In this document: positions 1 to 64,000 of the stretch, in pieces
Layout: the number at the start of each line of letters is the position of its first letter
Position numbering within the stretch: position 1 is the first letter of the stretch
Notes under the pieces: generated by a model
Seen by the model: only the letters and a program-made list of their open reading frames with translations
Told to the model about the DNA's origin: nothing
Database searches by the model: none
NCBI GenBank assembly: GCA_963733035.1
Contig: CAVTBU010000006.1
Location: forward strand, 237,665-301,664
DNA: 64,000 bases
Direction of reading: 5' to 3'
Source: Pirellulales bacterium
GTDB lineage: Bacteria; Planctomycetota; Planctomycetia; Pirellulales; PALSA-1355
Made by a program: the position numbers and the translations under genes

Positions 1-207
1 GCTTCGAATACGTCATTCATGTCGCGGATCCGTTCGTGCATGATCATCCTTGCGATGTATGTGTGACGCTGGACTGTGACCACATACTAAATAGCGAGTC
101 GCAATTGCGTCGTGAAGCAAACCGACTGCTTTCAGCAAAGTAACTCACTTTCGGCGATTGAAAGCAGGCCAGGCGTCGTGCTACCTTTCTGTTACTCAAC
201 GATGCAC

Positions 208-298
208 TCGTTGGGCCGGTCATCCTGAGTGACCGGGGTATCCGAAGAGCTCGACAGCACGTCCTCGTCCAAGTAGGCACCTGACAACGAGTATCCAG
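208..298. repeat. Left arm of ~100-bp inverted repeat (about 90% identical to the reverse complement of 12268-12365)
   Basis: Direct reverse-complement comparison of the two segments. The spurious ORFs 44..325(-) and 12202..12390(+) share the peptide ITGSLDTRCQ..RALRIPRSL because of this repeat. Confidence 0.8.
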
Positions 299-299
299 A

Positions 300-350
300 G
301 AGCCCGTAATCGGCATGCGCTGCAACAGCGCGCCGACTACGGGCTCTTTT
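300..350 (+). terminator. Hairpin-in-hairpin followed by a T7 run (agagcccgtaatcgg..ccgactacgggctct+ttttttt), immediately 5' of the 352 gene
   Basis: Outer stem agagcccgta/tacgggctct. Inner stem gcgctg/cagcgc. U-run on the + strand. Confidence 0.6.
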
Positions 351-351
351 T

Positions 352-1749
352 TTGTGGGGTTGTCTATCAGGGAGATTCAACGCCATGTATCGCGACCGTC
401 AATACTTGGGAACTAATGAACTAAGGAACAGCACCGCGCAGAGTCGAGCCCACCTGTTTGCGCAAACGCTGCTCGGCAACCAGAGTCCTGCTCCAGTGGC
501 CGGTTCCATGCAATCACATCACGCAAGCGACGCTCTCGAGTTTGTGGCGAGCATCTCAGGCCGAGCACTCGACAGGTTGCGCCAAGTTCGAGCCATCTCG
601 GCACAGGCTCAACGAGATCGAGAGTTGCTCGAATGGCTGGCCTTGATTTCGGACGGGCACGACCGCAAGTTGCGGGAAATTCAGCTCCTGGAAGTGGAAC
701 GGCAACTAGTCGAGCAGCGCTCTGAGCACCGCAGCGACTTGCTTGACCTGCAAGAGGCGGAATGGGACCCCGCCAAACATCCTCGTCGCGGCTCGGCGCC
801 TAATCCAGGGTGGTTCGCGACAACAGGAGGGACGGGGACGGGTGCCGGTTCGTCAACCCCTGGTCGCGCAACCGGTGGCGAATCTAGCAGTGGAAGCGAG
901 GCTTCTACCGTTTCTAAACCTTCGGCCACTGCGCCAAAGAGCACCAAGCTTGATACACCATCAGAGCCGACCAAGCCTTCTCGCGATGGGGTACCGGCGG
1001 TACAAGCCGTCTACTCAGGGCGGAGACAGATAGCAGCGCAACAAGCGGCGTGGCCGTCACCGGTCGGGCATCACTGGGTGCCGATCGGCGTGATTCAGCA
1101 TCCCGACATCCGTCCATTCTTGTCAGATGAGGCCGCCCAATACGCAGCCGGAGCATACTCTGGCCCCACCAGTCCACACCACGGAAACAGGACATATGGC
1201 GACGTTGCCCATCCCAAGTACAGTGCGGAAGTACGGAAGGAACTGAGGGCGTTCATTGACGCGCGCGGCATCAAGAAAATGACGGCAAAGGATATGGCAG
1301 AGTTTACAGACTTGATTAAGGGCGGACGCGGCGCAAACGGAAAGCCAAATAAGGTGATTGCTTCTTTTAACAAGGCCATCAAGGGAATCGTCCCCAAGGG
1401 CACGAAGCCTCTCTCATCAATGGACGAGATCATGGCTGCAGGAGCCAAGCATATGAGGCACTCCCGCTTCAAGCTGTTGGCCGCAGGCGCGGTCATCTCC
1501 GGTGTTCTTGGCGAGGTAATCAACCAGCAAGTGAATGTCTTGGATGTGGCCGCGAACAGCGGTCATTATCGCCGCGCGCTAAAGGCCCTTGAAGAGGGCG
1601 ACCTAAGTAAAGCGCATAGCCTACTCATCGGCGATGGCAATAGCTTGTATCACGAGATACTCGGCCAGGTCGGTGCTCACGCTGCCCTGAATTTCAAGAA
1701 GGCTATGGAACGCGTATTCGAGATGGCAAGAAATCAAGACTATAGGTGA
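352..1749 (+). CDS. Hypothetical protein, paralog A. The N-terminal ~150 aa (RDRELLEW..EWDPAKHPR..G.F) is shared with 11487..12260(-). The C-terminus is unique (polymorphic-toxin-like architecture).
   Basis: ORF of 465 aa. GGGAG lies 9 nt upstream of the ATG. Paralogy to the frameshifted gene at 10933-12260. Confidence 0.6.
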   Translation: MWGCLSGRFNAMYRDRQYLGTNELRNSTAQSRAHLFAQTLLGNQSPAPVAGSMQSHHASDALEFVASISGRALDRLRQVRAISAQAQRDRELLEWLALISDGHDRKLREIQLLEVERQLVEQRSEHRSDLLDLQEAEWDPAKHPRRGSAPNPGWFATTGGTGTGAGSSTPGRATGGESSSGSEASTVSKPSATAPKSTKLDTPSEPTKPSRDGVPAVQAVYSGRRQIAAQQAAWPSPVGHHWVPIGVIQHPDIRPFLSDEAAQYAAGAYSGPTSPHHGNRTYGDVAHPKYSAEVRKELRAFIDARGIKKMTAKDMAEFTDLIKGGRGANGKPNKVIASFNKAIKGIVPKGTKPLSSMDEIMAAGAKHMRHSRFKLLAAGAVISGVLGEVINQQVNVLDVAANSGHYRRALKALEEGDLSKAHSLLIGDGNSLYHEILGQVGAHAALNFKKAMERVFEMARNQDYR

Positions 1750-1814
1750 AGACTTTGCACCGTTGCCATAGCGTCGCTCGAAGCACAACTCACGGCATAA
1801 CTCAATCAGGCGCT

Positions 1815-2429
1815 CTAATGACTTTCGTCCAGACTCAGCAAGACTCGCCCGATATGAGTCGCCAGCAACGAGTGGCCCGAACTTTCATCGCATGAGTGGC
1901 CTGCGGTATGCCAGCGGCTGCGTGGCCCGTCCACAACGAGCCAACCCGGCTTGCCTAGGCGCAATGCGCGCGCCAGTGCAATCAATCGCTGAGGATATCC
2001 CAGCTCCTGAGAAAACTCAGCCACTAGCGTAATGGTCACCGAATCACAGTCCTGAAACGAAGATGGAGGCATCAAATGATCAAACTCATTGGAATGCTCA
2101 GCAATCGACACTTCCGAGATCATTCCAAGATTTCTCATCTCCCAATAGCAGTGGACTGCATAGACATCGTCGGGAGGTCGATCACAGAGATCGTTTGAAA
2201 AGAGGCACAACGTTACACTCCCCACCATTCCGACTCCGACATCGTAGCCATGATAAGCTGTCGAGTCGTTCATACGGTACCTGATCAGCCACACCTCTTT
2301 CGGCTCGCGTGTGGGCGGCCAAGCCACTGTTCGGTGATCGACAATTTTCAGTTCGTCGGGCGCACGGCCGAGCTCGTTCGGATGGGCGAGCCAATCGGCG
2401 AAGGCCGCCATGGCTTGGAAGTTCGGCAA
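1815..2429 (-). CDS. Hypothetical protein
   Basis: 204-aa ORF with no recognisable motif. Confidence 0.4.
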   Translation of the reverse strand: MPNFQAMAAFADWLAHPNELGRAPDELKIVDHRTVAWPPTREPKEVWLIRYRMNDSTAYHGYDVGVGMVGSVTLCLFSNDLCDRPPDDVYAVHCYWEMRNLGMISEVSIAEHSNEFDHLMPPSSFQDCDSVTITLVAEFSQELGYPQRLIALARALRLGKPGWLVVDGPRSRWHTAGHSCDESSGHSLLATHIGRVLLSLDESH

Positions 2430-2548
2430 TTGGCACTCGGAAGGAATGTAACCGCCCTGTTCGAGATCTCTGAGGCACTGTTGTGCTCGGGCAGAATACC
2501 TCGCATCACGACAACATCGCGTCAGCCACGCGAATCCAGCTTGGCGAC

Positions 2549-3406
2549 CTAGTTTGGCCGCTGCATGCGCGCAGCCATTTGCACATCAAGGTCCACATGG
2601 TCTAAGGCTAAGGCCATAAGCGCATCTCGCCCGGAGGTACGAAGATACGGCAACGCCACGGCTGCACTTTGTGCATAGCTGACGTGCTCGCTGTCGGTCA
2701 ACCACTTCTCAAGTTGTTCAATCCCTTTTGGTGTATCAAATGGATGTGCACTGCAAACTCCGTCGCGACACGCGCTATTAGAACAATCGAGGAGGGCCAC
2801 GGCGAGAAAGCCTGTCGGCCGTAAGTTGCTCAATTTAACGAGCAGGCGTTTGCGTTCCGGATGATCGTTTTCATACCGTGCGAGTATGACGCTCCATAGG
2901 CTTGAATCTGGCGCAAAAGCCTTTCGTGCCGCTCGTATCACCGCATCGGTACCCTCGCGCGTACAATACATCGCCAACACGTCCAGGGCGAACAATACGT
3001 CGTCGGCCGGGTGGTGGGCCGGTGTACGCAAGCCTTCGTCGACCACTTTCAGTAGAAGGTCGCCCCCCTGCTTCGCAAGGATTGCGAAGGCGGGACACTC
3101 GGCGCTCTCAACCAAATCAAACAAGTGAATTAGTGAACTCAGTGCAGACCGGTTCACATCCATTGGAGGCAGATCCAAAATCCACTCCAGGACATGGCAA
3201 ATAGCTTCCGCGTCAATACGCGACTTGATAGGTTGCTCGCCCAGCTTCCACAGTTCGTCACTGACGCTTGCACCATGCTCCATTCCGCGTCTCAGTGCTA
3301 AAATCAGAGGCGTGTGTGTTGAGAAGTCGTCGAATCTCATCATCGGTCGGTCACCAAATCCAAATCTTCTGCCCAACTTAATGCTAGCCGAATATGTCGG
3401 GTCCAT
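2549..3406 (-). CDS. Hypothetical protein
   Basis: 285-aa ORF. Confidence 0.4.
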   Translation of the reverse strand: MDPTYSASIKLGRRFGFGDRPMMRFDDFSTHTPLILALRRGMEHGASVSDELWKLGEQPIKSRIDAEAICHVLEWILDLPPMDVNRSALSSLIHLFDLVESAECPAFAILAKQGGDLLLKVVDEGLRTPAHHPADDVLFALDVLAMYCTREGTDAVIRAARKAFAPDSSLWSVILARYENDHPERKRLLVKLSNLRPTGFLAVALLDCSNSACRDGVCSAHPFDTPKGIEQLEKWLTDSEHVSYAQSAAVALPYLRTSGRDALMALALDHVDLDVQMAARMQRPN

Positions 3407-3472
3407 CAGCAGTCAGAGAGCTCAACGCATATCTCGACCTGGCTCGAACCGGCAAGATTTTCAGATTTCCCC

Positions 3473-3502
3473 ATGAACCCACGAAACCCTTCCGGCGTCT
3501 AA
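3473..3502 (+). other. Conserved 9-codon uORF (MNPRNPSGV) at the 5' end of the candidate RNA
   Basis: Copy 2 at 24179..24208 encodes MNQRNPSGV. The Ser codon differs by two nucleotides (tcc vs agc) yet stays Ser. Confidence 0.3.
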
Positions 3503-3712
3503 GGTGTCGACAGGGTCGAGGCCGTGTTGGCGTCCGACTGCAGTTGTGACAAGCTTTTACGGGTTGTTCCTTCCATGATGTTCTTACGGCCAAGACTGTT
3601 CCAAGAACACGTAGCCGGGAGTTATTGCGCAGCACAAACGATTGCTGCAAGGTAATTCCCCCGCGCTACCGCTACGCTTGTGACGCTTGGCCTTTAGGTC
3701 TGCTGGCTGCCA

Positions 3713-3747
3713 AAGCCCGATGTCACAAGGACATCGGGCTTTTTTGT
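3713..3747 (+). terminator. Rho-independent terminator (10-bp stem, 6-nt loop, T6)
   Basis: gcccgatgtc acaagg acatcgggc tttttt. Confidence 0.7.
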
Positions 3748-3791
3748 TAGCCTCATGTCGCGCGACAGCGGGAACCAAACAACAAACGAAT

Positions 3792-3863
3792 GGGTCGGTA
3801 GCTGAGACGGTTTAGCGGTGGCCTGAAAAGCCGCAGACGAGGATTCGAGCGCCTCCCGACCCA
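3792..3863 (+). tRNA. tRNA-Phe(GAA)-like
   Basis: Acceptor gggtcgg/ccgaccc. Anticodon loop CTGAAAA. T-loop TTCGAGC. Confidence 0.5.
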
Positions 3864-3899
3864 CTGCGCTCTGCGTGCGCGCTGACGGAGAACACTCAC

Positions 3900-3972
3900 G
3901 GCTCGTTCGTCTATCGGTTCAGGATACTGCCCTTTCAAGGCGGAGAGGTGGGTTCGATTCCCACACGAGCTA
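3900..3972 (+). tRNA. tRNA-Glu(TTC)
   Basis: TCGTCTA..GGA D-arm typical of Glu. Anticodon loop CTTTCAA. Acceptor ggctcgt/acgagct. Confidence 0.6.
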
Positions 3973-3990
3973 CTGAAGCAACAAAATCAT

Positions 3991-4062
3991 CGGGCTGAAG
4001 AGGGACGGCGCCTCGCGTGCCTTGGGAGCACGAGACAGTCGGTTCGACTCCGACCTGCCCGA
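3991..4062 (+). tRNA. tRNA-Pro(TGG)
   Basis: Anticodon stem cgtgc/gcacg. Loop CTTGGGA. T-stem gtcgg/ccgac. Confidence 0.55.
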
Positions 4063-4072
4063 CTTGCGTGAC

Positions 4073-4144
4073 GGTAGTTGAGGGCTGGTTGCCCAAACCC
4101 GGCTGATAACCAGGTGGCGCTGAGTTCGATTCTCAGAACTACCA
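4073..4144 (+). tRNA. tRNA-Ile(GAT)
   Basis: Acceptor ggtagtt/aactacc is perfect. Loop CTGATAA. Confidence 0.6.
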
Positions 4145-4233
4145 CTGAACGAGAGATCACAAGAAGGAGAAACGACGTTGGCAACTCGCATGCGACTCAA
4201 ACGCATACGCCCACTCCACATTCGGGGTCGTGG

Positions 4234-4305
4234 CGTAACGGCAGCGCTTCCGCCTTTTAAGCGGGAAGGTAAGGGTTCGACTCCCTTCGGCCCCACTGCG
4301 TTGGC
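4234..4305 (+). tRNA. tRNA-Lys(TTT)
   Basis: Acceptor ggggtcg/cggcccc. Loop CTTTTAA. Confidence 0.6.
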
Positions 4306-4333
4306 TTCGGCCAGCGATCGCGGCGGCGCGTAG

Positions 4334-4406
4334 CTCAGTGGTGAGAGCAGGTCTCTTATAAGGACCAGGTCGAGGGTTCGATTCCCTCCGCGCCCACTGT
4401 GCGCGC
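4334..4406 (+). tRNA. tRNA with anticodon TAT (Ile-UAU type, unusual), C1-C72 mismatch
   Basis: D-arm gctc-agtggtgaga-gagc. Anticodon stem ggtct/ggacc. Loop CTTATAA. Confidence 0.45.
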
Positions 4407-4427
4407 AGAAACGAGGAACAACACGAA

Positions 4428-4500
4428 CGGGATCAAGGTGCTAGCGGCAGCATGCCTGGCTCTTAACCAGGTCGGTGAGGGTTCAAGTCCCTCTGATCCC
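4428..4500 (+). tRNA. tRNA-Lys(CTT)
   Basis: Acceptor gggatca/tgatccc. Loop CTCTTAA. T-loop TTCAAGT. Confidence 0.6.
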
Positions 4501-4630
4501 ACTGGAAACAGGCGAGAGGCACGAGGCCACAGGCTAGAGGGCGACCTTGAACCTCTACTGCTGACCTCTGGTCTCTCGCCTCAGGCCTCTGGCCTGTTTC
4601 GATCTTTGACAATTCGACCAGCGATTCGAC

Positions 4631-4697
4631 GCGCCCATGATGTAGCGGTAGCCTGCTGCCTTGCCATGGCGTGCGGGTTCAACTCCCGCTGGGCGCT
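4631..4697 (+). tRNA. Atypical short tRNA-like (Gly-GCC-like loop TTGCCAT), no variable region
   Basis: Acceptor gcgccca/tgggcgc is perfect. Only 67 nt. Possible pseudogene. Confidence 0.35.
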
Positions 4698-4704
4698 TCA
4701 ATTT

Positions 4705-4778
4705 CAGGGTGTGGGATAGCCTGGTAGTCCGCCTGCGTCGGGAGCAGGAGAGCGTCGGTTCAATTCCGACCACCCTGA
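4705..4778 (+). tRNA. tRNA-Pro(CGG)
   Basis: Acceptor cagggtg/caccctg. Anticodon stem cctgc/gcagg. Loop GTCGGGA. Confidence 0.5.
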
Positions 4779-4816
4779 CTTTTTGAGAACGCTCTGACCG
4801 GTACAATGAGCGAATC

Positions 4817-5134
4817 ATGAATTGGCTTACGCCGTGGACTCCGATTGTCGAAAGCGATCGCGCGGAAATGCTGACTACCGAACTTCGTCGCGAAGTTGGA
4901 GTCGGCCACGTGCTGTTCGGCATTCCGGTAAAACCAATTGCAATTCGCCAAGATTGCGACGACGTGCTCTTCGAGCTTCTTGATGGCTCGGGCCGATTCG
5001 CCGTCACTCACTTGACGTACGCTCAGCATCCCGAGCCAGATTCGCAATGGCCTGCAACTCGTCTCTGTGACGATTTGACTCAATTCGAGCGGAGCATCAT
5101 GCACGTCGATCATTCGACCGCGACCGGCTTATAG
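4817..5134 (+). CDS. Hypothetical protein embedded in the tRNA array
   Basis: 105-aa ORF between tRNAs. Confidence 0.4.
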   Translation: MNWLTPWTPIVESDRAEMLTTELRREVGVGHVLFGIPVKPIAIRQDCDDVLFELLDGSGRFAVTHLTYAQHPEPDSQWPATRLCDDLTQFERSIMHVDHSTATGL

Positions 5135-5151
5135 CGATCGACTCCAGCTCG

Positions 5152-5225
5152 GAGGGTGTAGCGAAGCCTGGCATCGCGCAAGCTCGGGGAGCTTGAGATC
5201 GCAGGTTCAAATCCTGCCACCCTGA
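5152..5225 (+). tRNA. tRNA-Pro(GGG)-like (G1-G72 mismatch)
   Basis: D-arm gcga/tcgc. Anticodon stem caagc/gcttg. Loop TCGGGGA. Confidence 0.45.
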
Positions 5226-5244
5226 CTCGAACGTCGTCGATTGT

Positions 5245-5793
5245 TCAGCGCTTCCAAATCGTTACGTCGCTGCTGATCGCGATCAATAGCGTTCGGCCAG
5301 TGTACGAAAAGCCAAACCCGCGAAGCTCACGCTCAATGGCTAGTTTCCAGAATCGTGAGGCAGGTGGATAGATGCTCTCGTACTTGCCAAGAAGCAAAAG
5401 ACTTGTGTCCGGCCAATCGATGGACAAGGCTTCGACGCCCCATCCGTCATCGGTCTGAGTCGGGAGGCCACCACCGACAAGTCCACAGACGCGAATCTCC
5501 CTTCCATCAAGTGGACCAAATCCGATGGCAGTCATGGCGTCTTTGCCGAACCACGATTCTTGATCTGATTCGTCACGATCTCGAGCGACTTTTTCGCCGG
5601 TGCGGCAATCGATGATTCCACGCCCTTGAGACGACAGTACCAGTAGCAGTTCAGAGTCGTCCGCAAAACCAATCTCAGTAAGTCCGCCAATTGCGACGGA
5701 CGCGACGAACGACCATGGCTCTGGCGGAGCGGTGACCGCAGCACGGCGAATTTTGTCTCGCACAGGTTCGAGGTGGTCCATAAGGTTTGCCAT
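5245..5793 (-). CDS. Hypothetical protein embedded in the tRNA array
   Basis: 182-aa ORF. Confidence 0.4.
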   Translation of the reverse strand: MANLMDHLEPVRDKIRRAAVTAPPEPWSFVASVAIGGLTEIGFADDSELLLVLSSQGRGIIDCRTGEKVARDRDESDQESWFGKDAMTAIGFGPLDGREIRVCGLVGGGLPTQTDDGWGVEALSIDWPDTSLLLLGKYESIYPPASRFWKLAIERELRGFGFSYTGRTLLIAISSDVTIWKR

Positions 5794-5836
5794 GGGTTCA
5801 TAGGATGGCTCGCCAGTATACCGGATTGATCAATAT

Positions 5837-5911
5837 TGCGGTGGGGCCTGTGTTGGTACAGGCAGGCGCCTGTTAAGCGCCCCTTCGCAGGTTCGATTCC
5901 TGCCGCCGCAG
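5837..5911 (+). tRNA. tRNA-Asn(GTT)
   Basis: D-stem gcct/aggc. Anticodon stem ggcgc/gcgcc. Loop CTGTTAA. Confidence 0.6.
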
Positions 5912-5933
5912 CTTTCTAGGGACGGAAGGGCAA

Positions 5934-6017
5934 GCCAATGGGCGATGGCAGCTGTTTCGAAAACAGTCGAGCGATGAGCCTTGAGGGTTCGACTCCCTCT
6001 CCTTCCGCTTCGTGCTC
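5934..6017 (+). tRNA. tRNA-Ser(CGA), class II
   Basis: Loop TTCGAAA. 16-nt variable arm. T-stem gaggg/ccctc. Confidence 0.55.
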
Positions 6018-6021
6018 TTGG

Positions 6022-6093
6022 CCGATCGGCAGAGGCGTCAGCCTTCCAAGCTGAACAGGCGGGTTCGATTCCCGCAGAGCACTTTCGATCAAT
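6022..6093 (+). tRNA. tRNA-Gly(TCC)
   Basis: Acceptor gtgctct/agagcac. Anticodon stem tcagc/gctga. Loop CTTCCAA. Confidence 0.6.
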
Positions 6094-6106
6094 CATTCGG
6101 GGATCG

Positions 6107-6177
6107 GCTAATGGTCGGCCGCCTGGCTTTGAACCAGGCTATGGTAGTTCGAATCTACCTCCCCGAGCTTGGAAGAC
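6107..6177 (+). tRNA. tRNA-Gln(TTG)
   Basis: Acceptor tcgggga/tccccga. Stem cctgg/ccagg. Loop CTTTGAA. Confidence 0.55.
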
Positions 6178-6184
6178 TACCGCC

Positions 6185-6262
6185 CTGCGCTCGATTGCCG
6201 CCCGGCAATCGTGCTCGGTTGCTGGTTTGATTCCTTCTCCCCGAACTCGGTGACAAAACATT
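6185..6262 (+). pseudogene. Degenerate tRNA-like element (T-stem not pairable). Related to 12700-12772.
   Basis: Shared ctaccgccctgcgctcg..gtgctcggttgctggtt. The hairpin has a CCC loop with compensatory stem changes between copies. Confidence 0.35.
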
Positions 6263-6336
6263 CCGGGGTAGCTGCTGCTGGTAGTGGCGCCTGGCTCTGA
6301 ACCAGGAGGTCGTTGGTTCGATTCCAACTCCCGGAG
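6262..6336 (+). tRNA. tRNA-Gln(CTG)
   Basis: Stem cctgg/ccagg. Loop CTCTGAA. T-stem gttgg/ccaac. Confidence 0.55.
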
Positions 6337-6356
6337 CTGTTTCGAACGACACGATC

Positions 6357-6442
6357 GGAAGTCATCCGGCCGGATGAGGAGCCTGTCTTGAAAACAGGTG
6401 GCGGCCTCGCGCCGCTTGTGGGTTCGAGTCCCACGGCTTCCG
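6357..6442 (+). tRNA. tRNA-Ser(TGA), class II
   Basis: Stem cctgt/acagg. Loop CTTGAAA. 20-nt variable arm. Confidence 0.55.
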
Positions 6443-6470
6443 CTCAACAGGTCGATTCGTTCAGCAACAC

Positions 6471-6541
6471 AGTCCCGTGGTCCAACGGCAAGACTCCTGC
6501 GTCACATCCAGGAAACGATGGTTCAACTCCATCCGGGACTA
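6471..6541 (+). tRNA. tRNA-Val(CAC)
   Basis: Acceptor agtcccg/cgggact. Loop GTCACAT. Same family as Val(GAC) at 7870. Confidence 0.5.
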
Positions 6542-6547
6542 CTCGAT

Positions 6548-6621
6548 GTCCAGGTACGCCAATTGGCAGAGCGGCACGGCTTAAACCCGCGCGGATGCCG
6601 GTTCGACTCCGGCCTTGGGCA
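6548..6621 (+). tRNA. Class I tRNA with anticodon TAA (Leu-type anticodon but no long variable arm)
   Basis: Loop CTTAAAC. Only 5-nt variable region. Confidence 0.4.
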
Positions 6622-6631
6622 CTGTCAACGC

Positions 6632-6704
6632 GGCTCGGTCGGCAACGGCAGACCACCTTGGCTTAGAACCAAGGATGCTGTGGGTTCGAATCCCACCTGA
6701 GCTA
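6632..6704 (+). tRNA. Class I tRNA with anticodon TAG (Leu-type anticodon, short variable arm)
   Basis: Stem cttgg/ccaag is perfect. Loop CTTAGAA. 73 nt. Confidence 0.45.
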
Positions 6705-6718
6705 TTTAGTAGAGACTC

Positions 6719-6793
6719 GTCCTCGTGGAGTAGTCTGGAGTGCTCGCCTGCCTGTCACGCAGGAGATCACGGGTTCAAATCCCGTCGGGGACG
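6719..6793 (+). tRNA. tRNA-Asp(GTC)
   Basis: Stem cctgc/gcagg. Loop CTGTCAC. Acceptor gtcctcg/cggggac. Confidence 0.6.
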
Positions 6794-6875
6794 CCTTTTG
6801 ATTGTTGTACGCGAAATCGTCTGTGGCGCGGAGTGTTCCGCAACGCCTCGACGAACTGCAACGCAACGTAAATCT

Positions 6876-6949
6876 GGCACGGTACGCCAATCGGCTGAGC
6901 GGCGAAGCTCAAACCTTCGTGTCTGCGGGTTCGACTCCCGCCTGTGCCA
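6876..6949 (+). tRNA. Class I tRNA with anticodon CAA (Leu-type anticodon, short variable arm)
   Basis: Stem cgaag/cttcg. Loop CTCAAAC. Confidence 0.45.
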
Positions 6950-6955
6950 CTGTTC

Positions 6956-7042
6956 GGGTTGTGCTCCTCGTGGCGGCCTGTAAAGCCGTTGTCACAAAAG
7001 AAGCGAGGTGGGCGACGAATGGTTCGATTCCTTCACAACCCA
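6956..7042 (+). tRNA. tRNA-Tyr(GTA)-like, class II, weak T-stem
   Basis: Acceptor gggttgt/acaaccc is perfect. Loop CTGTAAA. Long variable arm. T-stem has only 3 of 5 pairs. Confidence 0.4.
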
Positions 7043-7047
7043 ATTGA

Positions 7048-7120
7048 GGCCCGCTCGTCTATCGGTTGAGGACGCCAGCCTCTCAAGCTGGAAGGACGGG
7101 TTCGATTCCCGTGCGGGTCA
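7048..7120 (+). tRNA. tRNA-Glu(CTC)
   Basis: TCGTCTATCGG..GGAC D-arm. Stem ccagc/gctgg. Loop CTCTCAA. Confidence 0.6.
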
Positions 7121-7126
7121 CTGTAT

Positions 7127-7209
7127 GGCCAAGTGGTGTAACTGGTAAACACGCGACGCTCAGAACGTCGTGCCCTTGCGGCGTGGGAGTTCGAGTCTCC
7201 CCTTGGTCA
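7127..7209 (+). tRNA. tRNA-Leu(CAG), class II
   Basis: Stem cgacg/cgtcg. Loop CTCAGAA. 14-nt variable arm. T-loop TTCGAGT. Confidence 0.6.
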
Positions 7210-7226
7210 CTGAAATATTGAATTGA

Positions 7227-7295
7227 CGCAGGTGAGCCAGTGCTCAGCCGAGTTTCATAAGCTCAGCCCGTCGGGTGCGACACCCGAACCTGCAA
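7227..7295 (+). tRNA. tRNA-Met(CAT)-like with C1-A72 mismatch (initiator-like) and non-canonical T-loop TGCGACA
   Basis: Loop TTCATAA. Acceptor cgcaggt/acctgca. Short (69 nt). Confidence 0.35.
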
Positions 7296-7300
7296 CTTAC

Positions 7301-7376
7301 GGCCGGGTACGCAAACTGGCAAAGCGACGAGGTCGAGAGCCTCGTGATTTTGTGAGTTCGACTCTCACTCCGGTCA
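7301..7376 (+). tRNA. tRNA with anticodon GAG (Leu-GAG-like, 9-nt variable region)
   Basis: Stem cgagg/cctcg. Loop TCGAGAG. T-stem gtgag/ctcac. Confidence 0.45.
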
Positions 7377-7405
7377 CTTGAATGAGATTGCGGCCAAAAC
7401 TGATC

Positions 7406-7843
7406 CTACAGTGCGAGCACGCGGCACACCTCTCGAATCCAGATCTCACCGATCCATTCCAGGTCGGCATACGGAGAGATGCGTGAAGCGGTCCAGCCGC
7501 TTTCGTCGAGTACTCGCATCATGCCGGGTGCCGCCAAGGCGTTCGTTGTGTGGATGATCACTGGGCATGTCGGCGGTTTCGTCGCGAGAAAGTCGGCCAC
7601 ATCGCGTCCGGTGCCGGGGTCACGCATGACACCGCCGATCAATCGGTTGGGTCCGAGATCGTGATCGAGGCAGATGAGAATCGGTTCGCCGCAGTGAACC
7701 TTCAGCCAGACGATCATATCTGGTGCATTGTCGAACACAATTGATTCATGGCCTGGGCAGCGACTTGCGAGGCACGGCAACATTGCGGCGATCCGTTCCG
7801 GCTCGTCGTCAAGAATTGCGACTACTTTTGATTCGCTTGCCAT
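7406..7843 (-). CDS. Stand-alone receiver (REC/CheY-like) fold protein, possibly of the cyclic-phosphate-processing receiver type
   Basis: ILDDEPE acidic pocket, CLDHDLG candidate phospho-acceptor region, no output domain, 145 aa. Sits inside the tRNA array. Confidence 0.4.
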   Translation of the reverse strand: MASESKVVAILDDEPERIAAMLPCLASRCPGHESIVFDNAPDMIVWLKVHCGEPILICLDHDLGPNRLIGGVMRDPGTGRDVADFLATKPPTCPVIIHTTNALAAPGMMRVLDESGWTASRISPYADLEWIGEIWIREVCRVLAL

Positions 7844-7869
7844 GTCAACAAGTCTAACAAATCACATTC

Positions 7870-7942
7870 GATCCCGTGGTCCAACGGCTACGACGCCTGG
7901 ATGACACCCAGGAGGCAGATGGTTCAACTCCATCCGGGATCA
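7870..7942 (+). tRNA. tRNA-Val(GAC)
   Basis: Acceptor gatcccg/cgggatc is perfect. Stem cctgg/ccagg. Loop ATGACAC. Confidence 0.55.
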
Positions 7943-7952
7943 TTTGCGAATC

Positions 7953-8023
7953 GGTCTGTAGGTGTGTTCGGCGGCACACCTCCTCGGTAAGGAGGAAGGC
8001 CGGGTTCGACTCCCGGACGGACC
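7953..8023 (+). tRNA. tRNA-Thr(GGT)
   Basis: Stem cctcc/ggagg is perfect. Loop TCGGTAA. Confidence 0.5.
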
Positions 8024-8093
8024 TTCAACCGAGCACGCGACATAGGCGTGCCGCGAGCGCAGGGCGAAAGGAATCGAGATGGATAGAAGTGAG

Positions 8094-8167
8094 GGGCTGC
8101 TGGTCCAACGGCAAGACGCTTGGATTGAAGTCAGCGTCGATGGCAACGGCGGATCGACGCTCGTCAA
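8094..8167 (+). pseudogene. Degenerate tRNA-like fragment lacking a T-arm
   Basis: Acceptor and D region gggctgctggtccaacggcaaga match neighbouring tRNAs, but there is no TTCGA T-loop. Confidence 0.3.
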
Positions 8168-8173
8168 ATACAT

Positions 8174-8244
8174 GGGCTGCTCGTCCAACGGGAAGACGCC
8201 TGGCTTGCAACCAGGAAATCGGGGTTCGACTCCCCGGCGGTCCA
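8174..8244 (+). tRNA. tRNA-Ala(TGC)
   Basis: G3-U70 present. Stem cctgg/ccagg. Loop CTTGCAA. Confidence 0.6.
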
Positions 8245-8255
8245 CTGAATAAAAC

Positions 8256-8326
8256 GGGCTCATGGTCCAAAGGGAAGACATCAGGCTGGCAGTCTGAAGA
8301 TCCGGGTTCAATTCCCGGTGAGTCCA
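8256..8326 (+). tRNA. tRNA-Ala(GGC)
   Basis: G3-U70 present. Stem tcagg/tctga. Loop CTGGCAG. Confidence 0.55.
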
Positions 8327-8344
8327 CTGATACGGGAAACCTTT

Positions 8345-8647
8345 TTACATCGGAATACCGGCATCAATCGCAGCTTGTCGATTGTGGCCGGGTTCGAGAA
8401 GTGTCGTTCCTTGATAGACCTCGACGTTCGCGTCCATGAGATCAGAAAGAGGCAGCTCAACATAGACCTGGGTATTACGGTCGGTCTCGACAACGTTGAA
8501 CCACGGTTGTGCAACGAAACTGCGCACCTGGATTTCCAGTGACTCGCCGGGCAACAGCGTGAAGTCGTGAGGCCACGGCTCGACCCAAATGACGCGCAAT
8601 TGCGCTTCGTCGTTGGTCACGCCGATCTTTGCGAAGAACTCACTCAT
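8345..8647 (-). CDS. Hypothetical protein
   Basis: 100-aa ORF ending 43 bp from the IS copy. Confidence 0.4.
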   Translation of the reverse strand: MSEFFAKIGVTNDEAQLRVIWVEPWPHDFTLLPGESLEIQVRSFVAQPWFNVVETDRNTQVYVELPLSDLMDANVEVYQGTTLLEPGHNRQAAIDAGIPM

Positions 8648-8689
8648 TACCCTAGCGTATTGCGGAAGCGTACGACAAACAAGTGATTC

Positions 8690-10500
8690 GGAAGGTAGAT
8701 GCTATGGCAGCGGCGAGGGACTGCGTTAGGCTCCGAGTCACGAGGGATTGTTTTATCCGTTGTTTTGAGGAGCTCAATCATGGCCACTCGACCGCAAGAC
8801 TGCAGCACAACGAAGCCAGTACTGTTCCTGGGTCTCGAATTAGGGCAGCGAACCTGGAAGTTGGGGTTCACCGTGGGTTTGGGTCAGAAGCCGCGGCGAC
8901 GTGAGATCGCTGCCGGTTGCATTCAGGCACTGAAACGAGAGATCAATGAGAGTAAGCAACGTTTTGGTCTGCCTGCGGATGTGGAGGTGATTAGCTGTTA
9001 CGAGGCAGGCCGTGATGGGTTTTGGCTGCATCGTTGGCTGGTGTCTGAGAACGTCACAAACTTGGTGGTTGACTCGTCTAGCATTCAAGTGCCGCGGCGG
9101 CAGCGACGGGCCAAGACCGATCGTCTGGATTTGGAACAATTGTTGACCATGTTGGTGCGCTGGCATCAGGGCGAGTCGAAAGTCTGGAGCGTGGTGACGG
9201 TGCCGAGTGAAGCGGAAGAGGACGTTCGGCATTTGCATCGCGAGTTGGAAACGCTGCGGGCGGAACAGACCAGCCACATCAATCGAATCAAGGGGCTGTT
9301 GATCGGTTGCGGCGTGGTGATTGATGTGAACCGCTGGCTACCGAAACGGCTCAAAGCAATACGGCTTTGGAATGGCTCGCCGTTGACCAGCGATTTGCGG
9401 CAACGGGTATTGCGGGAGTTCGAGCGGATGCAGGTGGTCAATCGACAGGTTCGCGAGCTGGAAAAGGAGCGTGCCGCCCGGATTCGCAGCAACGAAACTG
9501 ACAAGAGCGTCGCCCAGGTGCGGACGTTGTTGGGCGTGAAGGGCATCGGCGTCAACAGCGCGTGGATGTACGTGCAGGAGGTGTTTGGCTGGCGAAAGAT
9601 CAAGAATCGTCGTCAATTGGGTGCGCTCGTGGGGCTGACCGGCAGTCCGTATAGCAGCGGCAACTTGGAGCGCGATCAGGGAATTACAAAGGCTGGAAAC
9701 CGCCGGATGCGAACAATGGCTGTCGAAATCGCCTGGGGATGGTTGGCATTCCAACCCGGCAGCGATCTGAGCCGTTGGTATCACGATCGATTCGCGGCCG
9801 GAAACAAGCGTCTTCGTCGCATTGGAATTGTGGCGCTGGCAAGAAAGCTGTTGGTGGAGTTGTGGAAATACCTGGAGACCGGCGTGCCGCCTTGCAACGC
9901 GGAGCTGACCGAGTGGGAGGACAAGATTCACTACACCCCTTCCCTTACGCCGGCGTAGCGATTGGATCGGTGCGAGTATGGAGCGTCTGAACGACTGACG
10001 TCGAGACTGGAAAGCGACCGAGTATCCGGCGGGTACGAGTTAGGCTCACCGAAAGGTAGATGGGATCGCTTTCATTATGGCTTCCCGAGAGCGTCCAGGA
10101 CGCATAGGGCATAGGGTGATCGGCGATGATGCCGGCACGGATAGAAGCTAGTCGTTGGCCTCGGCCACAACGATCAGCGGAAGCCGCCAGTCATGACGTT
10201 GAACCGACAGAAGAAGTGTTTTGAGGAATGGCAGGACAAATGAATGTGCATCCCAGCACGGCTCCAGCCGCGGCGTGCGGCCAGAGCCGTCACGGAATCA
10301 TTCACCCGCCCTGACCTGGCTATCCCTTGTTGGGTTGCTCTTCAGCAGAGCTCAACTCCGTTTCACCAGGCAGGCGAAAGTATATCACGACTCAACGTTG
10401 GATGAGGAGCTTGACAGGTGCGCATCCATAGAAGCCGGATACGGTTGGCCGGGCCGCTCTGCTAAGGCGGTTCCCGCTCGTCGGGATGAGGGTTCGAATC
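8690..10500 (+). mobile_element. IS110-family insertion sequence, copy 1. The 1811-bp repeat unit is identical apart from 1 nt to 25952-27762.
   Basis: Repeat boundaries defined by alignment of the two copies. The transposase is followed by a ~540-bp non-coding 3' region. No terminal inverted repeats, as expected for IS110/IS1111. Confidence 0.75.
8780..9958 (+). CDS. IS110-family transposase (DEDD N-terminus plus a C-terminal transposase_20-like region)
   Basis: N-terminal VLFLGLELGQRTWKLGF and C-terminal LLGVKGIGVNSAWMYVQEVFGW..ALARKLLVELWKYL motifs. Start moved to MATRPQD. Confidence 0.8.
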   Translation: MATRPQDCSTTKPVLFLGLELGQRTWKLGFTVGLGQKPRRREIAAGCIQALKREINESKQRFGLPADVEVISCYEAGRDGFWLHRWLVSENVTNLVVDSSSIQVPRRQRRAKTDRLDLEQLLTMLVRWHQGESKVWSVVTVPSEAEEDVRHLHRELETLRAEQTSHINRIKGLLIGCGVVIDVNRWLPKRLKAIRLWNGSPLTSDLRQRVLREFERMQVVNRQVRELEKERAARIRSNETDKSVAQVRTLLGVKGIGVNSAWMYVQEVFGWRKIKNRRQLGALVGLTGSPYSSGNLERDQGITKAGNRRMRTMAVEIAWGWLAFQPGSDLSRWYHDRFAAGNKRLRRIGIVALARKLLVELWKYLETGVPPCNAELTEWEDKIHYTPSLTPA

Positions 10501-10554
10501 GGGCACCGCGGCAAAGCCGTGGTCTACCTTCCGCTGGTGAAAAGGCTCCTCCAA

Positions 10555-10917
10555 TCACTTCGCCTGTTCCACGTCGATCGCGGCCCGCAGCTCCTCAACA
10601 TTCGCGAATTGTTGAAGTGGAAGATCGAACGAGTAGTCGAGATCAATGATTCGAAGGGGGATGCCGAGATGCCTTTGAACGATCAGCGCGGCACTTAGGG
10701 CGGCGTCTGTCATCCCCGATATCGAGATCGCGTCGCGTTTCCGGCTGAGGTCGACCATCGTGAAGTCGTCGCCCTCAGAATAGTCCGCTTCAATTGGGAT
10801 TCCGATGGACGTATTATATCGAATCTCACCGAATCCCCTGACCGACTTGAAAATGTCTTGCAACGCCTCGACGGTAAATAGCCGTTTGTCGTCGCTGAAC
10901 AGCAGAAGACTTTGCAT
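10555..10917 (-). CDS. Hypothetical protein, candidate immunity-type partner just downstream of the nuclease-like toxin C-terminus
   Basis: 120-aa acidic ORF 15 bp downstream of 10933. Confidence 0.35.
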   Translation of the reverse strand: MQSLLLFSDDKRLFTVEALQDIFKSVRGFGEIRYNTSIGIPIEADYSEGDDFTMVDLSRKRDAISISGMTDAALSAALIVQRHLGIPLRIIDLDYSFDLPLQQFANVEELRAAIDVEQAK

Positions 10918-10932
10918 AGCAATTACGTACTC

Positions 10933-12260
10933 CTAGGGCTCGAGTCGCACCTTGCCGGGCACGGATAGTTCCTTGAGCAGGGCTTCAAAAGCTGACTTCG
11001 CCTCGGGCGAGTTGGTGATGATTTCGATTGATTTAAAAGGCGTTTCGCCACTCTTGATAATTGTGCGAACTCTCGTCAAATCGTCACGCACTTTGTCCAG
11101 AATCACGGCCCGGATGTCCTCTCGGATAGATGAGCCGGGCACATAAGGACTCTTGCCGGCCTTCGCTACGTGCTTCGCTTCAAGAATTATCGTATCCCGG
11201 TATCCATCGATTGCAAAAGACTGGCCGCCGCCTGATATCGTGTAGTTGTAGGGGCCGGTCTGCTTGATTTCATATTGACTCGCTGCCGATTTCGTGGGTG
11301 TAGGCTTGCGAGGAAGCTTCGCGACGAAGTCATCAAGAGTGCCTCCCACTTTTCCAGGAACTTTGCGAAGCGCCCTGCCGAGCACAGCCTTCCCGAGTCG
11401 CAGGATTGCCGGTGCGGCCACGACGGCGGATGCAATTTCAAACTCAATGCCGGTTGACTGCAAACCACTCGGTGTGCCGCCCCTGGCTACGGCATGCCCG
11501 ACTTCCTCGATACCCTTGCCACCGACGATCGTCTCTGCCGGGGTGAACGCCGAATGCTGTTTCGCTGGGCGTGATAGCTCTTAATGCGTTTCGGCAATTC
11601 CTTGATTTGGCGACGGGTGTGATCCAATGCATTCTTTGTCTGCCACCAAGCGTGTGCCAGGTCCAGCATGTGTGAGTCGGAACCGTCGGACTCGTCGCTT
11701 CCGCCGCTACCGGGCCCCTTGCTGCGGGGTGAGCGACTCTTGCCGGTGTTGATTCCGCCCCCACCGCCCCCCTTATTGATCCACTGCCCGCCGATCGGCG
11801 TTCCCTTGGGCGCCCGGGGATGATCGGCCTCGTTCCATTCGACAACAAGTGAGTCTGATTCAGTGAATCGCTCGATCGCATGCCACGTCCTGCTGTCCCG
11901 TGCCTCGATCTGTTGAATCGCACGCAGTTTGTCTTCCGCCTCGGCCGAGATCTGAGCTGCCCATTCCAGAAGCTCACGATCGCGACGAGCGTTGGCTTCG
12001 GCGGATTGCAGCTCGCGCAGCTCCTTTGCCTGTCGATACGAGAATCGTGCTAGCCGCCCCAACTCCTCGCGTTGAGCTTTCGCCTGTGCCTCGGGAGGCA
12101 TCATTCGTGGAATCGGCCTACCGAGAATCGCTTGTGCAAATAGCCAACCTTCGCTGGGCTGCGAAACTCCGGCGACATCCCGTGTCTTTTTGTAACGGTC
12201 CATGACGCTCCTCTTCATGGGTGCGAGAAAAAGAGCCCGCACCCGGTGCGCGCTTCGCAA
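10933..12260 (-). pseudogene. Paralog B of the 352..1749 gene, disrupted by at least two frameshifts. Its C-terminal domain is PD-(D/E)xK nuclease-like.
   Basis: Three consecutive reading frames (11487..12260, 11444..11977, 10933..11463) each match successive parts of paralog A (RDRELLEW / DHPR motif / HHWVPIGV ~ MHWITPV). The first frame switch is at the C/G homopolymer tract near 11755-11775. The C-terminus has AIDGYRD..ILEAKH. Confidence 0.6.
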
Positions 12261-12290
12261 GCGCGCACCGATTACGGGCTCTTTGGATAC
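12224..12290 (-). terminator. Hairpin-in-hairpin plus U-run on the minus strand, mirror copy of 300-350, immediately 5' of paralog B
   Basis: agagcccgtaatcgg..ccgggtgcgggctct with inner stem tgcgcgc/gcgcgca. The inner stem differs from copy A by compensatory changes. Confidence 0.55.
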
Positions 12291-12365
12291 TCGTTGTCAG
12301 GGGCCTACTGGCACGAGGACGTGCAGTCGAGCTCTTCGGATACCCCGGTCACTCATGGTGACCTT
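12268..12365. repeat. Right arm of the inverted repeat (partner of 208-298)
   Basis: Reverse-complement alignment. Confidence 0.8.
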
Positions 12366-12525
12366 GCCCAGCGATCAGCTCGCCGATTGATTCGGAACCT
12401 AGCACAAAGGGCGGCCTAGTTTCTAGTCGAAGATTTAATGGAGTGATTGGTCTGAGCAAATACGTCGCGCGAACCGTGCGGCGTGGATCTGTTTCCTTTT
12501 CTAATGTCTCAGCTCGCCTCGATGG

Positions 12526-12605
12526 TGAAACGGACGATCACTCCTTGCTTCTAACAAGGCCCGGTATTTCTGGGAGACGCGGGGGTTCGAATCCTGGTCG
12601 GGGCA
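12526..12605 (+). tRNA. tRNA-Arg(TCT)-like with an enlarged variable region and an imperfect T-stem
   Basis: Acceptor gcctcga/tcggggc. Stem ccttg/caagg. Loop CTTCTAA. Related to 27793-27865. Confidence 0.4.
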
Positions 12606-12699
12606 TTTTGAAGAAGAGTGGTTGGTGGTCAGTGGCTAGTGGTCAGTGAAGCAAGGGGCGGCGAACACAAAGCGTGCTCGTCTGTCCTACCTGTGGCCT

Positions 12700-12772
12700 G
12701 TGGTCTACCGCCCTGCGCTCGGCAGATGCCCATCTGCCGTGCTCGGTTGCTGGTTCAATTCCTCGGCGAGGC
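12700..12772 (+). pseudogene. Degenerate tRNA-like element
   Basis: Related to 6185-6262 and to the 3' part of tRNA-Arg(TCG) at 29219. T-stem disrupted. Confidence 0.3.
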
Positions 12773-12793
12773 ACTGAGAAGGCGGCGAGTTGA

Positions 12794-13444
12794 ATGATCA
12801 TGTTGCGAGCGATCCTAACAGCGTTGAGACGATTCCTGTTTGGCCAGCCTGTGGCCAGCAGGGTGACCGCGAAGAAACCGTCGGCAGAAGCCGTCGCGTG
12901 TGCGGTCGTTCATTCGACGACGTCGGCGGATCGCAACGAAGGGAGGCCTACCATGAACGCAGCCTATGACAAACTATGCGAACACCTGACCAACCAGAAC
13001 GTCGGCTTTTGGTCGCGCAGCGAGGACTTGTCGATCTGCACCGACTTTCGGGGCGAGGTCGGTACGTACCGGATCTTCGCTCGGATTGATGCTGATGACA
13101 GCTTGTTCCAGGTCTTCGGTCATTCGCCGGTTCGCGTTCCGCCAGGCTCGCGGCCGGCGATCGCCGAGGCCGTGGCGCGGATCAACTGCGGTCTGAAGGT
13201 CGGCAAGTTCGAGATGGATTGTGACGAGGGCGAGCTGCGGTTCCAGGCGGCCCAGATCCTGCCCGACGACGATCTCGACGAGCAGACGATTCGGCGACTG
13301 ATTGGTACGACCATGTCGATGTTGAACATTTACCTTCCGGCCATCTTGTCGGTCATCTACGGCAACGAACTGCCGAAGGATGCCGTCAGACACGCAGAGC
13401 CCGGGCGGTATGTGTCCGACGAAAACGAGCGCGGTGAGGCCTGA
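12794..13444 (+). CDS. YbjN-like protein (T3SS-chaperone-like fold), copy 1
   Basis: 216 aa, ~93% identical to 29313..29957. Two-lobed pattern GTYRIFARIDADDSLFQVFGHSP / ELRFQAAQILPDD fits the YbjN family. Confidence 0.45.
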   Translation: MIMLRAILTALRRFLFGQPVASRVTAKKPSAEAVACAVVHSTTSADRNEGRPTMNAAYDKLCEHLTNQNVGFWSRSEDLSICTDFRGEVGTYRIFARIDADDSLFQVFGHSPVRVPPGSRPAIAEAVARINCGLKVGKFEMDCDEGELRFQAAQILPDDDLDEQTIRRLIGTTMSMLNIYLPAILSVIYGNELPKDAVRHAEPGRYVSDENERGEA

Positions 13445-13457
13445 TCACCGCGCATTT

Positions 13458-13530
13458 GTCCTCGGAGTGTGCCGGATTCGCACGCGACCCTGCGAAGGTC
13501 GAGGACCAGGTTCAACTCCTGGCGAGGACA
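13458..13530 (+). tRNA. tRNA with anticodon GCG (Arg-GCG, unusual isoacceptor), copy 1
   Basis: Acceptor gtcctcg/cgaggac is perfect. Stem cgacc/ggtcg. Loop CTGCGAA. T-stem ccagg/cctgg. Confidence 0.5.
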
Positions 13531-13577
13531 TTTTGGAATGTCGCGGGATTGTGTACCGTAGTAGCGGGAGACACTCA

Positions 13578-14042
13578 ATGAACTTGCAGCATGAAAATCA
13601 CGGTCCCTTGCCGACGCGCGAGGACATTAATGTCTTCGACTCGCTTGACGAACGTTGCGCTTGCGATCACTTTTTGGGCAAGAACATGGACGAGGCTCAG
13701 GCACTGTTCAGTGATAATTTCTTGCGTTACCAGGAGGATTTGGTGTTTATGGGGCCTCGTGCCTTCCGCTTCTACGTTCATGCTGCCATGCAATACCTCA
13801 TGAGCCCCGATGCCTCAGGTGACGGCGATGCCGCCAACAGTTTCGCAGGGCTACTTGAATTCAGACTTGAACATGAGAGGAACGAAGTGCAGCCAGTGGC
13901 AGGTGAGCTAGCGCGGATATGCAATTACCTCTTCGAAAATATTAGTCGATTCGAATGTGAGCCATCCATCTATGGCGATGTTGGCGCTCGTTATGCAGCT
14001 CTGAATAGCGCGCTCGAACAACTCGCCACGACACAGCCCTAA
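13578..14042 (+). CDS. Hypothetical protein
   Basis: Approximately 154-aa ORF starting MNLQHENH. Confidence 0.4.
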   Translation: MNLQHENHGPLPTREDINVFDSLDERCACDHFLGKNMDEAQALFSDNFLRYQEDLVFMGPRAFRFYVHAAMQYLMSPDASGDGDAANSFAGLLEFRLEHERNEVQPVAGELARICNYLFENISRFECEPSIYGDVGARYAALNSALEQLATTQP

Positions 14043-14086
14043 CCCAACATGGTCCGGCTCGTGCAGCAGCATCAATTCTCAAATCT

Positions 14087-14158
14087 GACGCTGAAGCCAG
14101 ACGGCGTGGCAACTGCCTGCAAAGCAGTTCACAGCGGGTTCGACTCCCGCCGGCGTCT
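14087..14158 (+). tRNA. tRNA-Cys(GCA), copy 1
   Basis: Acceptor gacgctg/cggcgtc. D-stem gcca/tggc. Stem actgc/gcagt. Loop CTGCAAA. Confidence 0.6.
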
Positions 14159-14302
14159 TTCAACGAAGTCAGAAAGGAGATTGAAGCGAGGTTGATTCAG
14201 CCGGTTCCAGCGGCGCGCGGTGGCTCGTCCTTGATGAAAGGCGATTGCTACACGTGTGTTCCGTGAATGGGTTCTGCAGAAGGCTGCGTCTACCGCAACC
14301 AA

Positions 14303-14376
14303 CAGATGGTTAGCTCAGTGGGTAGAGCACCAGACTTTGCATCTGGCTGTCACGGGTTCGACTCCCGTACCAAACG
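14303..14376 (+). pseudogene. tRNA-Ala(TGC)-like pseudogene (acceptor arms do not pair)
   Basis: Good D-arm, anticodon arm (loop CTTTGCA) and T-arm, but the 5' segment cagatgg cannot pair with the 3' segment accaaac. Confidence 0.4.
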
Positions 14377-14775
14377 CGGCGAAAGCCGCCCGAGGGGCGC
14401 CGGTCAGCGCCGTCCAACCGCCCGCGGGGGCGGGCAAGCCTAGGTCTGCCGCTGGCATTGTGCTCGCATGGCGCGGTTTCGCGTCGTGACGTGTCACATG
14501 TCGGTGGCAACACAAGACGGTGCCTTGCAGTGCGCAGATTCCGCTTGTGCGAGTCCTTGGCAACGACGAACCGACGCCGTTGGCAATGCGAGAGCCATGC
14601 TCACGCAGCGCCTTCGGCTGAGCCAAACTGGCGCCTTGGATAGCACAAGCTCAAGCGCACTCCGCATACGGATGTGGGACCGACGTCTCGCTTCGCCCCC
14701 AAGGGCATTTTTATGCGAACTAACTCGGTGGCTCGGACGTCCAATACGTTCATGCACCGAGAGGAGGAATAAACA
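14370..14775 (+). promoter_or_regulatory. Conserved ~350-nt 5' leader upstream of the SPFH paralogs (duplicated at 31030-31444)
   Basis: Blockwise conservation between copies, a strong GC hairpin gcccgcgggggcgggc, and RBS gagaggagg. Confidence 0.35.
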
Positions 14776-15690
14776 ATGAATATCTACATCATCAAGACCA
14801 TCAAGATCCGCAGCTACGAAATGGGTCTGTACTTCCGCGACGGCGAGTTCCGTGGCTTGCTGCGCGAAGGTCGCCACTGGTTCGTAGATCCGCTGGGGAA
14901 GGCCAAGATCGAGGTCGTATCGCAGCGGCAGCCGTGGCTGGCGCACGAGAAGCTCGACGTGATCTCGCGCTCGGGTGCGCTCGAGGACCGCGCGGTGGTG
15001 CTGGACCTGAAGGACTACGAACGGGCTTTGGTCTGGATCGATGGTCACTTCAGCCACATCCTGCCGCCGGGCCTGTACGCCTACTGGACGGCTCTGCGTG
15101 ACGTGAAGGTCGAGGTGGTCGATGCCCGCAAGGCGCGGTTCGAGCACCCGGATCTGAAGGTCATCCTGCAGTCGCCGCTGGTGGACCGTGTGCTGTCGCT
15201 GGCGACGGTGCAGGCGCACCACATGGGCGTGTTGTTCATCGACGGCGACTTCGTCGAGACGTTGCCGCCGGGCCGCTACGCCTTCTGGAAGAACCTGGCT
15301 CAGGTCAAGTTCGTCGAGGAGGATATGCGCGAGGCGATGTTCGACGTGGCCGGCCAGGACATCATGACGGCCGATAAGGTGACGCTGCGAATGACCGAGC
15401 TGATGGAGAAGTTCCCGGTCCACGTGGTGTGCGGCTGGACCGGCAACAGCGAGGCGATCGCGCTGAAGCACTACCTCCAGGTCACCGACGACCATTTCGA
15501 GCGGGCCGTGCGGGGCGAGGCCGAGATCGGGCCGGAAGTCACGCCGACTGTTACCAACACTCTCGCCAACACAACGGCGCAAAAGCGGCGCAGCATGCGC
15601 ACGCAGGGGGTAGCGGCGAGCAGCAGGCGGCTCAGGGCACCAACGCAAAAGCCCCGGGATTGCCGGGGCCTGCGACTTCCCGCGATATAG
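14776..15690 (+). pseudogene. Chimeric ORF: the N-terminal ~205 aa of the SPFH-associated protein family (compare 31445..32557) fused in frame at about 15394 to the last ~70 codons of a tyrosine integrase
   Basis: Protein matches the 31397 ORF up to ADKVTLRM, then matches the integrase C-terminus TELMEKFP.HVVCGW.GNSEAIALKHYLQVTDDHF. Confidence 0.6.
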
Positions 15691-15726
15691 CGAACACTTG
15701 TTCACGCGGGGAGTCGAACCCCCAGC
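15394..15726 (+). repeat. Direct repeat of the integrase 3' end plus att region (partner 40091-40425), ending in a partial tRNA-Glu T-arm core ggggagtcgaacccc
   Basis: Alignment of the two segments, about 93% identical. Confidence 0.7.
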
Positions 15727-15985
15727 GCAACTCTCGGGAAACTCGGCCAATTCCCAACCCCGCGGCGCACAAAACGGCGCCGTCGCCGCACGGGGCAGTT
15801 TAGACGCCGAAATCAGCCCCCAGGGCGCCGCTTTGAGCGATGGCCAAATCGACGTCGGCCTCGTGGTCGTCATCCAGGCCTGGCCGCACCTGCCCCAGGC
15901 GATCGGGAAGGGGATCCTGGCACTGGTGCGGGCGGCTGAGAGCTGATTCGCGCCCCAAGTTCATCTCATGACTTGAAAGGCCTGA

Positions 15986-16696
15986 CTACTCTGAACCAAG
16001 CCGATACCCGATGCCTGGCTCGGTCAGTAGATACTGGGGGCGGGAGGGGTCGGACTCGATCTTGCGGCGCAGGTGGGCCATGTAGACGCGGAGGTAGTGC
16101 GTCTCGAACACGCTGTCGGGGCCCCAGACTTCCTTGAGGAGCTGCCGGTGGGTGACGAGCTTGCCGCCGTGGCGGATGAGGGTCGTCAGCAGCCGATGCT
16201 CGATGGGAGTGAGGTGCACCTCCTTTTCGCCGACGAAGACCTGGTGTCGGCCGAAGTCGACGCGCAGCTCGCCAAGGGTGAACACGGGGGCGTCTGCTTC
16301 GGAAACTTCTGGCAACCGCCGCAGCGCCACTCGGACGCGGGCCAGTAGTTCGCCGACGCCGAACGGCTTCGTCAAGTAATCATCCGCGCCACTGTCGAGT
16401 GCCTTGATCTTGTCGGCCTCGTTTCCGCGCGCGGACAGGACGATGATCGGGACATTCGACCACTGGCGCAGCTTGCGAATCACCGACAGCCCATCGATGT
16501 CCGGCAAGCCCAGGTCCAGCAGCAGCAAGGCGGGCTTCTCGTCCTTCGCTTTCTGCAGCCCATCCTCGCCTGTCGGCGATTCCAGCACACGATATCCACT
16601 GCCGAGCAACGTGGCTCGCAGGAATCTGCGAATCTCTGCCTCATCCTCGATGATGAGGATTCTTGGGAATTGAGCCGGGACTGGTTCCTTAACCAT
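15986..16696 (-). CDS. kdpE: KdpE response regulator (OmpR family)
   Basis: REC plus winged-helix domains. Position downstream of kdpD. Confidence 0.85.
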   Translation of the reverse strand: MVKEPVPAQFPRILIIEDEAEIRRFLRATLLGSGYRVLESPTGEDGLQKAKDEKPALLLLDLGLPDIDGLSVIRKLRQWSNVPIIVLSARGNEADKIKALDSGADDYLTKPFGVGELLARVRVALRRLPEVSEADAPVFTLGELRVDFGRHQVFVGEKEVHLTPIEHRLLTTLIRHGGKLVTHRQLLKEVWGPDSVFETHYLRVYMAHLRRKIESDPSRPQYLLTEPGIGYRLGSE

Positions 16697-16755
16697 TTTG
16701 CATCAGGACGTAAGGCTGCCTGGGCCGGCGGATTGCTGCGGCGTTGTTGCGTTCA

Positions 16756-19463
16756 CTATCTCAACGTCCCGCGGCGGTGGGCCATCGGACACGAACTCCA
16801 GGCGAAACGCGGCACCACCCCCTTCGCGATTTCGGGCGCTGCGCGCCCGCCATGAGCATCCATGATGGCACGGCAGATTGCCAGTCCCAGCCCCGCCCCG
16901 CGCGAATCGGACTTGGCGTCCTCGCCACGCTGGAACCGCTCGAAGATCCGCTCCTCGTCCCCTGGCTTCAATCCAGGGCCGTGATCGGCGATCTCCAAAA
17001 TCGTCTTACGTCCGTCTTGCCAGGCACGGATCTCAATGGCCGTTCCGGCCGGCGTGTACCGGCAAGCATTGTCCAACAAGTTCACGATGGCCTGCTCGAC
17101 CAGGACGGCGTCTACGTGCGCGAGCAAAACTTCGGGCGGCAGATTGACGTTTACGGGCCGATTCGCGAGCGTCCGATCGAGCCGCCGCAGGGCCGAGGCG
17201 ACGATCTCTTCGACCGGCTGCCATTCCTTGCTGATTGCCGGCTTTTCGGAGGACGAAAGCTGCGTCATTCGCAGGATGTTCTCCACCAGCCGCGACAGGC
17301 GATCGGATTCTTCGAAGACGGTCTCCAGCAGTTCGCGTCGCGTCGGTTCGTCCATCGATGTACCACCGTGCAGGAGGCTGCTGGAAGCCCCGACGATCAC
17401 GGCCAGCGGAGTGCGCAAGTCATGCGAAATGGAGGAAAGCAGCGTGCTGCGAATCCTCTCCGTCTCCGCCTGTAGATGCGCCTGGTCCGACTCAAGCGTG
17501 AGCCGATCGCGCTCGATCGCCAAGGCAACCTGCGTCGAGTAGTTTTCCAGGATTTGCCGGTACTCGGGCAGGAGAAGTTTAGCGGCGTCGCTGTGGCGAA
17601 CCGCCAAGACACCCATCGTTCCGCTGGGAGATTGGAGCGGAAGGTAGAGCGCCCGGGCGGAGGGCAAAGTATCGGTGCCGTGGCCAGCCGGCTGGCCGTG
17701 GTCAAATACCCACTGCGCGACGGCAATCTCGGACGGATCGGCGGCGAATCGAGCGCGGTGGTCCAGGATCGGCTGTAACTTGCCGGCACGCGACAGGAAT
17801 ACGGCCGTGTCGCCGCCGAGGAACTCCGAGACGGCACGTTCCGTTTCTGCCGCGATGAAATCTTCGCCCACGATGCCGGTAAGCTTGCGGCCCAAGCGAT
17901 AGAGGGCCTCGATGCGTCGTTCGTTTCGCCGGGCGGACTCGGCCTGGCGTCGGACCCGCGCCGTTAGAGCCGCAATACTAAGCCCTGCAACGAGCATCAC
18001 CGCAAACGTGATCAGATACTGTGTGTCGTTGACAACCACGGTGTAATACGGCTGGGTAAAGATCACATCGAACAGCGCGACCGACACGACCGACGCCACG
18101 ATCGAGGGGCCTCGCCCATACCGGAACGCGACGAACATCACGCCCAGGAGGTAGGTCATCACCAGATTGGCTTCGGTCAGGCCTGCGCGATGCCAAAGTA
18201 ACGAGACGGCAGTGCACGCTGCCAGAACGATTGCCGTTCCGATCCAAGCACGCCACCGAAAACCAATCGTAGACGGAGTGGACGGCGGCGCATGCGGCAC
18301 CAGCTCGGCGGTTCCGTGGATCACGTACACGTCAATGTCGCCGCTCTCGCGAATCAACCGGTCCGCAGGCGACTGCCGTGGCCGGAACCATCCGCGCGTC
18401 AACTCGGACTTGCCGACGACGATCTTGGTCACGTTGCGCTCTTGAGCGTACCCGATCGTCTCGGCGACAAGGTCCTCGCCGCTTACGGTGGCGGTTTCCG
18501 CTCCCAGGCGCTCGGCGAGTCGAAGATGCGCGAGCAGCCGCGCGCGATCCTTCGCGGACATCTCGCCCGATTGCGACGATTCAACGTTGATGGCAATCCA
18601 CTCGGCTCCCAGGGACTCGGCCAAGCGCTTGGCCGCGCGCACCAGCCTGGCTGACGTGGGGCTGGGACCGACGCAAACCAGCAGTCGTTCGCGGGTGGCC
18701 CACACTTCGTGCCGGGCGCGAGCGAGCCGGGCGGTCTGCACGTCGGCGTGCACGCGTTCCGCCGTGCGGCGGAGAGCCAGTTCTCGCAGGGCGACGAGAT
18801 TCTCCTTGCGGAAGAAGTTCTCAAGCGCCCTTGCAGCTTGCGCCGGGATGTAGACTTTTCCCTGCTCAAGACGCTCGAGCAGGTCCTCCGGCGGCAGGTC
18901 GATCAGCGTCAGCTCGTCGGCCCGATTGAAAACATCATCGGGCACGGTTTCGCGCACGATGACGCCGCTGATCTGGGCAACGACATCGTTGAGCGATTCG
19001 ACATGCTGCACATTGCAGGTCGTGTTGACGTTAATTCCGGCGTCCAACAGCTCTTCGACATCCTGCCATCGCTTCACGTGTCGCAGTGATGGCGCATTCG
19101 TGTGTGCCAGCTCGTCGACGAGAATCAGTTCCGGTTTTCGTGCCAAAGCCGCATCCAGGTCAAATTCTCTCAGCGTCGTTCCGCGATAGGGAGCCTCCAG
19201 GGCGCAAGCCGCTCCAGACCTTCGAGCAGCTTCTCGGTTTCGGGCCGCCCGTGCGGTTCGACGTAGCCCACGACGACGTCCGCGCCCGCGGCTTGCTCGC
19301 TGCGAGCATCAAGCAACATGGAATACGTCTTGCCGACACCCGCGGAGTAGCCGAAGAATACTTTCAAGCGACCGCGCTTTGCCTGGTCGGATGACTCCGT
19401 GTCTCCCTCCGTCTTGAGACGAGCCAGCATCTGCTCGGGTGTGGGGCGATCACTGTCGGTCAT
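16756..19463 (-). CDS. kdpD: KdpD sensor histidine kinase, apparently frameshifted (97-aa N-terminal piece 19170..19463 plus 796-aa piece 16756..19146)
   Basis: KdpD N-terminal motif GYSAGVGKTYSML, then USP, GAF, HisKA and HATPase domains. The frame switch lies near 19190-19215 (LAPW.. versus ..PYRGTTLREFDLDAALARKPEL). Confidence 0.8.
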
Positions 19464-20047
19464 GGCGCGGCATTCGCTGGCGGCTTAGCAAGTTGGTCAA
19501 GGGCCACGTTAAGCTCGAGAATATTGACGATCGGCTCTCCTCCCAGAGCGACGATCGTCGGAGAGTCAATGTGCTGGCGAACCAGCTCTTCTACCTGCTC
19601 CGGCCGAAGGTTTCGCGCATCAGCCACCCGTGGCACCTGAAACATCGCAGCGGCCAGCGAAATGTGGGGGTCCATTCCCGAGCCGGATGTCGAGACGAGG
19701 TCGGCCGGAACGAGTTGCCCCGCATCGGGCTTTAGCTCGCCGATGATCTGCCGCGCTTTTTCCGTGAGCAAGGGATTCCTGGGCGACAAGTTGCTGCCTC
19801 CGGTGGCACTGGCATTGTAGTCGCATGCCGAGGGCCGCGGCCAGAAGTAGTCGTGTCGTGAGAAACCCTGCGCGAGCAGCCGCGAGCCGATGATCGTTCC
19901 GTCGGAACTCCTTACGAGGCTTCCCTGTCGCGACTGCGGCGCGGCGAGCACGGCGAAGCCCAGAATGACGGCCGGGTAAGCCACCGAGCAGACCAGAAGG
20001 CTCAATAAGAACAGTCGCAATGACGTGATGATGTCTCTCATGTTCAA
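19460..20047 (-). CDS. kdpC: K+-transporting ATPase subunit C
   Basis: Single N-terminal TM, KdpC-like sequence, operon position. Confidence 0.8.
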   Translation of the reverse strand: MNMRDIITSLRLFLLSLLVCSVAYPAVILGFAVLAAPQSRQGSLVRSSDGTIIGSRLLAQGFSRHDYFWPRPSACDYNASATGGSNLSPRNPLLTEKARQIIGELKPDAGQLVPADLVSTSGSGMDPHISLAAAMFQVPRVADARNLRPEQVEELVRQHIDSPTIVALGGEPIVNILELNVALDQLAKPPANAAP

Positions 20048-20072
20048 TTCTTTCTCACCCCGGGGCCAAAGG

Positions 20073-22181
20073 CTATGCCAATCCGAGGCCCGACAGGACC
20101 AAGTCGATCAACTTGATTCCCACAAACGGCACCACCAATCCGCCCAAGCCGTAGATGAGCAGGTTCCTCCGCAACAAAGCGTCGGCTCCCACGGCCCGGT
20201 AGCGCACGCCCCGGATCGCGATGGGAATGAGGCACGGGATCACGACGGCATTGAAGATCACGGCCGAAAGGATGGCACTCTGAGGCGTGGCGAGCCGCAT
20301 GATGTTCAGCACTTCCAACTGAGGCAGTGCGACCATGAAGATCGCCGGGATGATCGCGAAGTACTTGGCGACGTCGTTGGCCACGCTGAACGTGGTCAAC
20401 GCGCCGCGCGTCATAAGCATCTGCTTCCCCACCGATACGACGTCAATGAGCTTGGTCGGATTCGAATCGAGGTCGACCATGTTGCCGGCTTCCTTGGCGG
20501 CCTGTGTCCCGGTGTTCATCGCCACGGCCACGTCGGCCTGAGCCAGGGCAGGGGCATCGTTGGTGCCGTCGCCGGTCATGGCCACGAGATGCCCGTCTTT
20601 TTGATACTCCCGGATGAGTTCCAGCTTGGCCTCGGGCGTGGCTTCCGCGAGAAAATCATCAACGCCTGCCTCTGCGGCGATCGCAGCGGCCGTCTTGGGG
20701 TTGTCGCCGGTAATCATTACCGTCTTGATGCCCATGCGGCGCAACTCGATGAAGCGTTCTTTGATCCCGCCCTTGACGATGTCTTTCAGGTAAACGGTTC
20801 CCAGTACACGGCTATTCTCGGCAACCACAAGCGGCGTCCCGCCGGCGCGGGCAATCACGTCCACATCGTGTGCGACTTGCTCAGGAAAATCGCCGGCCTG
20901 TTCGTCTATAAATCGCCGGATCACGTCGGCCGCGCCCTTGCGGATGCGCCGACTGTCGAGGTTGATCCCACTCATTCGCGTGCGGGCCGTGAAGTTGACA
21001 AACTCGGCCTGCTTTGCTTCCAGCTCCCGGCCGCGGATGTTGAACCGCTCTTTGGCCAGGACGACGATGCTGCGCCCCTCGGGCGTTTCGTCAGCTAGTG
21101 AGGCCAGTTGGGCCGCATCTGCCAGTTGCCTCTCTTCGATTCCAGACGCGGGCCGGAATTCGGTGGCTTGGCGGTTCCCTAGCGTGATCGTGCCCGTTTT
21201 GTCCAACAGGAGCACATCCACGTCACCGGCAGCCTCGACGGCGCGGCCGGACATGGCCATTACATTCGCCTGGCTCAGACGCGCCATGCCGGCAATGCCA
21301 ATCGCGGCCAACAGCGCGCCGATCGTAGTAGGTATCAGGCAAACCAGCAGGGCGACCAGCGTTGGCACGTCGATGGTCACATCGAAGTATTGCGCAATGG
21401 GATAAAGCGTCGTGCAGACCATCAGGAATATCAAGGTGAAGCCGGCCAGCACGATGGTCAGCGCGATCTCGTTGGGGGTTTTTTGACGCTCCGCTCCCTC
21501 GACCATCGCAATCATGCGATCCAAGAAGCTTTCGCCGGGTCGGGCCGTGACGCGAATCACTAGATGGTCCGATAGCACGCGTGTTCCGCCCGTGACGGCT
21601 GAGCGGTCGCCACCGCTTTCGCGAATCACCGGAGCACTTTCGCCGGTGATCGCCGATTCATCGACCGAAGCGACGCCCTCGATGACTTCGCCATCGGCGG
21701 GAATCGTCTCGCCGGCTTCCACACGCACAAGGTCGCCGTTTTTCAACTCGGAGGCCGGCACGTCTTCGACAGTGGATTGGCTTTGATCGACGAACCGATG
21801 AGCGGTGACGTCTTGCCGCGCCTTGCGCAGGCTGGACGCCTGGGCGCGCCCCGCGCCTCGGCCACGGCCTCGGCGAAGTTCGCGAACCAGTCCGTCAGCC
21901 ACAGCCACACCGAGATGGCGAGGAAATAGCCGGTGCCTTCGCTTCTGGAGACGGCCGCCGAGAGCGTTGCCAATGTGGTCAACATGGCTCCAAGCTCCGT
22001 GACGAACATCACCGGGTTGCGGGCCATTGACCATGGGTTCAGCATTTTGATGGCCTGGCCGACCGATGGCAGCAGCATCCTGGCGGTGAAAAGCGACTTC
22101 TCCTTGCGAAAGGACGAGCCCCCGGAAGAGCCGCCGGCCGACATTGCTTCGACTTGCATGGAGTTTGGCCCTTCGAATCAA
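20073..22181 (-). CDS. kdpB: K+-transporting P-type ATPase subunit B
   Basis: DKTGTIT, TGDN and GDGxND motifs. Confidence 0.9.
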
Positions 22182-23848
22182 CGCGGATTGAGGTGTTCGG
22201 CGATCGGACCCAGCATCGCCAAGGGCAGGAACAACAAGGCTCCGACAATGAGGATCGTTCCCAGCAGGACGACGCCGAACAGCAGCGTGTCAGTGCGGAA
22301 AGTGCCGGCGGTCTCGGGAGCAGCCCGCTTGGCAGCCAATGAGCCAACGATGGCCAGCGGCGCGATGATGGGGATGAACCGACCCAATAACATGACGACT
22401 CCCGTGGCGATGTTCCACGGCACCGTGTTATCTCCCAGACCCTCAAAGCCAGACCCGTTGTTGGCGGCCGCGGAGCTGAACTCGTAGACGATTTCGCTCA
22501 AGCCGTGGCTGCCAGGATTGTGCAGCGTGTCCAGACCCCACGACGTGTCTGCGAACAGCGCGGTCCCGCCCAGGATGAACAGCGGATGAGCCAATAGCGC
22601 GATCAGCGCCAGCTTCATCTCCTTGGTTTCCACCTTGCGAGTGAGATACTCCGGTGTGCGGCCGACCATCATGCCGGCCAGGAATACCGCAGTAATCACG
22701 AACAGGAACATATTGATAAGCCCCACCCCGACGCCCCCGAACACGACGTTCAGCCACATCCCGGCCATCGGCACGATGCTCGTCAGCGGGTTCAGGCTGT
22801 CATGCATCGCGTTCACGCTGCCGTTGCTGGTCGAAGTGGTCGACACGGCCCATGTCGCACCGGCAGTTGTGCCGAAGCGCAGCTCCTTGCCTTCGAGGTT
22901 CATCGAATGCGCGACCGGCAAATCCTCTAAGGCGGCTGTCGGCTGGCTTTCAAGCCAACAAGCAGAGACGACGAAGCTCAGGTAAAGCGCCAGCATCACG
23001 CCGAAGAGCACCGCCGCGTGCCTGACGCGAGCGGTGATGCGGCCGAACATCCAGACGGTCGCCATCGGCACAAGCAGGATGGCAATGTTGGAAAGCACGT
23101 TCGACCAGAACGTCGGATTCTCGAAAGGATGCGTGCAATTCGGCCCGAACCAGCCTCCGCCGTTCGTGCCCAATTGCTTGATCGCGATGAAGGCCGCCAC
23201 CGGGCCACGGGCGATCGTCTGCGTCGCGCCTTCGAGCGTTGTGGCGACCGCCGCACCTTCCAGCGTCATGGGCACCCCGCAAACGACCAGCAGACCGGCC
23301 CAGACGATCGACAGCGGTAGCAGGATCAGGGCCGCCGCTCGCCAGACGTCTTGATAGAAGTTGCCCAGGCGCGAGAACCCTGCGAGCCCTCGGGCGAGCG
23401 CCGTGACGACCCCGATGCCCGTCGCCGCACTGACGAACTGCAGCCACATCAATGCCCCAAGCTGAGAGAAGTAGCTGAGCGATACTTCACCTGAATAGTG
23501 CTGTAAGTTTGTGTTGCTGGTAAAGCTGGCCGCGGTATTGAAGGCCAGGCTTGGTTCGATCGGGCCCTTGTCATCGGGATTGAGCGGCAACCACGGCTGA
23601 GTCGTCAATACGAGATACGCGAACACGAACATCAGCAGATTGAAGGCCAACATCGAGACGCAGTACTGTTTCCAACTCTGCGGCCGGCATATCTCATATC
23701 CAAGCAGCGCCACGCACGCTTTGTCGTAGCGGACGCGAATTGGTCCGGCGTCGCTCGGATCCATCGCCCACTGCATGTATCGCGCCAGCGGCCAAGAGAG
23801 GACGAGCGCTACCACGACGACGATTGTTGGAATAGTCAAACCGAGCAT
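22178..23848 (-). CDS. kdpA: K+-transporting ATPase subunit A
   Basis: 556-aa polytopic membrane protein, [14 protein letters not shown]-terminus typical of KdpA. Confidence 0.85.
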
Positions 23849-23864
23849 CGTCTGGTTTCCACTG

Positions 23865-23957
23865 CTAGAACTGCTCCGGCCGGATGATCACGTAGCAGAG
23901 ATAGCCGAATGCGAAGATCGTCGTCACGATCACGCAACCATTGACAAGCACTTCCAC
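23865..23957 (-). CDS. kdpF: Candidate KdpF (30 aa, GTG start), not present in the ORF track
   Basis: Hydrophobic peptide VEVLVNGCVIVTTIFAFGYLCYVIIRPEQF. GAGGAG RBS. Stop codon 17 nt before the kdpA start. Confidence 0.35.
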   Translation of the reverse strand: MEVLVNGCVIVTTIFAFGYLCYVIIRPEQF

Positions 23958-24166
23958 GGCATTCTCCTCACAGCCGCTCGCAGGCCCAAGTGAAACCAAG
24001 CATCGCCGTGAATTCGGCTATTCCAATGAGGAGCATCAAGATCCACATTCTATCGCCACTCAGGAACCGGCCAGCAAGTCGTCGACGGATGGATTCTAGT
24101 GGGGGCCGCGCTAAAACGGCGTCAAAAAGCCGGCCGCCCAGAATCCCCCAGACGGCGCGAGAATTC

Positions 24167-24480
24167 TTAGATTTCCCCATGAACCAACGAAACCCGAGCG
24201 GCGTCTAAGGTGTATAAGAGGGGTCGGGGCCAAGGGGCTGCTGACCGCTGTTGTGACAAGCTTTTACGGGTTGTTCCTTCCATGATGTTCTTACGGCCAA
24301 GACTGTTCCAAGAACGGATAGCCGGGAGTTATTGGCGCAGCGACAGTGTGCATTGATCGCGAAGCGATGCCGACCGCTGCAAGGTAATTCCTCCCCGCTA
24401 CCACTCCGCTTGTGACGCTTGGCCTTTAGGTCGATCTGGCTGCCAAAGCCCGGTGTCGCAAGGACATCGGGCTTTTTTTG
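24167..24480 (+). ncRNA. Candidate structured RNA, copy 2 (same element as 3461-3747)
   Basis: Same conserved blocks and terminator (gcccggtgtcgcaaggacatcgggc+T7). One variable hairpin is expanded. Confidence 0.45.
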
Positions 24481-24525
24481 TTGGCCTGACGTGGAGGTGG
24501 TGGCGGGGAACCAGGCAACACACAT

Positions 24526-24616
24526 GGGTCGGTAGCGGAGACGCGGGCACCATGCGCAGCATGGTCGGCGGTGGCCTGAAAAGCCGCAGACGAGGATTCG
24601 AGCGCCTCCCGACCCA
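24526..24616 (+). tRNA. tRNA-Phe(GAA)-like with a ~19-nt insertion in the D region (first member of array 2)
   Basis: Same acceptor, anticodon arm and T-arm as 3792-3863. Confidence 0.4.
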
Positions 24617-24621
24617 CTGCG

Positions 24622-24704
24622 CCGGGCACCGACCGCAGGTTGGTCGGCGCGACACTCAGACTGTCGTGCCGTAAGGCGTGGGAGTTCGAGTCTCCCCTTG
24701 GTCA
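24622..24704 (+). pseudogene. tRNA-Leu(CAG)-like pseudogene (no 5' acceptor strand)
   Basis: 3' two-thirds match 7127-7209. The 5' part is diverged. Confidence 0.35.
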
Positions 24705-24738
24705 CTGAACTGTTGGCGGGCAAGAACCCGTTGAACGA

Positions 24739-24807
24739 CGCAGGCGAGCCAGTGCTCAGCTGGGCCTCATAAGCCCGGACCGTCGGGTGCGACACCCGAA
24801 CCTGCTA
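24739..24807 (+). tRNA. tRNA-Met(CAT)-like, initiator-like (GGGC/GCCC anticodon stem, C1 mismatch), with non-canonical T-loop TGCGACA
   Basis: Loop CTCATAA. Paralog of 7227-7295. Confidence 0.4.
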
Positions 24808-24892
24808 CTAGCAACTGAGGCCGCCGAGCGATTAGCGAGGATGAAGACCGAAGGCGGTAGTCATCAGACAAGCCGCCGCGCAGCAGACATTT

Positions 24893-24966
24893 GGCCGGGT
24901 ACGCAAACTGGCAAAGCGACGAGGTCGAGAGCCTCGTGTTTGTGAGTTCGACTCTCACTCCGGTCA
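24893..24966 (+). tRNA. tRNA with anticodon GAG (copy of 7301-7376)
   Basis: Near-identical sequence. Confidence 0.45.
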
Positions 24967-24971
24967 CTGAC

Positions 24972-25044
24972 GATCCCGTGGTCCAACGGCTAAGACGCCT
25001 GGATGACACCCAGGAAACAGATGGTTCAACTCCATCCGGGATCA
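24972..25044 (+). tRNA. tRNA-Val(GAC) (copy of 7870-7942)
   Basis: Near-identical sequence. Confidence 0.55.
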
Positions 25045-25517
25045 CTTTGCAACCGAGTTGCGCAGCGAATCAGTCGGACATCGTTGACGAAAGTCGAGCG
25101 GCGAGCTTTCTGCCACACCAGGCTGCAACAGCCATCGGAATCGCTGCAGCAGCAAATTGAATCGGCATCACGATTGACAACGGTCCAAGGCCCGACGGAT
25201 CCGGCTCAAAGAGCGTGAGCAGGTACACGACGATAAACGCAGCCCCACAAACCATGCCAAGCAGGACTCCCTGAGAGGTGAGGAGTCCTACTAGATAATG
25301 CGATCGAACTTGCCGTTACGACAAGGTTCCATTCGCCATCGTCCGGTGAAATACGCCAGAATCCACCGACAAGGCAAATAGCCGTCACGGCAACGAACAG
25401 AGTTCGCAAGTTGAACTGTGACCGTGACTGTAGCTCGTTGTCTCCACCCATGATCGCCATTATACGGTACGACTTCTGGTTCAGGGCACCACGACAGAAC
25501 ACCGTTTACGTCGCAAT

Positions 25518-25588
25518 TGGGCTGCTCGTCCAACGGGAAGACGCCTGGCTTGCAACCAGGAAATCGGGGTTCGACTCCCCGGCGGTCC
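25518..25588 (+). tRNA. tRNA-Ala(TGC) (copy of 8174-8244)
   Basis: Identical sequence. Confidence 0.6.
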
Positions 25589-25599
25589 ACTGAACAACA

Positions 25600-25687
25600 C
25601 GGGCTCATGGTCCAAAGGGAAGACATCAGGCTGGCAGTCTGACCAGTGTCTATTGGAAATGCGGCGGGTTCAATTCCAGGTGGGTCC
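25600..25687 (+). pseudogene. tRNA-Ala(GGC)-derived element with an extended variable region and an unpaired T-stem
   Basis: The 5' half is identical to 8256-8300. The 3' half is diverged. Confidence 0.35.
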
Positions 25688-25711
25688 ACTCATCAATCAT
25701 GGAGACGTGAA

Positions 25712-25948
25712 ATGGCCGATTCTGTGTTGATCCGGTTCGTCGGCGAAAGAGGGAAAGCACATCACTTTTTGAAGCTTGGCCCGGTAGAGGTTTGGAACCC
25801 GCCGGAGCGTGAGTTTCAGGGTGGCGACGAAATCAGGGTGCAGATTCGCCCGAATGCCTTAAACCCAGATTGCGTGGACCTGACATTTGACGATGGACAA
25901 TACGCGATTGAAGTTCCGAAGGATTTCTTCGTGATCGTTGAGGAATGA
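25712..25948 (+). CDS. Hypothetical small protein
   Basis: 78 aa from MADSVLIRF. Ends 4 bp before IS copy 2. Confidence 0.35.
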   Translation: MADSVLIRFVGERGKAHHFLKLGPVEVWNPPEREFQGGDEIRVQIRPNALNPDCVDLTFDDGQYAIEVPKDFFVIVEE

Positions 25949-25951
25949 AAT

Positions 25952-27762
25952 GGAAGGTAGATGCTATGGCAGCGGCGAGGGACTGCGTTAGGCTCCGAGT
26001 CACGAGGGATTGTTTTATCCGTTGTTTTGAGGAGCTCAATCATGGCCACTCGACCGCAAGACTGCAGCACAACGAAGCCAGTACTGTTCCTGGGTCTCGA
26101 ATTAGGGCAGCGAACCTGGAAGTTGGGGTTCACCGTGGGTTTGGGTCAGAAGCCGCGGCGACGTGAGATCGCTGCCGGTTGCATTCAGGCACTGAAACGA
26201 GAGATCAATGAGAGTAAGCAACGTTTTGGTCTGCCTGCGGATGTGGAGGTGATTAGCTGTTACGAGGCAGGCCGTGATGGGTTTTGGCTGCATCGTTGGC
26301 TGGTGTCTGAGAACGTCACAAACTTGGTGGTTGACTCGTCTAGCATTCAAGTGCCGCGGCGGCAGCGACGGGCCAAGACCGATCGTCTGGATTTGGAACA
26401 ATTGTTGACCATGTTGGTGCGCTGGCATCAGGGCGAGTCGAAAGTCTGGAGCGTGGTGACGGTGCCGAGTGAAGCGGAAGAGGACGTTCGGCATTTGCAT
26501 CGCGAGTTGGAAACGCTGCGGGCGGAACAGACCAGCCACATCAATCGAATCAAGAGGCTGTTGATCGGTTGCGGCGTGGTGATTGATGTGAACCGCTGGC
26601 TACCGAAACGGCTCAAAGCAATACGGCTTTGGAATGGCTCGCCGTTGACCAGCGATTTGCGGCAACGGGTATTGCGGGAGTTCGAGCGGATGCAGGTGGT
26701 CAATCGACAGGTTCGCGAGCTGGAAAAGGAGCGTGCCGCCCGGATTCGCAGCAACGAAACTGACAAGAGCGTCGCCCAGGTGCGGACGTTGTTGGGCGTG
26801 AAGGGCATCGGCGTCAACAGCGCGTGGATGTACGTGCAGGAGGTGTTTGGCTGGCGAAAGATCAAGAATCGTCGTCAATTGGGTGCGCTCGTGGGGCTGA
26901 CCGGCAGTCCGTATAGCAGCGGCAACTTGGAGCGCGATCAGGGAATTACAAAGGCTGGAAACCGCCGGATGCGAACAATGGCTGTCGAAATCGCCTGGGG
27001 ATGGTTGGCATTCCAACCCGGCAGCGATCTGAGCCGTTGGTATCACGATCGATTCGCGGCCGGAAACAAGCGTCTTCGTCGCATTGGAATTGTGGCGCTG
27101 GCAAGAAAGCTGTTGGTGGAGTTGTGGAAATACCTGGAGACCGGCGTGCCGCCTTGCAACGCGGAGCTGACCGAGTGGGAGGACAAGATTCACTACACCC
27201 CTTCCCTTACGCCGGCGTAGCGATTGGATCGGTGCGAGTATGGAGCGTCTGAACGACTGACGTCGAGACTGGAAAGCGACCGAGTATCCGGCGGGTACGA
27301 GTTAGGCTCACCGAAAGGTAGATGGGATCGCTTTCATTATGGCTTCCCGAGAGCGTCCAGGACGCATAGGGCATAGGGTGATCGGCGATGATGCCGGCAC
27401 GGATAGAAGCTAGTCGTTGGCCTCGGCCACAACGATCAGCGGAAGCCGCCAGTCATGACGTTGAACCGACAGAAGAAGTGTTTTGAGGAATGGCAGGACA
27501 AATGAATGTGCATCCCAGCACGGCTCCAGCCGCGGCGTGCGGCCAGAGCCGTCACGGAATCATTCACCCGCCCTGACCTGGCTATCCCTTGTTGGGTTGC
27601 TCTTCAGCAGAGCTCAACTCCGTTTCACCAGGCAGGCGAAAGTATATCACGACTCAACGTTGGATGAGGAGCTTGACAGGTGCGCATCCATAGAAGCCGG
27701 ATACGGTTGGCCGGGCCGCTCTGCTAAGGCGGTTCCCGCTCGTCGGGATGAGGGTTCGAATC
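25952..27762 (+). mobile_element. IS110-family insertion sequence, copy 2
   Basis: Identical to 8690-10500 apart from 1 nt. Confidence 0.75.
26042..27220 (+). CDS. IS110-family transposase (copy 2)
   Basis: One amino-acid difference from copy 1. Confidence 0.8.
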   Translation: MATRPQDCSTTKPVLFLGLELGQRTWKLGFTVGLGQKPRRREIAAGCIQALKREINESKQRFGLPADVEVISCYEAGRDGFWLHRWLVSENVTNLVVDSSSIQVPRRQRRAKTDRLDLEQLLTMLVRWHQGESKVWSVVTVPSEAEEDVRHLHRELETLRAEQTSHINRIKRLLIGCGVVIDVNRWLPKRLKAIRLWNGSPLTSDLRQRVLREFERMQVVNRQVRELEKERAARIRSNETDKSVAQVRTLLGVKGIGVNSAWMYVQEVFGWRKIKNRRQLGALVGLTGSPYSSGNLERDQGITKAGNRRMRTMAVEIAWGWLAFQPGSDLSRWYHDRFAAGNKRLRRIGIVALARKLLVELWKYLETGVPPCNAELTEWEDKIHYTPSLTPA

Positions 27763-27792
27763 CCTTGCCTTCCGCTCGTGAACGATACGTGA

Positions 27793-27865
27793 GCCTCGAT
27801 GGTGAAACGGACGATCACTCCTTGCTTCTAACAAGGCATTCCGGGTTCGAATCCTGGTCGGGGCA
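27793..27865 (+). tRNA. tRNA-Arg(TCT)
   Basis: Acceptor gcctcga/tcggggc is perfect. Stem ccttg/caagg. Loop CTTCTAA. T-stem ccggg/cctgg. Confidence 0.55.
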
Positions 27866-27891
27866 TTTTTGAGGAATACGACAATATATAT

Positions 27892-27966
27892 GGCGTCCGT
27901 GGTGTAGCGGTTTCTGCACGTCTGGCTGTGAACCAGAAGGTGGCGGTTCAACTCCGCTCGGACACC
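27892..27966 (+). tRNA. tRNA-His(GTG) with an encoded G-1
   Basis: G-1 and C73 present. Stem tctgg/ccaga. Loop CTGTGAA. Confidence 0.55.
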
Positions 27967-27983
27967 CTGAAAGGAAGTGAAGC

Positions 27984-28580
27984 ATGGTCGCAAAGGTACT
28001 TGAACATCCAACGCTGGTGCTCAACCGCAACTGGCAGCCGGTGAACGTGGCCACGGTGGCCCGGGCGCTGGTGCTGTTGTGGAACGACTCGGCTCGCGTG
28101 GTGGACCCGGCGGACTACCGGCTCTACACCTGGGCCGATTGGTCGGAGCTGCGCCCGGACGAAGGCGAGCGGTTCATCCAGGCCGTGCGGCTGCGGCTGC
28201 GCGTGCCCGAGGTGATCGTGCTGGCCGAGTACGACCGGCTGCCGACCGCCGCCGTGAGCTTCAGCCGCCGCAACGTATTCAAGCGGGACCATTGGGCCTG
28301 CCAGTACTGCGGCTGCCAGCCGGGCGGAGAGGAGTTGACGATCGATCACGTGATTCCGCGGTCGCACGGTGGCACCTCGACGTGGGAGAACTGCGTGCTC
28401 GCGTGCATCGGCTGCAACAAGCGAAAGGCCGACCGCACGCCGCACCAGGCCGGTATGCGGCTCCACAAGGTGCCGGTCCGGCCGACGTGGAAGCCGATCT
28501 ACGCCCGCGACAGCGTGCGGATCGAAAGCTGGTCGAAGTTTATCAGCGAGACGTACTGGAATGTTCCGCTGGAGAAGTAG
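27984..28580 (+). CDS. HNH endonuclease
   Basis: HWACQYCGC..DHVIPRSHGG..WENCVLACIGCN motif. Confidence 0.75.
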   Translation: MVAKVLEHPTLVLNRNWQPVNVATVARALVLLWNDSARVVDPADYRLYTWADWSELRPDEGERFIQAVRLRLRVPEVIVLAEYDRLPTAAVSFSRRNVFKRDHWACQYCGCQPGGEELTIDHVIPRSHGGTSTWENCVLACIGCNKRKADRTPHQAGMRLHKVPVRPTWKPIYARDSVRIESWSKFISETYWNVPLEK

Positions 28581-28616
28581 CCAGTTGCCCGCAGGGCTTG
28601 TTCCTGCGGGCCTTAC

Positions 28617-28686
28617 ACGAGTGTGCTCCTGGGAGAGCAGTCAGCCTCCAAAACTGACGGACGGGGTTCGACTCCTCGCGCTCGTG
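28617..28686 (+). tRNA. tRNA-Trp(CCA)
   Basis: Acceptor acgagtg/cgctcgt. Loop CTCCAAA. Confidence 0.5.
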
Positions 28687-28689
28687 CTT

Positions 28690-28763
28690 GCCGACGTGGC
28701 TCGAAACAGAAAGGCACCTGTCTTGTAAACAGGTTGATGCTGGTGCGAATCCAGTCGTCGGCT
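28690..28763 (+). tRNA. tRNA-Thr(TGT), T-loop TGCGAAT
   Basis: Acceptor gccgacg/cgtcggc is perfect. Stem cctgt/acagg. Loop CTTGTAA. Confidence 0.5.
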
Positions 28764-28774
28764 CTTAAGAGTTT

Positions 28775-29080
28775 TCAGCTTGTCGCAGGCCCGCTACGGG
28801 CGTCGTCGAGCATAGTCACTAAAGATCTTCGCAGATCAGAACCGGGCTCCTGCAACCACCGATTGTCGTAACGCGCCAAATCTGTGGCGATGTTTGCCTC
28901 GGTGAACCACTCGCCGTCGCCACGAATTAAAGCTGGGACATTGTGCAATGCGTCCAAATAGTCGTGAACCTCGTCAATTGCGATCTGCTCTCCGTAGCGT
29001 ATCCGCATCCGCAAATGCGTGATCGCTCGTTCCAGAAATACCAGATAAACGTCGGCGTCGTCTTGCGGCAGGCGGAGCAT
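28775..29080 (-). CDS. Hypothetical protein
   Basis: 101-aa ORF. Confidence 0.35.
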   Translation of the reverse strand: MLRLPQDDADVYLVFLERAITHLRMRIRYGEQIAIDEVHDYLDALHNVPALIRGDGEWFTEANIATDLARYDNRWLQEPGSDLRRSLVTMLDDARSGPATS

Positions 29081-29134
29081 GGCACATCGCAGTCACGGAT
29101 TTCGTTTGGGAGAACTGCATTCATTGTAACGCTA

Positions 29135-29206
29135 TGGCCTGTGAGTGTGTGGGATCGCACGGCAGCCTCCGAAGCTGCAAGACCAGGTTCGATTCCTGGA
29201 TGGGCT
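29135..29206 (+). tRNA. tRNA-Arg(CCG)
   Basis: Stem gcagc/gctgc. Loop CTCCGAA. T-stem ccagg/cctgg. Confidence 0.55.
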
Positions 29207-29218
29207 ACTTGAACAATG

Positions 29219-29291
29219 CGTCTCGCGGGTGTGCCGGATGAGCACGGCAGTGTTCGAAACTGCAAGACGAGGTTCGATTCCTCGGCGAGGC
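29219..29291 (+). tRNA. tRNA-Arg(TCG)
   Basis: Acceptor gtctcgc/gcgaggc. Stem gcagt/actgc. Loop GTTCGAA. T-stem cgagg/cctcg. Confidence 0.55.
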
Positions 29292-29312
29292 ACTGATAAG
29301 GCGACAGACTGA

Positions 29313-29957
29313 ATGATCATGTTGCAAACAATCCTGACAGCACTGAGACGAGCTCTGTTTAGCCAGCCTGTAGCCGGCGGGGTGACGGCGAAGCCACCGT
29401 CGGCAGAGGCCGTCGCGTGTGCGGTCGTTCATTCGACGACTTCGGTGGATCGCAGCGAAGGGAGGCTTACCATGAACGCAGCCTATGACAAACTATGCGA
29501 ACACCTGACCAACCAGCACATCGGCTTTTGGTCGCGCAGCGAGGACCTGTCGATCTGCACGGACTTTCGGGGCGAGGTCGGCACGTACCGGATCTTCGCT
29601 CGGGTTGACGCTGATGACAGCTTGTTCCAGGTCTTCGGTCACTCGCCGGTTCGCGTTCCGCCAGGCTCGCGGCCGGCGATCGCCGAGGCCGTGGCGCGGA
29701 TCAACTGCGGTCTGAAGGTCGGCAAGTTCGAGATGGATTGTGACGAGGGCGAGCTGCGGTTTCAGGCGGCCCAGATTCTGCCCGACGACGATCTCGACGA
29801 GCAGACGATTCAGCGTCTGATTGGTACGACCATGTCGATGTTGAACATTTACCTCCCGGCCGTCCTGTCGGTCATCTACGGCAACGAACTGCCGAAGGAT
29901 GCCGTCAGGCACGCAGAGCCCGGGCGGCAGCTGTCCGACGAAAACGAGCCGCGGTGA
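29313..29957 (+). CDS. YbjN-like protein, copy 2
   Basis: 214 aa, paralog of 12794..13444. Confidence 0.45.
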   Translation: MIMLQTILTALRRALFSQPVAGGVTAKPPSAEAVACAVVHSTTSVDRSEGRLTMNAAYDKLCEHLTNQHIGFWSRSEDLSICTDFRGEVGTYRIFARVDADDSLFQVFGHSPVRVPPGSRPAIAEAVARINCGLKVGKFEMDCDEGELRFQAAQILPDDDLDEQTIQRLIGTTMSMLNIYLPAVLSVIYGNELPKDAVRHAEPGRQLSDENEPR

Positions 29958-29977
29958 GGCCTGATCACCGCGCATTT

Positions 29978-30050
29978 GTCCTCGGAGTGTGCCGGATTCG
30001 CATCCGACCCTGCGAAGGTCGAGGACCAGGTTCAATTCCTGGCGGGGACA
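29978..30050 (+). tRNA. tRNA with anticodon GCG, copy 2
   Basis: Near-identical to 13458-13530. Confidence 0.5.
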
Positions 30051-30083
30051 TTGAGGAACATTTAGAACTAAGCGAAGTGGTCA

Positions 30084-30743
30084 GTGGCACGCACAATCGG
30101 AAGCATCACGATGACTGAACTTGAACACCTTTCATTTGAGCAACTGTTGGACGGGTGCGAAAAGGGACTCAAAAACGCGCAGTCACTGGCCGCTGAGGCA
30201 GGGCTCCTCTACGAACATAAGTACTTTGCACGGACGTACGCTCTTAGTCACCTAGCAAGAGAAGAACTCGGCAAAGTCATGATGCTATATCACGCCGCCA
30301 TCGACGTCCTCGTTGGTGCGACCGTTGACTGGAAGAAGCTGAGCCGACGGTTCCGAAATCACCAAGAGAAGATCATAAACGATCAAATGTTCCAATCGCA
30401 CACGATGGATCTCTTGAAGGCAGCTGAATTGCTAACGGAGCAAGAGCAGGGTCAATTGGCGGCAGCGCAGCATCTCCAATTCACGAAACAGGCGATCGCG
30501 TATCGTAATCGCAGAAAAAACGCGTCCCTCTACGTGTCCTGGGAGGATCTTGCCTTTCAGATGCCCTCTGAGGTATTCACCGAGCAACAAGCGTATCGAA
30601 TCTGGATGATTGCCAAATTTGCATGCGACGACTTCACTCGGATAGTTGAGTCACTTAGAAAATGGGGTGCCCTGGAGCGAGAGCAGTTACTCGGAGTCTG
30701 GAAGCCTGTCATCGAACAGATACAAAGCCTCCTGAAGGAATAA
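30084..30743 (+). CDS. Hypothetical protein
   Basis: 219-aa ORF. This slot is occupied by a different gene in the other duplicate region. Confidence 0.45.
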   Translation: MARTIGSITMTELEHLSFEQLLDGCEKGLKNAQSLAAEAGLLYEHKYFARTYALSHLAREELGKVMMLYHAAIDVLVGATVDWKKLSRRFRNHQEKIINDQMFQSHTMDLLKAAELLTEQEQGQLAAAQHLQFTKQAIAYRNRRKNASLYVSWEDLAFQMPSEVFTEQQAYRIWMIAKFACDDFTRIVESLRKWGALEREQLLGVWKPVIEQIQSLLKE

Positions 30744-30747
30744 CAGC

Positions 30748-30819
30748 GACGCTGAAGCCAGACGGCATGGCGACTGCCTGCAAAGCAGTTTTTAGCGGGT
30801 TCGACTCCCGCCGGCGTCT
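30748..30819 (+). tRNA. tRNA-Cys(GCA), copy 2
   Basis: Paralog of 14087-14158. Confidence 0.6.
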
Positions 30820-30964
30820 TTGAAGCGAAATCAGAAAGGAGATTGAAGCGAGGTTGATTCGGCCAGTTCCAGCGGCGCACGGCGGCTCGTCCTTGATGAG
30901 AGGCGATTGCTGCACGTGTGTTCCGCGAATGGGTTCTGCAGAAAGCTGCGTCTACCGTAACCAA

Positions 30965-31038
30965 CAGATGGTTAGCTCAGTGGGTAGAGCACCAGACTTT
31001 GCATCTGGCTGTCACGGGTTCGACTCCCGTACCAAACG
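30965..31038 (+). pseudogene. tRNA-Ala(TGC)-like pseudogene, copy 2
   Basis: Same as 14303-14376. Confidence 0.4.
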
Positions 31039-31444
31039 CGGCTAAAAACCGCTCCGGCGCGAAAGCGTTACCAAACGCCCGCGGGGGCGGGCAAGCGTAG
31101 GTCTGCCGCTGGCACAGCGTTGAAAGACGCGGGCCCGTGCGGCGCAAGCGTCGCAACGTGCCACGTGCCAGTGGCAAACACAAGACGGTGCCCTGCAGTG
31201 CGCAGATACCGCTTGTGCGAGTCCTTGGCAACGACAAACCGACGCCGATGGCAAAGCGCGAGCCATGCTCAAGCAACGCCCTCGGCAAAGCGAAATCAAC
31301 GCCTTGGATAGCACAGGCTCAAGCGCACTCCGCATACGGATGTGGGACCGACGTTTCGCTTCGCCCCCAACGGCATTTTATTTGTGAACTAACTCGGTGG
31401 CTCGAACGTCCTATCAGTTCATGTACCGAGAGGAGGCAATTCCA

Positions 31445-32557
31445 ATGAACATCTTCATCATCAAGACAATCAAGATCCGCAGCTACGAAATGGGTCTGTA
31501 CTTCCGCGACCGCGAGTTCAAGGGCTTGCTCGGCGAAGGTCGCCACTGGTTCATAGACCCGCTGGGCAAGGTCAATGTTGAAGTCGTCTCGCGGCGTGCG
31601 CCGTGGCTCGCGCACGAGAAGCTCGACGTGATCTCGCGCTCGGGTGCGCTCAAGGACCGCGCGGTGGTGTTGGACCTGAAGGACTACGAACGGGCTCTGG
31701 TCTGGATCGAGGGTCGCTTCAGCCACATCCTGCCGCCGGGCCTGTACGCCTACTGGACGGCGCTGCGTGACGTAAAGGTCGAGGTGGTCGATGCGCGGCA
31801 TGTGCGCTTCGAGCACCCGGACCTGAAAGTCATCGTGCAGTCGCCGCTGGTCGAGCGCGTGCTGGAGCTGGCCACCGTGCAGGCGCACCACGTGGGCGTG
31901 CTGTTCATCGACGGCGACTTCGTTGAGACGTTGCCGCCGGGCCGCTACGCCTTCTGGAAGAACATGGCCCAGGTCAAGTTCGTCGAGGAGGATATGCGGG
32001 AGGCGATGTTCGACGTGGCCGGCCAGGACATTATGACGGCCGATAAGGTGACGCTGCGGATGAACGCGGTCGTCACGTATCGCGTCGCCGATGCCCGGAC
32101 GGCTGTGAGCACGGTGGACGACGTGCGGCAGGCCTTGTACCGCGAGGCCCAATTGGCGCTGCGTGCCGTGGTGGGTGCCCGCGAGCTCGACACGTTCTTG
32201 ATGGAGAAGGACGGCGTGGCGAGCGAGTTGGCCGACATGGTGCGTGCGCGTGCCAAGACCTTGGGCGTGGAGCTGATTGCCGTGGGTATCCGCGACATCA
32301 TCCTGCCGGGCGAAATGAAGGATCTGATGAACCGCGTCACGGAGGCCAAGAAGGCCGCCGAGGCCAACCTCATCGCTCGCCGCGAGGAAACGGCCGCCAT
32401 GCGCAGCCAAGTCAACACCGCCAAGCTGCTAGCCGACAACCCGACCCTGATGCGCCTCCGCGAGCTGGAGGTCCTGGAAAAGGTTGCCGCCAACTCGAAG
32501 CTCAACATTGTGTTGGGCGAAAAGCGGTTGACCGAGCGGATCGTCAATGTGCTGTAG
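31445..32557 (+). CDS. SPFH/Band-7 (stomatin/prohibitin-like) domain protein with an ~200-aa N-terminal domain of unknown function
   Basis: C-terminal half QDIMTADKVTLRMNAVVTYRV..LRAVVGARELD..GVELIAVGIRDI..AEA fits the SPFH domain. Confidence 0.7.
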   Translation: MNIFIIKTIKIRSYEMGLYFRDREFKGLLGEGRHWFIDPLGKVNVEVVSRRAPWLAHEKLDVISRSGALKDRAVVLDLKDYERALVWIEGRFSHILPPGLYAYWTALRDVKVEVVDARHVRFEHPDLKVIVQSPLVERVLELATVQAHHVGVLFIDGDFVETLPPGRYAFWKNMAQVKFVEEDMREAMFDVAGQDIMTADKVTLRMNAVVTYRVADARTAVSTVDDVRQALYREAQLALRAVVGARELDTFLMEKDGVASELADMVRARAKTLGVELIAVGIRDIILPGEMKDLMNRVTEAKKAAEANLIARREETAAMRSQVNTAKLLADNPTLMRLRELEVLEKVAANSKLNIVLGEKRLTERIVNVL

Positions 32558-32631
32558 CAAGAAGCCCCGAGGGCTGGACGCGAGTCCCGCCCTCGGGATT
32601 ATTCTATTGAGCAAGCGGATCCTCGGCAGCC

Positions 32632-33608
32632 TCAAACACCGAAGATCGGCAATTGCAGCTTCTCTTGCAGCTCTGCCCGCACTTTCCCGCCTAGCAGGAA
32701 CCGGACGAAATCGCCGGCTTCAAGCAACCGGATATCAGCCGCATCCGCTTCCCGCCGCGCCTCGTCGGTGAAGCCGAACACTGACACAAAGCAAAACCGG
32801 CCGATGCCCAGCCTTTCGAAATCGTGCTCAATCTCCGCCCAGCCGACCGGCTGGTTTTGGTACCGCTTTACTTGCACCCGCCACACCTCCTCGCCCAGCT
32901 CGCCGTGATCGAACCGCGCTTCGACATCGATGATGGGCTGATTCTTGCCCACCCGCCGTTCATCCACCACCGCGCCTTGCGCTTCAAGTAGTCGACGACG
33001 AGCCACTCCCAATCCTTGTCGTTGAGCGCCTCCGAGCGCCGGATGATGAGCGTTTGCAGCCGATGGTAGGCATCCTGCACGTCCTTGTCCGGCGCGGCGA
33101 TAAGGTTCGGCGACTGGCCGCGCACGATTTGATCGACAATGTCGAACGCCTCGGCGATTTCCCAGAACGACATCCTCGGCCCGAGCAAGCTGCCCTTGAG
33201 CCGCCCGTAGAAATCGAGAATCTTGATCGCAGGCACCGGGTACTCGACGCGGCGGTAGTGCCAGATATCGGTCTGGTCCTCAAGCTCGAAATCACGATAC
33301 AGCGAGTCAGACGCGACGCGGCAGATTTGCACGCATTTCCCAATCGGGTTGTAGTAGAGAATGTAGTCGCCCGCCGCGCATTCGCGTCCGAAGCGGAATA
33401 GCTGTCCGGTGCCTACCCCTACCTCGCGGTCTTGCTTGTAGAACGCGCACACGCTTTTCACATGCGACCACAACTCGTCACGCGTTCCGCTCGCAAGCAG
33501 CTTCGGATCAACGTCCTGCCAGCCGACGCCGACGATGCCGTGCCGCCGGCAGAACTCAACGCAAATCCCGCCCGAACCGAGCTTGATTCCCCACACCCGC
33601 TGGCCCAT
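32632..33608 (-). pseudogene. Mrr-like (Type IV) restriction endonuclease, frameshifted (246-aa N-terminal ORF plus 126-aa Mrr_cat ORF overlapping in 32868-33012)
   Basis: C-terminal PIIDVEARFDHGELGEEVWRVQVKRYQ catalytic region. Two overlapping frames. Confidence 0.5.
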
Positions 33609-33767
33609 GTCTCATCCCCAAAAAAGCTTCCCGAATACCACATCACCCGCCTTTCCACAACCGCCTGGGTTTTCGCGATGTCCGCCCGCACTGTTTCGTT
33701 CAACGCCAGGCCGCGGGCGACTATACTTGTACCACACTCGCGCCATCACGAATCGCTCGTTAGTGAC

Positions 33768-34259
33768 ATGACGAAAATCGAACTGTACCTCCTGAACCTT
33801 GCGGGCGAATATCGCGTTTGCAGCGAGCTCAATAAGCGCGGCGTGTTCGCCACCATCACGTATGGCAACCGCAAGGGCGTCGATATCTACGCCATCAGCG
33901 ATGCAAAGAATCGCGCACTGAAGATCGAGGTTAAAACAAGCCAGCACGGCCGCTTCGTCACCGGCATCTCCCAGAAATGCCTGGAGGACAGCCCGCACGC
34001 CCCGGATTTCTGGGTCTTGTGCGACATCAAGGCGGGCGACACTGACGCATTCACCGAGCGGTTCTTCATCCTATCCCACCGCACCATCTGCCGCATCCAG
34101 AAGGCGCGCAACCAGAAATACGCCGACAAGTACACTGCCAAGCACGGTAAGGCCCCCGACCTCGCCGGCGGCGTCGACAACGTAATGATCGCCGACGTGG
34201 AGAAGTTTGAGGACAAGTGGTCGAGCATTGTCAAGCGAGTCAGGAAGCCTATCACCTGA
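33768..34259 (+). CDS. PD-(D/E)xK nuclease-fold protein
   Basis: VDIYAI..KIEVKTS motif. 163 aa from MTKIELY. Confidence 0.45.
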   Translation: MTKIELYLLNLAGEYRVCSELNKRGVFATITYGNRKGVDIYAISDAKNRALKIEVKTSQHGRFVTGISQKCLEDSPHAPDFWVLCDIKAGDTDAFTERFFILSHRTICRIQKARNQKYADKYTAKHGKAPDLAGGVDNVMIADVEKFEDKWSSIVKRVRKPIT

Positions 34260-34297
34260 CCGCGGCGAGCCAATCAAGATAGGTATCGCGAATTAGG

Positions 34298-35035
34298 TCA
34301 CTCAGCCTCTTTGCCAAGGAGTTTTTTTACGAGTGCAACCGAACCATCGAGGAAAGCAAGTCGATCCTCGATGGCGATTCGTGCCAATGGGCCCGGCGAA
34401 GCGAGAATCTCGTCAATATAGAACAATCGCACTGGACGCTCGAATATTTCGCTAAGCCTCACTTCAATTTGAGTATGTTCGTCAGAGCGACTCCACAGAA
34501 CGAGATAACTCTCTGCCACAGGTTCCCCGCGAACTACAGACAGTAGCAGGAATAGACCGTCGCGACCGCTAACAAAGTATCGGTCCACATCCTTCCAAGT
34601 AACCGGCCCACTGAAGCCGCCCCAACTCTTGCATTCACCCGAAATCAAACCGTCCGGTGAGCGCAGCAACAAGTCGAGCTGTACACGGCCGCCCGTGGTT
34701 TGGCACTTTCGCGTCAACTCTTTAATGCCCCACGAACGAAGCGGCTCAGGCAAGCAGGGAAAAGTGCCGCTTGTGGCCAGTCGTTCGCCCGATGGAATCA
34801 GTTCGTGTCCCTTGATGGAACGTTCGGCGACGGAGGAGAGTCCGTGATCTTCAAACCACGCTCGCACGACAGGCTCGTAAAACCCCTGGTATCCGAGTAT
34901 CCAATACGCAAATGCCCGCGTCTTGGGGTTCGTTTCCATCAATGTTTGTGCGCTTGTAGCACCACCTGCAACGGGCGCTGTCGACAGCGGCTCGTTTCCA
35001 ACCGATGCAGTTGCCTGCGCAACCTCAATCGGCAA
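34298..35035 (-). CDS. PD-(D/E)xK nuclease-fold protein, co-transcribed partner of the Lon-like protease
   Basis: PDGLISGECK motif. 11-nt overlap with the upstream gene. Confidence 0.45.
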   Translation of the reverse strand: MPIEVAQATASVGNEPLSTAPVAGGATSAQTLMETNPKTRAFAYWILGYQGFYEPVVRAWFEDHGLSSVAERSIKGHELIPSGERLATSGTFPCLPEPLRSWGIKELTRKCQTTGGRVQLDLLLRSPDGLISGECKSWGGFSGPVTWKDVDRYFVSGRDGLFLLLSVVRGEPVAESYLVLWSRSDEHTQIEVRLSEIFERPVRLFYIDEILASPGPLARIAIEDRLAFLDGSVALVKKLLGKEAE

Positions 35036-36692
35036 TTGCTTTAATTAAGGCTTCCCGTGCATCACCGTAAAACACAATCGTCACTTTCGTCGCCAAATCG
35101 TCAGACAGTTCAAAGAGCTGTTTTCGCGATGAAATTGGCATGAGGACAACGGACGCGCCTTTCTCGACCGCCAATTCGACGACATCAATCGCATTGTGCA
35201 CCGGATCAATTGACCCACCGAGATTCAATCCCCCTACAACAACCAAGCCGCCGCGTAGGCTGCGGTTTATCAGTGACGAACAGAGGCCCAAGAGGGCGGC
35301 CATGCCTAGCGACCTTCCGCCCTTGCTGGCGTCAAACGCCCGCAGCTGAATTGAAAACTCGTGCTCCCGCGGGTTGCGGTCACCGACAAGTTGAGACGGC
35401 TGAGAATACAAATTGGCTTCCGCGTACTTCACTGACTCAGAGAACGACGGAGGAGCCGGTCGATTGAGAATTCGCGTCCCATTGCCTGGACCTTCAGAAA
35501 CTTCGATGCGATACAGCCCCGAACCTTCGTCCTGGCCGCCGGGGCTAATCGCCCATACTTGTCCAGGCGGCAATGGATCGCGGCCGATATGGTCCTCGCT
35601 CTGCAATTCCGGGGTGACGACGAACTGTTCGATGCCGTCGCGGCCAAGCGCGTAACTAAACTGCGTGTTTCGGAACTCGGCACTGCCGATTCGCTTCTGT
35701 TGCTCCTTGACGCGTCGGCGAGATTCCAATGCCAGACGCACTGCCCATTCAAGGTCTTTGTCAGACACGTCTTCGTCCGGGCTAGGATGAATGAGCTTGA
35801 GTAGGCCATTGATTGTTTTGTTGGCTGCGTTTTGATCCCGACCACTCAATGCACCTCCGAACGTTACTCTTCCCTGCAGGGTCGATAGCCGATTGTGGCT
35901 TCTTAGGCGGGTCCAACACTCGCTCAGGAAATCGGATACCAGCCCAAAATGGTTCGTCTTTGTTTGTTCGGAGACTTTCGGCACGTCCCAGCCTGGAAGG
36001 TAACCGTGAATTCGGTCCATGAGTGCGGTGTCATCTCGCATTTCGGGCGGCATCGGACCGAATAGGTGCCCGACTCGTTGCTGATGTGCCACATCGACTT
36101 CAAAATTCCCGACCATTACGATACTGCCGTAAGCCCTAATGCTTTCCTTTCCGCGGCTGAATTCACCGGACTCCATGTACCCTTTCATGATGTTGACGCC
36201 GTCCTTTTGATCGAAGGACACGCCGGACACCTCGTCGAAACACACCACATCATACTGACACACCAAGCCGCGCTGCCCCGTGCTGTTATTCACAAACATG
36301 CGGGCCACCGTCGCTTTGCCGCCGGAAACCAGGTGAGCGTACGGCGATATTTGCTGATATAAATGGCTCTTGCCAGTTCCACGCGGACCGAGTTCAACCA
36401 GGTTGTAGTTATTCTCAACAAAGGGAACCATGCGCAGGAGGAGGGCATCCATATTCCGAGGGCTGAGCGACTGCGGCTCCAGCCCGATGCTCCGAATCAA
36501 GAACTGCTTCCATTCATCGGTGGTAAAACGTTGACGCCCTTCATAGAGGCTGTCCAGCACATCCCGTTTCGAGGCAAGTCTGCCTGATGCCAAGAAGTCA
36601 GGCACGGGCTGGTCGGCCTGCTGTCCGGCCCACGACGATCGGCAGCCCAGCCTGTCGATCGCCGAGGGGGAGGACGGCCGGGTCTTGCTCAA
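35025..36692 (-). CDS. BrxL-like Lon-family protease (P-loop ATPase plus S16 Lon C-terminal proteolytic domain)
   Basis: ELGPRGTGKSHLY..VVCFDEVSG..GVNIMKGYMESGEFSRG in the ATPase domain. C-terminal Lon proteolytic-like region. No other BREX genes nearby. Confidence 0.55.
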   Translation of the reverse strand: MSKTRPSSPSAIDRLGCRSSWAGQQADQPVPDFLASGRLASKRDVLDSLYEGRQRFTTDEWKQFLIRSIGLEPQSLSPRNMDALLLRMVPFVENNYNLVELGPRGTGKSHLYQQISPYAHLVSGGKATVARMFVNNSTGQRGLVCQYDVVCFDEVSGVSFDQKDGVNIMKGYMESGEFSRGKESIRAYGSIVMVGNFEVDVAHQQRVGHLFGPMPPEMRDDTALMDRIHGYLPGWDVPKVSEQTKTNHFGLVSDFLSECWTRLRSHNRLSTLQGRVTFGGALSGRDQNAANKTINGLLKLIHPSPDEDVSDKDLEWAVRLALESRRRVKEQQKRIGSAEFRNTQFSYALGRDGIEQFVVTPELQSEDHIGRDPLPPGQVWAISPGGQDEGSGLYRIEVSEGPGNGTRILNRPAPPSFSESVKYAEANLYSQPSQLVGDRNPREHEFSIQLRAFDASKGGRSLGMAALLGLCSSLINRSLRGGLVVVGGLNLGGSIDPVHNAIDVVELAVEKGASVVLMPISSRKQLFELSDDLATKVTIVFYGDAREALIKAIAD

Positions 36693-38933
36693 GTGTCACG
36701 CCGGTTGCCCAGTCGATGCAATCTGTGCGGCGCTCGGCCTCAAGCCGACAGACCTGTTTGCAGTGTCAACGTCAACGGTATTGCACCCAGCCCGGGAAAA
36801 ACACCAATACCGTGGACAGGCAAACGGCAAAACGATGGGCAACTCGTTCGCCACCGCTGACGAGGCAATCCACGAGCTCGAGCGGCGGCATGGCCCTTCC
36901 ACGGCCCGATGGACCTACCGCGATGACAGCGGAGTTGTGGTCGGCGTGGTCGTTCGATGGGACTTGCCGGACGGCAGCAAGAAGATTCGGCCAGTCAGCC
37001 TGCATGGCGACCACTGGCGAATTGCGGGAATGTCCACGCCTCGGCCGTTGTACCGCCCGGAAGACCTGCGTGACGCGAAGCGGGTCTACGTCTGCGAGGG
37101 CGAGAAGGCCGTGGAAGCGGCCCGATCGCTCGGACTGATCGCGACCACTTCGGCGCATGGATCGAAGTCGTCGGACAAGACCGATTGGAGTCCGCTCGCC
37201 GGGAGGGAGGTCGTGCTTCTGCCCGACAACGATCCGGCTGGACTTGAGTATGCAGACGCAGTCGTCGGTCTGTTGGAGCGACTCAAGCCTCCTCCGACGA
37301 TCAAGGTGGTAGAGCTGCCTGACCTGCCGCAGAAGGGCGACATCGTGGAGTGGATCGAATCACATGGCGACGCAGCGGAGCCCGAGTCAATGCGAGACGA
37401 ACTGGAGCAACTGGCCGACCAAGCAGATTTTGTTCAGCGCAATGTTCCGGCGAAATCAGGCGCCCGCGTCGTGAGCTTCACTCCGTTTCCGACGGAGGTG
37501 TTGCCCGAACCGATTCGAAGCTTTGTGCTTGTTGCAGCAAGGGCAATCTGCTGTGACGCGTCGTACATCGTTCTCCCGTTGTTGGCCGTGCTGGCGTCGG
37601 CGATTGGCAACACGCGCCGATTGACACTCAAGCCTGGGTGGAACGCGCCAGCAATCATCTGGACAGCCATCGTGGGCGAGAGCGGCACGGCCAAGACGCC
37701 GGCGTTTTCGCTCGTGATGCGGCCCATCAAGAATCGCCAGGCGAAGGCGCTCAAGCAATACGAAGCGGACATGCAGCAGTACCAGACTGACCTGGCGAAC
37801 TATGACAAGGCGTTGACCGTCTGGAAACGGGATAAGAACACAACGGATCCGCCGCCGGACAAGCCGCATGAGCCACAGCCCAGACGGTGCATGGTCGGCG
37901 ACACAACCGTCGAAGCACTCGCCCCGATTCTCAAGGCAAACTGGTGCGGCGTGCTGGTGGCCCGAGATGAGTTGGCCGGCTGGATTGGCTCGTTCGATCG
38001 ATACGCCAGCGGCAAGGGCGGTGCAGACTCCCGCATTGGTTGAGCATGTTCAATGGCGAGAACATCTCCGTGGATCGCAAGACGGGCATCCCCAAAACCA
38101 TTTTCGTTCCGCTGGCCTCCGTTTGTGTGACCGGCGGCATTCAGCCGGCCATTCTGCATCGGGCCCTGGGAACTCAGCACAGAGAGTCTGGTCTGGCGGC
38201 GCGTCTGCTCGTGTGTTGCCCTCCGCGCAAGGCCAAGAAGTGGACCGATGCGGGCATCGACCCATCCATGGAAGCACAGCTTGCCATGCTGCTGGATCGT
38301 CTGTTTGAGCTCGAGCCCAGGTTCGACGAGGACGACGAGCCGATGCCGGTCCTGGTTCGACTGTCGAAGGAAGCGCATGAGGAGTGGAAGGCCTACTACG
38401 ATGCCCATGCGCATGAGCAGGTCGATTTGACCGGCGATCTGTCCGCAGCGTGGTCAAAGCTCGAGGAATATGCCGCTCGGCTGGCGCTCGTGGTCCATTT
38501 GGTCCGCTGGGCCGCCGATGACCCAACGCTGGAGTCAGAACATGTCGTCGACGTCGACAGCGTTCGAGCGGGCGTCACGATGACCCAGTGGTTCAAGCAC
38601 GAAGTTCGACGTGTCTATGCGCTGCTGTGCGAGACGGACGAGGAGCGAGACGAGCGCCGGCTCGTCGAGTGGATCGATCGCAAAGGCGGAGCGGTCACAG
38701 CTCGCGAGGCGCACATGGGCTGCCGCTGGCTTCGGGAGGCGGGCTTGGCCGAAGCTGCACTGAATGCGCTGGTGCAATCTGGGCAGGGCACCTGGGAACC
38801 ATCGCCTCGCGGAGCTCGTGGCCAACCGACGCGCCGATTCCGACTGACAACAGCGTCAACCGTCAACGGTAATTGTCCCGCACCCGACGAAAAGACGAAT
38901 ACCGTTGACGTTGACGACGCAGACGCAGCGTAG
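36587..38933 (+). pseudogene. P4-type DNA primase (zinc-binding CPAHDD..PSL, Toprim, DUF3987-like C-terminus) split into up to three frames
   Basis: Zinc-binding motif upstream of the 36685 ORF and in frame with it. Toprim VYVCEGEKA..LPDND. The ORFs 36685..38043 and 38040..38933 are contiguous in different frames. Confidence 0.55.
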
Positions 38934-39082
38934 ATCGCACTCGCCAGGGGAACTTTTGGCAGTTCCCCGTCCACCGGGCCCGTTTGCTTTGCAAGATGCG
39001 AAACGTGCCGGTAGTGTCCGCGTGTGGCCCGTCGCGAACCGACGCGAGCCCGTGCAACTTTACAACGACCAAGTTCTAAATC

Positions 39083-40309
39083 TTGAAACGAAAGGAAATG
39101 AAGATGGCAAGTATCGCAACGGATCAAAATGGCCGGCGGCGAATTCTGTTTATTGCGCCGGATGGACGGCGGCCAACGGTGCGGCTGGGCAAGGTGTCGC
39201 AGCGGGCGGCTGAGGGCGTGAAGCACCGCGTGGAACAATTGCTCGAGTGCAAAATGCTTAACCGGCCGATGGAGGCGGACCTGGCAACGTGGGTCGCGAG
39301 GCTGCATCCTCGCATGGCCAAGAGGTTCGCGGCGGTGGGGCTGATTCCCAAGGCGGATGCGCTGGCGGGCCCAACGTTGCAGAACTTCATCAACGAATAC
39401 ACCACGGCACGCAGCGACATCAAACCACGGTCGGTCAATCGATTGGAAGCGGCCGGCAAGAAGCTCGTGGAGTGCTTTGGGCCGGATCGGCGGATGAAGG
39501 AGTTTACGATTGGAGACGCCGACAGCTTCCGTATTTGGCTGCTTGGACAAAGTTTTGCTGAAAACACCGTGCGGCGGCTTTGCGGACGTGCCAAGCAGTT
39601 CTTCAGGGCGGCTGTGCGGCGGAAGCTGATCCCGGAGAATCCGTTCGGCGATCTGGTGTCCGCGGTGCGAGGCAACCCCAGCCGCTTCTACTTCGTTACT
39701 CAAGAGGAGGCGACGAAAGTGCTCGATGCCTGCCCCGACGCCGAATGGCGGCTCTTGTTCGCGCTCAGCCGCTACGGCGGGCTGCGCTGCCCCAGCGAGC
39801 ACCTCAGCATGCGGTGGGGCGATGTCGACTGGGCGAACAATCGGGTGCGTGTGCCCAGCCCGAAGACGGAGCACATTGAGGGGAAGGAGTCGCGGATGAT
39901 CCCCATGTTCCCCGAGTTGAAACCGTACCTCGAGGAGGCGTTCGAGCAAGCCGCGCCGGGCACCGAGTTTGTGATCAACCGCTACCGCAGTTGCAACGCC
40001 AACCTGCGAACCCAGCTCATGCGGATCATCAAACGGGCCGGACTGAAGCCGTGGCCCAAGCCGTTTCAGAACCTGCGGAGCACGCGGGAGACCGAGCTGA
40101 TGGAGAAGTTTCCGGCCCACGTCGTGTGCGGTTGGATTGGCAACAGCGAGGCGATCGCGCTCAAGCACTACCTGCAAGTCACCGACGACCATTTCGATCG
40201 GGCCGTGCGGGGCGAGGCGGAGATCGGGCCGGAAGTCGCGCCGACTGTTACCAACACTCCCGCCAACCCAGCGGCGCAAAGCGGCGCAGCATGCGCACGC
40301 AACGGGTAG
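39083..40309 (+). CDS. Tyrosine-type site-specific integrase
   Basis: C-terminal catalytic region ..LRSTRETELMEKFPAHVVCGWIGNSEAIALKHYLQ. Lies adjacent to tRNA-Glu. Confidence 0.8.
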   Translation: MKRKEMKMASIATDQNGRRRILFIAPDGRRPTVRLGKVSQRAAEGVKHRVEQLLECKMLNRPMEADLATWVARLHPRMAKRFAAVGLIPKADALAGPTLQNFINEYTTARSDIKPRSVNRLEAAGKKLVECFGPDRRMKEFTIGDADSFRIWLLGQSFAENTVRRLCGRAKQFFRAAVRRKLIPENPFGDLVSAVRGNPSRFYFVTQEEATKVLDACPDAEWRLLFALSRYGGLRCPSEHLSMRWGDVDWANNRVRVPSPKTEHIEGKESRMIPMFPELKPYLEEAFEQAAPGTEFVINRYRSCNANLRTQLMRIIKRAGLKPWPKPFQNLRSTRETELMEKFPAHVVCGWIGNSEAIALKHYLQVTDDHFDRAVRGEAEIGPEVAPTVTNTPANPAAQSGAACARNG

Positions 40310-40425
40310 CAGCGAGCCGCAGGCGACTCAGACCACCAACGCAAAAGCCCCGGGATTGCCGGGGCCTGCGACTTCCTGCGATATAGTGAACACTTGTTCA
40401 GTACCCCCACGGGGAGTCGAACCCC
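40091..40425 (+). repeat. Direct repeat partner of 15394-15726 (integrase 3' end plus att core)
   Basis: Alignment. Confidence 0.7.
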
Positions 40426-40474
40426 GGTTTTCGGACTGAGAATCCGACGTCCTGGGCCACTAGACGATGGGGGC
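40402..40474 (-). tRNA. tRNA-Glu(CTC), integration target next to the integrase
   Basis: Reverse complement gives acceptor gccccca/tgggggt, a TCGTCTAGTGGCCCAGGAC D-arm, stem tcgga/tccga, loop TTCTCAG and T-loop TTCGACT. Confidence 0.65.
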
Positions 40475-40627
40475 GTGGCCTTGGGTTGGTCTGCGTTGTC
40501 GGAGGCGGACGACCTTCGACGGCGACCAGGCTATTCTAATCTATCGGCCCCGCCAAGGGCCAAACCCTAGTTGGTATAAAAACGTCGGGGGGCTGTCAAC
40601 GGGTGCGGTGCGGCTCTTTACGTCGGC

Positions 40628-42316
40628 CTACCCGTCCGTCGCGCCTTCATTCGTTGTCGTGCCGCGTGGAGCGCGCTGCAGCCACTCGCGCCAGAGACGG
40701 AAGCTGCGGTAATCGCTTGGAGTCCGGCGCTCCGCGAGGACGACGCCGATGAGCACCCGCATTTCGCCGTCGAGTTCGTTGCGTTGGGGGTATAGGCGTG
40801 TGAGCTTGTCGGCGGCTTCGGTGAACTTGTTTTCGCGGATCAGCACCACGGCCTGCCCCGCCAAACCGAACGCACGCAGTTGCACCTCGGCATCATTATA
40901 TGCCGCAAACTCGTCGAATATTTCCTTGGCCTGGGCGTAGTCGTAGTCGCGCAGGTAGAGCAATGCCAGGCCCTGTTTGGCCCGCTGGACGTCGAAAGTA
41001 CTGTTGGGAAAGTAGTAGGGGACGCTCTTCCAGCCGGCTTCAGTATCGAGCAGTGTGGCGTAGATCAATTGCTCAGCCGACGTATCGTGCTTGGAAACCG
41101 CCGTGGGGTCTTCGGGGGTGGCCACGATCACCGGTGCTGAACGCAGAGCCCAGGCCGCTGCGGCCCCCAACCCCAGACACAACACGCTGGCAGCGATCCA
41201 GGGCAAGATGCCGCGCCGCCGCACAGCCGGCATCGACGAGGTGCGCATCGCGACCGCCAACTGCTGTGTGGCCTGGCGGCGGGCTTCGACGGTGCTCAGC
41301 AGGTCGTCCTGCCAACCATCCACTTCCTCACCCGGATCATCCTGATAGAGCTCGATCGACACGGTTCGTAGTTCGTGGAGGAGTTGCCGCGGCGTGGAAT
41401 ATCGCTCCTTGGGATCCTTGGCCAGCATCGTGTGCACGATGCGGCAGACCTGCGCGGGGATGTCCGCCCGTAGATTCTCAATCCGCTGCGGCGGAGCGTT
41501 CAGGTGTTGCACGGCGATCGACAAGGCCGTTTCGCCGCGGAACGGGGGTTCTCCGGCCAGCATTTCGTAGGCGGTGACGCCCAGCGAGTAGATATCGCTG
41601 CGGCTGTCGAGCGGTTTACCTTCGACCTGCTCGGGGCTCATATAGAGCGGCGTGCCCATCGTGACGCCAATTTGCGTGAGGTTTTGAGCCTCGTCGGCGC
41701 GATACAGCCGCGCCAGGCCAAAGTCGGCTACCTTCACTTCGCCGCTGGCCGAGAGCATGATATTTTCCGGCTTGATGTCGCGGTGGACGATGCCATGCTC
41801 GGCGGCCTTGTGTAGCGCGGCGGCCACCTGGCGAACGATCGCCACGACGCGGGCAACTTCTGGCGGTCCTCGTCGGGTCATCAGTTCGGCCAGGTTAAGC
41901 CCCTGGACGTATTCCTGGGCGATGAAATGGGAGCCATCGGCGTAGCCCACTTCGTATATCTGGACGATGTTGGCGTGGATGAGTTGGGCGGCGGCCCGGG
42001 CTTCTTGCTGAAAACGATCGACGTAGGTGGCGTCGGTAGCCAGGTTGCTGCGGAGGATCTTGATGGCAACTTGCCGGCCGAGCGAGAGCTGGTTGGCCAG
42101 ATAGACTTCGGCCATGGCGCCTTTGCCGAGTCGCCGGAGCAATCGATAGCCGTTTAGAGTTCGTCCCGAGAAGTCGGTATCCGCGGCGGCATCGGTTGCG
42201 GTCGGTCGGACGTCCGACATGGGAGTTCTCGGCGGTACGTCGGTTGGCAGTCGCTGGGATGGTTGCCGTGCCGGTGGGATGCGGCAATCGCTGCAATTCA
42301 GTTCCAAAAGGGTCAC
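40628..42316 (-). CDS. Ser/Thr protein kinase (Hanks type) with a C-terminal TM and TPR-like region
   Basis: GKGAMAEVY..AIK, HRDIKPEN and DFG motifs. Confidence 0.85.
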   Translation of the reverse strand: MTLLELNCSDCRIPPARQPSQRLPTDVPPRTPMSDVRPTATDAAADTDFSGRTLNGYRLLRRLGKGAMAEVYLANQLSLGRQVAIKILRSNLATDATYVDRFQQEARAAAQLIHANIVQIYEVGYADGSHFIAQEYVQGLNLAELMTRRGPPEVARVVAIVRQVAAALHKAAEHGIVHRDIKPENIMLSASGEVKVADFGLARLYRADEAQNLTQIGVTMGTPLYMSPEQVEGKPLDSRSDIYSLGVTAYEMLAGEPPFRGETALSIAVQHLNAPPQRIENLRADIPAQVCRIVHTMLAKDPKERYSTPRQLLHELRTVSIELYQDDPGEEVDGWQDDLLSTVEARRQATQQLAVAMRTSSMPAVRRRGILPWIAASVLCLGLGAAAAWALRSAPVIVATPEDPTAVSKHDTSAEQLIYATLLDTEAGWKSVPYYFPNSTFDVQRAKQGLALLYLRDYDYAQAKEIFDEFAAYNDAEVQLRAFGLAGQAVVLIRENKFTEAADKLTRLYPQRNELDGEMRVLIGVVLAERRTPSDYRSFRLWREWLQRAPRGTTTNEGATDG

Positions 42317-42432
42317 GGGTCACAACCGTCCCATTCTATCAAACGGGGCCAGACCTTAATTTAGTATGAAGCGGCAACGCCCCACTGACAACCGTCGCAT
42401 AAGTTACAAAAAAATGCACGTTCGGCCGGCCG

Positions 42433-44772
42433 CTAGCGGTTCAGCTGTTGGGGCCAGTTGAGATGTCTGTGCAGAAAATCGAAGGTGCCAACGCCGTGAA
42501 TGGTGTGGGGACCGTCGAAGAATTCGATGGCCGTGCGATCGGGGATGCCGAGGTCAGCATAAAGGTGCCGAATTTTGGCATATTCATAAGCAACCCACGG
42601 GTCGGGCGCGACGCCGTCGTGATGGCCCCGTTCGACCATGAACGGTCGCGGCGCGATCAGGGCTGCCATTTCGGCATAGTTGTAGGTGTTGCCCAGGTCG
42701 AACTCGAAGATCTCATATTCACCGGTGGCAACATAACTATAGGGAGCGCGAGTCGAGGCATTCTTCCAAATCCACTCATTGAAGTCGGCCGAACAGATCG
42801 AAAGGCAATAGTTCTCGACAAGGGCGGGCACGCGCATCGCGGTCTTGCCGCCGTACGAGAGGCCATAAAACGCGATCCGCTCCGGATCGACCATCGGCAG
42901 CGTGGCTAGCCAGTTCACGAGTTGCTGGTGTTGCGGCACGATGATCGAGAACAACGTCTTGCCAAGCGGATTGGCCTTGCGCTGCAGAGTGCGGAAACGG
43001 TCTTGAAAAATGTAGGGGTTTTGGGGCGCGTAGACGATGAAGCCGCGCTCGGCGAGCCGGCAGGCGTATTGGTTGTAGGCGGGATTTACTTTCGCGGGAT
43101 CGGCGACGTCGGTCGGGCGTCCTTCCAGACCATGCTGGCAAACCACCACCGGCCGCCGCTCGCCGGGCTGCAGATTCTTGGGCAGCAACAGGATGCCGTA
43201 GGCGAAGACGTCGGGAAAAACGTCGAGCACGACTTCGTGCCCCGTGTAAAGCGTTTCGTCGTAGATCTGTCGCGTGCGCGGATTTGCCGGCAAAAGCGGT
43301 TCGTCGAAGCGGCCGATGACTTCGTCGTAGAAATGTTGGCGGTACGATTGAGTTGATGCTTTCCATTTCTCCCGGTCGTGCGACGCGCGGTCGGCTTTGG
43401 ACCAGAAGTCTTCTCGTACGTACTCGCCTTCGCGCATCAGGTGCTGCGTGTCGGCGTTGATCTGGTCGAAGGCCCGTCGATGCCGATCGGTGGCGTCGGG
43501 CAGTTCTTGCTCGATCACAGGTGACTCGGTGAGGGGGACGAAGACCGCGTCGCGATAGAGTGTCGTAAGAAACGCGGTGACGGCTTTTTCGGTATAAGGA
43601 GCGCCACTGCCGTCATCACTGACAATGCATTGAGGCGGATGTTTTGTCTCGAGGCCCGCGATCAGCGATTTGCCACGATCGATTTCGGCTTGCACGGTGC
43701 TCGCCGCAGGCGTTATCAGCTGCCCAGGCGCAGCCGAGCTATTGCGACCCTCACCTGCCGCCGGCGGACCGGAGACGTCGGGTGCTCGGCAGGCCTCGAC
43801 GACGAGTGTCCGCGGAGCGATCAGGCTGGCTAGCTCGGCGTCTCCGAACTGGTCCAACAGCCCGAAGACGTTGCGGTAAATGGGCTCCTGCCAGATTCCT
43901 TGCCTGCTGCCGAAGTACCCGCTGACAAGCGCCGCGTCGATCCGTTCGTCGAGTGCGGCCGCGTACAACGCTATCAATCCGCCTTCGCCGTAACCGGCCA
44001 CGCCGATCGGTCGTACATCGGCGCCTTGTGCCTGGCGGAACCAGTCGACGGCGGCCAACACCTTTTGCACTTCGTAACCGATGATGTGTCGTCCCATTTC
44101 GAACGCCGGACGATAAAGGAATTCTCGATGCGGTTGGTTTGTGGCGCGGGGGCCAATGGCCGAGAGGTCGTCTTGGCGGTTGATTAGCGCGGGCACGACC
44201 ACTTCGCAGCCGCGCTCGGCCATGCGTTGCGCGATCCGATCGCTCGGTTCGACTCCAGTGATCAGACCCGACAACTGCTCTGGCGTCTGATCTGCGTCGG
44301 GGATAATGACAATGCGGGCATGGACGTTTTCAGCAGATCGAGGGCGCAGCAAAAGGCCCTCAGCGTGGACGCCGCGGACCACTGGCCAGCGAACCGCGAT
44401 AATCTCGATCTCGGGGTGTCTCGCCGTCGCCAACACGGCCGGATGCGAAGATGTCTGCAGGAATTCGATCTCGCGCACTTGGGCGCGGTCGTCGTGGGCG
44501 CCTACGATTTTCGCCAATCGTGCGCGGTTGGGAGCGATCGATTGGCTGTGGGCCTCTGGGCTGGAGACGTCGCGTTTCCAATGCCGCGACCGCCGGGACA
44601 CCGATTCGTCGATCTCGCGGAGCAGAAACCGATCGATGCCGGCCACCATCTGGTCGGCCAAATCGCCGTGCATTTCGAGCGGCTTGGTGCCGGGCAGGGG
44701 CTCGCCTGCGGAAAGGTAAGGCAGCCAACTTAGCAAGAGAGCAATCAGGCAGGCAGCGCAACTCGACTTCAT
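42433..44772 (-). CDS. Secreted alpha/beta-hydrolase family protein (dienelactone hydrolase / peptidase S9-like)
   Basis: Signal peptide. GLSYGG nucleophile elbow. Confidence 0.55.
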   Translation of the reverse strand: MKSSCAACLIALLLSWLPYLSAGEPLPGTKPLEMHGDLADQMVAGIDRFLLREIDESVSRRSRHWKRDVSSPEAHSQSIAPNRARLAKIVGAHDDRAQVREIEFLQTSSHPAVLATARHPEIEIIAVRWPVVRGVHAEGLLLRPRSAENVHARIVIIPDADQTPEQLSGLITGVEPSDRIAQRMAERGCEVVVPALINRQDDLSAIGPRATNQPHREFLYRPAFEMGRHIIGYEVQKVLAAVDWFRQAQGADVRPIGVAGYGEGGLIALYAAALDERIDAALVSGYFGSRQGIWQEPIYRNVFGLLDQFGDAELASLIAPRTLVVEACRAPDVSGPPAAGEGRNSSAAPGQLITPAASTVQAEIDRGKSLIAGLETKHPPQCIVSDDGSGAPYTEKAVTAFLTTLYRDAVFVPLTESPVIEQELPDATDRHRRAFDQINADTQHLMREGEYVREDFWSKADRASHDREKWKASTQSYRQHFYDEVIGRFDEPLLPANPRTRQIYDETLYTGHEVVLDVFPDVFAYGILLLPKNLQPGERRPVVVCQHGLEGRPTDVADPAKVNPAYNQYACRLAERGFIVYAPQNPYIFQDRFRTLQRKANPLGKTLFSIIVPQHQQLVNWLATLPMVDPERIAFYGLSYGGKTAMRVPALVENYCLSICSADFNEWIWKNASTRAPYSYVATGEYEIFEFDLGNTYNYAEMAALIAPRPFMVERGHHDGVAPDPWVAYEYAKIRHLYADLGIPDRTAIEFFDGPHTIHGVGTFDFLHRHLNWPQQLNR

Positions 44773-45001
44773 GCGGGTACCAAAGCGGGGAGTTGATCGA
44801 TTTCGGTAGGTCGTTCAGGGCGATTTCAAGCTTAGCAACGCCCTGGACACCATTCCACCAAAGCGGCAGCGCCAAATGGGTCGGACTGGCTGTAAGTTGG
44901 CAGCTCTTGGCTGGCCCAACTATAATTTGGGCTATTCCGGCGGCCGACAGCGGCGGACCGGTTTTTTCTCCGAAAATCGAGACGCCTCGAAAGTGATCCT
45001 C

Positions 45002-45895
45002 ATGAGCCAACTTTTTGTCACCAGTCGTCGCACTTTCCTGCGATCCACCTTGGCCGGCGCGGCACTCGGCACGTTTGTCTCGCGAGGTTTTGGCGACGAC
45101 TCGAAGCCGCGGCTGAAAAAGGCGGTGAAGTACGGCATGATCAAAGTGCCCGGGGCGTCAATCGAGGAGAAGTTCCAACTAATCAAGCGCTTGGGCTTCG
45201 AGGGCGTGGAAGTCGACAGCCCTAGTGACGTCGATCGCGAGGAAGCCAAGCGGGCCCAGGACGTCACCGGTATCCAGATTCACGGCGTCATCGATTCGGT
45301 GCATTGGCACAAGCGGCTTTCGGATCCCGATCCAAAGGTCCGTGCCGCGGGGTTGGCAGCGCTGCGGACGGCCATCGACGACGCCAAATTCTACGGTGCC
45401 AACACGGTGTTGCTTGTTCCTGGAAAAGTGACCGACCCCAAAACGGAGAACTACGACCAGGTTTACGCTCGCTCGCAGGAAGAGATTCGCAAAGTGCTGC
45501 CGCAAGCCGACGATGCTGGCGTGAAGATCGCAATCGAAGTGGTTTGGAATGACTTTATCACGAAGCCCGAGCAATTGGTGCAGTACGTGGACGACTTTAA
45601 AACGCCAACCGTTGGTGCGTATTTCGACTGCAGCAACATGGTCAAGTACGGCGTGCCTTCGGCGACTTGGATCCGCGAGCTCGGTCCGCGAATGCTCAAG
45701 TTCGACTTCAAGGGCTACAGTCACGAGCGGCAGTGGGTGCCGATTGGCGAGGGCGACGAAGATTGGCCCGAGATCCTCAAAGCCCTGGACGAAATCGGCT
45801 ATCACGGTTGGGCCACCAGCGAAGTGTCTGGCGGCGGTCAGCAAGAGCTGGCGGAAATTGCCGAACGGATGAACCGCGTGTTGGGGCTGAGCTGA
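45002..45895 (+). CDS. Sugar phosphate isomerase/epimerase (xylose isomerase-like TIM barrel), Tat signal
   Basis: RRTFLR twin-arginine motif. TIM-barrel family pattern. Confidence 0.65.
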   Translation: MSQLFVTSRRTFLRSTLAGAALGTFVSRGFGDDSKPRLKKAVKYGMIKVPGASIEEKFQLIKRLGFEGVEVDSPSDVDREEAKRAQDVTGIQIHGVIDSVHWHKRLSDPDPKVRAAGLAALRTAIDDAKFYGANTVLLVPGKVTDPKTENYDQVYARSQEEIRKVLPQADDAGVKIAIEVVWNDFITKPEQLVQYVDDFKTPTVGAYFDCSNMVKYGVPSATWIRELGPRMLKFDFKGYSHERQWVPIGEGDEDWPEILKALDEIGYHGWATSEVSGGGQQELAEIAERMNRVLGLS

Positions 45896-45918
45896 GCCCT
45901 TTTACATGCGATGTCAAC

Positions 45919-46698
45919 CTAGCTGCGTCTGGCAATCCGCTCGGCCGGGTCCTGTCGATAGTAGTCCGCCAGGAGTTCGTATAGCCTTGGATGCCGGTGG
46001 CGCAGTTCCACGGGTGCGTCAAAGAAGCATTCGGTGGCCACGGCAAAGAACTCCGCTTCGCTTTCGGCACCGTACTTGTCGAGTAATGTGGCTCGTCCGT
46101 CGTGGGCGTCGCGCCGCAGCTGCTTGAATTCGGCGGTCATCACATCGTGCCACTGCTGGCGAGCTTCGCGAGTTTCCAGCGGCGGCGTGCCGTTGGTGCT
46201 CCGATCGAGCATGTCGATCTGGTGGGCGAATTCGTGCCAAATGAGGTTATTGCCCTGACCCGGATGCCGTGACTCGTCGGCGATCTCCGCCCAGGAAAGA
46301 ATGACCGGACCGCGATACCAGGATTCGCCCAGCCGAGCCGATTCGCGTTGGATCGACCAGCCATGGTGCCACCGTTCCTCGGGCACCGCGTAGCCGGCCG
46401 GATAGATCAGGATCGACAGTACCGCGCGAAACGGGTCTCCCGGAAGTTCGAGCGCCATCAGCGAGGCCTGGGCGGCGACGGTGACTTTCATCTCATCCGT
46501 GAGGGTCAGCCCGCCGCAGCCTTCCCAATTTTTTTCGACCACGAAGATGCGCAGCTTGTCGCGCAGGCGGGCCTGGTCGGTGGGGGAGAGATGGCGGTAG
46601 TGAGCGACGTTGCGGTCGAGATAGACGAGCCACTCGCCGGGAAAAGGCAAGGACAAAATCTTCCGACGGCGGCGCTCGCGTAGCCAGGAGAATATCAT
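45919..46698 (-). CDS. MtfA-like zinc metallopeptidase (M90)
   Basis: HEFAHQ HExxH motif. Size ~260 aa. Confidence 0.65.
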   Translation of the reverse strand: MIFSWLRERRRRKILSLPFPGEWLVYLDRNVAHYRHLSPTDQARLRDKLRIFVVEKNWEGCGGLTLTDEMKVTVAAQASLMALELPGDPFRAVLSILIYPAGYAVPEERWHHGWSIQRESARLGESWYRGPVILSWAEIADESRHPGQGNNLIWHEFAHQIDMLDRSTNGTPPLETREARQQWHDVMTAEFKQLRRDAHDGRATLLDKYGAESEAEFFAVATECFFDAPVELRHRHPRLYELLADYYRQDPAERIARRS

Positions 46699-46734
46699 CG
46701 TGCGCAGTCCATCCGTGAACGCCCGGCCTTGCGA

Positions 46735-48171
46735 CTACAGGGTCCAGCCTTTGCGATACTCGCGCTGCAAATACTGTTCGGCGGCGGCCGTGTCGGTCTT
46801 GAAGGCCTCGGCGTCCCAGGAAATCTTAGCTTGCCCGGCACGGTAGGCCACGTTGCCCAGCAGCACAGCTTCGGCCAGTCCACCGGAGTAGTCGAAATTG
46901 CAGGTCGTCGGGCCGCGCGACTTGATGGCATCGGTCCATTCTTTCCAATGGCCGACCGAATTGGGAATCGTTTGTGGCGGCGCGGCCGGCGGTTCCCCTT
47001 GGTTCATGAAGTACTTTAGCGTCCCGTAGTCGGCCAGCAGCCGGCCTTCGGTGCCTTCGAACAGAACGGCCGCGGTCTTGTCGTATTGCTCCGCTCCCTC
47101 GGGTCGCCAATCGCCGTGATACCAGGTCAGGTGCACGGCCGGCCGGCCTCCCTTGGCGGGGAATTGATAATCGACCCGCATGTTGTCCGGCACCTGGTTG
47201 TCGCCACCGATCGTCTTTTCTCCCTTGGCTTCGATGCTCGTCGGAGCGCCGAGATCGAGTGCCCAAAACGGCAGATCCATGTAGTGGCAGCCAAAGTCGC
47301 CGAGCGTGCCGTTGCCAAAATCCCACCAATAGCGCCAGTTGAAATGGAAGTGCGACGGATGATACGGACGCATCGGCGCGGGGCCAATCCACAAATCGTA
47401 ATCGACCGTTGCCGGCGGTGTGCCCTTGGCAACGCGAACGCCGGGGCGATTTGTATTCACCTGCCACACGTGCACGCGCTCGACGGGTCCAAGCTGACCG
47501 GACTGCACGATTTCGACAACGCGTCGATAGTTGTCACCGGCATGAATTTGCGTGCCCATCTGGGTAACGGCTTTTTTCTCCGCGGCCAGGTTACGCATTT
47601 GGCGCACTTCGTAAACCGAGTGGGCCAGCGGCTTTTCACAGTATACGTCAAGACCTTGTCGCAGGGCCCGCATCACGGGCATGGCGTGCGTGTGGTCGGG
47701 AGTCGAGACGACGACCGCGTCCAGGTTTTTTTCTTTGTCAAACAACTGGCGAAAGTCGGTATATCGTGCCGCATCGGGGAAACGCTCGGCCATCGGTCCC
47801 AGGTGCTCGCTGTCGATGTCGCACAGCGCAACGATGTTCTCGTGCGTCAGTTGGTTGATGTTGTGCGCGCCCTTGTTGGCCACGCCCACGCAGGCCAGAT
47901 TGAGCTTCTCGTTCGGACTTCGAGCCGCCAAGACCGGCTGGGTTCGACCAAAGACTCCCACGGTTGCCGTGGCCGTTCCGGCCAAGATTGCCTGCTTGAT
48001 GAACTCGCGACGTTCGAGATGCTGCGACATGATCGGGGGTCTCCGCGTGGTGTGTTGTATTCGGTTGGCTGGATTTGGTGGGTGGGTGGGTGTCGCGTCC
48101 GTACCGGCAACAAGTGCGACGGATCGACGGCAGCCCCAATTCTGAATCGAGCCGCGGGCCGCGTCAATCAC
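46735..48171 (-). CDS. Gfo/Idh/MocA-family oxidoreductase with a Tat signal
   Basis: RREFIK Tat motif. N-terminal Rossmann fold. Confidence 0.7.
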   Translation of the reverse strand: MIDAARGSIQNWGCRRSVALVAGTDATPTHPPNPANRIQHTTRRPPIMSQHLERREFIKQAILAGTATATVGVFGRTQPVLAARSPNEKLNLACVGVANKGAHNINQLTHENIVALCDIDSEHLGPMAERFPDAARYTDFRQLFDKEKNLDAVVVSTPDHTHAMPVMRALRQGLDVYCEKPLAHSVYEVRQMRNLAAEKKAVTQMGTQIHAGDNYRRVVEIVQSGQLGPVERVHVWQVNTNRPGVRVAKGTPPATVDYDLWIGPAPMRPYHPSHFHFNWRYWWDFGNGTLGDFGCHYMDLPFWALDLGAPTSIEAKGEKTIGGDNQVPDNMRVDYQFPAKGGRPAVHLTWYHGDWRPEGAEQYDKTAAVLFEGTEGRLLADYGTLKYFMNQGEPPAAPPQTIPNSVGHWKEWTDAIKSRGPTTCNFDYSGGLAEAVLLGNVAYRAGQAKISWDAEAFKTDTAAAEQYLQREYRKGWTL

Positions 48172-48185
48172 GACGGGCCCTCCGT

Positions 48186-49514
48186 CTACGGCAGCGGTGG
48201 GGGGCTCGACGGCGCGGTGGGCCTTGAAACGGGACTAGCCAGCGGTAAGGAGTCCACGCCCGTCCGAGTTTGGGGAGAACTTGGAAAGGGTGCTCCAGCC
48301 GATCCGAGCGGGCCATTGGTCGACGAGGCCGTCCACGGCAAATGCTCCAGTTTGCTGGGGGGCTGTCGGTCGACTTCGACCAGGTGCTCGAGCAGGACGC
48401 GGTGCACTTCGAGGACCGTGAGCGGATGGCGGTGGACCGACGAATGATCCGAATCGACGGTGATTTCCGAGACCGCCGGTTCGAAGTGGGCGCTGGCGAC
48501 GGATACCACGCCGTCACCGTCACCGGTGACGCGCCCGAGTAGCCCATGCTTGGAGACGCGGCCAACGATGTTGTGGTAGCGAATCCGAGGGGCGGCGGGC
48601 GCCTCAAGCATCACCGGCAGAATCGGAGAGTCGGGTGCCAGAGAGTCGATGCTCGTGTTGACTTCCAGCAGGTTATGGCTGCGGAAGTAGTCAGGATTGT
48701 CTTTATAGAGTTGTTGGCGGCCGCTGAGCATCATTTGCGGAAGCGTGATCAGCTTGCTGCCGATCCAACGCGTCGCGGCGTTGGAGAACTCGCTGCCGCG
48801 AAAAGGCGTGGCAATGGTGATCACACGGCGCACTTCGGGGACGGGGCGAAAGAAGAATTCGGCCGCCAATTCCCGCCGTGTGTCGGGGGGCGCGTGAATT
48901 GCTTCAAAGGGCTCGTTGCTGACGATTCTCCAGAAATCGTTGCCGCTGTCGATCGTCTGCAGTCGCGACAGCAGGCCCCCCATGCTGTGCCCCACCAGCA
49001 CCATCTGGTTGATGGCCGGTTGGCGGTGATACGGGTCGATAATCTGGCGGGCCTCGGCCAGGTCGCGGCGCAATTGGGCGGCACTGATCCAGAACGGCTG
49101 GCCGGTCGGATACAGATAGAACCAGAATTGGTAGCGGCTGCGAATTTCTGGTGAGCCACGCAAGTCGTTGAACATTTCCATCCAGGTGATGGGGCTTGAC
49201 CATAGCCCGTGTACCATCAACACGGGGATTTTACCGGGCTGGTAGGGCTCGAGCATGTACAGCCCTTGCAGCTTGGCGGTTTGCGCAGGGTTGAGAAGTC
49301 CGATCGTCGACGAGTCGAGGTGCTGCAGTTCCTTCTGATTTAGCGCGTACGCCAACGGAGTGGTTAGATCGCTCTCGAGCGGCACGCGGCGGCCATCGAC
49401 GCTGATCTCCGATGTATTAAGTGGGTCGTAGAGTTCCAGATGAACGACGTGATGGCCGTTTTCCGGATCGCTATTCGGCATGCAGCGCAGGAATGCGGTG
49501 ACCGGGAAGCTCAT
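48186..49514 (-). CDS. Alpha/beta hydrolase (lipase/esterase-like)
   Basis: GHSMGG nucleophile motif. Confidence 0.6.
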   Translation of the reverse strand: MSFPVTAFLRCMPNSDPENGHHVVHLELYDPLNTSEISVDGRRVPLESDLTTPLAYALNQKELQHLDSSTIGLLNPAQTAKLQGLYMLEPYQPGKIPVLMVHGLWSSPITWMEMFNDLRGSPEIRSRYQFWFYLYPTGQPFWISAAQLRRDLAEARQIIDPYHRQPAINQMVLVGHSMGGLLSRLQTIDSGNDFWRIVSNEPFEAIHAPPDTRRELAAEFFFRPVPEVRRVITIATPFRGSEFSNAATRWIGSKLITLPQMMLSGRQQLYKDNPDYFRSHNLLEVNTSIDSLAPDSPILPVMLEAPAAPRIRYHNIVGRVSKHGLLGRVTGDGDGVVSVASAHFEPAVSEITVDSDHSSVHRHPLTVLEVHRVLLEHLVEVDRQPPSKLEHLPWTASSTNGPLGSAGAPFPSSPQTRTGVDSLPLASPVSRPTAPSSPPPLP

Positions 49515-49573
49515 GCCCGGCGGATAGAATTTCTCCTCGGGGCTTGCGTTTTCGTGGTGCTTGCGAACCGCAA

Positions 49574-50266
49574 TTAGCGGAACGCCGAGTCCGTAGTTGT
49601 GGTATTGATTTCGCAGTCCGCGAATTTCGTAGTCGGAGACGAAACGGAATTCGGCGAAGTCCTCTGCGCCCAGGTATTGCTGCGAACCACGATTGTGGTT
49701 TCGACGACCTGGTTGGCGGTGCGGATGGTCTGCGTGGTGCCGGGGATCAATTTCCCTTGCTTCTTGATGATGCGAAGGGCGCTTTCCAGGGCGCCGTTGT
49801 AGAGGTCGCAGGCCCCGCGAAATTCCGGGTCGTAGGGATTGCGGTACCGCCCGAATCGCTCGTTAAACAAATACTGATAGGCATGGACGACCGCCAGCCC
49901 GTGGAACTCGAGCGCTTTGCGGCGGCTCATTGGTTCGGCCCGCTTGCCCGCCAGATACGACAGCTCCGCGAGCGAATACAGCTTGTCGGTCGACGGGTCT
50001 TCTTGATTCAACTCACTCAGCTTGATCAGGAGTTTGGCGTTGGCGTGTTCGAGGTCGTCCTCGAGGTCATACCGACGCGCGAGCAACTGCGTCCGTTCGG
50101 TCGGTTGGGGACCGTGCGGCGAAAGCAGTTGAAGCGGTCCAGCCAGGGGATTGGCGGGCACCTCGCGCACGCGCACCCACTTCTCCTGCGCAGCCACAGA
50201 CAGCTGCCACGACGGCGAACAGAATAAGGATGACCGCCGGCCGGCCGTGCGCGATTGAGCGCGCAC
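49574..50266 (-). CDS. Hypothetical protein (possibly the N-terminal part of the 48186 gene)
   Basis: Adjacent ORF in a different frame. Confidence 0.3.
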   Translation of the reverse strand: MRAQSRTAGRRSSLFCSPSWQLSVAAQEKWVRVREVPANPLAGPLQLLSPHGPQPTERTQLLARRYDLEDDLEHANAKLLIKLSELNQEDPSTDKLYSLAELSYLAGKRAEPMSRRKALEFHGLAVVHAYQYLFNERFGRYRNPYDPEFRGACDLYNGALESALRIIKKQGKLIPGTTQTIRTANQVVETTIVVRSNTWAQRTSPNSVSSPTTKFADCEINTTTTDSAFR

Positions 50267-50476
50267 GGCCCGCGGACGCCGCGGAATCAGGCATGGACTC
50301 GGCTTTGGAGACTCGCACGAAGATCAAAACAGGGCAATGACTTACCGCCCCTCACGCCGCGTCGGCGCAGGGAGAGACTGCCTCGGGGCCGAACGATAGG
50401 AATTCGTCCCGGCCCGAGCAATGCCGCTTTGACTTTACGGCGTTCTCTAGACAACCCAGGCTTCCGGTCGTGAACT

Positions 50477-51136
50477 TTGCGTGGACTGAAAGGCTCTAGG
50501 CATTCGGTTGACTCTCGTCGTATCCTGCTAGCGGATGTTGCTACCATGCCCGCGAATGCCATCATGCCGCACGACCACGAGATTGAATTGTCCAGCAACC
50601 GGATTTTGCTCCGGGCCTTTCGCTTGGAAGACGCCACTGCGATCTATGACGCGGTATGCGAATCAAAGCCTGAGTTGTCTCGCTGGCTGCCATGGTGCGG
50701 CGCGGACTACGGCCAGAACGACACGCTGGAGTTCCTGAACCACCGCGGCGAGTCGTATCGCAATCACGAGGAACACGCCTTTGCAATCATCGAGCGAGCC
50801 AGCGGACGCTTTCTTGGAGCGACGGGCGTCAATCAAATAGACCGCTCGGCACGCCGGGCCAACTTGGGTTATTGGCTGCGTACCAGCGCCACCGGCGAAG
50901 GCTATGCCACCGAGGCTACGCTGCTGGTCGCCCGTTGGGCGTTCGCGGAACTTGGGCTCGAACGAATCGAGATCGTGGCAGCCACCAGCAACGAGGCCAG
51001 CCAGCGGGTTGCCCTCCGCGCTGGTGCTCAGCGAGAAGGTGTCGCTCGCCGGCGGCTACGAATCGGCGACGAGCAGCGCGACGCGGTCGTGTTCTCCCTG
51101 GTGCCGAGCGATCTGGCAGGCGAGAATAAGACGTAG
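50477..51136 (+). CDS. GNAT-family N-acetyltransferase (RimJ/RimL-like)
   Basis: Overall GNAT pattern. Confidence 0.65.
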   Translation: MRGLKGSRHSVDSRRILLADVATMPANAIMPHDHEIELSSNRILLRAFRLEDATAIYDAVCESKPELSRWLPWCGADYGQNDTLEFLNHRGESYRNHEEHAFAIIERASGRFLGATGVNQIDRSARRANLGYWLRTSATGEGYATEATLLVARWAFAELGLERIEIVAATSNEASQRVALRAGAQREGVARRRLRIGDEQRDAVVFSLVPSDLAGENKT

Positions 51137-51197
51137 TGGGTCAAACCGCCCCGTTACCGTTTCTTGCCGACTTGCGGCGCTACGCAAGCACAAAAGA

Positions 51198-52355
51198 ATG
51201 CCGTTCCATTCGTCCAGCGAACGTCTTGCAGTTGATGGGGGCCCGCGCGCTCTCTGCGGAGATCCGCCGCCTTGGCCGCGACCCGATGAAGCCGTGCGAG
51301 AGGCCCTCGAACGGGCCTGGGCTGATGGCAGCTGGGGGCGATATCACGCGGAGCATACCGATAGACTTGCGGCGGAACTTGCTCGATTGCATGCGGTGGA
51401 GTTCGTCACACTTTGCCCATCTGGCACGTTTGCCGTCGAGTTGGCGTTGCGCGCCTTGAAGGTCGGTGAGGGGGATGAAGTCATCCTCGCCGGATATGAT
51501 TTCCCGGGAAACTTCCGCGCCATCGAGGCCACCGGAGCCCGGCCGGTGCTCGTCGACCTTGCTCCGGGCAGTTGGCGACTCGACCCGCACGAAATTCCGC
51601 CGGCGATTGGCCCGCGCACAAAAGCACTGATCGTGTCGCACTTGCACGGCGAGCTGGTCGACATGGCCAGCGTTTGCGACGTCGTGCGCGGGGGGGCTGT
51701 TTGTGGTCGAAGACGCCTGTCAGGTCCCTGGGGCAAGGATTGCTGGGCGGTGCGCGGCAGCTGGGGACACGTCGGAGTGTTGAGCTTTGGTGGCAGCAAG
51801 CTGATCACGGCGGGGCGGGGCGGAGCGATCCTGACTTCCGACGCCGAGCTACACCAGCGGGCCAAGGTTTTCTGCCAGCGAGGCAACGACGCCTTTCCAT
51901 TAAGCCAACTGCAGGCGGCCGTATTGCTCCCACAGCTAAGTCGGCTGGAAGAGCACAATCAACGCCGCCGCCGAGCCGTCGCCCGCTTGCTGGCGCAGAC
52001 GGCACAACTGCCAGGCCTCAGGCCACTGGCAACATCGACCGAAGACGCGGTGTTCTACAAGCTTCCCTGGCACTATGTAGCCAGCGAATTGGGAGAACGT
52101 TCGCGGGACGAGTTTGTGCATGCGCTGCAGGCCGAGGGTGTGCAGACGGGAAGTGGCTTTCGAGGTTTTGTGCGGCGGACGGCGCGGCGGTGCCGCAAAG
52201 TCGGCGAGTTGCCGCATAGTCAACGGGCCGTCAATACAACGCTGCTGTTGCACCATCCCATCCTGCTGGAATCCGATGAGCGGCTTGACGCCCTGGCCGC
52301 GGCGCTGGCCAAAGTGGCCCGGGCGTTTTCGCGACGTCCGAGCGTCAAAGAATAG
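51198..52355 (+). CDS. DegT/DnrJ/EryC1/StrS-family PLP-dependent aminotransferase
   Basis: Family-typical N-terminal region and size. Confidence 0.7.
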   Translation: MPFHSSSERLAVDGGPRALCGDPPPWPRPDEAVREALERAWADGSWGRYHAEHTDRLAAELARLHAVEFVTLCPSGTFAVELALRALKVGEGDEVILAGYDFPGNFRAIEATGARPVLVDLAPGSWRLDPHEIPPAIGPRTKALIVSHLHGELVDMASVCDVVRGGAVCGRRRLSGPWGKDCWAVRGSWGHVGVLSFGGSKLITAGRGGAILTSDAELHQRAKVFCQRGNDAFPLSQLQAAVLLPQLSRLEEHNQRRRRAVARLLAQTAQLPGLRPLATSTEDAVFYKLPWHYVASELGERSRDEFVHALQAEGVQTGSGFRGFVRRTARRCRKVGELPHSQRAVNTTLLLHHPILLESDERLDALAAALAKVARAFSRRPSVKE

Positions 52356-52360
52356 CCGAC

Positions 52361-53128
52361 ATGTCGAACGACGAGGAGACGATGACTTTCCAGCCGCTCC
52401 ACTTTTTGCTGACGAATGATGACGGCATCGACGCGCCGGGAATTTCCGCGATGCAAGAGGCCTGTGCCTCCCTGGGAAAGGTCGTGGTGGTGGCCCCCAA
52501 TCAGCATCTTTCGGGATGCAGCCATACTGCCACCACGAGCCGAGGCATGTCATTGGCTGAAGTCGGCCCAAATCGCTACGCACTGGACGGCTCGCCGGTG
52601 GATTGCACACGCATCGGACTTTACCGTGTGGCTCCGGATACGCAGTGGGTGCTGTCGGGCGTAAACGAAGGGGGGAACCTGGGAGCCGACGTTTATCTAT
52701 CCGGCACCGTGGCGGCTGCCCGCGAGGCCTGCTTGCTCGGCAAGCCCGCCATCGCCATCAGCCAATACATGAAACGTCGGCCGGCCGACTGGGGTCGCGC
52801 GTTGCGCTGGACCCGCCACGTGCTGCAACTGCTCGTGAGGCGTCCTCCGGAGCCGGGCACGTTCTGGAACGTCAACCTACCTGATCCCGATCCCGGCGCG
52901 GATGATTTACCCGAATCCGTATTCTGCGACATCGATCCTCATCCTCTGCCGATCGAGTACGAACTACGTGAAGGCAAGCTGCACTATCGCTCGCGGTATC
53001 AGGATCGCCAGCGTGCGGCAGGGCGCGACGTGGAGCTTTGCTTCGCCGGGCGGATTACGATCAGCCAAGTCGGTCTGCACGCAATTCCGCCTCAGGCGAT
53101 CGCCGAGAAAGGCGATTTACCGTCTTAA
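52361..53128 (+). CDS. surE: 5'/3'-nucleotidase SurE
   Basis: LLTNDDGIDAPGI N-terminal motif. Confidence 0.8.
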   Translation: MSNDEETMTFQPLHFLLTNDDGIDAPGISAMQEACASLGKVVVVAPNQHLSGCSHTATTSRGMSLAEVGPNRYALDGSPVDCTRIGLYRVAPDTQWVLSGVNEGGNLGADVYLSGTVAAAREACLLGKPAIAISQYMKRRPADWGRALRWTRHVLQLLVRRPPEPGTFWNVNLPDPDPGADDLPESVFCDIDPHPLPIEYELREGKLHYRSRYQDRQRAAGRDVELCFAGRITISQVGLHAIPPQAIAEKGDLPS

Positions 53129-53349
53129 CGAGGTCGTGCGGCCCAGAGTTCGTTGCGCATTCGCTTCGACGCCGGCACTGGTTCGGCGGGCGCTTCGTCG
53201 AATCTTGGCAGTTCTCCGCGGACGATCCGCACGTCCTGCGGGGCCTCGATCCCAAATGTGACACGCTGCCCCAGGATTCGCTTGACCACCAGGACGATCC
53301 CATCACCGATCACCACCTTTTCACCAATTTTGCGACTGAGTACGAGCAT
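53125..53349 (-). CDS. csrA: Carbon storage regulator CsrA
   Basis: MLVLSRKIGEKVVIGDG....FGIEAPQDVRIVRGE. GGAGGG RBS. Confidence 0.85.
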   Translation of the reverse strand: MLVLSRKIGEKVVIGDGIVLVVKRILGQRVTFGIEAPQDVRIVRGELPRFDEAPAEPVPASKRMRNELWAARPR

Positions 53350-53675
53350 GGTTTTGTTTTCCCTCCGTGGCTCACTTTCTGACTGTGGGTCCCGCCCCAG
53401 CTCCGGCGAGCTGGAATTCATGCGGTTGCTTGGCTCGCATTCTTTGCAAGGGCGGTGCCGTGGCCACATTGGTGTCGCCAGAATGTTTGTGCATGCGCGC
53501 TAACTCATTTATGCATTGAGACTTGTGATTCTTCAGGATGGGCCGGCGGCCGTTCGCTGCTACGCCGCGTGCCGTCCGAAGTTGAGAGAGTCGTCTCAAT
53601 TTCAGACGCACTGCCTTGGCCTAGCTTGGATCGCGCACTGGGCACGGCTGGCCGATATCCGCAAAACGTTAATGC

Positions 53676-54176
53676 GTGTATTTACACATCAATCGCGCCA
53701 AATATACTGCAAACATGGAAAATGAATCGGTGTGCTTGCACGAATATTGCGTAGTTCCCTACCGCGTAACGAGTTCGGGAGCGGAGTTTTGCCTACTTAC
53801 GCCACTCTCGCAGAATCGATGGGAGTTTCCCAAGATTCGTCTTGCCGCACCTAACGCCTGCGATCTTGAGATCCTGAAACAGGCGGCCGAATCGGCCGGA
53901 TTGCGCGGCACAATCGCCAGCTACGAGCCCCTTGGCTCCTTTGTCGCAACCAGGCAAAACGAGACCCGTAACATGGTGGGATTCTTGATGCGGGTGGAAG
54001 ATATCGAGGACCCTTGGCCGCGGCAAAATAGCCATCGGCGTCTTTGGTGTCTGGCCGAGGAAGCCCGGGTGCGCATTCGGCGCAAGCCACTTCGTCGCTT
54101 TATTGATTTGGCGCTACAGAACGTGCGGTATGCACCGCGCGATACCCAGCCGTCGAGTGGCTCTCCAAGTTCGTGA
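53676..54176 (+). CDS. NUDIX hydrolase
   Basis: REF..E..G NUDIX-box-like region. Confidence 0.5.
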   Translation: MYLHINRAKYTANMENESVCLHEYCVVPYRVTSSGAEFCLLTPLSQNRWEFPKIRLAAPNACDLEILKQAAESAGLRGTIASYEPLGSFVATRQNETRNMVGFLMRVEDIEDPWPRQNSHRRLWCLAEEARVRIRRKPLRRFIDLALQNVRYAPRDTQPSSGSPSS

Positions 54177-54291
54177 ATTTGGGGGCACGACCATTTTCGA
54201 TGCGCCGCTTTCAACGCGTGGTGTGAGCTGGGCAACCGTTTTACAATGCGAGGCGAGTCCTCTATCGGCCTTCCTTCCGCGGTATTTGCGA

Positions 54292-55080
54292 ATGCGCGCT
54301 TCACTGACCTGCCTGTTCGTTGCATCGCTCGGCGTCTTGTCGCCACTCGTCGCCCAAAATGTCCCAAGCAGCGATGAGCGATCCGCAACGATCGAGTCGC
54401 AGTTGCGAACCGTGTCCCAGGCCCTTGCCTCTCGGCCAAAAGACAAACAGTTGCTCGATCGCCGCGCGGCGCTGCACGCGGCCGCCGGTGAGCCGGTCAA
54501 AGCCATTGCGGATTATGATCGACTATTGAAGCTCGATCCGAGCCTCGCCGCGGCCTTCGACGCCCGAGGAAGCGAGCAGTTCAAACTCGGGCAAATTGAT
54601 GCGTCGATTGCCGATTTCGACCGTTACTTGAAGCTACGGCCCGATCAGGTGCCCTGGCACTGGAAACGCGGCATCTCCTACTACTACGCGGGTCGCTGGG
54701 AAGAAGGGCAACGCCAGTTCGAGGGTTATCAAACCGTCGACGATAACGACGTTGAGAACGCCGTATGGCGTTACCTGTGCATGGCGCACTCCAAGGGTGA
54801 AGCCGCGGCTCGGGCCGACATGCTCAAGATCAAACGGGACCCTCGCGTCCCGATGATGGAAGTCTACGCACTGTACAAGGGTGAACTCCAGCCCGACGAC
54901 GTGTTGACGGCAGTCGAGCGGGGTAAGCCATCGCCCGAGGAACTGAACGCGCGGCAGATTCTACGCGCATTTGTACCTGGGGCTGTACTTCGAAGCGGCC
55001 GGCGACGTTGCCGAGGCGAAAAAGCACATCGATCTGGCTCGGCAGCACAGGATCGGCCACTACATGTGGAATGTGGCTGA
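54292..55080 (+). CDS. Secreted TPR-repeat protein
   Basis: Signal peptide. TPR-like repeats. Confidence 0.55.
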   Translation: MRASLTCLFVASLGVLSPLVAQNVPSSDERSATIESQLRTVSQALASRPKDKQLLDRRAALHAAAGEPVKAIADYDRLLKLDPSLAAAFDARGSEQFKLGQIDASIADFDRYLKLRPDQVPWHWKRGISYYYAGRWEEGQRQFEGYQTVDDNDVENAVWRYLCMAHSKGEAAARADMLKIKRDPRVPMMEVYALYKGELQPDDVLTAVERGKPSPEELNARQILRAFVPGAVLRSGRRRCRGEKAHRSGSAAQDRPLHVECG

Positions 55081-55122
55081 TGTGCATGCCCGGCGGCTCG
55101 CGGAACCGAAAGCCACCGAACC

Positions 55123-56817
55123 CTAGGGCGATGCGACCGCCGTCGGACTCGCTTCCAGGATGCGAATCACGCGCTGCGACTGATGCAGTTTGCCGTTGAC
55201 GTCCGTGCCACGGACACGCAGCAAGTGGATTCCCGGCGTCGGCTTTCCGCTGAGATTGGCTTTCCACAAGTGCGTCGACGGCTTTGGTTTGGGCTGCTGT
55301 CGGAACGCTTCGGGAGACTTGGCCAACAGGGCGGCTTCCTTGTCATACGTTGCCTGGTGCAGCGGTTCGACCTCGCGGGTATGGGCAAGCGGAATCCAAT
55401 CGCCGCCGGCCAGCGACATTTCGACCTTCGACCGCTCGGAGCCATTGAACAGATCGACGTACACGATCGTGCCGGCGACCTTGTCGGCGGCTACGGCGTC
55501 GGGGGCGTGAATGTCCATTTGGTAGTCAGCAGGTCGCCCGGCGGCCTTGAAGTCGAGCGTATATTTGGTGCCGTCGAAGCTGATGATCGAATAGCCGTTT
55601 GGCGCGCCGTCAGCCATGGTGGCGTGCGGAATTCCACGCTCATCGGGAGCACCGCTCCACCAGCCCCCGCAAACCGTGACGTTGATGATATGGTGATGCG
55701 GCTCGGGCCCCAGCCACCCATCTTCCTTCTTGATGTAGCGGTGCTCGTGGTGGTGTGTGTGCCCGGAGATCGAGATGCAGAAGGGACGTTTTTCGATCAG
55801 GCGGTAGAGTTGCTCGCGGTCGCGGACGCCAACGATGGGAATATGCATCATCAATACGACCATCTGGTCCTGGGGGATCATCGAAAGGTCGTTGCGGATG
55901 AACTGCATCTGTTCATCGCCCAGTCCGCCGCGATACGTGCCTTTGCCTCCTTCGTCCGGAATGTACCATTCGATGTCGTCGAGCACGATGAAGTGCACCT
56001 GGCCGTAGTCAAACGAATAGTACGGCGGTCCGTAGACGCGCTCAAAGGTTTCGTCGCTGTGTTGGTCGTGCTTGGCTTCAAAGTTGATGTCATGATTGCC
56101 GATCACGTTGTACCAAGGAATACCGATTAGCGCGATCGTCTTGTTGAGCGTTTCGAAAGTGTCGAGGTTGTTGAAGGCAATGTCGCCAAGCGTCACGCCG
56201 AAGGACGCGTCGGTGCCGATCAACTCCTCGACGACGTCGTGCCCCACGTATTCCACTTCCTGTTGGTTGCGTGGCTGCGGATCGCCGAACAGAATCGCGC
56301 GAAACTCTTCTGGTTCGGGTTGCTCGTAGAGCGGAAAGTTGATGGCGTTTGGAAGTGGGCCCGTCGGGGCCACGCCGGGGAACTCGGAAGGCGGCGAGCC
56401 GTTCGGCTTATGGATATAGTAGAAACGCGGTAGCTTGTCCGCGGAGAGCGGCGTGCGGTAGCCGCGCGGTTTGATCACGAACACGATGTCGTCATCGTCC
56501 ACCTTGAGCGAGTATTTCCCTTGCTCGTCGGTCGTCGTGATGTCGCGGCCGTTCGAAACCTTGATGCCGGACAATGGCTTTTCACCGGCGTCGAACTTCT
56601 CGTTGCCGTTGGTGTCGAGGTAGACCGTACCGTGTGCCTCGTGCACTGCATCCGCGGCGATTGCGCCGTCGGCAAAGACCAAGAGCAGTGAGGCCAGAAT
56701 CACAGTTGGCAAAAGGATAGACTTCATGCGTATCTCCGCGGAGAGCCAAAAGCGGGATGAGGGTGGGCGAGCGTGCGAGTTGATTGTCCCTGCTAAGAGC
56801 TGGGTTCGCAAGCGCAC
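55123..56817 (-). CDS. Secreted calcineurin-like metallophosphoesterase
   Basis: GDPQ, GNHD and GHTHHHEH motifs. Confidence 0.75.
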   Translation of the reverse strand: MRLRTQLLAGTINSHARPPSSRFWLSAEIRMKSILLPTVILASLLLVFADGAIAADAVHEAHGTVYLDTNGNEKFDAGEKPLSGIKVSNGRDITTTDEQGKYSLKVDDDDIVFVIKPRGYRTPLSADKLPRFYYIHKPNGSPPSEFPGVAPTGPLPNAINFPLYEQPEPEEFRAILFGDPQPRNQQEVEYVGHDVVEELIGTDASFGVTLGDIAFNNLDTFETLNKTIALIGIPWYNVIGNHDINFEAKHDQHSDETFERVYGPPYYSFDYGQVHFIVLDDIEWYIPDEGGKGTYRGGLGDEQMQFIRNDLSMIPQDQMVVLMMHIPIVGVRDREQLYRLIEKRPFCISISGHTHHHEHRYIKKEDGWLGPEPHHHIINVTVCGGWWSGAPDERGIPHATMADGAPNGYSIISFDGTKYTLDFKAAGRPADYQMDIHAPDAVAADKVAGTIVYVDLFNGSERSKVEMSLAGGDWIPLAHTREVEPLHQATYDKEAALLAKSPEAFRQQPKPKPSTHLWKANLSGKPTPGIHLLRVRGTDVNGKLHQSQRVIRILEASPTAVASP

Positions 56818-56932
56818 GGTCGCCGAAGGTTAAGTTTGCTGCAAGGCAGTGCCGGTTGCAAGCCGACCGGAACTCTGGAGAATGTGAATCCCAGTTGTCG
56901 CGCGAGCAAATCACCACGCAAATTACGAACCG

Positions 56933-58051
56933 ATGATGAATTCCACACCCGATCCTTATGCAACCGACCCAGATGCCGTGCGGATGCGGCAGAAGCGGTT
57001 GCTGGACCTGATGCAAGAGAAGAAGCTGGACCTGGTGATCCTCACGCAACAGGCCCACGTTCAGTACTTCTGTGGACCGCGTTTTGCCTGGACGTTTTCG
57101 CCGGCCGTCGCCATCACCGACGACGGACGCGTGACGCTGGTGGGTCCTGAGCCGCCGGCGCGTGACGCCGTGGCCGACGACCTGCGAACCTATGAGGCTC
57201 AATCATTCTCGACACTTCGCAACGACCAGCGAAAGAAGTCGACAGACGTTCTGTTCGATGCGCTCGGCAAACGGGCCAGCGCGAAACGCATCGGTCTGGA
57301 GGCATCCTCGTGCGGGACGGAGGTTACCGGCCGTTTGTCGGCGGAACTGATCGATGTTGAATCGGATGTTTACTTCATGCGCCGCCGCAAGGATCCGGAC
57401 GAACTCGCCCGGCTGCGCAAAGCAATTGCAGGCACGGCGGCGATGCACGCCCGGGCGCGCGAGATGATCGAGCCGGGTGTCAACGAGTTGCATGTGTTCA
57501 GCGAACTGCAAGCCGCCGCCGTTGGCGAGTATGGTGAGATGCTAACCGGTACCGGCAACGATTATGCCTGTGGCGAGCGCGGCGGCGCCCCCCGCGATCG
57601 AAAGATCGAAGCCGGGGAACTGTACATCCTCGATCTCGGCCCAGCGTTTCGAGGTTATTTTGCCGACAACACGCGCGTGACTTGCGTGGGCGGGAGTCCA
57701 ACCGATGCCCAACTCGAAGCCTGGAACCACATTCTGCCGGTGTTTGAGATGGTCGAGCGCGAGGTGAAGCCGGGCAAACGGTGCCGCGAGTTGTTCGACG
57801 AGGCTCACGCCTGGTTGAACCAGAAACCGTGGGAGTTCGAACATCACCTGGGGCACGGAATCGGCCTGTTTCCCCACGAGGCTCCGCACTTAAATCCCTG
57901 TTGGGACGACACGTTCCAGGAAGGCGAGGTATTTGCCGTCGAACCGGGGCTCTATGGCGAACCGCTCCGCGCTGGCATCCGCCTGGAGAATAACTACCTG
58001 GTTACCAAGACCGGCGTGGAACTGTTGACGCCATTTCCGCTGGAGCTCTGA
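56933..58051 (+). CDS. M24-family Xaa-Pro aminopeptidase/creatinase-like peptidase
   Basis: HLGHGIGLFPHE and other metal-ligand motifs. Confidence 0.75.
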   Translation: MMNSTPDPYATDPDAVRMRQKRLLDLMQEKKLDLVILTQQAHVQYFCGPRFAWTFSPAVAITDDGRVTLVGPEPPARDAVADDLRTYEAQSFSTLRNDQRKKSTDVLFDALGKRASAKRIGLEASSCGTEVTGRLSAELIDVESDVYFMRRRKDPDELARLRKAIAGTAAMHARAREMIEPGVNELHVFSELQAAAVGEYGEMLTGTGNDYACGERGGAPRDRKIEAGELYILDLGPAFRGYFADNTRVTCVGGSPTDAQLEAWNHILPVFEMVEREVKPGKRCRELFDEAHAWLNQKPWEFEHHLGHGIGLFPHEAPHLNPCWDDTFQEGEVFAVEPGLYGEPLRAGIRLENNYLVTKTGVELLTPFPLEL

Positions 58052-58063
58052 TCGTTCGGAGAT

Positions 58064-58840
58064 CTATCGCCGGGCGAAGTTCATGGCCAGCATGTCGATC
58101 TGGCCCTTCAGGTCGGCGAGCAACAAGTTTGGGTTGGCGCCGTCGGCCATGTGCGAATAGAAGGCCTGCGACGCTGAGCCGTGGGTGACGCCGAGCATCG
58201 AGGTGGTATGCTCAAGCTGTCGGATTTGCGAGTCGAGTTGGCGAAGTTTCTGCACGGCGAAGCGGCTGTTGCGCCAGATCCGCTCGAGCTGCCAAACCAG
58301 ACCGACGAGAAACACGCCTCCACCCCCCGCAGCGATCGTCAAACCCAAGTTCCAGAGGTCGGGGCGGCCTTCAGACAGCGACCAGCCCAGCACGCCACCA
58401 CCCGCCACGAGCGTAAGTAGTCCCAACCACACGACGGAGTGCGCTACAAGACTGGAGCGTCTGGCCGGCCGGTCGGCGCGTCGTCGCCGTCGCGCCGTTT
58501 GCGGTCGTGGAATCGACATGTGCGGTGCGTCGAATCGCCATTGTGGCTGCCGACTGGCCTGCGGCTCGGCATGAGCCGCATGTCGACGCTGCCACGGTCC
58601 GAATCGTGCTTCAAGCGAACGCAGGTTCTGATCGAGCTCCCAATCCTCGTAGCTGCGCGTGCTGGCCGAGGGTCCGGTTTCCAGGTCAATGCCGACTTCC
58701 GCCGGGTGCCCCGAGTCGTGGGCGCCGGGCTCGGTATCGTCGTTGGAGACCAGACCCGCGCCGCAGCGACCGCAACGCATGCCCGACTGTCGGGGTGAGC
58801 GAATGCCGGGTGTATCCTGGCGACAGTTCTTGCACCACAT
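58064..58840 (-). CDS. Zinc-ribbon membrane protein, hypothetical
   Basis: CxxC..CxxC. Two TM helices. Confidence 0.45.
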   Translation of the reverse strand: MWCKNCRQDTPGIRSPRQSGMRCGRCGAGLVSNDDTEPGAHDSGHPAEVGIDLETGPSASTRSYEDWELDQNLRSLEARFGPWQRRHAAHAEPQASRQPQWRFDAPHMSIPRPQTARRRRRADRPARRSSLVAHSVVWLGLLTLVAGGGVLGWSLSEGRPDLWNLGLTIAAGGGGVFLVGLVWQLERIWRNSRFAVQKLRQLDSQIRQLEHTTSMLGVTHGSASQAFYSHMADGANPNLLLADLKGQIDMLAMNFARR

Positions 58841-59001
58841 AAGAGCGACTCGCGAAACGACGCACTAGCTTGACTAGTTGCCCAAGGGCTTTTTGGCCAT
58901 TCCATGCATCGGCGATTCGTCGTGGGGGAATGCAGCGAATTCGGCGACTTTTCCGGATTCGCGGAGCTTGCGGCTAGCTGTCAGGCGGTTGCTGGCAGGC
59001 C

Positions 59002-61137
59002 CTATTCGGCCGTTTCGTTTTCGGCCGGCGATTCACCTTGACCAATTGCTTGCCCCGGCTGGGCGTCCCTGGAGGCCGACGGTTCGGCAGCGCTTTTGGC
59101 AGCGGCCTCGCCGGAGGCGTTTTCCGCCACCGGGATGTTGGCAGCGGGGGCCTCGTACCACTGGCCGCGCAGCCAATCGGCGATCAGCTCAATTTCCCGC
59201 GCGTCGAGCAGGTTTTTTGACGGGTTGCCATCCTGTTCGGCAAACGCCGGCATGCGGTCGTTGGAGTCGGGATAGTAACGCGCGTGCGTCGGGTTGCTTA
59301 TCATGCCGATTAGCCACTCGCGCGAGCCGTAGCCGGTCAAATCGGGCGCCGTGCCCAATTCGCCGACATCGTGGAACTTATGGCACATCGTGCAGTTCTC
59401 TTCGTTGGCGATCAGTTCGCGACCAGCGGCGATTTTGCCGGCGTCCTCTTTGTCGGTTGCCTGCTGCGCTTTGAGTTGTGCTTCGGCCGACAAGGCAATC
59501 ACAACCTTCTGTACGTCCTCGGCCGGCCACTCGGTCATCGTATCTTTGACGAAGCCGGCCATTTCGCCTTCGGCATGTTCGGTGCCGCCGAAGTAGCTGA
59601 GTCCGGAAATCTGCTCGGGATTCAGCAGCCCCGTGATCCAATCCCGACTGGCAAAACCGTATAGATTTGGTGCCGTGGCTTTGGCAAGCACGGGTGATTC
59701 CGCCCCGGAAGGGGGCAAGTGCGTGTGGCAACTGGCACAATGCGCCGCGAACAGTTTGGGACCCTGCGTGCGGGGATCTTCACGTAAGAGGGTGATTGCG
59801 CCGGTCATCGGGATGCGGCCCGGCGCGGAGGCCAATTCAATGACTCGATGAGCCTCTTCGTCGGCGTTTTCGACGGCGGCCAGATACTCCTTCGACTTGC
59901 GGTAATGTTCGTACCTCCGAAATTGATGCTTGTAGTCGGCGATTTTGGCGGGGTCGTTCTGGAAATGTGCGACGATCTTTTTATCGTCGGTGCCCAACTC
60001 CTCGGCCAGTGGAGCGATCTCGGCGAATTGTTCCGGGTCGGTCCAATGGGCCTGATAATCCTCGCCGATCGCTTCGACGGTCAGATAAGCCACGCCGCAC
60101 ATCAGAATCAGCATCGTGGCGATATTGAACCGATGCCCTAACTTCCAGCGGCCGATGATCGGCATCAGAAACAGACCGCCCAGGATCAAGCTGGGGATCA
60201 CGACGGCACCGAGTAGTTCTCCTCGCTCCCCCCAGCCCTCGAAGAACTTGAGAAACTGAAACAGAAACAGGAAGTACCATTCCGGCCGCGCGGCGGAGTA
60301 TTGATTCGACGGGTCGGCTGGCGCGCCGAGTTCGGCGCCGGCAGTGGGACCAAGTGCGGCGCCTCCGTCAGGCGAGAACCAATCGAACGGATGCAGGCAC
60401 AGCACAAGCACCACGGTCAACACGGCCAGGCAGGCCACCGCGTCCTTGAGGACCTGGTCGGGCCAGAAATACGCGTCTGCAAACTTTGGCGGCTGCTTGC
60501 AGTGGATGCCGTGGCGGCGAAACAGCGCCACGTGCAGCACCAGAAAGAAGACCAGCGACGCAGGTAAGATGCCGGCGTGCAGCGCGAAGAACCGCGTGAG
60601 CGTGTGATGTCCGTAGTCGGCTCCGCCGACGACGATTTGCTGCAATTGCGGTCCGACGAGCGGTACCACGCCCAACAGGTTCGTCGCGACGCGCGTGGCC
60701 CAGTAGCCCTTTTGATCCCAGGGAAGCAGGTAGCCGGTGAGCGACAGGCCGAGCACGATCTGCATCAGGATCAGGCCCAGCCAGAAATTCACTTCGCGCG
60801 GCGCGCGATAAGCACCATCGATAACGACTTGCATCAAGTGCAAGGCCAACAGCACGACCATGGCCTGGGCCATGAAATGGTGCATGCCGCGCAGCAGCCA
60901 GCCCCCCTGAGTTTCGTACTGAATGTAGTACACGCTCTCCCAGGCCGTCTGAGCGCTGGGGCTGTAGTACATCCACAGGGCGAAGCCGGTCACGGCCTGG
61001 ACGAAGAACGCGAACACGAGCGTGCTGCCCCAAACGTAGCGCCAGCGGGCGCCGCCGGGTATGCGCTGGTAAAGCGCCTCGTGGACGAGATCGCGAATGC
61101 CAGTGCGGCTATCCAGCCAGTTGACGAGCGCCTTCAT
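59002..61137 (-). CDS. Cytochrome b (bc-complex) fused to C-terminal di-haem cytochrome c domains
   Basis: N-terminal cytochrome b pattern. Two CxxCH motifs. Confidence 0.8.
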   Translation of the reverse strand: MKALVNWLDSRTGIRDLVHEALYQRIPGGARWRYVWGSTLVFAFFVQAVTGFALWMYYSPSAQTAWESVYYIQYETQGGWLLRGMHHFMAQAMVVLLALHLMQVVIDGAYRAPREVNFWLGLILMQIVLGLSLTGYLLPWDQKGYWATRVATNLLGVVPLVGPQLQQIVVGGADYGHHTLTRFFALHAGILPASLVFFLVLHVALFRRHGIHCKQPPKFADAYFWPDQVLKDAVACLAVLTVVLVLCLHPFDWFSPDGGAALGPTAGAELGAPADPSNQYSAARPEWYFLFLFQFLKFFEGWGERGELLGAVVIPSLILGGLFLMPIIGRWKLGHRFNIATMLILMCGVAYLTVEAIGEDYQAHWTDPEQFAEIAPLAEELGTDDKKIVAHFQNDPAKIADYKHQFRRYEHYRKSKEYLAAVENADEEAHRVIELASAPGRIPMTGAITLLREDPRTQGPKLFAAHCASCHTHLPPSGAESPVLAKATAPNLYGFASRDWITGLLNPEQISGLSYFGGTEHAEGEMAGFVKDTMTEWPAEDVQKVVIALSAEAQLKAQQATDKEDAGKIAAGRELIANEENCTMCHKFHDVGELGTAPDLTGYGSREWLIGMISNPTHARYYPDSNDRMPAFAEQDGNPSKNLLDAREIELIADWLRGQWYEAPAANIPVAENASGEAAAKSAAEPSASRDAQPGQAIGQGESPAENETAE

Positions 61138-61790
61138 TGTTTGACGACTTTTTCGGCCTTGCCGGTGTAAAAGTTCTCGAACTTCACGAGGATTTCCGTC
61201 TGCTCGACTTGGCAGGGTAGCGAATCCATCGGCCGTGGGCTGGGGCTCGGCTCGATAATAGACCCGTCGACCGCGAACGAACTGTTATGACACGGACACT
61301 TGAACGTATTTGTCGCCCCGTCGTACGCCACGAAGCACCCGGCGTGCGGGCAGGTGGCTGTCAGGCAGCGCGGCTGCGACTCTCCCGGGAGCCGTCGCAG
61401 GTAGACTGCGCCGATCGGCTGGACCGATTCGTTCCAGGCGTCGATGCGTTCGGCCACAACCGGAAACTGTCGCGGGATGCCGTCGTCGGGAACGGCGCCC
61501 AAAGGGGCCACGGGAATGAAGCTGGCGCCCTTGGCCTTGCGACGGAGAGGATCGAGAAACACGGCCAAACCTGTGGCCGCAGGCACGATGGCAACCAAAC
61601 TGCCCACCAGGACGGCCGCGACGTGATTGAAGAATCCTCGCCGCTGCTCGGTGGAGGGTGTCGTGTGTTTGGTCGGCGGGGAAGCTGAACTGGCCATCGG
61701 GCGGGAGGCCTCCGATCTGCGTGGTTGCGAAGCCGCGGCTTCGCGTTGCGGTAGGACCGAGCCAGGGTTTGCTTTGGCGCGGCGCTTCAA
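61134..61790 (-). CDS. Rieske [2Fe-2S] iron-sulfur protein
   Basis: CPHAGC ... CPCHNS boxes. Confidence 0.8.
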   Translation of the reverse strand: MKRRAKANPGSVLPQREAAASQPRRSEASRPMASSASPPTKHTTPSTEQRRGFFNHVAAVLVGSLVAIVPAATGLAVFLDPLRRKAKGASFIPVAPLGAVPDDGIPRQFPVVAERIDAWNESVQPIGAVYLRRLPGESQPRCLTATCPHAGCFVAYDGATNTFKCPCHNSSFAVDGSIIEPSPSPRPMDSLPCQVEQTEILVKFENFYTGKAEKVVKQ

Positions 61791-61919
61791 TCAGGCGGGC
61801 AATGTTGGCGGGTGGACGGACGTGGTTTCTGTCACCTCCTGCGGGCGTGCCACGCTCCTTCAGCGGACTCGACACGTGAACAAAGCGCAGTCTGCGCCGT
61901 AACGCCATCCAAGTTTCAA

Positions 61920-62906
61920 TTATCGCATGGCTTTGCGCACAGCGTCAAGCACCAGGGATTGCGCTTCGGGCCAGGGGGCGTTTGTGAAAGCACCAGCCGC
62001 CGCTTTGTGGCCCCCACCGCCAAACCCTTTTGCCAATTCGTTGCAATCGACGTCCGCCGTTCGGCTGCGGAAACTAAGCTTGAATCCGCCGCTCTGTTGC
62101 TCGACAAGGATCACGGCCACTTGGGTGCCGGAGATCGCCAGGGTCATGTTGATGACGTCTTCCGTGTCGGAGGCAAGCGCGCCAGTCTCTTCGAAGTCCA
62201 CCTTTAGCGCAGCCGTATGTGCCAGCCGACCGTCGAGTTCTGTTTGCGTGCGAGCCAGGATGCGGCCACGCAATTGCAGTCGCGCGAGCGAATCCCGTTC
62301 GTAGAGCGCGGCATAGATCTCGCTGGGCACTGCGCCAGCTTCAATCAGGTCGCCGGCATAGCGCATCGTCAAGTCGCTTGTCGAACCAAAGCGGAACCAA
62401 CCAGTATCGGTGGCGATGGCCGCGAACAGGGGCCGCGCGATTTCGGGCGTGACTTTGACCCCGAGGTGCCTGGCGGCCTCCAGAACGAGGCGTCCGGTTG
62501 CTTCGGCCGAAGTGTTTTTGAAAAGCTCGGCTCCCAGGTCATCTTCTCCGACGTGATGATCGAGAATGGCCTTGTGCGCCTTGGTCGAGCGGACAACTTC
62601 GGCCATGGTGCCGAGTTGTGCCCAGGCGCTTGTATCAAGCACCATTACCACCTCGCAGCCTTCCAGGTGAAACGGTTCGATGTCGACGCCGAGCGTCTTG
62701 AGTTTGCGGTCCGGGTCGATGAACGCCAGATTGGGCGGTGTCGCCTGGGCGTTGACGATCAGTACGTCCTTGCCAAGCGCCTCGAGCACTCCAGCCATCC
62801 CCAATTCGCTTCCCAGCGCGTCGCAATCGGGGCGAATGTGGCTCGTCAGCAGGAAGCGATCGTGAGACCGGATCAGTTCAGTGAAGCGGGGCCAGGCAAT
62901 CGGCAT
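61920..62906 (-). CDS. DHH/DHHA1 phosphoesterase (NrnA-like nanoRNase/pAp phosphatase)
   Basis: DHH motif. GGGGHKAAAGA DHHA1 motif. Confidence 0.75.
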   Translation of the reverse strand: MPIAWPRFTELIRSHDRFLLTSHIRPDCDALGSELGMAGVLEALGKDVLIVNAQATPPNLAFIDPDRKLKTLGVDIEPFHLEGCEVVMVLDTSAWAQLGTMAEVVRSTKAHKAILDHHVGEDDLGAELFKNTSAEATGRLVLEAARHLGVKVTPEIARPLFAAIATDTGWFRFGSTSDLTMRYAGDLIEAGAVPSEIYAALYERDSLARLQLRGRILARTQTELDGRLAHTAALKVDFEETGALASDTEDVINMTLAISGTQVAVILVEQQSGGFKLSFRSRTADVDCNELAKGFGGGGHKAAAGAFTNAPWPEAQSLVLDAVRKAMR

Positions 62907-62978
62907 CGTCTCGCACGGGGTTTAGAGGAAGGGGCATCAGGGGACGAGCGAAAAGGCGAATCCGTGCCAGCCGCGCCG

Positions 62979-63992
62979 TCAGGCGGGAGACTCCCCGCCG
63001 AAGGAAAGCTTATCGGCCAACTCGTATTCTTGGAATGCCCGTCGGGCCTCGTCGACGTCGTTTTTTAATTGTCCAACGAGTTCTGCGACTCCGGCAAATT
63101 GCTGGATCCCTCGCAATCGGGCGAGAAAGTCGACTTCGAGTGCCTGGCCGTAGAGCGGCGAGCCGTCCCAGCCTACCAGGTGCACCTCGACCTTCATGGC
63201 CCCTTCGCCGAAGGTTGGATTCGGCCCCACGTTGATGGCCGCGGCGAGTCGGCGATTGTCCACCAACCCTCGGCCCGCATAGACACCGGGCCCGGGCAGC
63301 AGCGTGTCGATGGCGTCGAGATTGGCGGTGCCGAAACCGAGCTTCATGCCCCGCCCCGCGCCGTGTACGACCATGCCGCGGATACGGTAAGGTTGCGTGA
63401 GCAGTTGCCGGGCTTGGGCCACGTCTCCCTCCGCGAGGAGTCCACGGATCCGGGAACTGGACACATAGTCGCCGCCGACAACCAGCGGCTCGACCACGTC
63501 GAGGCTGATGCCGGCCGCGGACGTTAATTGCCGCAGGACGTCGATCGTACCGGCGCGATTGTGTCCGAAATAGAAATTGGGACCTTCGACCATCGCGCGA
63601 GCGTCGAGTTGCTTGCGGACAATTTGGTTGAAAAACTCCTCGGGCGAAAGCGAGAGCAATTGCTCGTCCGTTGGGTAGGCGATCACGGCGTCGATGCCCA
63701 GGTCGGCCAGCAGCCGCGCCTTGCGGTCGGTCCAAGTGAGCGGAGGGGGCGCATGCGCGGGACGCAGCAGGCGCACCGGATGGGGATCGAACGTGAACAC
63801 GAGCGCCGCACCGCCGAGGTCGCGCGCTTTCTCGATGACACGGTCGACGATCCGCGCGTGACCGAGGTGCACGCCGTCGAAATTGCCGATCGTGATCGCG
63901 CCTCCGCGAAGTTCGGCTGGCAGATCCGCAACTTGACGCAGGAGCTTCACGTGATGCGTCCGTCGAGTGGCATGGTCCAACGGCAAAATCAA
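62979..63992 (-). CDS. ribF: Bifunctional riboflavin kinase/FAD synthetase
   Basis: GNFDGVHLGH nucleotidyltransferase motif. C-terminal riboflavin kinase domain. Confidence 0.8.
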   Translation of the reverse strand: MILPLDHATRRTHHVKLLRQVADLPAELRGGAITIGNFDGVHLGHARIVDRVIEKARDLGGAALVFTFDPHPVRLLRPAHAPPPLTWTDRKARLLADLGIDAVIAYPTDEQLLSLSPEEFFNQIVRKQLDARAMVEGPNFYFGHNRAGTIDVLRQLTSAAGISLDVVEPLVVGGDYVSSSRIRGLLAEGDVAQARQLLTQPYRIRGMVVHGAGRGMKLGFGTANLDAIDTLLPGPGVYAGRGLVDNRRLAAAINVGPNPTFGEGAMKVEVHLVGWDGSPLYGQALEVDFLARLRGIQQFAGVAELVGQLKNDVDEARRAFQEYELADKLSFGGESPA

Positions 63993-64000
63993 ATTATGGG

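Follow-up and report, generated by a model that had tools for sequence, protein, structure and literature searches.

A conserved structured leader RNA associated with polymorphic-toxin-like genes in Planctomycetes, with two convergent copies around a tRNA/IS110 block

Introduction

Leaders that lie between a promoter and its gene and end in an intrinsic terminator are known from factor-bound terminator/antiterminator systems (RAT hairpins, the BglG/LicT/SacY family) and from transcriptional riboswitches. The locus described here resembles them in this layout, in its conserved unpaired nucleotides, in a possible helix that overlaps the 5' strand of the terminator and in its association with one class of gene. 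It differs in that the motif has no match to any of 4227 Rfam families, the genes are polymorphic-toxin-like rather than metabolic or transport genes, and the switch is a candidate.

In type III toxin-antitoxin loci, e.g. ToxIN, a repeated RNA is followed by a terminator and then by the toxin gene. A structured RNA, an intrinsic terminator and a toxin gene are found here in the same order, apparently behind a single promoter, and the RNA likewise contains two short direct half-repeats. However, the toxins here are DNase-like and paired with protein immunity, with no endoRNase toxin for RNA processing, and the RNA lacks the tandem arrangement of ~36-nt units. Invertible switches (fim, hin and shufflons) and composite transposons share with this locus the presence of inverted repeats flanking a block of genes. 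Here, in contrast, no dedicated recombinase was found among the main interior ORFs, no target-site duplication is evident, and the repeats are promoter-leader units with their own genes that are single everywhere else.

To our knowledge, little is known of the activation of polymorphic toxin genes, no conserved structured leader ending in a terminator has been described for such systems, and gene regulation in Planctomycetes is poorly characterised. Polymorphic toxin systems combine a common N-terminal domain, a Gly-rich linker and differing C-terminal modules (PMC3482391). The genes examined here are similar, and include Tox-REase-2 and HNH-like modules, with SUKH/Imm1-type genes downstream in related loci, but none of the trafficking domains described is matched by the N-terminal domain of these genes. 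Tox-REase-2 is listed for Actinobacteria only (Zhang et al. 2012, PMC3482391).

The locus lies in a 64-kb stretch of DNA, referred to here as the window, in which the initial annotation recorded a 12-kb segment bounded by inverted repeats, each followed by an inward-reading paralogous gene.

Extent of the inverted repeats

The inverted-repeat arms are real. A repeat search matched 218-333 to 12248-12363 (116 nt, 87% complementary), BLASTN matched 208-351 to the reverse complement of 12374-12228 (85.7% over 147 nt, E 3e-39), and 132 of 158 positions (84%) are identical when the arm leaders are globally aligned. The identity of ~90% given in the initial annotation should thus be lowered to about 84-87%. 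The longest run that is identical between the arms is ~29 bp, and no third copy was found by BLASTN within the window, which therefore contains two. The limits originally assigned (208-350 and 12224-12365) were too short, as the similarity also takes in a promoter-like box outside each arm (158-187 and 12396-12425) and spans exactly the region from this box to the ATG.

Alignment of upstream regions defined both putative promoters. The left box (158..187, + strand) consists of TTGAAA (158-163), a conserved GGCCA in the spacer (167-171) and an extended -10, TGcTACCTT (179-187). The right box (12396..12425, - strand) has TAGAAA (12425-12420), GGCC in the spacer and an extended -10, TGcTAGGTT, that ends at 12396. 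A strict sigma-70 scan did not flag the promoter-like box. The left box aligns with the equivalent box upstream of 13 other copies of the motif described below and also upstream of the homologous gene in L008, which has no RNA motif, which puts the RNA downstream of the promoter and ahead of the gene.

Structure of the leader RNA

Folding of both arms bore out the long hairpin and U-run reported for each. Read inward, small 5' hairpins precede a long, interrupted GC-rich hairpin that ends in 7 U in the left arm and 5 U in the right. The predicted folds have energies of -66.8 kcal/mol (z -4.8) for the left leader and -77.1 kcal/mol (z -5.7) for the right, and in each case 0/200 shuffles were as stable. 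The GC-rich stem-loop is directly 5' of the U-run on the transcribed strand, as in intrinsic (Rho-independent) terminators, and termination is predicted; the reverse strand of the hairpin has no U-run. A simple promoter/terminator scanner flagged just part of the right hairpin.

The left leader RNA (186..353, + strand; covariance model 128.3 bits, E 3e-31) contains hairpins P0 (197-213) and P1 (216-236), the invariant GGGUAUCCGAAGAG (236-249, + strand), P2, in which 249-253 pairs with 288-292 around an insert of 34 nt, the terminator stem (297-349) and the U-run (347-353). In the right leader RNA (12228..12396, - strand; 148.5 bits, E 2e-36), P0 is at 12385-12369, P1 at 12363-12347 and GGGUAUC at 12345-12339, 12332-12328 pairs with 12293-12289 to form P2, and the terminator (about 12286-12233) is followed by the U-run (12232-12228). 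The general layout is therefore P0, P1, a near-invariant single-stranded GGGUAUCCGAAGAG and a short P2 with a tip of variable length, then a second UAUCC..AGAG stretch and the long GC-rich hairpin with its U-run. In both arms a ribosome-binding site and an ATG come next. Two GUAUCC..AGAGC(U/C)CG half-repeats are included. In a search of the window against Rfam 15 (4227 families) only tRNAs pass the gathering thresholds, and at a permissive E-value the best scores of the two arms were 14-22 bits, where the thresholds are 47-268 bits.

The fold is supported by covariation. The inner stems of the two arms, GCGCUG/CAGCGC in one and GUGCGCGC/GCGCGCAC in the other, do differ by truly compensatory changes, as had been proposed. 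In an alignment of the 20 copies of the motif that were found, 96.8% of cells are paired, compared with 33-47% in slid controls, and 15 stem pairs show compensatory changes, with the observed values reached by 0/500 shuffles. In P2 there is one U-A to G-C compensation (L026) and there are three different tip inserts. Upstream of the terminator, ~35 unpaired nucleotides are nearly invariant, although 13 of the 20 came from an exact core match and the invariance of the core is thus partly by construction; the terminator stem is invariant at its base and covaries freely elsewhere. Identity between the two arms is 84% in the leader and 58% over the initial 450 nt of coding sequence, near the 53% of shuffled sequence, which argues that the RNA is under selection. 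A conserved, covariation-supported structured RNA in a 5' UTR is what riboswitches and attenuator leaders present.

Recurrence in other Planctomycetes

The covariance model located 18 further copies in Planctomycetes/Pirellulales genome and metagenome contigs, bringing the total to 20. Exact-core scans found the element in five Planctomycetes MAGs and six metagenome contigs, and covariance model R1 added seven loci fetched only via protein homologs (L006, L021, L022, L026, L027, L028 and L029). The leader is thus present in seven of the 10 distinct loci fetched through protein alone. It is absent at three distinct homologous loci (L007, L008/L009 and L023-L025) and is therefore not obligatory for the gene family. 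The remaining 19-mer matches in the genome and metagenome collections are unrelated chance matches.

A homologous ORF is found 3' of the motif in 18/18 copies with downstream sequence (L001 and L004 contain broken remnants). The motif and gene are 6-106 nt apart, usually 21-31 nt, and the end of the U-run is 6-31 nt from the start codon in most copies. This consistent link to one class of downstream gene is again a property of riboswitches and attenuator leaders. No conserved regulator gene was seen adjoining the motif copies. Among the options raised in the initial annotation, an attenuator, terminator or other functional RNA is the one sustained by the 18 other Planctomycetes loci with their homologous genes and covarying stems, and we conclude that the arms very probably represent a conserved leader RNA specific to a toxin-like gene family and not recombination sites.

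A palindromic hairpin within the arm could also point to a generic dispersed repeat of the REP/MITE type, the outcome that the initial annotation considered fatal to its proposal. However, the 64-kb window contains just two copies, all of the real matches in genomes and metagenomes lie upstream of one gene family, the element is strand-specific except for the palindromic hairpin, and a search with a degenerate two-anchor pattern found no viral contigs with the motif. With two copies in the window and a single context elsewhere, this explanation is extremely improbable.

Genes downstream of the leader

The inward-reading genes behind the arms are paralogs, as first reported, with 32% identity over 179 aa (E 1e-15). 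They have a ~150-aa N-terminal domain in common and differ in their C-terminal parts. The left paralog (385..1749, + strand; 454 aa), which is preceded by an AGGGAG ribosome-binding site (369-374), encodes, from N- to C-terminus, a coiled-coil domain that carries the motif EW..HPR..G.W, a linker rich in Gly, Ser and Thr, and a conserved domain that carries the motif GHHW.P. It has 27 homologs, all unnamed, and belongs to no Pfam, NCBIfam or PHROGs family. A ~300-aa partner gene that is conserved after homologs of the left paralog is absent from the window.

The right paralog was originally recorded as a single gene at 10933..12260 but is made up of two ORFs in different frames. The N-terminal ORF (11487..12203, - strand; 238 aa from the ATG at 12203) is identical to database protein P0028, and tblastn shows 61% identity to residues 1-213 of the full-length homolog in L005, after which the reading frame is lost. 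The C-terminal part (about 10933..11556, - strand), identified by tblastn and Pfam, lies in frame +3 and is 81% identical to residues 263-332 of the L005 homolog, with ~49 aa missing between the two parts (tblastn). It contains a conserved TPAETIVGGKGIEEVG... segment and a Tox-REase-2 nuclease domain (PF15646, 28.9 bits against a cut-off of 27.6, E 1.4e-6). Directly 3' of the toxin domain is a 120-aa ORF (10555..10917, - strand) that has no family match. From its position, and by analogy with L021, L023 and L029, where SUKH/Imm1 immunity genes are found downstream, its product is a candidate immunity protein.

Elsewhere in the family, the C-terminus in L021 has a weak HNH/colicin-DNase match, and the C-terminal domains of the left paralog and of the L002, L005 and L017 homologs have no family assignment. 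No recognised secretion or trafficking domain was detected at the N-terminus in Pfam, NCBIfam or PHROGs, and the AlphaFold model consists of just long helices. A shared N-terminus joined to variable C-terminal toxin domains is a feature of polymorphic toxins, and on sequence grounds this Planctomycetes family is polymorphic-toxin-like in architecture.

The 12-kb block

The interior of the block holds the tRNA array, REC-like gene and IS110 copy that were originally listed: 27 tRNA genes (3792-8327), a cREC_REC gene (7406-7843; Pfam) and an IS110-family transposase (DEDD) gene (8699-9958; Pfam). The presence of inverted repeats on either side, as in invertible segments, had suggested recombination sites, and the whole had been taken for a composite unit. 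In that case the arms would mediate inversion of the tRNA/IS110 block, as recombination sites or through homologous recombination, or would be the repeats at the two ends of a composite mobile unit. Two inverted copies of ~147 bp do flank the block, the ~29-bp identical run could allow rare RecA-dependent inversion, and an IS110 copy lies inside.

However, each of the 18 other copies stands alone, and up to 8-9 kb of inspected flank contains no inverted partner. The similarity runs exactly from promoter to ATG, limits that are those of an expression unit rather than of a mobile element. Within the main interior ORFs, Pfam assigned the IS110 DEDD transposase, cREC_REC and Tox-REase-2 alone; this set includes no serine or tyrosine recombinase, with the small ORFs scanned in part. 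No target-site duplication or flanking direct repeat was seen around the arms. A second tRNA-array/IS110 copy at 24-31 kb has neither arm (BLASTN). There, the IS ends at 27762 and a tRNA-Arg follows 30 nt later; in the first block, a 2 kb toxin module lies between. Nor are the arms closer to one another than either is to the copy in L017, from an unrelated metagenome (78% alike in the covariance-model alignment, compared with 77-79% for each arm against L017). Inversion would, moreover, only swap two equivalent promoter-leaders, which offers no obvious switch logic. We therefore consider both an invertible segment and a composite mobile unit very unlikely, and the apparent 12-kb unit is accounted for by two paralogous units in convergent orientation.

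Proposed regulation of the toxin-like genes

The promoter-like box, the ~155-nt structured leader and the polymorphic-toxin-like gene probably form one expression unit, regulated attenuation included. Transcription would start at the box and the leader would be made first. As a second promoter would not fit, transcription of the toxin gene should depend entirely on read-through of the terminator, and from this requirement the leader is most likely a transcription attenuator. In the default state, transcripts would end at the hairpin and U-run as a short RNA, leaving the toxin gene off. A signal, either a small ligand or an RNA-binding protein that recognises the invariant unpaired nucleotides, may then favour an alternative fold in which GGGUAUC (236-242) pairs with GAGCCC (300..305, + strand), the candidate partner in the 5' strand of the terminator, permitting read-through into the toxin gene.

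Pairing of GGGUAUC with GAGCCC as an antiterminator is possible. The helix can form in 20/20 copies, with nearly all of its nucleotides invariant. L021 shows one coordinated three-way change, in which G-to-C in GGGUAUC is accompanied by C-to-G and G-to-C in the 5' and 3' strands of the terminator, respectively, and L011 has one wobble in the helix. RNAalifold predicts the helix once the 3' strand of the terminator is withheld, and its mean probability in nascent transcripts is 0.49, with values of 0.21 and 0.0 for the copies in the window. A second alternative, pairing of AAGAGCUCG with the 3' strand of the terminator, is broken by substitutions in L026 and L021.

The alternative helix is far less stable than the terminator and is weakly predicted in several copies. 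This would suit a constitutive leader, in which a leaky terminator fixes toxin mRNA at a low level and the 5' hairpins just stabilise the transcript. However, a simple terminator needs neither ~35 nearly invariant unpaired nucleotides nor an invariant stem base when the remaining stem covaries freely, and we regard a purely constitutive role as improbable.

It is also rather unlikely that the leader is primarily a free-standing small RNA gene acting in trans, perhaps regulating or neutralising the adjacent toxin as in type III toxin-antitoxin systems, with read-through secondary. The discrete unit from promoter to terminator is conserved, the short RNA is the predicted default product, and the half-repeats GUAUCC..AGAGC(U/C)CG could bind a protein. 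Yet the toxin domains have different DNase folds and are accompanied by immunity proteins (SUKH, Imm1), unlike type III RNases, and the 21-31 nt from U-run to ATG are too short for a separate promoter, making the RNA part of the mRNA leader regardless.

Within the attenuator interpretation, we raise as a tentative suggestion that the leader represents a new class of riboswitch, or a new antiterminator-protein site, that switches on interbacterial nuclease toxins in Planctomycetes. Crowding or stress might, for example, be sensed through an associated metabolite or second messenger.

Conclusions

A false lead has been removed, in that the 12-kb tRNA/IS110 block is very unlikely to be bounded by a recombination system. 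In its place is an orphan, well-conserved and covarying leader, tied exclusively to toxin-like genes, that provides a concrete experimental handle. If the proposed switch is true, it would be the first RNA-level switch devoted to polymorphic toxin genes.

Extent of the inverted repeat

The inverted repeat reported in the initial annotation at the ends of a 12-kb block is present. An inverted-repeat search placed the arms at 218–333 and 12248–12363 (116 nt, 87 % complementary), and the BLASTN match was longer (208–351 against 12374–12228, 85.7 % over 147 nt), with no third copy of the arm detected by BLASTN in the 64-kb window. When the arms are aligned reading inward, the similarity begins at a promoter-like box and peters out at the start codon. 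The leader is 84 % identical between the arms, and the first 450 nt of the coding sequences that follow are 58 % identical, compared with 53 % for shuffled sequence. In the model alignment, the arms share 78 % identity with one another, and each shares 77–79 % with L017, a related locus from an unrelated metagenome. Concerted evolution of the two arms was ruled out, as their mutual similarity is no greater than their similarity to L017. The arm similarity therefore reflects a constraint on the RNA across the family, and no special relationship between the ends of the block.

Structure and covariation of the leader RNA

Both arms fold far better as RNA than shuffled controls (left, −66.8 kcal/mol, z −4.8; right, −77.1 kcal/mol, z −5.7), and both folds consist of small 5′ hairpins, then a long interrupted GC-rich hairpin and a U-run of 7 or 5 U. 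The differences between the inner stems of the two arms, noted earlier, are genuine compensatory changes. In an alignment of 20 copies, which was fitted to the covariance model so that its pairing statistics are somewhat favoured, 96.8 % of the paired cells can pair, compared with 33–47 % for slid partners, and compensatory changes occur at 15 pairs; the observed values were reached by none of 500 shuffles. Covariation is free in hairpins P0 and P1 and in the inner terminator stem. Helix P2 (GCUCG/CGAGU) is invariant save for one U-A to G-C compensation, found in L026, and its tip carries three different inserts, or none, among the copies, variability that is typical of a real helix.

About 35 nucleotides are near-invariant, namely GGGUAUCCGAAGAG on the 5′ side of P2, and UAUCC..AGAGCCCG running into the base of the terminator. 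Exact matching to a part of the core had retrieved 13 of the copies; the 7 that were reached through proteins also keep most of it. A leader-peptide mechanism was dropped, since the aligned leaders show no conserved small ORF.

Occurrence of the leader motif

An exact 25-mer of the arm is present in five other Planctomycetes/Pirellulales MAGs, and a 19-mer was found in six metagenome contigs, together with five unrelated chance matches that lack the rest of the element. The covariance model, R1, was built from 12 copies and matched seven more loci (L006, L021, L022, L026, L027, L028 and L029; 92–139 bits), all fetched solely via protein homologs, and the total number of leader copies is 20, one per locus. 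Three distinct homologous loci (L007, L008/L009 and L023–L025) lack the motif in the R1 search. On the reverse strand, R1 matches only the palindromic hairpin. At all loci with downstream sequence, a gene of the same family lies 3′ of the leader, usually 21–31 nt past the U-run.

With Rfam gathering thresholds applied to the whole window, neither arm matched a family, and a search of both arms at E values up to 10 returned only hairpin noise. T-box, ANTAR and RAT membership were set aside for lack of an Rfam match. ANTAR targets are dual hexaloops, and the leader hairpin loops are of 5 nt. A degenerate pattern of the motif gave zero matches to viral contigs.

Of the two possibilities raised in the initial annotation, a functional RNA acting as an attenuator or terminator is supported by the covarying leader and the homologous gene downstream. 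The other, an invertible segment or composite unit, is unsupported, as all leader copies outside the window are single and a screen of the main interior ORFs turned up no serine or tyrosine recombinase. The repeat boundaries coincide with the stretch from promoter to ATG, and recombination between the arms would merely swap two equivalent promoter-leaders. Rare RecA-dependent inversion could take place across an identical run of ~29 bp. The second, partly duplicated tRNA/IS110 block at 24–31 kb has no arm.

Genes downstream of the leader

The left gene is a 454 aa ORF with its ATG at 385, 31 nt past the left arm, and the right gene starts at an ATG at 12203 on the minus strand. As proposed earlier, they are paralogous, with ~150 N-terminal residues in common (32 % identity, E 1e-15). 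The common region contains coiled-coil repeats (RELLEW..IS...LR) and the motif EW..HPR..G..GxW, followed by a Gly-rich linker, past which the paralogs diverge. The right gene is broken. Residues 1–213 of a full-length homolog (locus L005) align in one frame, ~49 residues are missing, and the remainder follows in a different frame, from about 11556 to 10933. It ends in a Tox-REase-2 nuclease domain (28.9 bits, cut-off 27.6), and a 120 aa ORF after it (10555–10917) may, judging by its position, encode an immunity protein. In related loci, SUKH or Imm1 immunity genes lie downstream and one locus has a weak HNH/colicin-DNase match; the family thus shows the architecture described for polymorphic toxins (PMC3482391). 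However, the N-terminal domain here matches no described family in Pfam, NCBIfam or PHROGs.

The left paralog has a GHHW.P motif in its C-terminal domain. Despite this, the only Pfam match among 21 family members was to AHH, at E 0.87. Searches of the left paralog against NCBIfam, PHROGs and PDB sequences were empty, and Foldseek comparison of its AlphaFold model (pLDDT 64) with the PDB found nothing below E 2.

Many members have their N-terminal domain and toxin region on separate or overlapping ORFs (for example L021, L022, L029 and window 11487–11560). The split in the database protein P0046, into overlapping ORFs of 176 and 384 aa, is identical on 5 contigs from different samples (including L023, L024 and L025), so an assembly error is unlikely to account for this one at least. 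The splits might be explained by recoding, by phase variation at the Gly-codon run or by a genuine two-gene organisation, and long-read indel errors may lie behind some of the other ORF breaks.

Homologs of the left paralog are followed by a same-strand gene of ~300–325 aa that has no Pfam family (L006, 5386–6363; L007, 5217–6134; L008, 5341–6252; L027, 2526–3482). The genes in L006, L007 and L008 are 47–56 % identical to one another, a comparison that does not include the L027 gene (318 aa). No trace of this gene was found on either strand of 1750–3500 in the window, where there are two minus-strand ORFs (1815–2429 and 2549–3406) with no family match.

tRNA arrays and IS110 copies

The window contains two large, partly duplicated tRNA arrays (3792–8327, 12516–14158 and 24526–30819) that hold 44 of 45 predicted tRNA genes; these are all plus-strand and are interspersed with non-tRNA ORFs. 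Duplicated segments include 7301–7378 and 24893–24968 (97 % identical), and 8173–8297 and 25518–25642 (98 %). An association of the motif with tRNA arrays was rejected, as just one of the 15 other loci carrying it has a tRNA nearby.

Two copies of an IS110-family element (8690–10500 and 25952–27762), each 1811 bp and 99.9 % identical, are inserted after the tRNA-Ala(ggc) of their own array. In array 2, only 30 nt separate the IS110 end at 27762 from tRNA-Arg(tct) at 27793, whereas in array 1 these are separated by the ~2 kb right toxin module (10500–12516), which consists of the candidate immunity gene and the broken toxin gene with its leader and promoter. Either insertion into array 1 or deletion from array 2 would account for this difference. 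The tRNA-Arg(tct) is 90 nt in array 1 (12516–12605) and 73 nt in array 2 (27793–27865). The copies are 81 % identical, and the one in array 1 (Rfam score 31.8 bits) has an extra segment of ~17 nt and may represent an insertion, an intron or a decaying copy.

The ~430 nt directly 5′ of each array (3457–3869 and 24163–24622) are 78 % identical and presumably hold the array promoter/leader, the 'leader RNA' of the initial annotation. A GGC/AGG-rich 36-nt inverted repeat (4505–4600; 81 % complementary, 24-nt spacer) sits between tRNA-Lys(ctt) and the tRNA that follows it. Also between tRNA genes are a minus-strand cREC_REC (cyclic-phosphate processing receiver) gene (7406–7843) and a YbjN-like gene (PF10722; 12794–13444) with a duplicate in array 2 (29271–30058, 93 % identity).

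Promoter-like box and proposed attenuation

The box conserved upstream of leader copies (158–187, left; 12396–12425, right) has the consensus [T/C][T/A]GAAA, GGCCA in the spacer and TGnTAnnnT, and looks like a sigma-70 promoter of the extended −10 type. It is also found 5′ of the homologous gene in L008 (about 3810–3845), despite a different leader, which places the RNA between the putative promoter and the gene. A strict promoter/terminator scanner was uninformative, as it did not flag the box and missed the bulged terminators. The invariant GGCC(A) in the spacer is not a usual feature of plain sigma-70 promoters, and it persists at sites that lack the RNA motif; it could be an operator or a hallmark of an alternative sigma factor.

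In most copies, the end of the U-run is 6–31 nt from the ATG. This leaves no room for a promoter of the gene's own, so the gene must be transcribed through the terminator. From this arrangement we infer that the leader is most likely a transcription attenuator. A candidate antiterminator would form by pairing of GGGUAUC with GAGCCC of the terminator 5′ strand, a helix that RNAalifold predicts if the 3′ strand is left out. All 20 copies can form it, and it is invariant apart from a single event in L021, where a G-to-C change in GGGUAUC is matched by C-to-G on the 5′ side of the terminator and G-to-C on its 3′ side. In nascent transcripts, the mean ensemble probability of the helix is 0.49, and for both window copies it is low. 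The switch is thus a weakly supported hypothesis. A second antiterminator, pairing AAGAGCUCG with the terminator 3′ strand, was rejected because substitutions in L026 and L021 disrupt it but keep P2 and the terminator intact. The motif loci share no consistently neighbouring regulator gene. The element is a leader RNA motif of polymorphic-toxin-like genes, previously undescribed and lineage-restricted, and is a candidate orphan riboswitch-like regulator.

Follow-up and report, generated by a model that had tools for sequence, protein, structure and literature searches.

Background

What is the conserved ~290-nt element that stands at the head of both tRNA arrays in the 64-kb window analysed here (the window being the whole stretch of DNA presented above), and what does it do to the genes that follow it? 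The two arrays hold 30 and 14 co-oriented tRNA genes. The initial annotation described a terminator-ended RNA before each of them and took the terminator as a sign that this RNA is a transcript in its own right and not a processed leader. We give about an even chance to a different reading, in which the element is the promoter and 5′ leader of a horizontally spreading planctomycete L-array and acts in cis as a transcription attenuator, probably a ribosome-dependent one.

An L-array is a supernumerary set of tRNA genes, over 20 in number, closely packed in one orientation and spread horizontally, often together with an HNH endonuclease gene (PMC8421152). L-arrays are described as poorly transcribed, and are reported to be silent and inducible by translational stress in Anabaena (PMC8421152). 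Judged from this one window, the present arrays appear to be of this kind: their tRNAs are co-oriented, their gene order is common to other genomes in which the flanks are unrelated, and an HNH endonuclease gene lies within the window at 27984-28580.

Occurrence and setting of the element

Copy A occupies 3461-3747 on the forward strand, at the head of the first tRNA array, and copy B occupies 24167-24480, at the head of the second. The long near-identical blocks reported for this pair are borne out by alignment. Mean column identity is 84% (MAFFT, 3400-3800 against 24100-24540), with an abrupt onset at ~3457/24163 and an invariant 80-nt block at 3540-3620, and blastn gives 79% over 463 nt. 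According to blastn, a single large segmental duplication takes in both arrays, so the likeness of A and B alone proves little. A further 19 copies, in two diverged clades, were collected from Planctomycetes MAGs and metagenomes; because their upstream flanks are unrelated, the conservation exceeds what chance or recent duplication would leave. Most copies were gathered with probes from the conserved core, and the invariance of that core is therefore partly due to the design of the search. Two metagenome hits (L007 and L012) were rejected as homologues, being chance matches to a 21-mer only.

Wherever a copy has enough downstream sequence, it heads a long tRNA array of fixed order (Phe-Glu-Pro-Ile-Lys...), with tRNA-Phe as the next gene after the element. 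Among the collected copies, the element was never seen away from such a tRNA-Phe-led array. Plasmids and phages gave no blastn match to it, and two scans of viral contigs were likewise without any match. The gene following copy A is tRNA-Phe(GAA) at 3792-3864 (forward strand), the presumed first regulated gene, which would be reached only by read-through of the terminator. Its counterpart after copy B, at 24526-24617 on the same strand, is a homologue of tRNA-Phe with an insertion of ~20 nt in its D-arm; ARAGORN calls the gene Cys, and it scores only 16 bits against the Rfam tRNA model.

Relation to known RNA families

The initial annotation had failed to match the element to tmRNA, RNase P, 6S or SRP RNA and named an Rfam search as a check. 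Run over the 64-kb window at gathering thresholds, that search returned tRNA hits only; tmRNA, RNase P RNA, 6S RNA, SRP RNA and every other Rfam family were without a covariance-model match at gathering score. No tmRNA was found by ARAGORN. At E<=10, Rfam gave only sub-threshold matches to terminator-ended sRNAs, the best non-tRNA match being STnc390, which reached 28.7 bits where the gathering score is 50 and covered the terminator alone. The T-box model (RF00230) had no match at E<=10 in either copy, and the antiterminator described below is without the 7-nt bulge. The description of a conserved, structured, terminator-ended RNA absent from Rfam is supported. The alternative named beside it, that the element is the 3′ UTR of the upstream gene, was dropped because the gene upstream of copy A (2549-3406) is divergent and lies on the opposite strand.

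Promoter-like motif

An ECF-sigma-type promoter-like motif spans 3475-3502 of copy A (forward strand), with a -35 element GAACC at 3475-3479, a 17-nt spacer and a -10 element CGTCTAA at 3496-3502. Copy B carries GAACC-N17-CGTCTAA at 24181-24208, also on the forward strand. The motif is present in all 19 of the 19 copies that reach this region, with two one-base variants and fixed spacing. Five clade-2 copies have unrelated spacers and retain both the motif and its exact spacing. ECF promoters are marked by AAC at -35 and CGT at -10 (PMC3426412), and the sigE targets of S. coelicolor include sequences such as GGGAAC-N17-CGTCTA (PMC6767563). The element's motif fits this published pattern, in which AAC and CGT stand 16-17 nt apart (PMC3426412, PMC6767563). 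It probably belongs to the ECF promoter class, and the RNA of copy A is predicted to start at ~3508-3510, that is, 6-8 nt past the motif.

No sigma-70-like promoter was detected in the copy A region (3300-3900), and a regulon search for a second GAAC-N17-CGTCTAA site found none elsewhere in the 64-kb window. Nor was any cognate ECF sigma or anti-sigma gene with the same motif found near the element or in the window, which counts against an attenuator leader driven in this way. The first RNAalifold model contained a long-range helix, P1 (GGCGTCTAAGGTG:CGCTTGTGACGCT). It was rejected because its 5′ strand is the -10 element, and because copy L006 breaks the pairing while GCGTCTAA is conserved at a fixed distance from GAACC.

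Terminator and candidate antiterminator

Each copy closes with a strong intrinsic terminator, as had been annotated, consisting of a 13-bp stem and a run of T6-7 (forward strand, 3712-3745 in copy A and 24445-24479 in copy B). In copy A, segment S3 comprises the 5′ arm and loop (3712-3729), S4 is the 3′ arm (3730-3742), and the T-run lies at 3740-3745; the stem has 7 G-C pairs and a 5-nt loop, and the hairpin is valued at -21.8 kcal/mol. The corresponding parts of copy B are S3 at 24445-24462, S4 at 24463-24475 and the T-run at 24473-24479 (-22.2 kcal/mol). A terminator of ~ -21 kcal/mol with U6-7 is common to all copies and forms in every full-length MFE fold, and all of its pairs are retained in 15/15 clade-1 sequences.

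The terminator had been placed directly before the first tRNA. It does lie upstream of 3792 and 24526, at a distance of about 44-46 nt. Between the terminator and tRNA-Phe there are 13-90 nt in all complete copies, and in clade 2 the gap from the U-tract to tRNA-Phe is 13-15 nt (L006, L020, L021) or ~30 nt (L022). Because the clade-2 gap is so short (13-30 nt) and no sigma-70-like promoter was detected in 3300-3900, the array must be transcribed through the terminator.

Upstream of S3 lies segment S2 (CTTGTGACGCTTGGCC), at 3677-3692 in copy A and, with the same sequence, at 24409-24424 in copy B (both forward strand). It could pair either with S3 or with a segment further upstream, S1. S2 is invariant across clade 1; its clade-2 variants (CUUGUGACCCGG, GAAUGACACUCGGC and others) differ yet remain complementary to S3. 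Across clades, no blocks are more invariant than S2 and S3, which fits segments that are each under two pairing constraints. Against a null of random 20-mers of the window (-9 +/- 3 kcal/mol), the S2:S3 duplex is significant in clade 1, at -17.4 (copy A) to -23.9 kcal/mol (p 0.0000-0.003), with copy B at -22.2 kcal/mol (p = 0.003), and in four clade-2 copies, at -16.6 to -19.4 kcal/mol (p 0.007-0.044). When nascent-RNA folds were cut before S4 and S1 was blocked, S2 paired with S3 in 14/16 clade-1 and 4/4 clade-2 sequences; the antiterminator of copy B forms in this fold once S1 is blocked. In both clades, the S2:S3 antiterminator overlaps the terminator 5′ arm and loop, an arrangement that belongs to leader-peptide attenuators. 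On this modelling, the complementarity of S2 to the terminator 5′ arm is the design of a conditional terminator, and the modelled terminator/antiterminator pair is the best-supported feature of the element. A further partner for S2, the 5′-UTR block ACAAGC seen in the MFE fold of copy A, was discarded, as the pairing is lost in homologues (GACACGC).

These results bear on an independent, trans-acting sRNA gene of ~240-265 nt that would have its own promoter and terminator and travel with the array, the tRNAs being transcribed separately or by leaky read-through. The promoter-like motif, the strong terminator and the extensive structure outside any Rfam family would all suit such a gene, and trans action is known for terminated attenuator RNAs such as rnTrpL (PMC6614838), so that a dual role is possible. 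We nonetheless judge it quite improbable. There is neither room nor signal for a separate array promoter, either in the short clade-2 gaps or in the window copy; the complementarity of S2 to the terminator arm, which is independent of clade, would be purposeless in a simple sRNA gene; and no collected copy lies apart from a tRNA-Phe-led array. The step from terminator to discrete RNA gene taken in the initial annotation is thus unsupported, as clade-2 spacing, S2:S3 complementarity and the ATG frame described below point the other way. We have demoted the free-standing RNA in favour of a leader rather than dropped it, because a terminated leader would still accumulate and attenuator RNAs can act in trans.

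Divergence between the clades speaks to whether anything is switched at all. The element might instead consist of a promoter, a leader of arbitrary sequence and a terminator that serves as an insulator, whether unconditional or leaky, on the border of a mobile array of recent spread; its conservation would then reflect recent ancestry. Clade-1 arrays are indeed closely related, with inter-tRNA spacers also ~90% identical, the window copies share a segmental duplication, and poor transcription is a described property of L-arrays (PMC8421152). In clade 2, however, the 5′ UTR cannot be aligned with that of clade 1, identity falls to ~50% in part of the short frame and S2 is different, and despite this divergence the promoter spacing, ATG, frame length, stop inside S2, S2:S3 complementarity and terminator are all retained. 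Motifs, frame, terminator and significant S2:S3 complementarity are conserved in two diverged clades, and we regard an element with no switch as very unlikely.

Leader hairpins and the S1 segment

The 5′-proximal hairpin P2 (3514-3539, forward strand) is present in the MFE fold of copy A, and a hairpin of differing sequence occupies this site in every homologue, for instance AUGCAGCAGGC..GCCUGCAU in L006. S1 (GGCCAAGACTGTTCCAAG), at 3588-3605 on the forward strand of copy A and 24295-24312 in copy B, covers codons 5-10 of the short frame and is the candidate for an anti-antiterminator pairing with S2. RNAalifold, run on 15 clade-1 sequences, predicts an S1:S2 helix of 15 pairs in which every cell (100%) is paired, with 4 one-sided changes and no broken cell. 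The five variable S1 columns are all compatible with it, transitions preserving the pair and transversions sitting at unpaired columns, and the helix is present in the full-length MFE of 11/16 copies. Two results count against the pairing and thereby against an attenuator that uses it: the S1:S2 duplex energy is no better than chance (p about 0.15-0.6), and the clade-2 consensus has no common S1:S2 helix. A local hairpin, P4 (GTTCTT/AAGAAC), may be an alternative to S1:S2; it is compatible with the data, with one column broken in 5 sequences.

Between S1 and S2 of copy A stands the long hairpin P5 (3611-3669, forward strand), with a variable tip. This is the hairpin for which differing sequence with preserved pairing had been reported (GCAGC..GCTGC against a longer GCGCAGCG..CGCTGC); it exists, and in other genomes pairs of its tip have changed in a compensatory way (A-U to G-C). 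The tip carries a 24-nt insertion in other copies and one of ~25 nt in copy B, and the clade-2 counterpart of P5 has compensatory changes at three pairs. The helix base has several one-sided disruptions, so the upper part alone appears well supported. Across the element, true compensatory covariation is sparse, as only a small number of sequences, all close relatives, could be compared. This sparseness, too, counts against the attenuator model.

The short reading frame

Within the leader, a short frame runs from an ATG that is invariant in 21/21 copies amid bases that vary. In copy A it lies at 3575-3655 (ATGATGTTCTTACGG..., forward strand; 26 codons and TAA) and has a 2-nt deletion in a GCGCGC tract, and in copy B it lies at 24282-24356 (forward strand; 24 codons and TGA), with a 1-nt deletion at the same tract. 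The frame of the family is 33-44 codons long and usually stops at a TGA inside S2 (3681-3683 in copy A coordinates), as it does in 16/19 complete copies. In clade 2 it always has 33 codons and no indels, despite ~50% divergence in codons 6-17, unlike the 5′ UTR and the S2-S3 spacer, which are rich in indels. The 24-nt tip insertion also preserves the frame. A Shine-Dalgarno-like purine core 12-15 nt upstream of the ATG is clear in clade 2, where all copies have it at -12/-13; clade-1 copies have a weak version or none. TTA stands as codon 4 in 20/21 copies, and the remaining one has the synonymous CTA. Clade-1 codons 4, 7 and 13 (TTA, AGA and ATA) are among the four rarest sense codons in the window genes (7,379 codons), and the array encodes the matching tRNAs, Leu-UAA, Arg-UCU and Ile-UAU. 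From these sequence features, the frame may be translated.

Other properties of the frame count against a ribosome-dependent attenuator. There is no run of one regulatory codon, the rare TTA, AGA and ATA being only scattered. Frameshifts at the GCGCGC tract occur in three of the 19 complete copies (A, B and L001); their frames stop 56 or 88 nt (window copies) or 16 nt (L001) before the terminator, where 25-50 nt is usual. Of the indel events inferred for the region of the frame, about half are frame-breaking. The absence of stop codons does not discriminate, since in every clade-2 copy a second frame is open as well.

Could the peptide be the functional product, made as a small protein of 33-44 aa (MxFLR...PLRL) from a gene with its own promoter and terminator? 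The ATG is conserved, the peptide ends M-x-[FYC]-L-R and P-L-R-L-stop are conserved in both clades, and one database gene call (P0001) covers the frame. There is no codon-position signal, however, variable columns numbering 13/11/13 by position in clade 1 and 16/11/14 in clade 2, and no selection at the amino-acid level (dN/dS about 0.3-1.8). With no third-position excess and dN/dS near 1, a functional peptide is unlikely. Radical replacements (R to G, L to P) and the three frameshifted copies are also at odds with it, and conservation of the C-terminal codons is accounted for by RNA pairing, since they fall within S2. We give a small-protein gene hardly any credence.

The lack of amino-acid selection and the three broken frames, both window copies included, agree with a leader whose frame is incidental, that is, an attenuator or riboswitch-like switch set by an RNA-binding protein, a small ligand or a tRNA acting on the S1-P5-S2 hairpin. 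A terminator/antiterminator design needs no ribosome per se, and the compensatory changes in P5 preserve RNA pairing while altering the encoded amino acids. Yet no T-box or riboswitch family matches even at E<=10, the hairpin is rod-like rather than a multi-helix junction with conserved loops, and no candidate binding-protein gene is conserved beside the element in the homologue neighbourhoods. Such a switch would also leave unexplained the invariant ATG amid variable neighbours, the constant 33 codons of clade 2, the stop in S2 and the Shine-Dalgarno-like core. We consider it unlikely.

Discussion

We infer from this arrangement that the element regulates the array, and the direction of the switch and the signal sensed are proposed on the same footing. 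In the ribosome-dependent attenuator that we favour, transcription would start just past the ECF-type promoter and yield a leader RNA of about 240-265 nt, comprising the 5′ hairpin, the short frame with S1 and the long hairpin, S2 with its TGA, and the S3:S4 terminator. Pairing of S2 with S3 would preclude the terminator; alternatively, S2 would pair with S1. Under prompt translation, the ribosome would cover S2 while at the weak UGA-C stop, or the S1:S2 helix would re-form in its wake; with S2 thus engaged, the terminator would form and the array would stay silent. A ribosome that lags or stalls early (in clade 1 at codons 4, 7 or 13) would mask S1 and leave S2 free to pair with S3 as it emerges, so that polymerase would continue into tRNA-Phe and the remaining genes of the array. 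The logic would resemble that of the trp attenuator. The inducer would be translational stress or a shortage of the rare-codon tRNAs that the array itself encodes, and the terminated leader would build up as a separate RNA species, about 235-265 nt long.

A more specific version is doubtful but possible. In it, the element would be a self-regulating "hungry-codon" sensor, whose rare-codon frame stalls ribosomes when the array-encoded Leu-UAA, Arg-UCU and Ile-UAU tRNAs are scarce, so that the antiterminator is freed and the mobile array of 30-plus genes is turned on, with an ECF sigma factor adding a stress input.

Among known systems, the closest in construction are the leader-peptide attenuators (trpL, hisL, leuL, thrL and pheL, and pheM of pheST). 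They share a 5′ leader frame, an intrinsic terminator, an exclusive antiterminator over the terminator 5′ arm and possibly an S1:S2 pairing with the element, which would likewise be built as a sensor of translation speed. The element differs in controlling tRNA genes rather than biosynthetic or synthetase genes, in having scattered, very rare codons instead of a single-codon run, in a longer frame (33-44 codons) that passes through a long hairpin to a stop in segment 2, in an ECF-type rather than a housekeeping promoter, and in its planctomycete host; there is no sequence or Rfam similarity. Antibiotic-responsive leader-peptide attenuators of the erm/cat and yxjB type combine a short frame with a terminator/antiterminator and turn their genes on upon ribosome stalling, a behaviour that would fit induction by translational stress. 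The genes after the element are tRNAs, however, not resistance genes, and it has no demonstrated arrest motif. In B. subtilis, the yxjB leader is induced by tylosin (PMC6851288).

The trn operon of Anabaena sp. PCC 7120 is the same kind of object, a long, horizontally transferred tRNA array with an HNH endonuclease, which is silent by default and switched on by impaired translation. There, the repressor TrcR binds direct repeats over the -10 element and start site of a sigma-70 promoter (PMC8421152, PMC10272220). No leader terminator or frame is described for Anabaena, whereas our element has an ECF-type motif and a terminator leader, and direct 9-nt repeats of the TrcR type over the -10/start site are absent from its control region. 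T-box riboswitches resemble the element in length and in being terminator/antiterminator leaders with a relation to tRNA; their targets are genes for synthetases, transport or biosynthesis, whereas the element precedes tRNAs and lacks the T-box sequence, the bulged antiterminator and the specifier-loop architecture. The likeness to rnTrpL of Sinorhizobium meliloti lies in a prematurely terminated leader that exists as a discrete, structured, terminator-ended RNA, with a possible second role in trans (PMC6614838); for the element, no target or trans function can be inferred.

The element is compact and makes sharp predictions (start codon, rare codons, S2:S3 pairing), which puts it within reach of simple reporter assays. 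Long tRNA arrays are found across many phyla, spread horizontally and are mostly silent, and how they are switched on is known for one case, Anabaena, where translational stress relieves a promoter-bound repressor. A conditional-terminator leader, if true, would be a second and mechanistically different way to control them, and one that depended on the ribosome would tie expression of a spare tRNA set directly to translation performance or to rare-codon tRNA supply. Classical attenuation, so far a matter of amino-acid, synthetase, pyrimidine and resistance genes, would then extend to tRNA genes and to the Planctomycetes, a phylum in which hardly any RNA regulation has been characterised. Should the hungry-codon version hold, this would be the first transcription attenuator shown for tRNA genes.

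Genomic context of the element

The window is a segment of a planctomycete chromosome in which ARAGORN predicted 45 tRNA genes, 44 of them co-oriented and in two arrays. A complete kdpFABC-kdpDE potassium-uptake operon at 16-23.8 kb (15986-23848, minus strand) lies between the arrays, so that the second array begins right beside divergent small kdpF-like ORFs. As the initial annotation described, the conserved element of ~290 nt stands directly 5' of both arrays (copy A, 3461-3747; copy B, 24167-24480), with 84% column identity between 3400-3800 and 24100-24540 and 79% over 463 nt by blastn. The alignment of the two copies contains long invariant blocks, and similarity begins sharply at ~3457/24163. 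Each copy does end, 46 nt from the first tRNA, in a terminator with a G+C-rich stem of 13 bp and a T6-7 run (3712-3745 and 24445-24479), and the hairpin with a variable tip (P5; 3611-3669 in copy A) is real. The two arrays constitute one segmental duplication, seen by blastn as collinear blocks at 3457-3869/24163-24622, 7152-8297/24648-25642 and 8690-10500/25952-27762 (99.9% identity), among others. The likeness of copies A and B therefore cannot count as independent evidence.

Both arrays agree with the description of L-arrays by Santamaria-Gomez et al. (PMC8421152), namely long, horizontally spread, HNH endonuclease-associated tRNA gene arrays reported in Planctomycetes. An HNH endonuclease gene (27984-28580) is found right after tRNA-His, and the other protein genes among the tRNAs encode HEPN/AbiV-like proteins (30084-30743 and 13380-14042), YbjN-like proteins (12794-13444 and 29313-29957) and a Tox-REase-2 domain protein (10933-11463, minus strand). 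The arrays bear defense- or toxin-like cargo, in line with the HNH genes reported for L-arrays. Both also carry a 1.8-kb IS110-family transposase element (8690-10500 and 25952-27762) whose 99.9% identity, versus 79-93% around it, points to recent insertion or gene conversion. A 312-nt direct repeat (92%; 15393-15704 and 40090-40400, the latter abutting tRNA-Glu(CTC) at 40401-40474, minus strand) and a 145-nt inverted repeat (86%; 208-351 and 12374-12228) could be boundaries or att-like scars of an array-bearing island.

The first tRNA of the second array (24526-24617) is a tRNA-Phe(GAA) homologue with a ~20-nt D-arm insertion. It was called a 92-nt tRNA-Cys by ARAGORN, its Rfam tRNA score is down to 16 bits, and it could be a pseudogene or an intron- or insertion-bearing tRNA. 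Rfam tRNA matches with no ARAGORN call were found at 14307-14372, 30969-31034 and 4631-4697 (51, 51 and 35 bits, respectively); the first two match model positions 4-67 only, which would fit tRNA-like elements or tRNAs whose acceptor stems are aberrant.

Known RNAs and homologues

The element is not a T-box and is not in Rfam. A search of the window with 4,227 Rfam families at gathering thresholds reported tRNAs alone, and ARAGORN found no tmRNA in the window, in agreement with the earlier failure to match a known RNA. At E ≤ 10, both elements gave sub-threshold matches only, covering the terminator, the best being STnc390 (28.7 bits versus a gathering score of 50). The possibility, raised at the outset, of a 3' UTR of the upstream gene does not apply to copy A, where that gene (2549-3406) runs in the opposite direction.

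A 25-mer from the conserved core identified at least five loci in at least four Planctomycetes MAGs, and a 21-mer identified at least five true loci in metagenomes, along with two chance matches. Protein searches seeded with the reading frame of the element, and with spurious ORFs that gene callers sometimes place on its opposite strand, added loci L013-L018, and the same approach starting from L006, the most divergent copy, added L019-L022. At least 21 distinct copies were collected, all relatives being from Planctomycetia or Planctomycetaceae MAGs or soil metagenomes. They form two clades, clade 1 (n = 16; both window copies, L001-L005, L008, L011 and L013-L018) and clade 2 (n = 5; L006 and L019-L022). 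Wherever the contig runs on, an array in the order Phe-Glu-Pro-Ile-Lys-Ile(UAU)-Lys..., headed by tRNA-Phe(GAA), comes after the element, and the upstream flanks are unrelated between copies.

Promoter-like motif

Every copy reaching far enough contains GAACC and CGTCTAA separated by exactly 17 nt, with two one-base variants. The clade-2 spacers are unlike each other and unlike those of clade 1; two fixed boxes at fixed spacing around a free spacer are the pattern of a promoter, not of a helix. The motif agrees with the ECF-sigma signature of 'AAC' at -35 and 'CGT' at -10 (PMC3426412) and with validated Streptomyces sigE targets, including GGGAAC-N17-CGTCTA (PMC6767563). No sigma-70-like promoter was found within 3300-3900. 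The closing helix of a first RNAalifold model, which used the promoter region as one strand, was rejected, being broken in L006 where the boxes are kept. Within the related array of L004, a second GAAC-N17-CGTCTAA (6109-6136) precedes tRNA-His and the HNH endonuclease gene by 14 nt and may act as an internal promoter of this class.

In clade 2, the U-tract is 13-15 nt from the tRNA in L006, L020 and L021 and ~30 nt in L022, which leaves no room for a separate array promoter, so that the array would be transcribed only via read-through of the terminator. The spacer between terminator and tRNA-Phe (3746-3791) is fairly conserved in clade 1 (..CGATAGCGGGAACCAAxCAAC..), holds another GGAACC and is, tentatively, a candidate processing signal; clade 2 has no such spacer.

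The short reading frame

The frame opens with an ATG (3575 in copy A) that is kept in 21/21 copies, although the bases flanking it vary (ATGATG, ATGATC, ATGTCT or ATGACC; C, G or A before). A common TGA within the conserved block CTTGTGAC ends the frame in 16 of 19 complete copies, and a 24-nt hairpin-tip insertion keeps the frame. In clade 2, the frame is exactly 33 codons with no indel, even though codons 6-17 are only ~50% identical and indels abound in the adjoining 5' UTR and the spacer before the terminator. A non-regulatory leader that owes its conservation to recent spread is contradicted by this second clade and is very unlikely. Upstream of the ATG, at a distance of 12-13 nt, 5/5 clade-2 copies have an SD-like core (GAGG/AGGA/AAGG); clade 1 offers no more than a weak G-rich spot. 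The absence of stops is uninformative, since another frame is also open, and translation is argued against by the loss of 1-2 nt from a GCGCGC tract (codons 18-19) in both window copies and L001, which gives an early or late stop.

The three codon positions contribute evenly to the variable columns (13/11/13 and 16/11/14) and dN/dS is ~0.3-1.8, which is evidence against a functional peptide. A small-protein gene, which this neutral-like substitution contradicts, is accordingly extremely improbable. If the frame is translated, the act of translation would matter rather than its product.

The rarest sense codons in the window's genes (7,379 codons) are ATA, the rarest of all, TTA/TGT and AGA. 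In the clade-1 frame, TTA, AGA and ATA occupy codons 4, 7 and 13, and clade 2 again has ATA and TTA; at codon 4, 20 copies have TTA and one has the synonymous CTA. We estimate p ~0.02 for the rare-codon count under a non-coding null. The array encodes tRNA-Leu(UAA), tRNA-Arg(UCU) and an unusual tRNA-Ile(UAU). Bacteria normally decode ATA via a lysidine-modified CAU tRNA, and a UAU anticodon is unusual. The tRNA-Ile(UAU) gene (4324-4397) is conserved in all related arrays, including those of L001, L004, L005 and L014.

Terminator and alternative pairings

A strong terminator (~-21 kcal/mol) is present in all complete copies, and the 5' hairpin differs in sequence per lineage. S2, a segment of 16-20 nt that includes the TGA (3677-3692), is complementary to S3, the terminator 5' arm and loop (3712-3729). 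In clade 1, S2:S3 consists of eight Watson-Crick pairs, then G-U, C-G, U-G, one mismatch and three G-C pairs, and its energy of -17.4 to -23.9 kcal/mol matches the terminator's own stability (random 20-mers of the window, -9 ± 3 kcal/mol; p = 0.0000-0.003). The clade-2 S2 variants CUUGUGACCCGG, GAAUGACACUCGGC, CUUGUGACACCCGGCC and CCUGUGACCCGG each pair with their own S3 (-16.6 to -19.4 kcal/mol; p 0.007-0.044). No blocks of the element vary less than S2 and S3, which is what a constraint from two alternative pairings would predict. Compensatory changes are few in this small sample of closely related sequences (clade 1, col 119-208 and the tip of P5; clade 2, three pairs in P5).

Full-length leaders folded with ViennaRNA formed the terminator in 16/16 clade-1 and 4/4 clade-2 copies, with S2 paired to S1, a segment in the frame (3588-3605), in 11/16 clade-1 and all clade-2 copies. 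When a stalled ribosome was mimicked by cutting the RNA just before the terminator 3' arm (S4) and keeping the first ~13-15 codons single-stranded, S2:S3 formed in 14/16 and 4/4. Across 15 aligned clade-1 sequences, all cells of the 15-pair S1:S2 helix are paired, three transitions in S1 keeping the pair and two transversions falling on unpaired columns. Its energy is no better than chance and clade 2 has no common S1:S2 helix, so we regard it as possible, not established.

At array heads, both clades share the promoter-like motif, the frame, the terminator and a significant, mutually exclusive S2:S3 pairing. The RNA proposed as discrete in the initial annotation is structured and terminator-ended, as stated there, and uncatalogued; the antiterminator and the lack of a separate array promoter favor a leader. 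A free-standing small RNA is hard to square with these two features and seems quite unlikely, although the terminated leader may double as a trans-acting RNA, like rnTrpL (PMC6614838). The structural evidence fits an attenuator set by a protein, a ligand or a tRNA instead of a ribosome equally well, but such an attenuator leaves the ATG, frame length and stop position unexplained, and we consider it unlikely.

Proposed mechanism

In ribosome-set attenuation, an ECF sigma factor would start transcription near 3508 and a ribosome would initiate at the leader ATG. With translation on pace, the ribosome at the TGA would cover S2 during S3/S4 synthesis, the terminator would form and an RNA of ~240 nt would be released. 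The leader TGA is always followed by C, which gives UGA-C, a stop context that is weak in E. coli. If the ribosome lagged or stalled early, S2 would be free with S1 masked, S2:S3 would form first and RNA polymerase would go on into the array. This mechanism is drawn from sequence comparison of 21 related copies, among which those of the window are atypical. Given their truncated frames, stalling over S1 could still work and masking of S2 at the stop could not; in copy A, a G-to-A change makes the terminator stronger and the antiterminator weaker. Possibly, copies A and B are altered or in decay.

In function, the element comes closest to the classical leader-peptide attenuator, with which it shares a terminator and an antiterminator; its frame may likewise be translated. 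It differs in having no run of regulatory codons and in its presumed target, tRNA genes; literature searches found no precedent for an attenuator regulating tRNA genes. The one studied L-array is silent and is induced by translational stress via a promoter-bound repressor (PMC8421152, PMC10272220), and the proposed read-through would fit that stress induction. A feedback loop, by which the array would detect that its own rare-codon tRNAs are scarce, is an attractive idea but a speculative one. The element is real and conserved, a control element not catalogued before, and opens the regulation of cryptic tRNA arrays to direct testing.

Follow-up and report, generated by a model that had tools for sequence, protein, structure and literature searches.

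The window, a 64-kb stretch of DNA from a Pirellulales-type planctomycete, carries a horizontally acquired L-type array ("L-array"), a known class of long transferred tRNA arrays, and this array is one member of a very large, widespread family of mobile arrays that share a fixed gene order. ARAGORN called 27 tRNA genes within 3792-8327, all on the + strand (6 per kb); its total for the window is 45 tRNAs. Matches to Rfam tRNA RF00005 back 25 of the 27 array genes, tRNA-Pro(UGG) and tRNA-Leu(GAG) having an ARAGORN call alone, and tRNA-Ser(UGA) is scored as tRNA-Sec-like by Rfam (44.9 bits). Rfam also supplied a 28th gene that lacks an ARAGORN call, the 67-nt tRNA-Gly(GCC). Together with three tRNA-like remnants (Tyr(GUA)-like, CAU and Ala-like), the total is about 31, as in a preliminary description of this DNA, which had proposed a dense single-strand array with non-canonical members. 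That description had read 17 amino acids from the array; ARAGORN supports 14 isotypes, Tyr and Met being represented by defective or non-canonical copies only. Its further claim that the accessory region serves all 20 amino acids depends on counting the defective Tyr and the initiator-like CAU genes, because His and Trp tRNAs occur in the window only in a second island.

A mobile tRNA array family

Searching with a 17-mer from one odd tRNA yielded at least 120 metagenome contigs; about 80 of them share the gene order of the window array and have as many as 43 tRNAs. Collinear arrays lie at MAG locus L007, on a 94-kb IMG/VR viral contig (L025) and on a 2.79-Mb MAG contig (L153), and planctomycete MAG chromosomes are also among the carriers; a 34-mer of tRNA-Asp(GUC) is common to the window, L007 and L025. 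The proximal order is Phe-Glu-Pro-Ile-Lys-Ile(UAU)-Lys-...-Leu-Leu-Asp-Leu-Tyr-Glu-Leu-Met-Leu-Val-Thr-Ala-Ala, followed distally by Ser-Arg-His-[HNH]-Trp-...-Cys-[SPFH], and the family provides an almost complete second tRNA set for decoding. HNH and SPFH are the only proteins common to the family arrays. The HNH gene is present in 18 related arrays and has more than 7800 homologues, those that carry a name being assigned to Pirellulales or Planctomycetes. In L115, L116 and L143 the arrays are followed by 70-75% identical copies of the SPFH/Band-7 gene. A conserved acceptor-truncated element recurs at 30969-31034, with equivalent matches in L115 and L150, and an interspersed repeat of about 55 nt recurs at 12705-12756 and in many copies in the L007 array. 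Homologues of the cREC_REC cargo gene were found at 24 loci, inside an array only in L007, and for the 182-aa ORF neither a family nor a homologue in related arrays was found. The sequenced phages and plasmids searched gave no match to the array.

The window holds two related (paralogous) islands, A (about 3457-15722) and B (24163-40425), with a G+C content of 57.5-59% vs 61-62% in the flanks. Both have a host tRNA-Glu(CUC) gene as their integration site, and a 16-nt att-like repeat is identical to the 3' end of that gene (40410-40425). Island A is a deletion derivative, since the 5' part of its SPFH/Band-7 gene is joined to an integrase 3' remnant. The proximal genes of island B are Phe (with a D-loop insertion), Leu(CAG), an initiator-like CAU gene, Leu(GAG), Val(GAC), Ala(UGC) and Ala(GGC) (with an insertion); its distal order is Ser(GCU), Arg(UCU), His, HNH endonuclease (27984-28580), Trp, Thr(UGU), Arg(CCG), Arg(UCG), YbjN-like ORF, Arg(GCG), HEPN/AbiV-like ORF (30084-30743) and Cys. 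No phage structural genes were found in the island context. The integrase, the att-like repeat, the lower G+C and the viral and metagenomic relatives bear out the earlier view of an accessory, mobile-element array.

Table 1. Positions of array, leader and island features in the window
Feature	Position	Strand	Remarks
ECF-sigma-type promoter-like site, TGAACC-N16-CGTCTAA	3474-3502	+	about 290 nt upstream of first tRNA
Leader ORF, 26 codons, MMFLRPRLFQEHVAGSYCAAQTIAAR then stop	3575-3655	+	truncated in array A copy
Conserved box CGCTTGTGAC	3675-3684	+	holds family stop TGA; predicted antiterminator 5' strand
Intrinsic-terminator-like hairpin and T-run	3712-3751	+	before tRNA-Phe; 13 pairs, 7 G-C (terminator scan)
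tRNA-Phe(GAA)	3792-3864	+	first array gene; ARAGORN, Rfam
tRNA-Glu(UUC)	3900-3973	+	
tRNA-Pro(UGG)	3991-4063	+	
tRNA-Ile(GAU)	4073-4145	+	
tRNA-Lys(UUU)	4224-4296	+	ARAGORN, Rfam
tRNA-Ile(UAU)	4324-4397	+	ARAGORN, Rfam
tRNA-Lys(CUU)	4429-4502	+	ARAGORN, Rfam
tRNA-Gly(GCC), 67 nt	4631-4697	+	Rfam 34.7 bits; orthologues 71-72 nt
tRNA-Pro(CGG)	4705-4779	+	
Inserted ORF	4817-5134		between tRNA-Pro(CGG) and tRNA-Pro(GGG)
tRNA-Pro(GGG)	5152-5226	+	C33, loop UCGGGGA
Inserted ORF, 182 aa	5245-5793	-	
tRNA-Asn(GUU), -Ser(CGA), -Gly(UCC), -Gln(UUG)	5837-6168	+	ARAGORN, Rfam
Interspersed repeat	6175-6227	+	variable hairpin
tRNA-Gln(CUG), -Ser(UGA), -Val(CAC)	6262-6542	+	ARAGORN, Rfam
tRNA-Leu(UAA)	6548-6622	+	class-I, short variable loop
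tRNA-Leu(UAG)	6632-6704	+	class-I, short variable loop
tRNA-Asp(GUC)	6719-6795	+	ARAGORN, Rfam
tRNA-Leu(CAA)	6876-6950	+	class-I
Degenerate tRNA-Tyr(GUA)-like remnant	6955-7042	+	weak tRNA-Sec-like match, 24 bits
tRNA-Glu(CUC)	7048-7121	+	ARAGORN, Rfam
tRNA-Leu(CAG)	7127-7210	+	ARAGORN, Rfam
Initiator-like tRNA(CAU), type M2	7227-7295	+	weak Rfam match; no ARAGORN call
tRNA-Leu(GAG)	7301-7377	+	class-I, C33, loop UCGAGAG
cREC_REC (cyclic-phosphate-processing receiver) cargo gene	7406-7843	-	PF20274, E 1.1e-10; within array
tRNA-Val(GAC), -Thr(GGU, C33), Ala-like 5' fragment, -Ala(UGC), -Ala(GGC)	7870-8327	+	fragment at about 8095-8160
IS110-family element	8690-10500	+	transposase 8699-9958; inserted into tRNA-Ser(GCU) 5' end
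tRNA-Ser(GCU) remnant	10433-10500		disrupted by IS110 element
Tox-REase-2 domain protein	10933-11463	-	in 2-kb insertion replacing 3' part of tRNA-Ser(GCU)
tRNA-Arg(UCU) with insertion	12516-12605	+	distal array A
YbjN-like ORF	12794-13444	+	distal array A
ORF	13380-14042	+	distal array A
tRNA-Arg(GCG)	13457-13531	+	distal array A
tRNA-Cys(GCA)	14087-14158	+	distal array A
Acceptor-truncated tRNA-like element	14307-14372	+	Rfam tRNA 51.1 bits, model positions 4-67
SPFH/Band-7 5' part fused to integrase 3' remnant	14776-15690	+	island A
att-like repeat CGGGGAGTCGAACCCC	15707-15722	+	
Island B leader and contracted, partly degenerate array	24163-25689	+	promoter-like site 24180-24208, ORF from 24282, box 24407-24416, terminator 24448-24479
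Island B distal array	27695-30819	+	starts with Ser(GCU) lacking 5' end
SPFH/Band-7 gene	31397-32557	+	closes conserved array module
BrxL-like Lon ATPase	35025-36692	-	island B backbone
Split Toprim/DUF3987 primase	36685-38933	+	island B backbone
Tyrosine integrase	39083-40309	+	end of island B, adjoins host tRNA-Glu
Host tRNA-Glu(CUC)	40401-40474	-	integration site

Conserved oddities and damaged genes

Comparison of sequences across the family identifies the short-arm tRNA-Leu, tRNA-Ile(UAU), the reduced initiator-like CAU tRNA, C33 and a C-U trailer without CCA as conserved family traits. The preliminary description had rightly noted Leu-anticodon genes without the long arm, which number four (UAA, UAG, CAA and GAG) and not three; the only array Leu gene with a long arm is Leu(CAG), and its arm is short. 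These class-I tRNAs had been regarded as aberrant or of uncertain identity. This reading finds no support: the LeuRS elements they retain, their covariation and their recurrence in the Anabaena L-array speak against it (PMC9976931, PMC8421152). The bacterial LeuRS identity set is present in them (U8, A14, A15, G18G19, U48 and A73); in E. coli, LeuRS depends on A73 and these tertiary elements and does not need the long arm (PMC9976931). In the family alignment U8, A14, G18G19, U48 and A73 are invariant, 96.6% of cells are paired and 18 of 21 pairs show compensatory changes, a covariation equalled by none of 500 shuffles; the family tRNA-Leu(UAA) and (UAG) are 74 nt long with A73.

The other odd members named earlier were recovered as well. 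The TAT-anticodon gene is a tRNA-Ile(UAU); 28 arrays of the family have this type, which shows the loop CUUAUAA and A73. The initiator-like M2 tRNA(CAU) combines a C1xA72 mismatch, A73, a reduced D-arm and the T-loop TGCGACA. The type is kept at the same position in many arrays, its acceptor stem showing compensatory changes, and the window copy has one anticodon-stem mismatch. C33 replaces U33 in the array genes Pro(GGG), Leu(GAG) and Thr(GGU), and in 23 of the family's 26 Leu(GAG) genes; both array Ala genes have G3.U70. As described earlier, no array gene encodes CCA. The CTG said to follow the discriminator in most members does so in 13 of 27, and we reject it as a motif: the conserved feature is C74-U75 (22 of 27 array genes; 1062 of 1327 tRNAs across the family), a C-U trailer found also in two chromosomal planctomycete tRNAs.

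Unlike these conserved oddities, the copies of Gly, Tyr and Ser(GCU) show real damage. The 67-nt tRNA-Gly(GCC), which had been flagged for its missing variable region, is probably defective because it has lost the variable loop that its orthologues have. Aligned with family Tyr genes, the Tyr remnant has lost its acceptor and D arms and gained a 13-nt insertion. The IS110 element has a 99.9%-identical second copy at 25952-27762. Damaged genes in array A are Gly, Tyr, CAU and Ser, and disrupted tRNA genes also occur in window array B and in the L007 array. Such visible erosion is consistent with relaxed selection in chromosomal copies.

The leader and its predicted control

In 19 aligned leaders the promoter-like blocks GAAC and C.TC are invariant, and a regular expression for the site matches 17; no sigma-70-like site was found in 3300-8700. 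Family leader ORFs have 31-63 codons and end ...PLRL-TGA within the conserved box. An ORF stops at the box TGA in 20 of 20 non-window leaders despite 11 different lengths, so the reading frame is preserved in the family; the third-codon-position excess is modest (72/70/92 differences, from only four sequences), and both window copies carry a frameshift. The terminator hairpin is 99.5% paired in 19 leaders, with both sides changed at 3 pairs. When the 3' arm is left out of MFE folding, about 18 of 20 leaders pair the box with the 5' arm of the terminator (-16 to -24 kcal/mol). This antiterminator helix shows one compensatory change, a few G.U-compatible changes and end mismatches, its covariation support being weak because its bases are nearly invariant. 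From sequence, the conserved promoter-like site, leader ORF and terminator/antiterminator pair suggest ribosome-sensing attenuation.

We consider it moderately probable that the whole is explained by a mobile L-type array, on a tRNA-Glu-integrated island, that serves as an attenuation-controlled back-up tRNA set. For this model we infer a transcription start, attenuation, processing and a physiological role. Transcription from the conserved ECF-sigma-type promoter, some 250-300 nt before the array, would give a single precursor and would have to pass a leader containing a small ORF and two hairpins, antiterminator and terminator, that exclude each other. In family members, arrival of a ribosome at the leader stop codon, inside the antiterminator strand, would let the terminator form and keep the array silent; failed translation (tRNA depletion or cleavage, ribosome poisoning) would favor the antiterminator, and spare tRNAs would be made. 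RNase P and a 3' endonuclease such as RNase Z, proposed because no gene encodes CCA, would cut the precursor, the latter at the C-U trailer, before CCA addition. The array tRNAs would then form a back-up pool, possibly nuclease-insensitive. In the source genome the module is partly eroded: four tRNA genes are damaged, an IS disrupts a Ser gene and the leader ORFs carry frameshifts. Regulation there may therefore be lost or constitutive.

Another L-array for comparison is that of Anabaena. That array is regulated by a repressor, whereas the predicted control in the window family is leader attenuation, and the functional analogy is indirect because regulation differs. Both arrays have the same short tRNA-Leu type, and the window HNH protein is 35% identical (E 9e-31) to Anabaena all8564, a homing endonuclease adjoining the L-array. 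In Anabaena, translational stress induces the operon, and 23 of the 26 tRNAs of the array undergo aminoacylation in vivo (PMC8421152, PMC10272220).

Gene content of the array

Our analysis confirms the dense tRNA array of the preliminary description and places it in the first of the two genomic islands of the window (island A). ARAGORN detected 45 tRNA genes in the window, 27 of which belong to this array (array A), and one gene recovered with Rfam together with three weaker units brings the count to about 31 tRNA or tRNA-like units (see table). The Rfam tRNA model backs 25 of the 27 ARAGORN genes at E values up to 1; Pro(UGG) and Leu(GAG) were found by ARAGORN alone, and Ser(UGA) scores as tRNA-Sec-like. 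With 28 genes in 4536 nt, or about 6.2 per kb, array A lies above both thresholds of the tRNA array unit (at least 20 genes and at least 2 per kb; Tran et al., 2016). All its genes are on the forward strand, separated by spacers of mostly 4–150 nt and by three interposed opposite-strand or unknown ORFs, and the ARAGORN isotypes follow a non-periodic order, with no repeating pattern, in an array far longer than accretive ones. Shared orientation and close spacing are characteristic of L-arrays, the long, horizontally transferred tRNA arrays whose prototype is that of Anabaena PCC 7120, and make the genes of array A candidates for co-transcription.

Intact members score 31–67 bits with Rfam in the window and 34–71 bits in compact arrays, which is alike. 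The damaged members of the array A copy are Gly(GCC), which has no variable loop, a Tyr remnant and an Ala fragment. Arg(UCU) bears an insertion, and identical IS110 copies interrupt the 5′ end of Ser(GCU) in each island. Array B, on the second island (island B), is a contracted and partly damaged counterpart of array A, with insertions in Phe and Ala(GGC). The two IS110-family copies are 99.9% identical and interrupt the same point, the 5′ acceptor strand of tRNA-Ser(GCU), while the island sequences around them are only 78–98% identical. Because the copies are near-identical and share their insertion point in diverged surroundings, sequence-specific targeting of tRNA-Ser(GCU), or gene conversion, is suggested.

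Two further elements were detected near the tRNA genes. A repeat of about 55 nt, in which CTACCGCCCTGCGCTCG and CGTGCTCGGTTGCTGGTT frame a hairpin of variable sequence, occurs amid tRNA genes of the window and in at least seven copies in a Planctomycetaceae MAG (L007), in which similar hairpin-bearing insertions split three tRNA genes (Pro, Gln and Leu); it resembles a small element of mobility or recombination that is peculiar to these arrays. A conserved tRNA-like element lies between tRNA-Cys and the SPFH gene in both islands, with counterparts in two related loci (L115, 1433–1496, and L150, 1815–1880). It has canonical D, anticodon and T arms (51 bits with Rfam), an acceptor stem of only 4 bp and the unusual loop CUUUGCA, and may serve as a processing signal or a decoy, or be left over from an old att site.

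None of the array genes encodes CCA, as the preliminary description had stated. Its second claim on the 3′ ends, a CTG after the discriminator, holds for 13 of the 27 genes and fails as a general signal, since the conserved part is C-U (22/27). In the family of collinear mobile arrays with fixed gene order to which array A belongs, the trailer C-U-N follows 1062 of 1327 tRNAs. CTG was also ruled out as a special signal of the array, C-U being present in two chromosomal planctomycete tRNAs, the host tRNA-Glu and the tRNA-Gln of another planctomycete; because these two share it, the C-U trailer is probably a clade-wide 3′-processing context. In B. subtilis, RNase Z favors CCA-less precursors with a U nearby. 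The host tRNA-Glu and the Glu genes of array A have a G1•U72 wobble and A73, the corresponding elements of E. coli tRNA-Glu being G1-C72 and G73.

Positions of the features discussed, in window coordinates
Feature	Position	Strand	Remark
ECF-sigma-promoter-like site	3474–3502		leader of array A
Array A	3792–8327	+	27 ARAGORN genes
Array tRNA-Glu genes	3900–3973; 7048–7121		G1•U72, A73
tRNA-Gly(GCC)	4631–4697	+	67 nt, variable loop deleted; Rfam; identity by synteny
tRNA-Pro(GGG)	5152–5226		C33
Repeat of about 55 nt	6175–6227; 12705–12756		
Tyr(GUA)-like remnant	6955–7042	+	degenerate
CAU tRNA-like unit	7227–7295	+	T-loop TGCGACA
tRNA-Leu(GAG)	7301–7377; 24893–24967		C33
cREC_REC gene	7406–7843	−	inside array A
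tRNA-Thr(GGU)	7953–8024		C33
Ala-like 5′ fragment	~8095–8160	+	
IS110-family copies	8690–10500; 25952–27762		in tRNA-Ser(GCU)
tRNA-like element	14307–14372; 30969–31034		
ORF fusing the 5′ part of the SPFH gene with the 3′ end of the integrase gene	14776–15690		att-like 16-mer after it
Copy of host tRNA-Glu end and integrase gene end	15393–15722		
kdpFABC-kdpDE	15986–23848		between the islands
HNH gene	27984–28580		island B
BrxL-like Lon ATPase and Toprim/DUF3987 primase	35025–38933		region
Tyrosine integrase gene	39083–40309		closes island B
Host tRNA-Glu(CUC)	40401–40474	−	G1•U72, A73

Short tRNA-Leu genes, reduced CAU tRNAs and C33

The preliminary description had singled out Leu-anticodon tRNAs without the long variable arm as odd members. 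The absence of the arm is real: the variable loop has 4–6 nt in Leu(UAA), Leu(UAG), Leu(CAA) and Leu(GAG), an arm (a short one) is found in Leu(CAG) only, and the same holds family-wide. These four genes are devoid of the long variable arm of class II tRNA-Leu and are called class-I Leu here. The suspicion of an aberrant or uncertain identity found no support in an alignment of 43 distinct Leu(CAA/UAA/GAG) genes of 74 nt, to which the window contributes three. Stem cells are paired at 96.6% and compensatory double changes occur at 18 of 21 pairs; none of 500 shuffles was as good, and slid controls pair at 26–45%. U8, A14, G18, G19, U48, G53, T54, T55, C56, A58 and A73 are invariant in the 43 genes and A15 is found in at least 90%, and the sequences carry the E. 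coli-type LeuRS identity set (A73, A14, A15-U48, G18G19 and the D/T-loop interaction). E. coli LeuRS needs these elements and can dispense with the long arm in vitro, the arm of tRNA-Leu being otherwise missing only in animal mitochondria according to reviews (PMC9976931). Because the stems covary and the LeuRS elements stay invariant, the class-I Leu tRNAs most likely accept leucine and are under selection, rather than being decayed or recoded.

Near-identical class-I tRNA-Leu(UAG) genes are also present in viral and metagenome contigs with another array organization, some with a G+C content of 47% (L026/L027) and others with 58% (L028/L029/L109). These genes show compensatory changes in the acceptor stem and, in L026/L027, adjoin normal long-arm tRNA-Leu genes. 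Judging by these differently organized contigs, the short tRNA-Leu(UAG) is spread well beyond the array family studied here.

Two other unusual members noted in the preliminary description are conserved as well. A tRNA-Ile(UAU) occupies the same position in 28 arrays, and the initiator-like CAU tRNA with the T-loop TGCGACA belongs to a type conserved in the family. Two types of CAU tRNA, of about 70 nt and with a reduced D-arm, are conserved between Leu(CAG) and Leu(GAG): M1, with a normal T-loop, and M2, in which 1:72 is unpaired and the T-loop reads TGCGACC/A. Only M2 occurs in the window, and its array A copy shows C1×A72, A73 and one mismatch in the anticodon stem. C1×A72 and A73 are initiator features. 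The three G-C pairs (29–31:39–41) and the canonical D and T loops of initiators are absent from M2, whose anticodon stem ends with GGC:GCC in the family (the mismatch affecting array A's copy) and whose T-loop is TGCGACA, not TTCRANY.

A feature missed in the preliminary description is C33. Of 1150 distinct family tRNAs, 181 have this base in place of the nearly universal U33. By isoacceptor, C33 is found in Glu(CUC) (34/38), Leu(GAG) (23/26), Pro(GGG) (8/10), Thr(CGU) (15/24) and Val(CAC) (9/16). The window has it in three isoacceptors and four genes, Leu(GAG) being counted twice. No C33 was found in the Anabaena L-array.

A mobile family, its islands and its leader

A blastn comparison of the array with 72,556 plasmids and 50,697 phages produced single-tRNA matches only, and no sequenced relative. 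When the cREC protein encoded inside the array was used to query a genome collection, 24 loci were obtained, and at one of these, L007, there is an array collinear with that of the window (70–90% identity per tRNA). A 34-mer of tRNA-Asp retrieved a 94-kb IMG/VR viral contig (L025), in which 25 tRNAs are packed into 2.8 kb in the same order and with all the odd members. A 17-mer of the short tRNA-Leu(UAG) retrieved 5 viral contigs and at least 120 metagenome contigs. About 80 of these metagenome contigs have their tRNA genes in one recurrent order, Phe-Glu-Pro-Pro-Ile-Lys-Ile(UAU)-Lys-Thr-Gly-Pro-Asn-Ser-Gly-Gln-Gln-Ser-Val-Leu(UAA)-Leu(UAG)-Asp-Leu(CAA)-Tyr-Glu-Leu(CAG)-Met-Leu(GAG)-Val-Thr-Ala-Ala-Ser-Arg-His-Trp-...-Cys; up to 43 genes are present in a single array among the matches listed. 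The array is accompanied by just two proteins, an HNH endonuclease encoded between His and Trp in 18 loci (70–80% identity) and an SPFH protein encoded after Cys. More than 7800 homologs of the HNH protein were obtained at E values below 1e-20; the named ones are from Pirellulales/Planctomycetes and some are on contigs of 2–3 Mb. A protein 100% identical to the HNH protein of the window is encoded on a contig of 1.07 Mb.

The neighborhoods of the arrays differ among L007, L025, the window and a 2.79-Mb MAG contig (L153), in which a syntenic array of 24 tRNAs is flanked by a resolvase-containing region and ordinary metabolic genes. From these relatives, the module can be seen to be mobile, widespread and not bound to one locus. 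Horizontal acquisition and sporadic distribution, as expected of an L-array, are apparent from the integrase, the att repeat, the lower G+C content, the differing flanks and the presence of the array in 1 of 24 genomes.

Islands A (about 3457–15722) and B (24163–40425) are paralogous, with collinear blocks at 78–99.9% identity, and their G+C content is 57.5–59% versus 61–62% outside. The integrase gene of island B abuts the 3′ end of the host tRNA-Glu(CUC), the one host tRNA gene in the window, and a 16-nt copy of this tRNA end and the last 300 nt of the integrase gene recur at the end of island A. Island A, in which the SPFH gene is fused to this integrase remnant, thus derives from a B-like island through an internal loss of about 8 kb. 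Genes of the window include those for a Ser/Thr kinase, GFO/IDH/MocA proteins and xylose-isomerase-like TIM barrels and a kdp operon, and every named homolog indicates the chromosome of a Pirellulales-type planctomycete. The potassium-uptake operon kdp, complete and of host-like G+C content (62%), may be cargo of an island or, alternatively, host DNA enclosed when the islands integrated in tandem.

The cargo of the islands is typical of defense or conflict islands: Tox-REase-2, two YbjN-like, HEPN/AbiV-like, HNH and SPFH proteins, a BrxL-like Lon ATPase, cREC_REC and a primase. The BrxL-like gene is solitary, with 734 bits to PADLOC BrxL and no other BREX genes nearby, and the Toprim/DUF3987 primase is encoded by two overlapping ORFs, apparently split by a frameshift. 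The cREC_REC gene (PF20274, cyclic-phosphate-processing receiver) has a domain name that points to RNA repair and echoes, by analogy, the rtcB gene near cyanobacterial L-arrays. As a partner of the array it was rejected and is considered incidental cargo, no tRNAs being close by at 23 of the 24 loci of the genome-collection scan. PHROGs and Pfam scans detected no phage structural genes among the island ORFs, and a complete prophage was ruled out by the absence of PHROG structural matches.

A leader of about 330 nt precedes tRNA-Phe in both window arrays and in all related arrays with enough upstream sequence. It contains an ECF-sigma-promoter-like site, GAACC-N16/17-CGTCTA, and, after an invariant ATG, an ORF whose product reads M(M/T)S(F/L)R(P/S)S...G(R)(Y/F)AGQPANTLP..PLRL-stop. 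In 20 of 20 non-window leaders this ORF ends at the same TGA, inside the box CGCTTGTGAC, a conserved leader element. Its length takes 11 different values, between 31 and 63 codons, and the constant end despite these lengths means that all indels kept the frame. Both window leader ORFs have lost the frame of the conserved C-terminus, their stop codons preceding the box by 23 and 54 nt; this points to a broken regulator in the window, possibly with constitutive read-through, or else to assembly indels. A terminator, made of a G+C-rich hairpin and a U-run, lies 25–35 nt past the box and is paired at 99.5% over 19 leaders. The gap between terminator and tRNA-Phe is 4–5 nt in most arrays versus 40 nt in the window. 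Without the 3′ arm of the terminator, the minimum free energy structure pairs the box with the 5′ arm in about 18 of the 20 leaders, with energies of −16 to −24 kcal/mol; in L084 and L085 the arm sequence differs and a neighboring segment pairs instead in the same predictions. In this box/5′-arm helix, whose strands both hardly vary, covariation is accordingly weak. In the family, the stop codon of the leader ORF sits in the predicted antiterminator strand.

A scan of positions 3300–8700 found no sigma-70-like promoter, on which ground a sigma-70 reading of the box was rejected, and a sigma-54 reading was rejected by eye, the spacing being one base off. An Rfam search of the leader for a T-box or another known riboswitch (E up to 1) gave only a chance sRNA-like match on the terminator, and these readings were rejected too. 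According to the predicted folds, the box would be better explained as the end of the ORF and a strand of the antiterminator, and we infer that the leader has the architecture of a ribosome-mediated attenuator. In such a model, a ribosome at the leader stop codon would occlude the antiterminator strand and allow termination, and stalled or absent ribosomes would permit read-through into the tRNAs. This mode of control would fit the stress-inducibility of the Anabaena array, and the leader architecture hints that the window family may likewise be silent in normal growth and induced by translational stress. A literature search returned no report of ribosome-mediated attenuation for a tRNA operon.

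Function of the array and comparison with known systems

The role of long mobile tRNA arrays is debated, the proposals being codon supply, stress back-up and counter-defense. The best-supported reading of our data is that the array is a conditionally expressed set of back-up tRNAs. An ordinary core tRNA operon, inherited vertically in the lineage, might be suspected from the frequency of family arrays in Pirellulales and planctomycete MAGs, some of them on megabase contigs, but is hardly credible: the array is flanked by an integrase, an att repeat, IS and cargo genes, it is duplicated in diverged tandem islands, its surroundings in L153 and L007 are not those of the window and one copy is in a viral contig, it was present in 1 of the 24 species genomes found via the intra-array cREC gene, and its tRNA-Glu(CUC) is clearly unlike the host tRNA-Glu(CUC). 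The preliminary description had rightly seen an accessory feature of a mobile element, and the integrase, the att repeat and the viral relative already largely refute the core-operon reading. Compensation for codon usage, with tRNAs serving codons that are rare in the host and common in the carrier element, is improbable as well. The island G+C content is 3–5% below that of the flanks, and Ile(UAU), Leu(UAA) and Lys(UUU) read A/U-ending codons. However, nearly every anticodon is present, among them several for codons that end in G or C (Leu CAG and GAG, Pro CGG and GGG, Ala GGC), which makes a general set; the islands encode few genes, and L-arrays add redundancy, not new anticodons, in published surveys (PMC8421152).

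It is conceivable, if rather unlikely, that the array is a decaying and silent leftover of a phage or mobile element, persisting because it is rarely transcribed and owing its conservation to its mobile stage. The contraction of array B with its insertions in Phe and Ala(GGC), the defective Gly, Tyr, CAU, Ala and IS110-cut Ser(GCU) units of array A, the unrelated ORFs and repeat element between tRNAs, the frameshifts in both leader ORFs, the three array genes split by insertions in L007 and the poor transcription reported for L-arrays (PMC8421152) would all agree with decay. Yet 27 of the 31 units of array A are still good cloverleaves with Rfam scores like those of compact arrays, stems are kept by compensatory changes in orthologs over about 80 contigs, the presence of the module on megabase chromosomal MAG contigs in many lineages argues for retention, and the related Anabaena array is functional once induced (PMC8421152). 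A counter-defense or immunity device, a live alternative like the relic, has a similarly low probability; in it, C33, altered positions 32/38 and class-I Leu bodies would make poor substrates for anticodon nucleases, whether these come from competing defense systems or are toxins of the island itself (HEPN/AbiV-type and others), so that translation continues when host tRNAs are cut. The concentration of C33 in particular isoacceptors, the HEPN/AbiV-like, Tox-REase-2, BrxL-like and cREC_REC genes of the islands and the relative in a viral contig are consistent with such a device, and phage tRNAs with changed anticodon loops do evade tRNA-targeting defenses (PMC10264068, PMC11555353, PMC11464382). 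But HNH and SPFH alone are conserved together with the array and the defense-like cargo is not, the Anabaena L-array has no C33, and the explanation overlaps with that of back-up tRNAs.

A more far-reaching model, to which we give a rather low probability, is a self-contained emergency translation kit, in which the leader-peptide attenuator would sense failing translation directly from ribosome position and switch on a full set of structurally divergent tRNAs (class-I Leu, C33 loops, reduced-arm CAU) that escape the tRNA-directed nucleases or modifiers behind the failure. If true, it would be the first reported ribosome-attenuated tRNA operon in the literature we searched, with natural, functional bacterial tRNA-Leu devoid of the long arm and C33 elongators. 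The presence and mobility of the array are unsurprising; greater interest attaches to the conserved class-I tRNA-Leu, to C33, to the reduced CAU tRNAs and to the unit of leader ORF and terminator. The leader unit, if confirmed, would provide a mechanism for switching on ‘cryptic’ arrays and couple their expression to the translation state, and the class-I Leu and C33 tRNAs, if confirmed, would be of interest to work on tRNA identity and to synthetic-biology work on orthogonal tRNAs. The array also ties this planctomycete island to a very large environmental family of fixed gene order.

L-arrays are a known class, and surveys already list Planctomycetes among the carrier phyla (PMC4758250, PMC8421152). 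We scanned the prototype, on the delta plasmid of Anabaena PCC 7120, for tRNAs and compared it with array A. Both are long, non-periodic, encoded on one strand and horizontally acquired, with some pseudogenes, and the genes of array A are presumably supernumerary like those of Anabaena. The HNH protein encoded beside the Anabaena array (all8564) is 35% identical to that of the window (E 9e-31), this L-array partner being present in island B and absent, with the His-Trp segment, from island A. RNA-repair-type genes are near both arrays (rtcB in Anabaena, cREC_REC in the window), and the four tRNA-Leu genes of Anabaena are likewise short (74–75 nt to N73), with the D-loop CAAUUGGCAGA and A73; the window array shares this D-loop type and A73. 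In contrast, gene order differs, blastn shows no nucleotide similarity, CCA is encoded in about half of the Anabaena array genes and in none of the window array, and the Anabaena array is on a plasmid whereas the window element is a chromosomal island. Aminoacylation in vivo was seen for 23 of the 26 array tRNAs of Anabaena, and the array, controlled by TrcR, is silent until translation is impaired (PMC8421152, PMC10272220). Regulation there relies on the TrcR repressor acting on direct repeats, whereas the conserved upstream region of the window family combines a promoter-like site of ECF type with a leader ORF and a putative terminator/antiterminator pair. The units of Tran et al., 2016 (PMC4758250), such as that of ICEAfe1 of Acidithiobacillus ferrooxidans, and the Mycobacterium arrays (PMC5966550) resemble ours in their integrative elements and, presumably, added redundancy; class-I tRNA-Leu, C33, reduced CAU tRNAs and a leader attenuator are not described in those papers.

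The tRNA clusters of phages (T4, T5 and cluster C1 mycobacteriophages) are similar in head-to-tail packing, a homing endonuclease within and deviations in anticodon loops, and are used against tRNA-targeting defenses (PMC10264068, PMC11555353, PMC11464382). The window islands differ in having no phage structural or replication module except a primase, and the window array is larger and more complete than most of these clusters. The closest compact relative lies in the viral contig L025, of which an 11-kb segment was read. The leader resembles ribosome-mediated attenuators (trp, his and pheA, and the antibiotic-sensing leaders of msrD, yxjB and bmrCD; PMC10314930, PMC6851288, PMC3082878) in its short conserved ORF followed by hairpins predicted to be mutually exclusive, with the ORF end overlapping the predicted antiterminator strand in the family; it differs in that the targets would be tRNAs instead of proteins, that it has no run of one regulatory codon and that the ORF is frameshifted in both window copies. 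Finally, the tRNA-Leu of animal mitochondria (PMC9976931) shares with the class-I Leu genes a variable loop of 4–5 nt and the reliance on A73 and core elements, whereas the class-I Leu genes have full-size D and T arms of bacterial type and an E. coli-like Leu D-loop, and are bacterial or phage-borne, beside one long-arm Leu(CAG).
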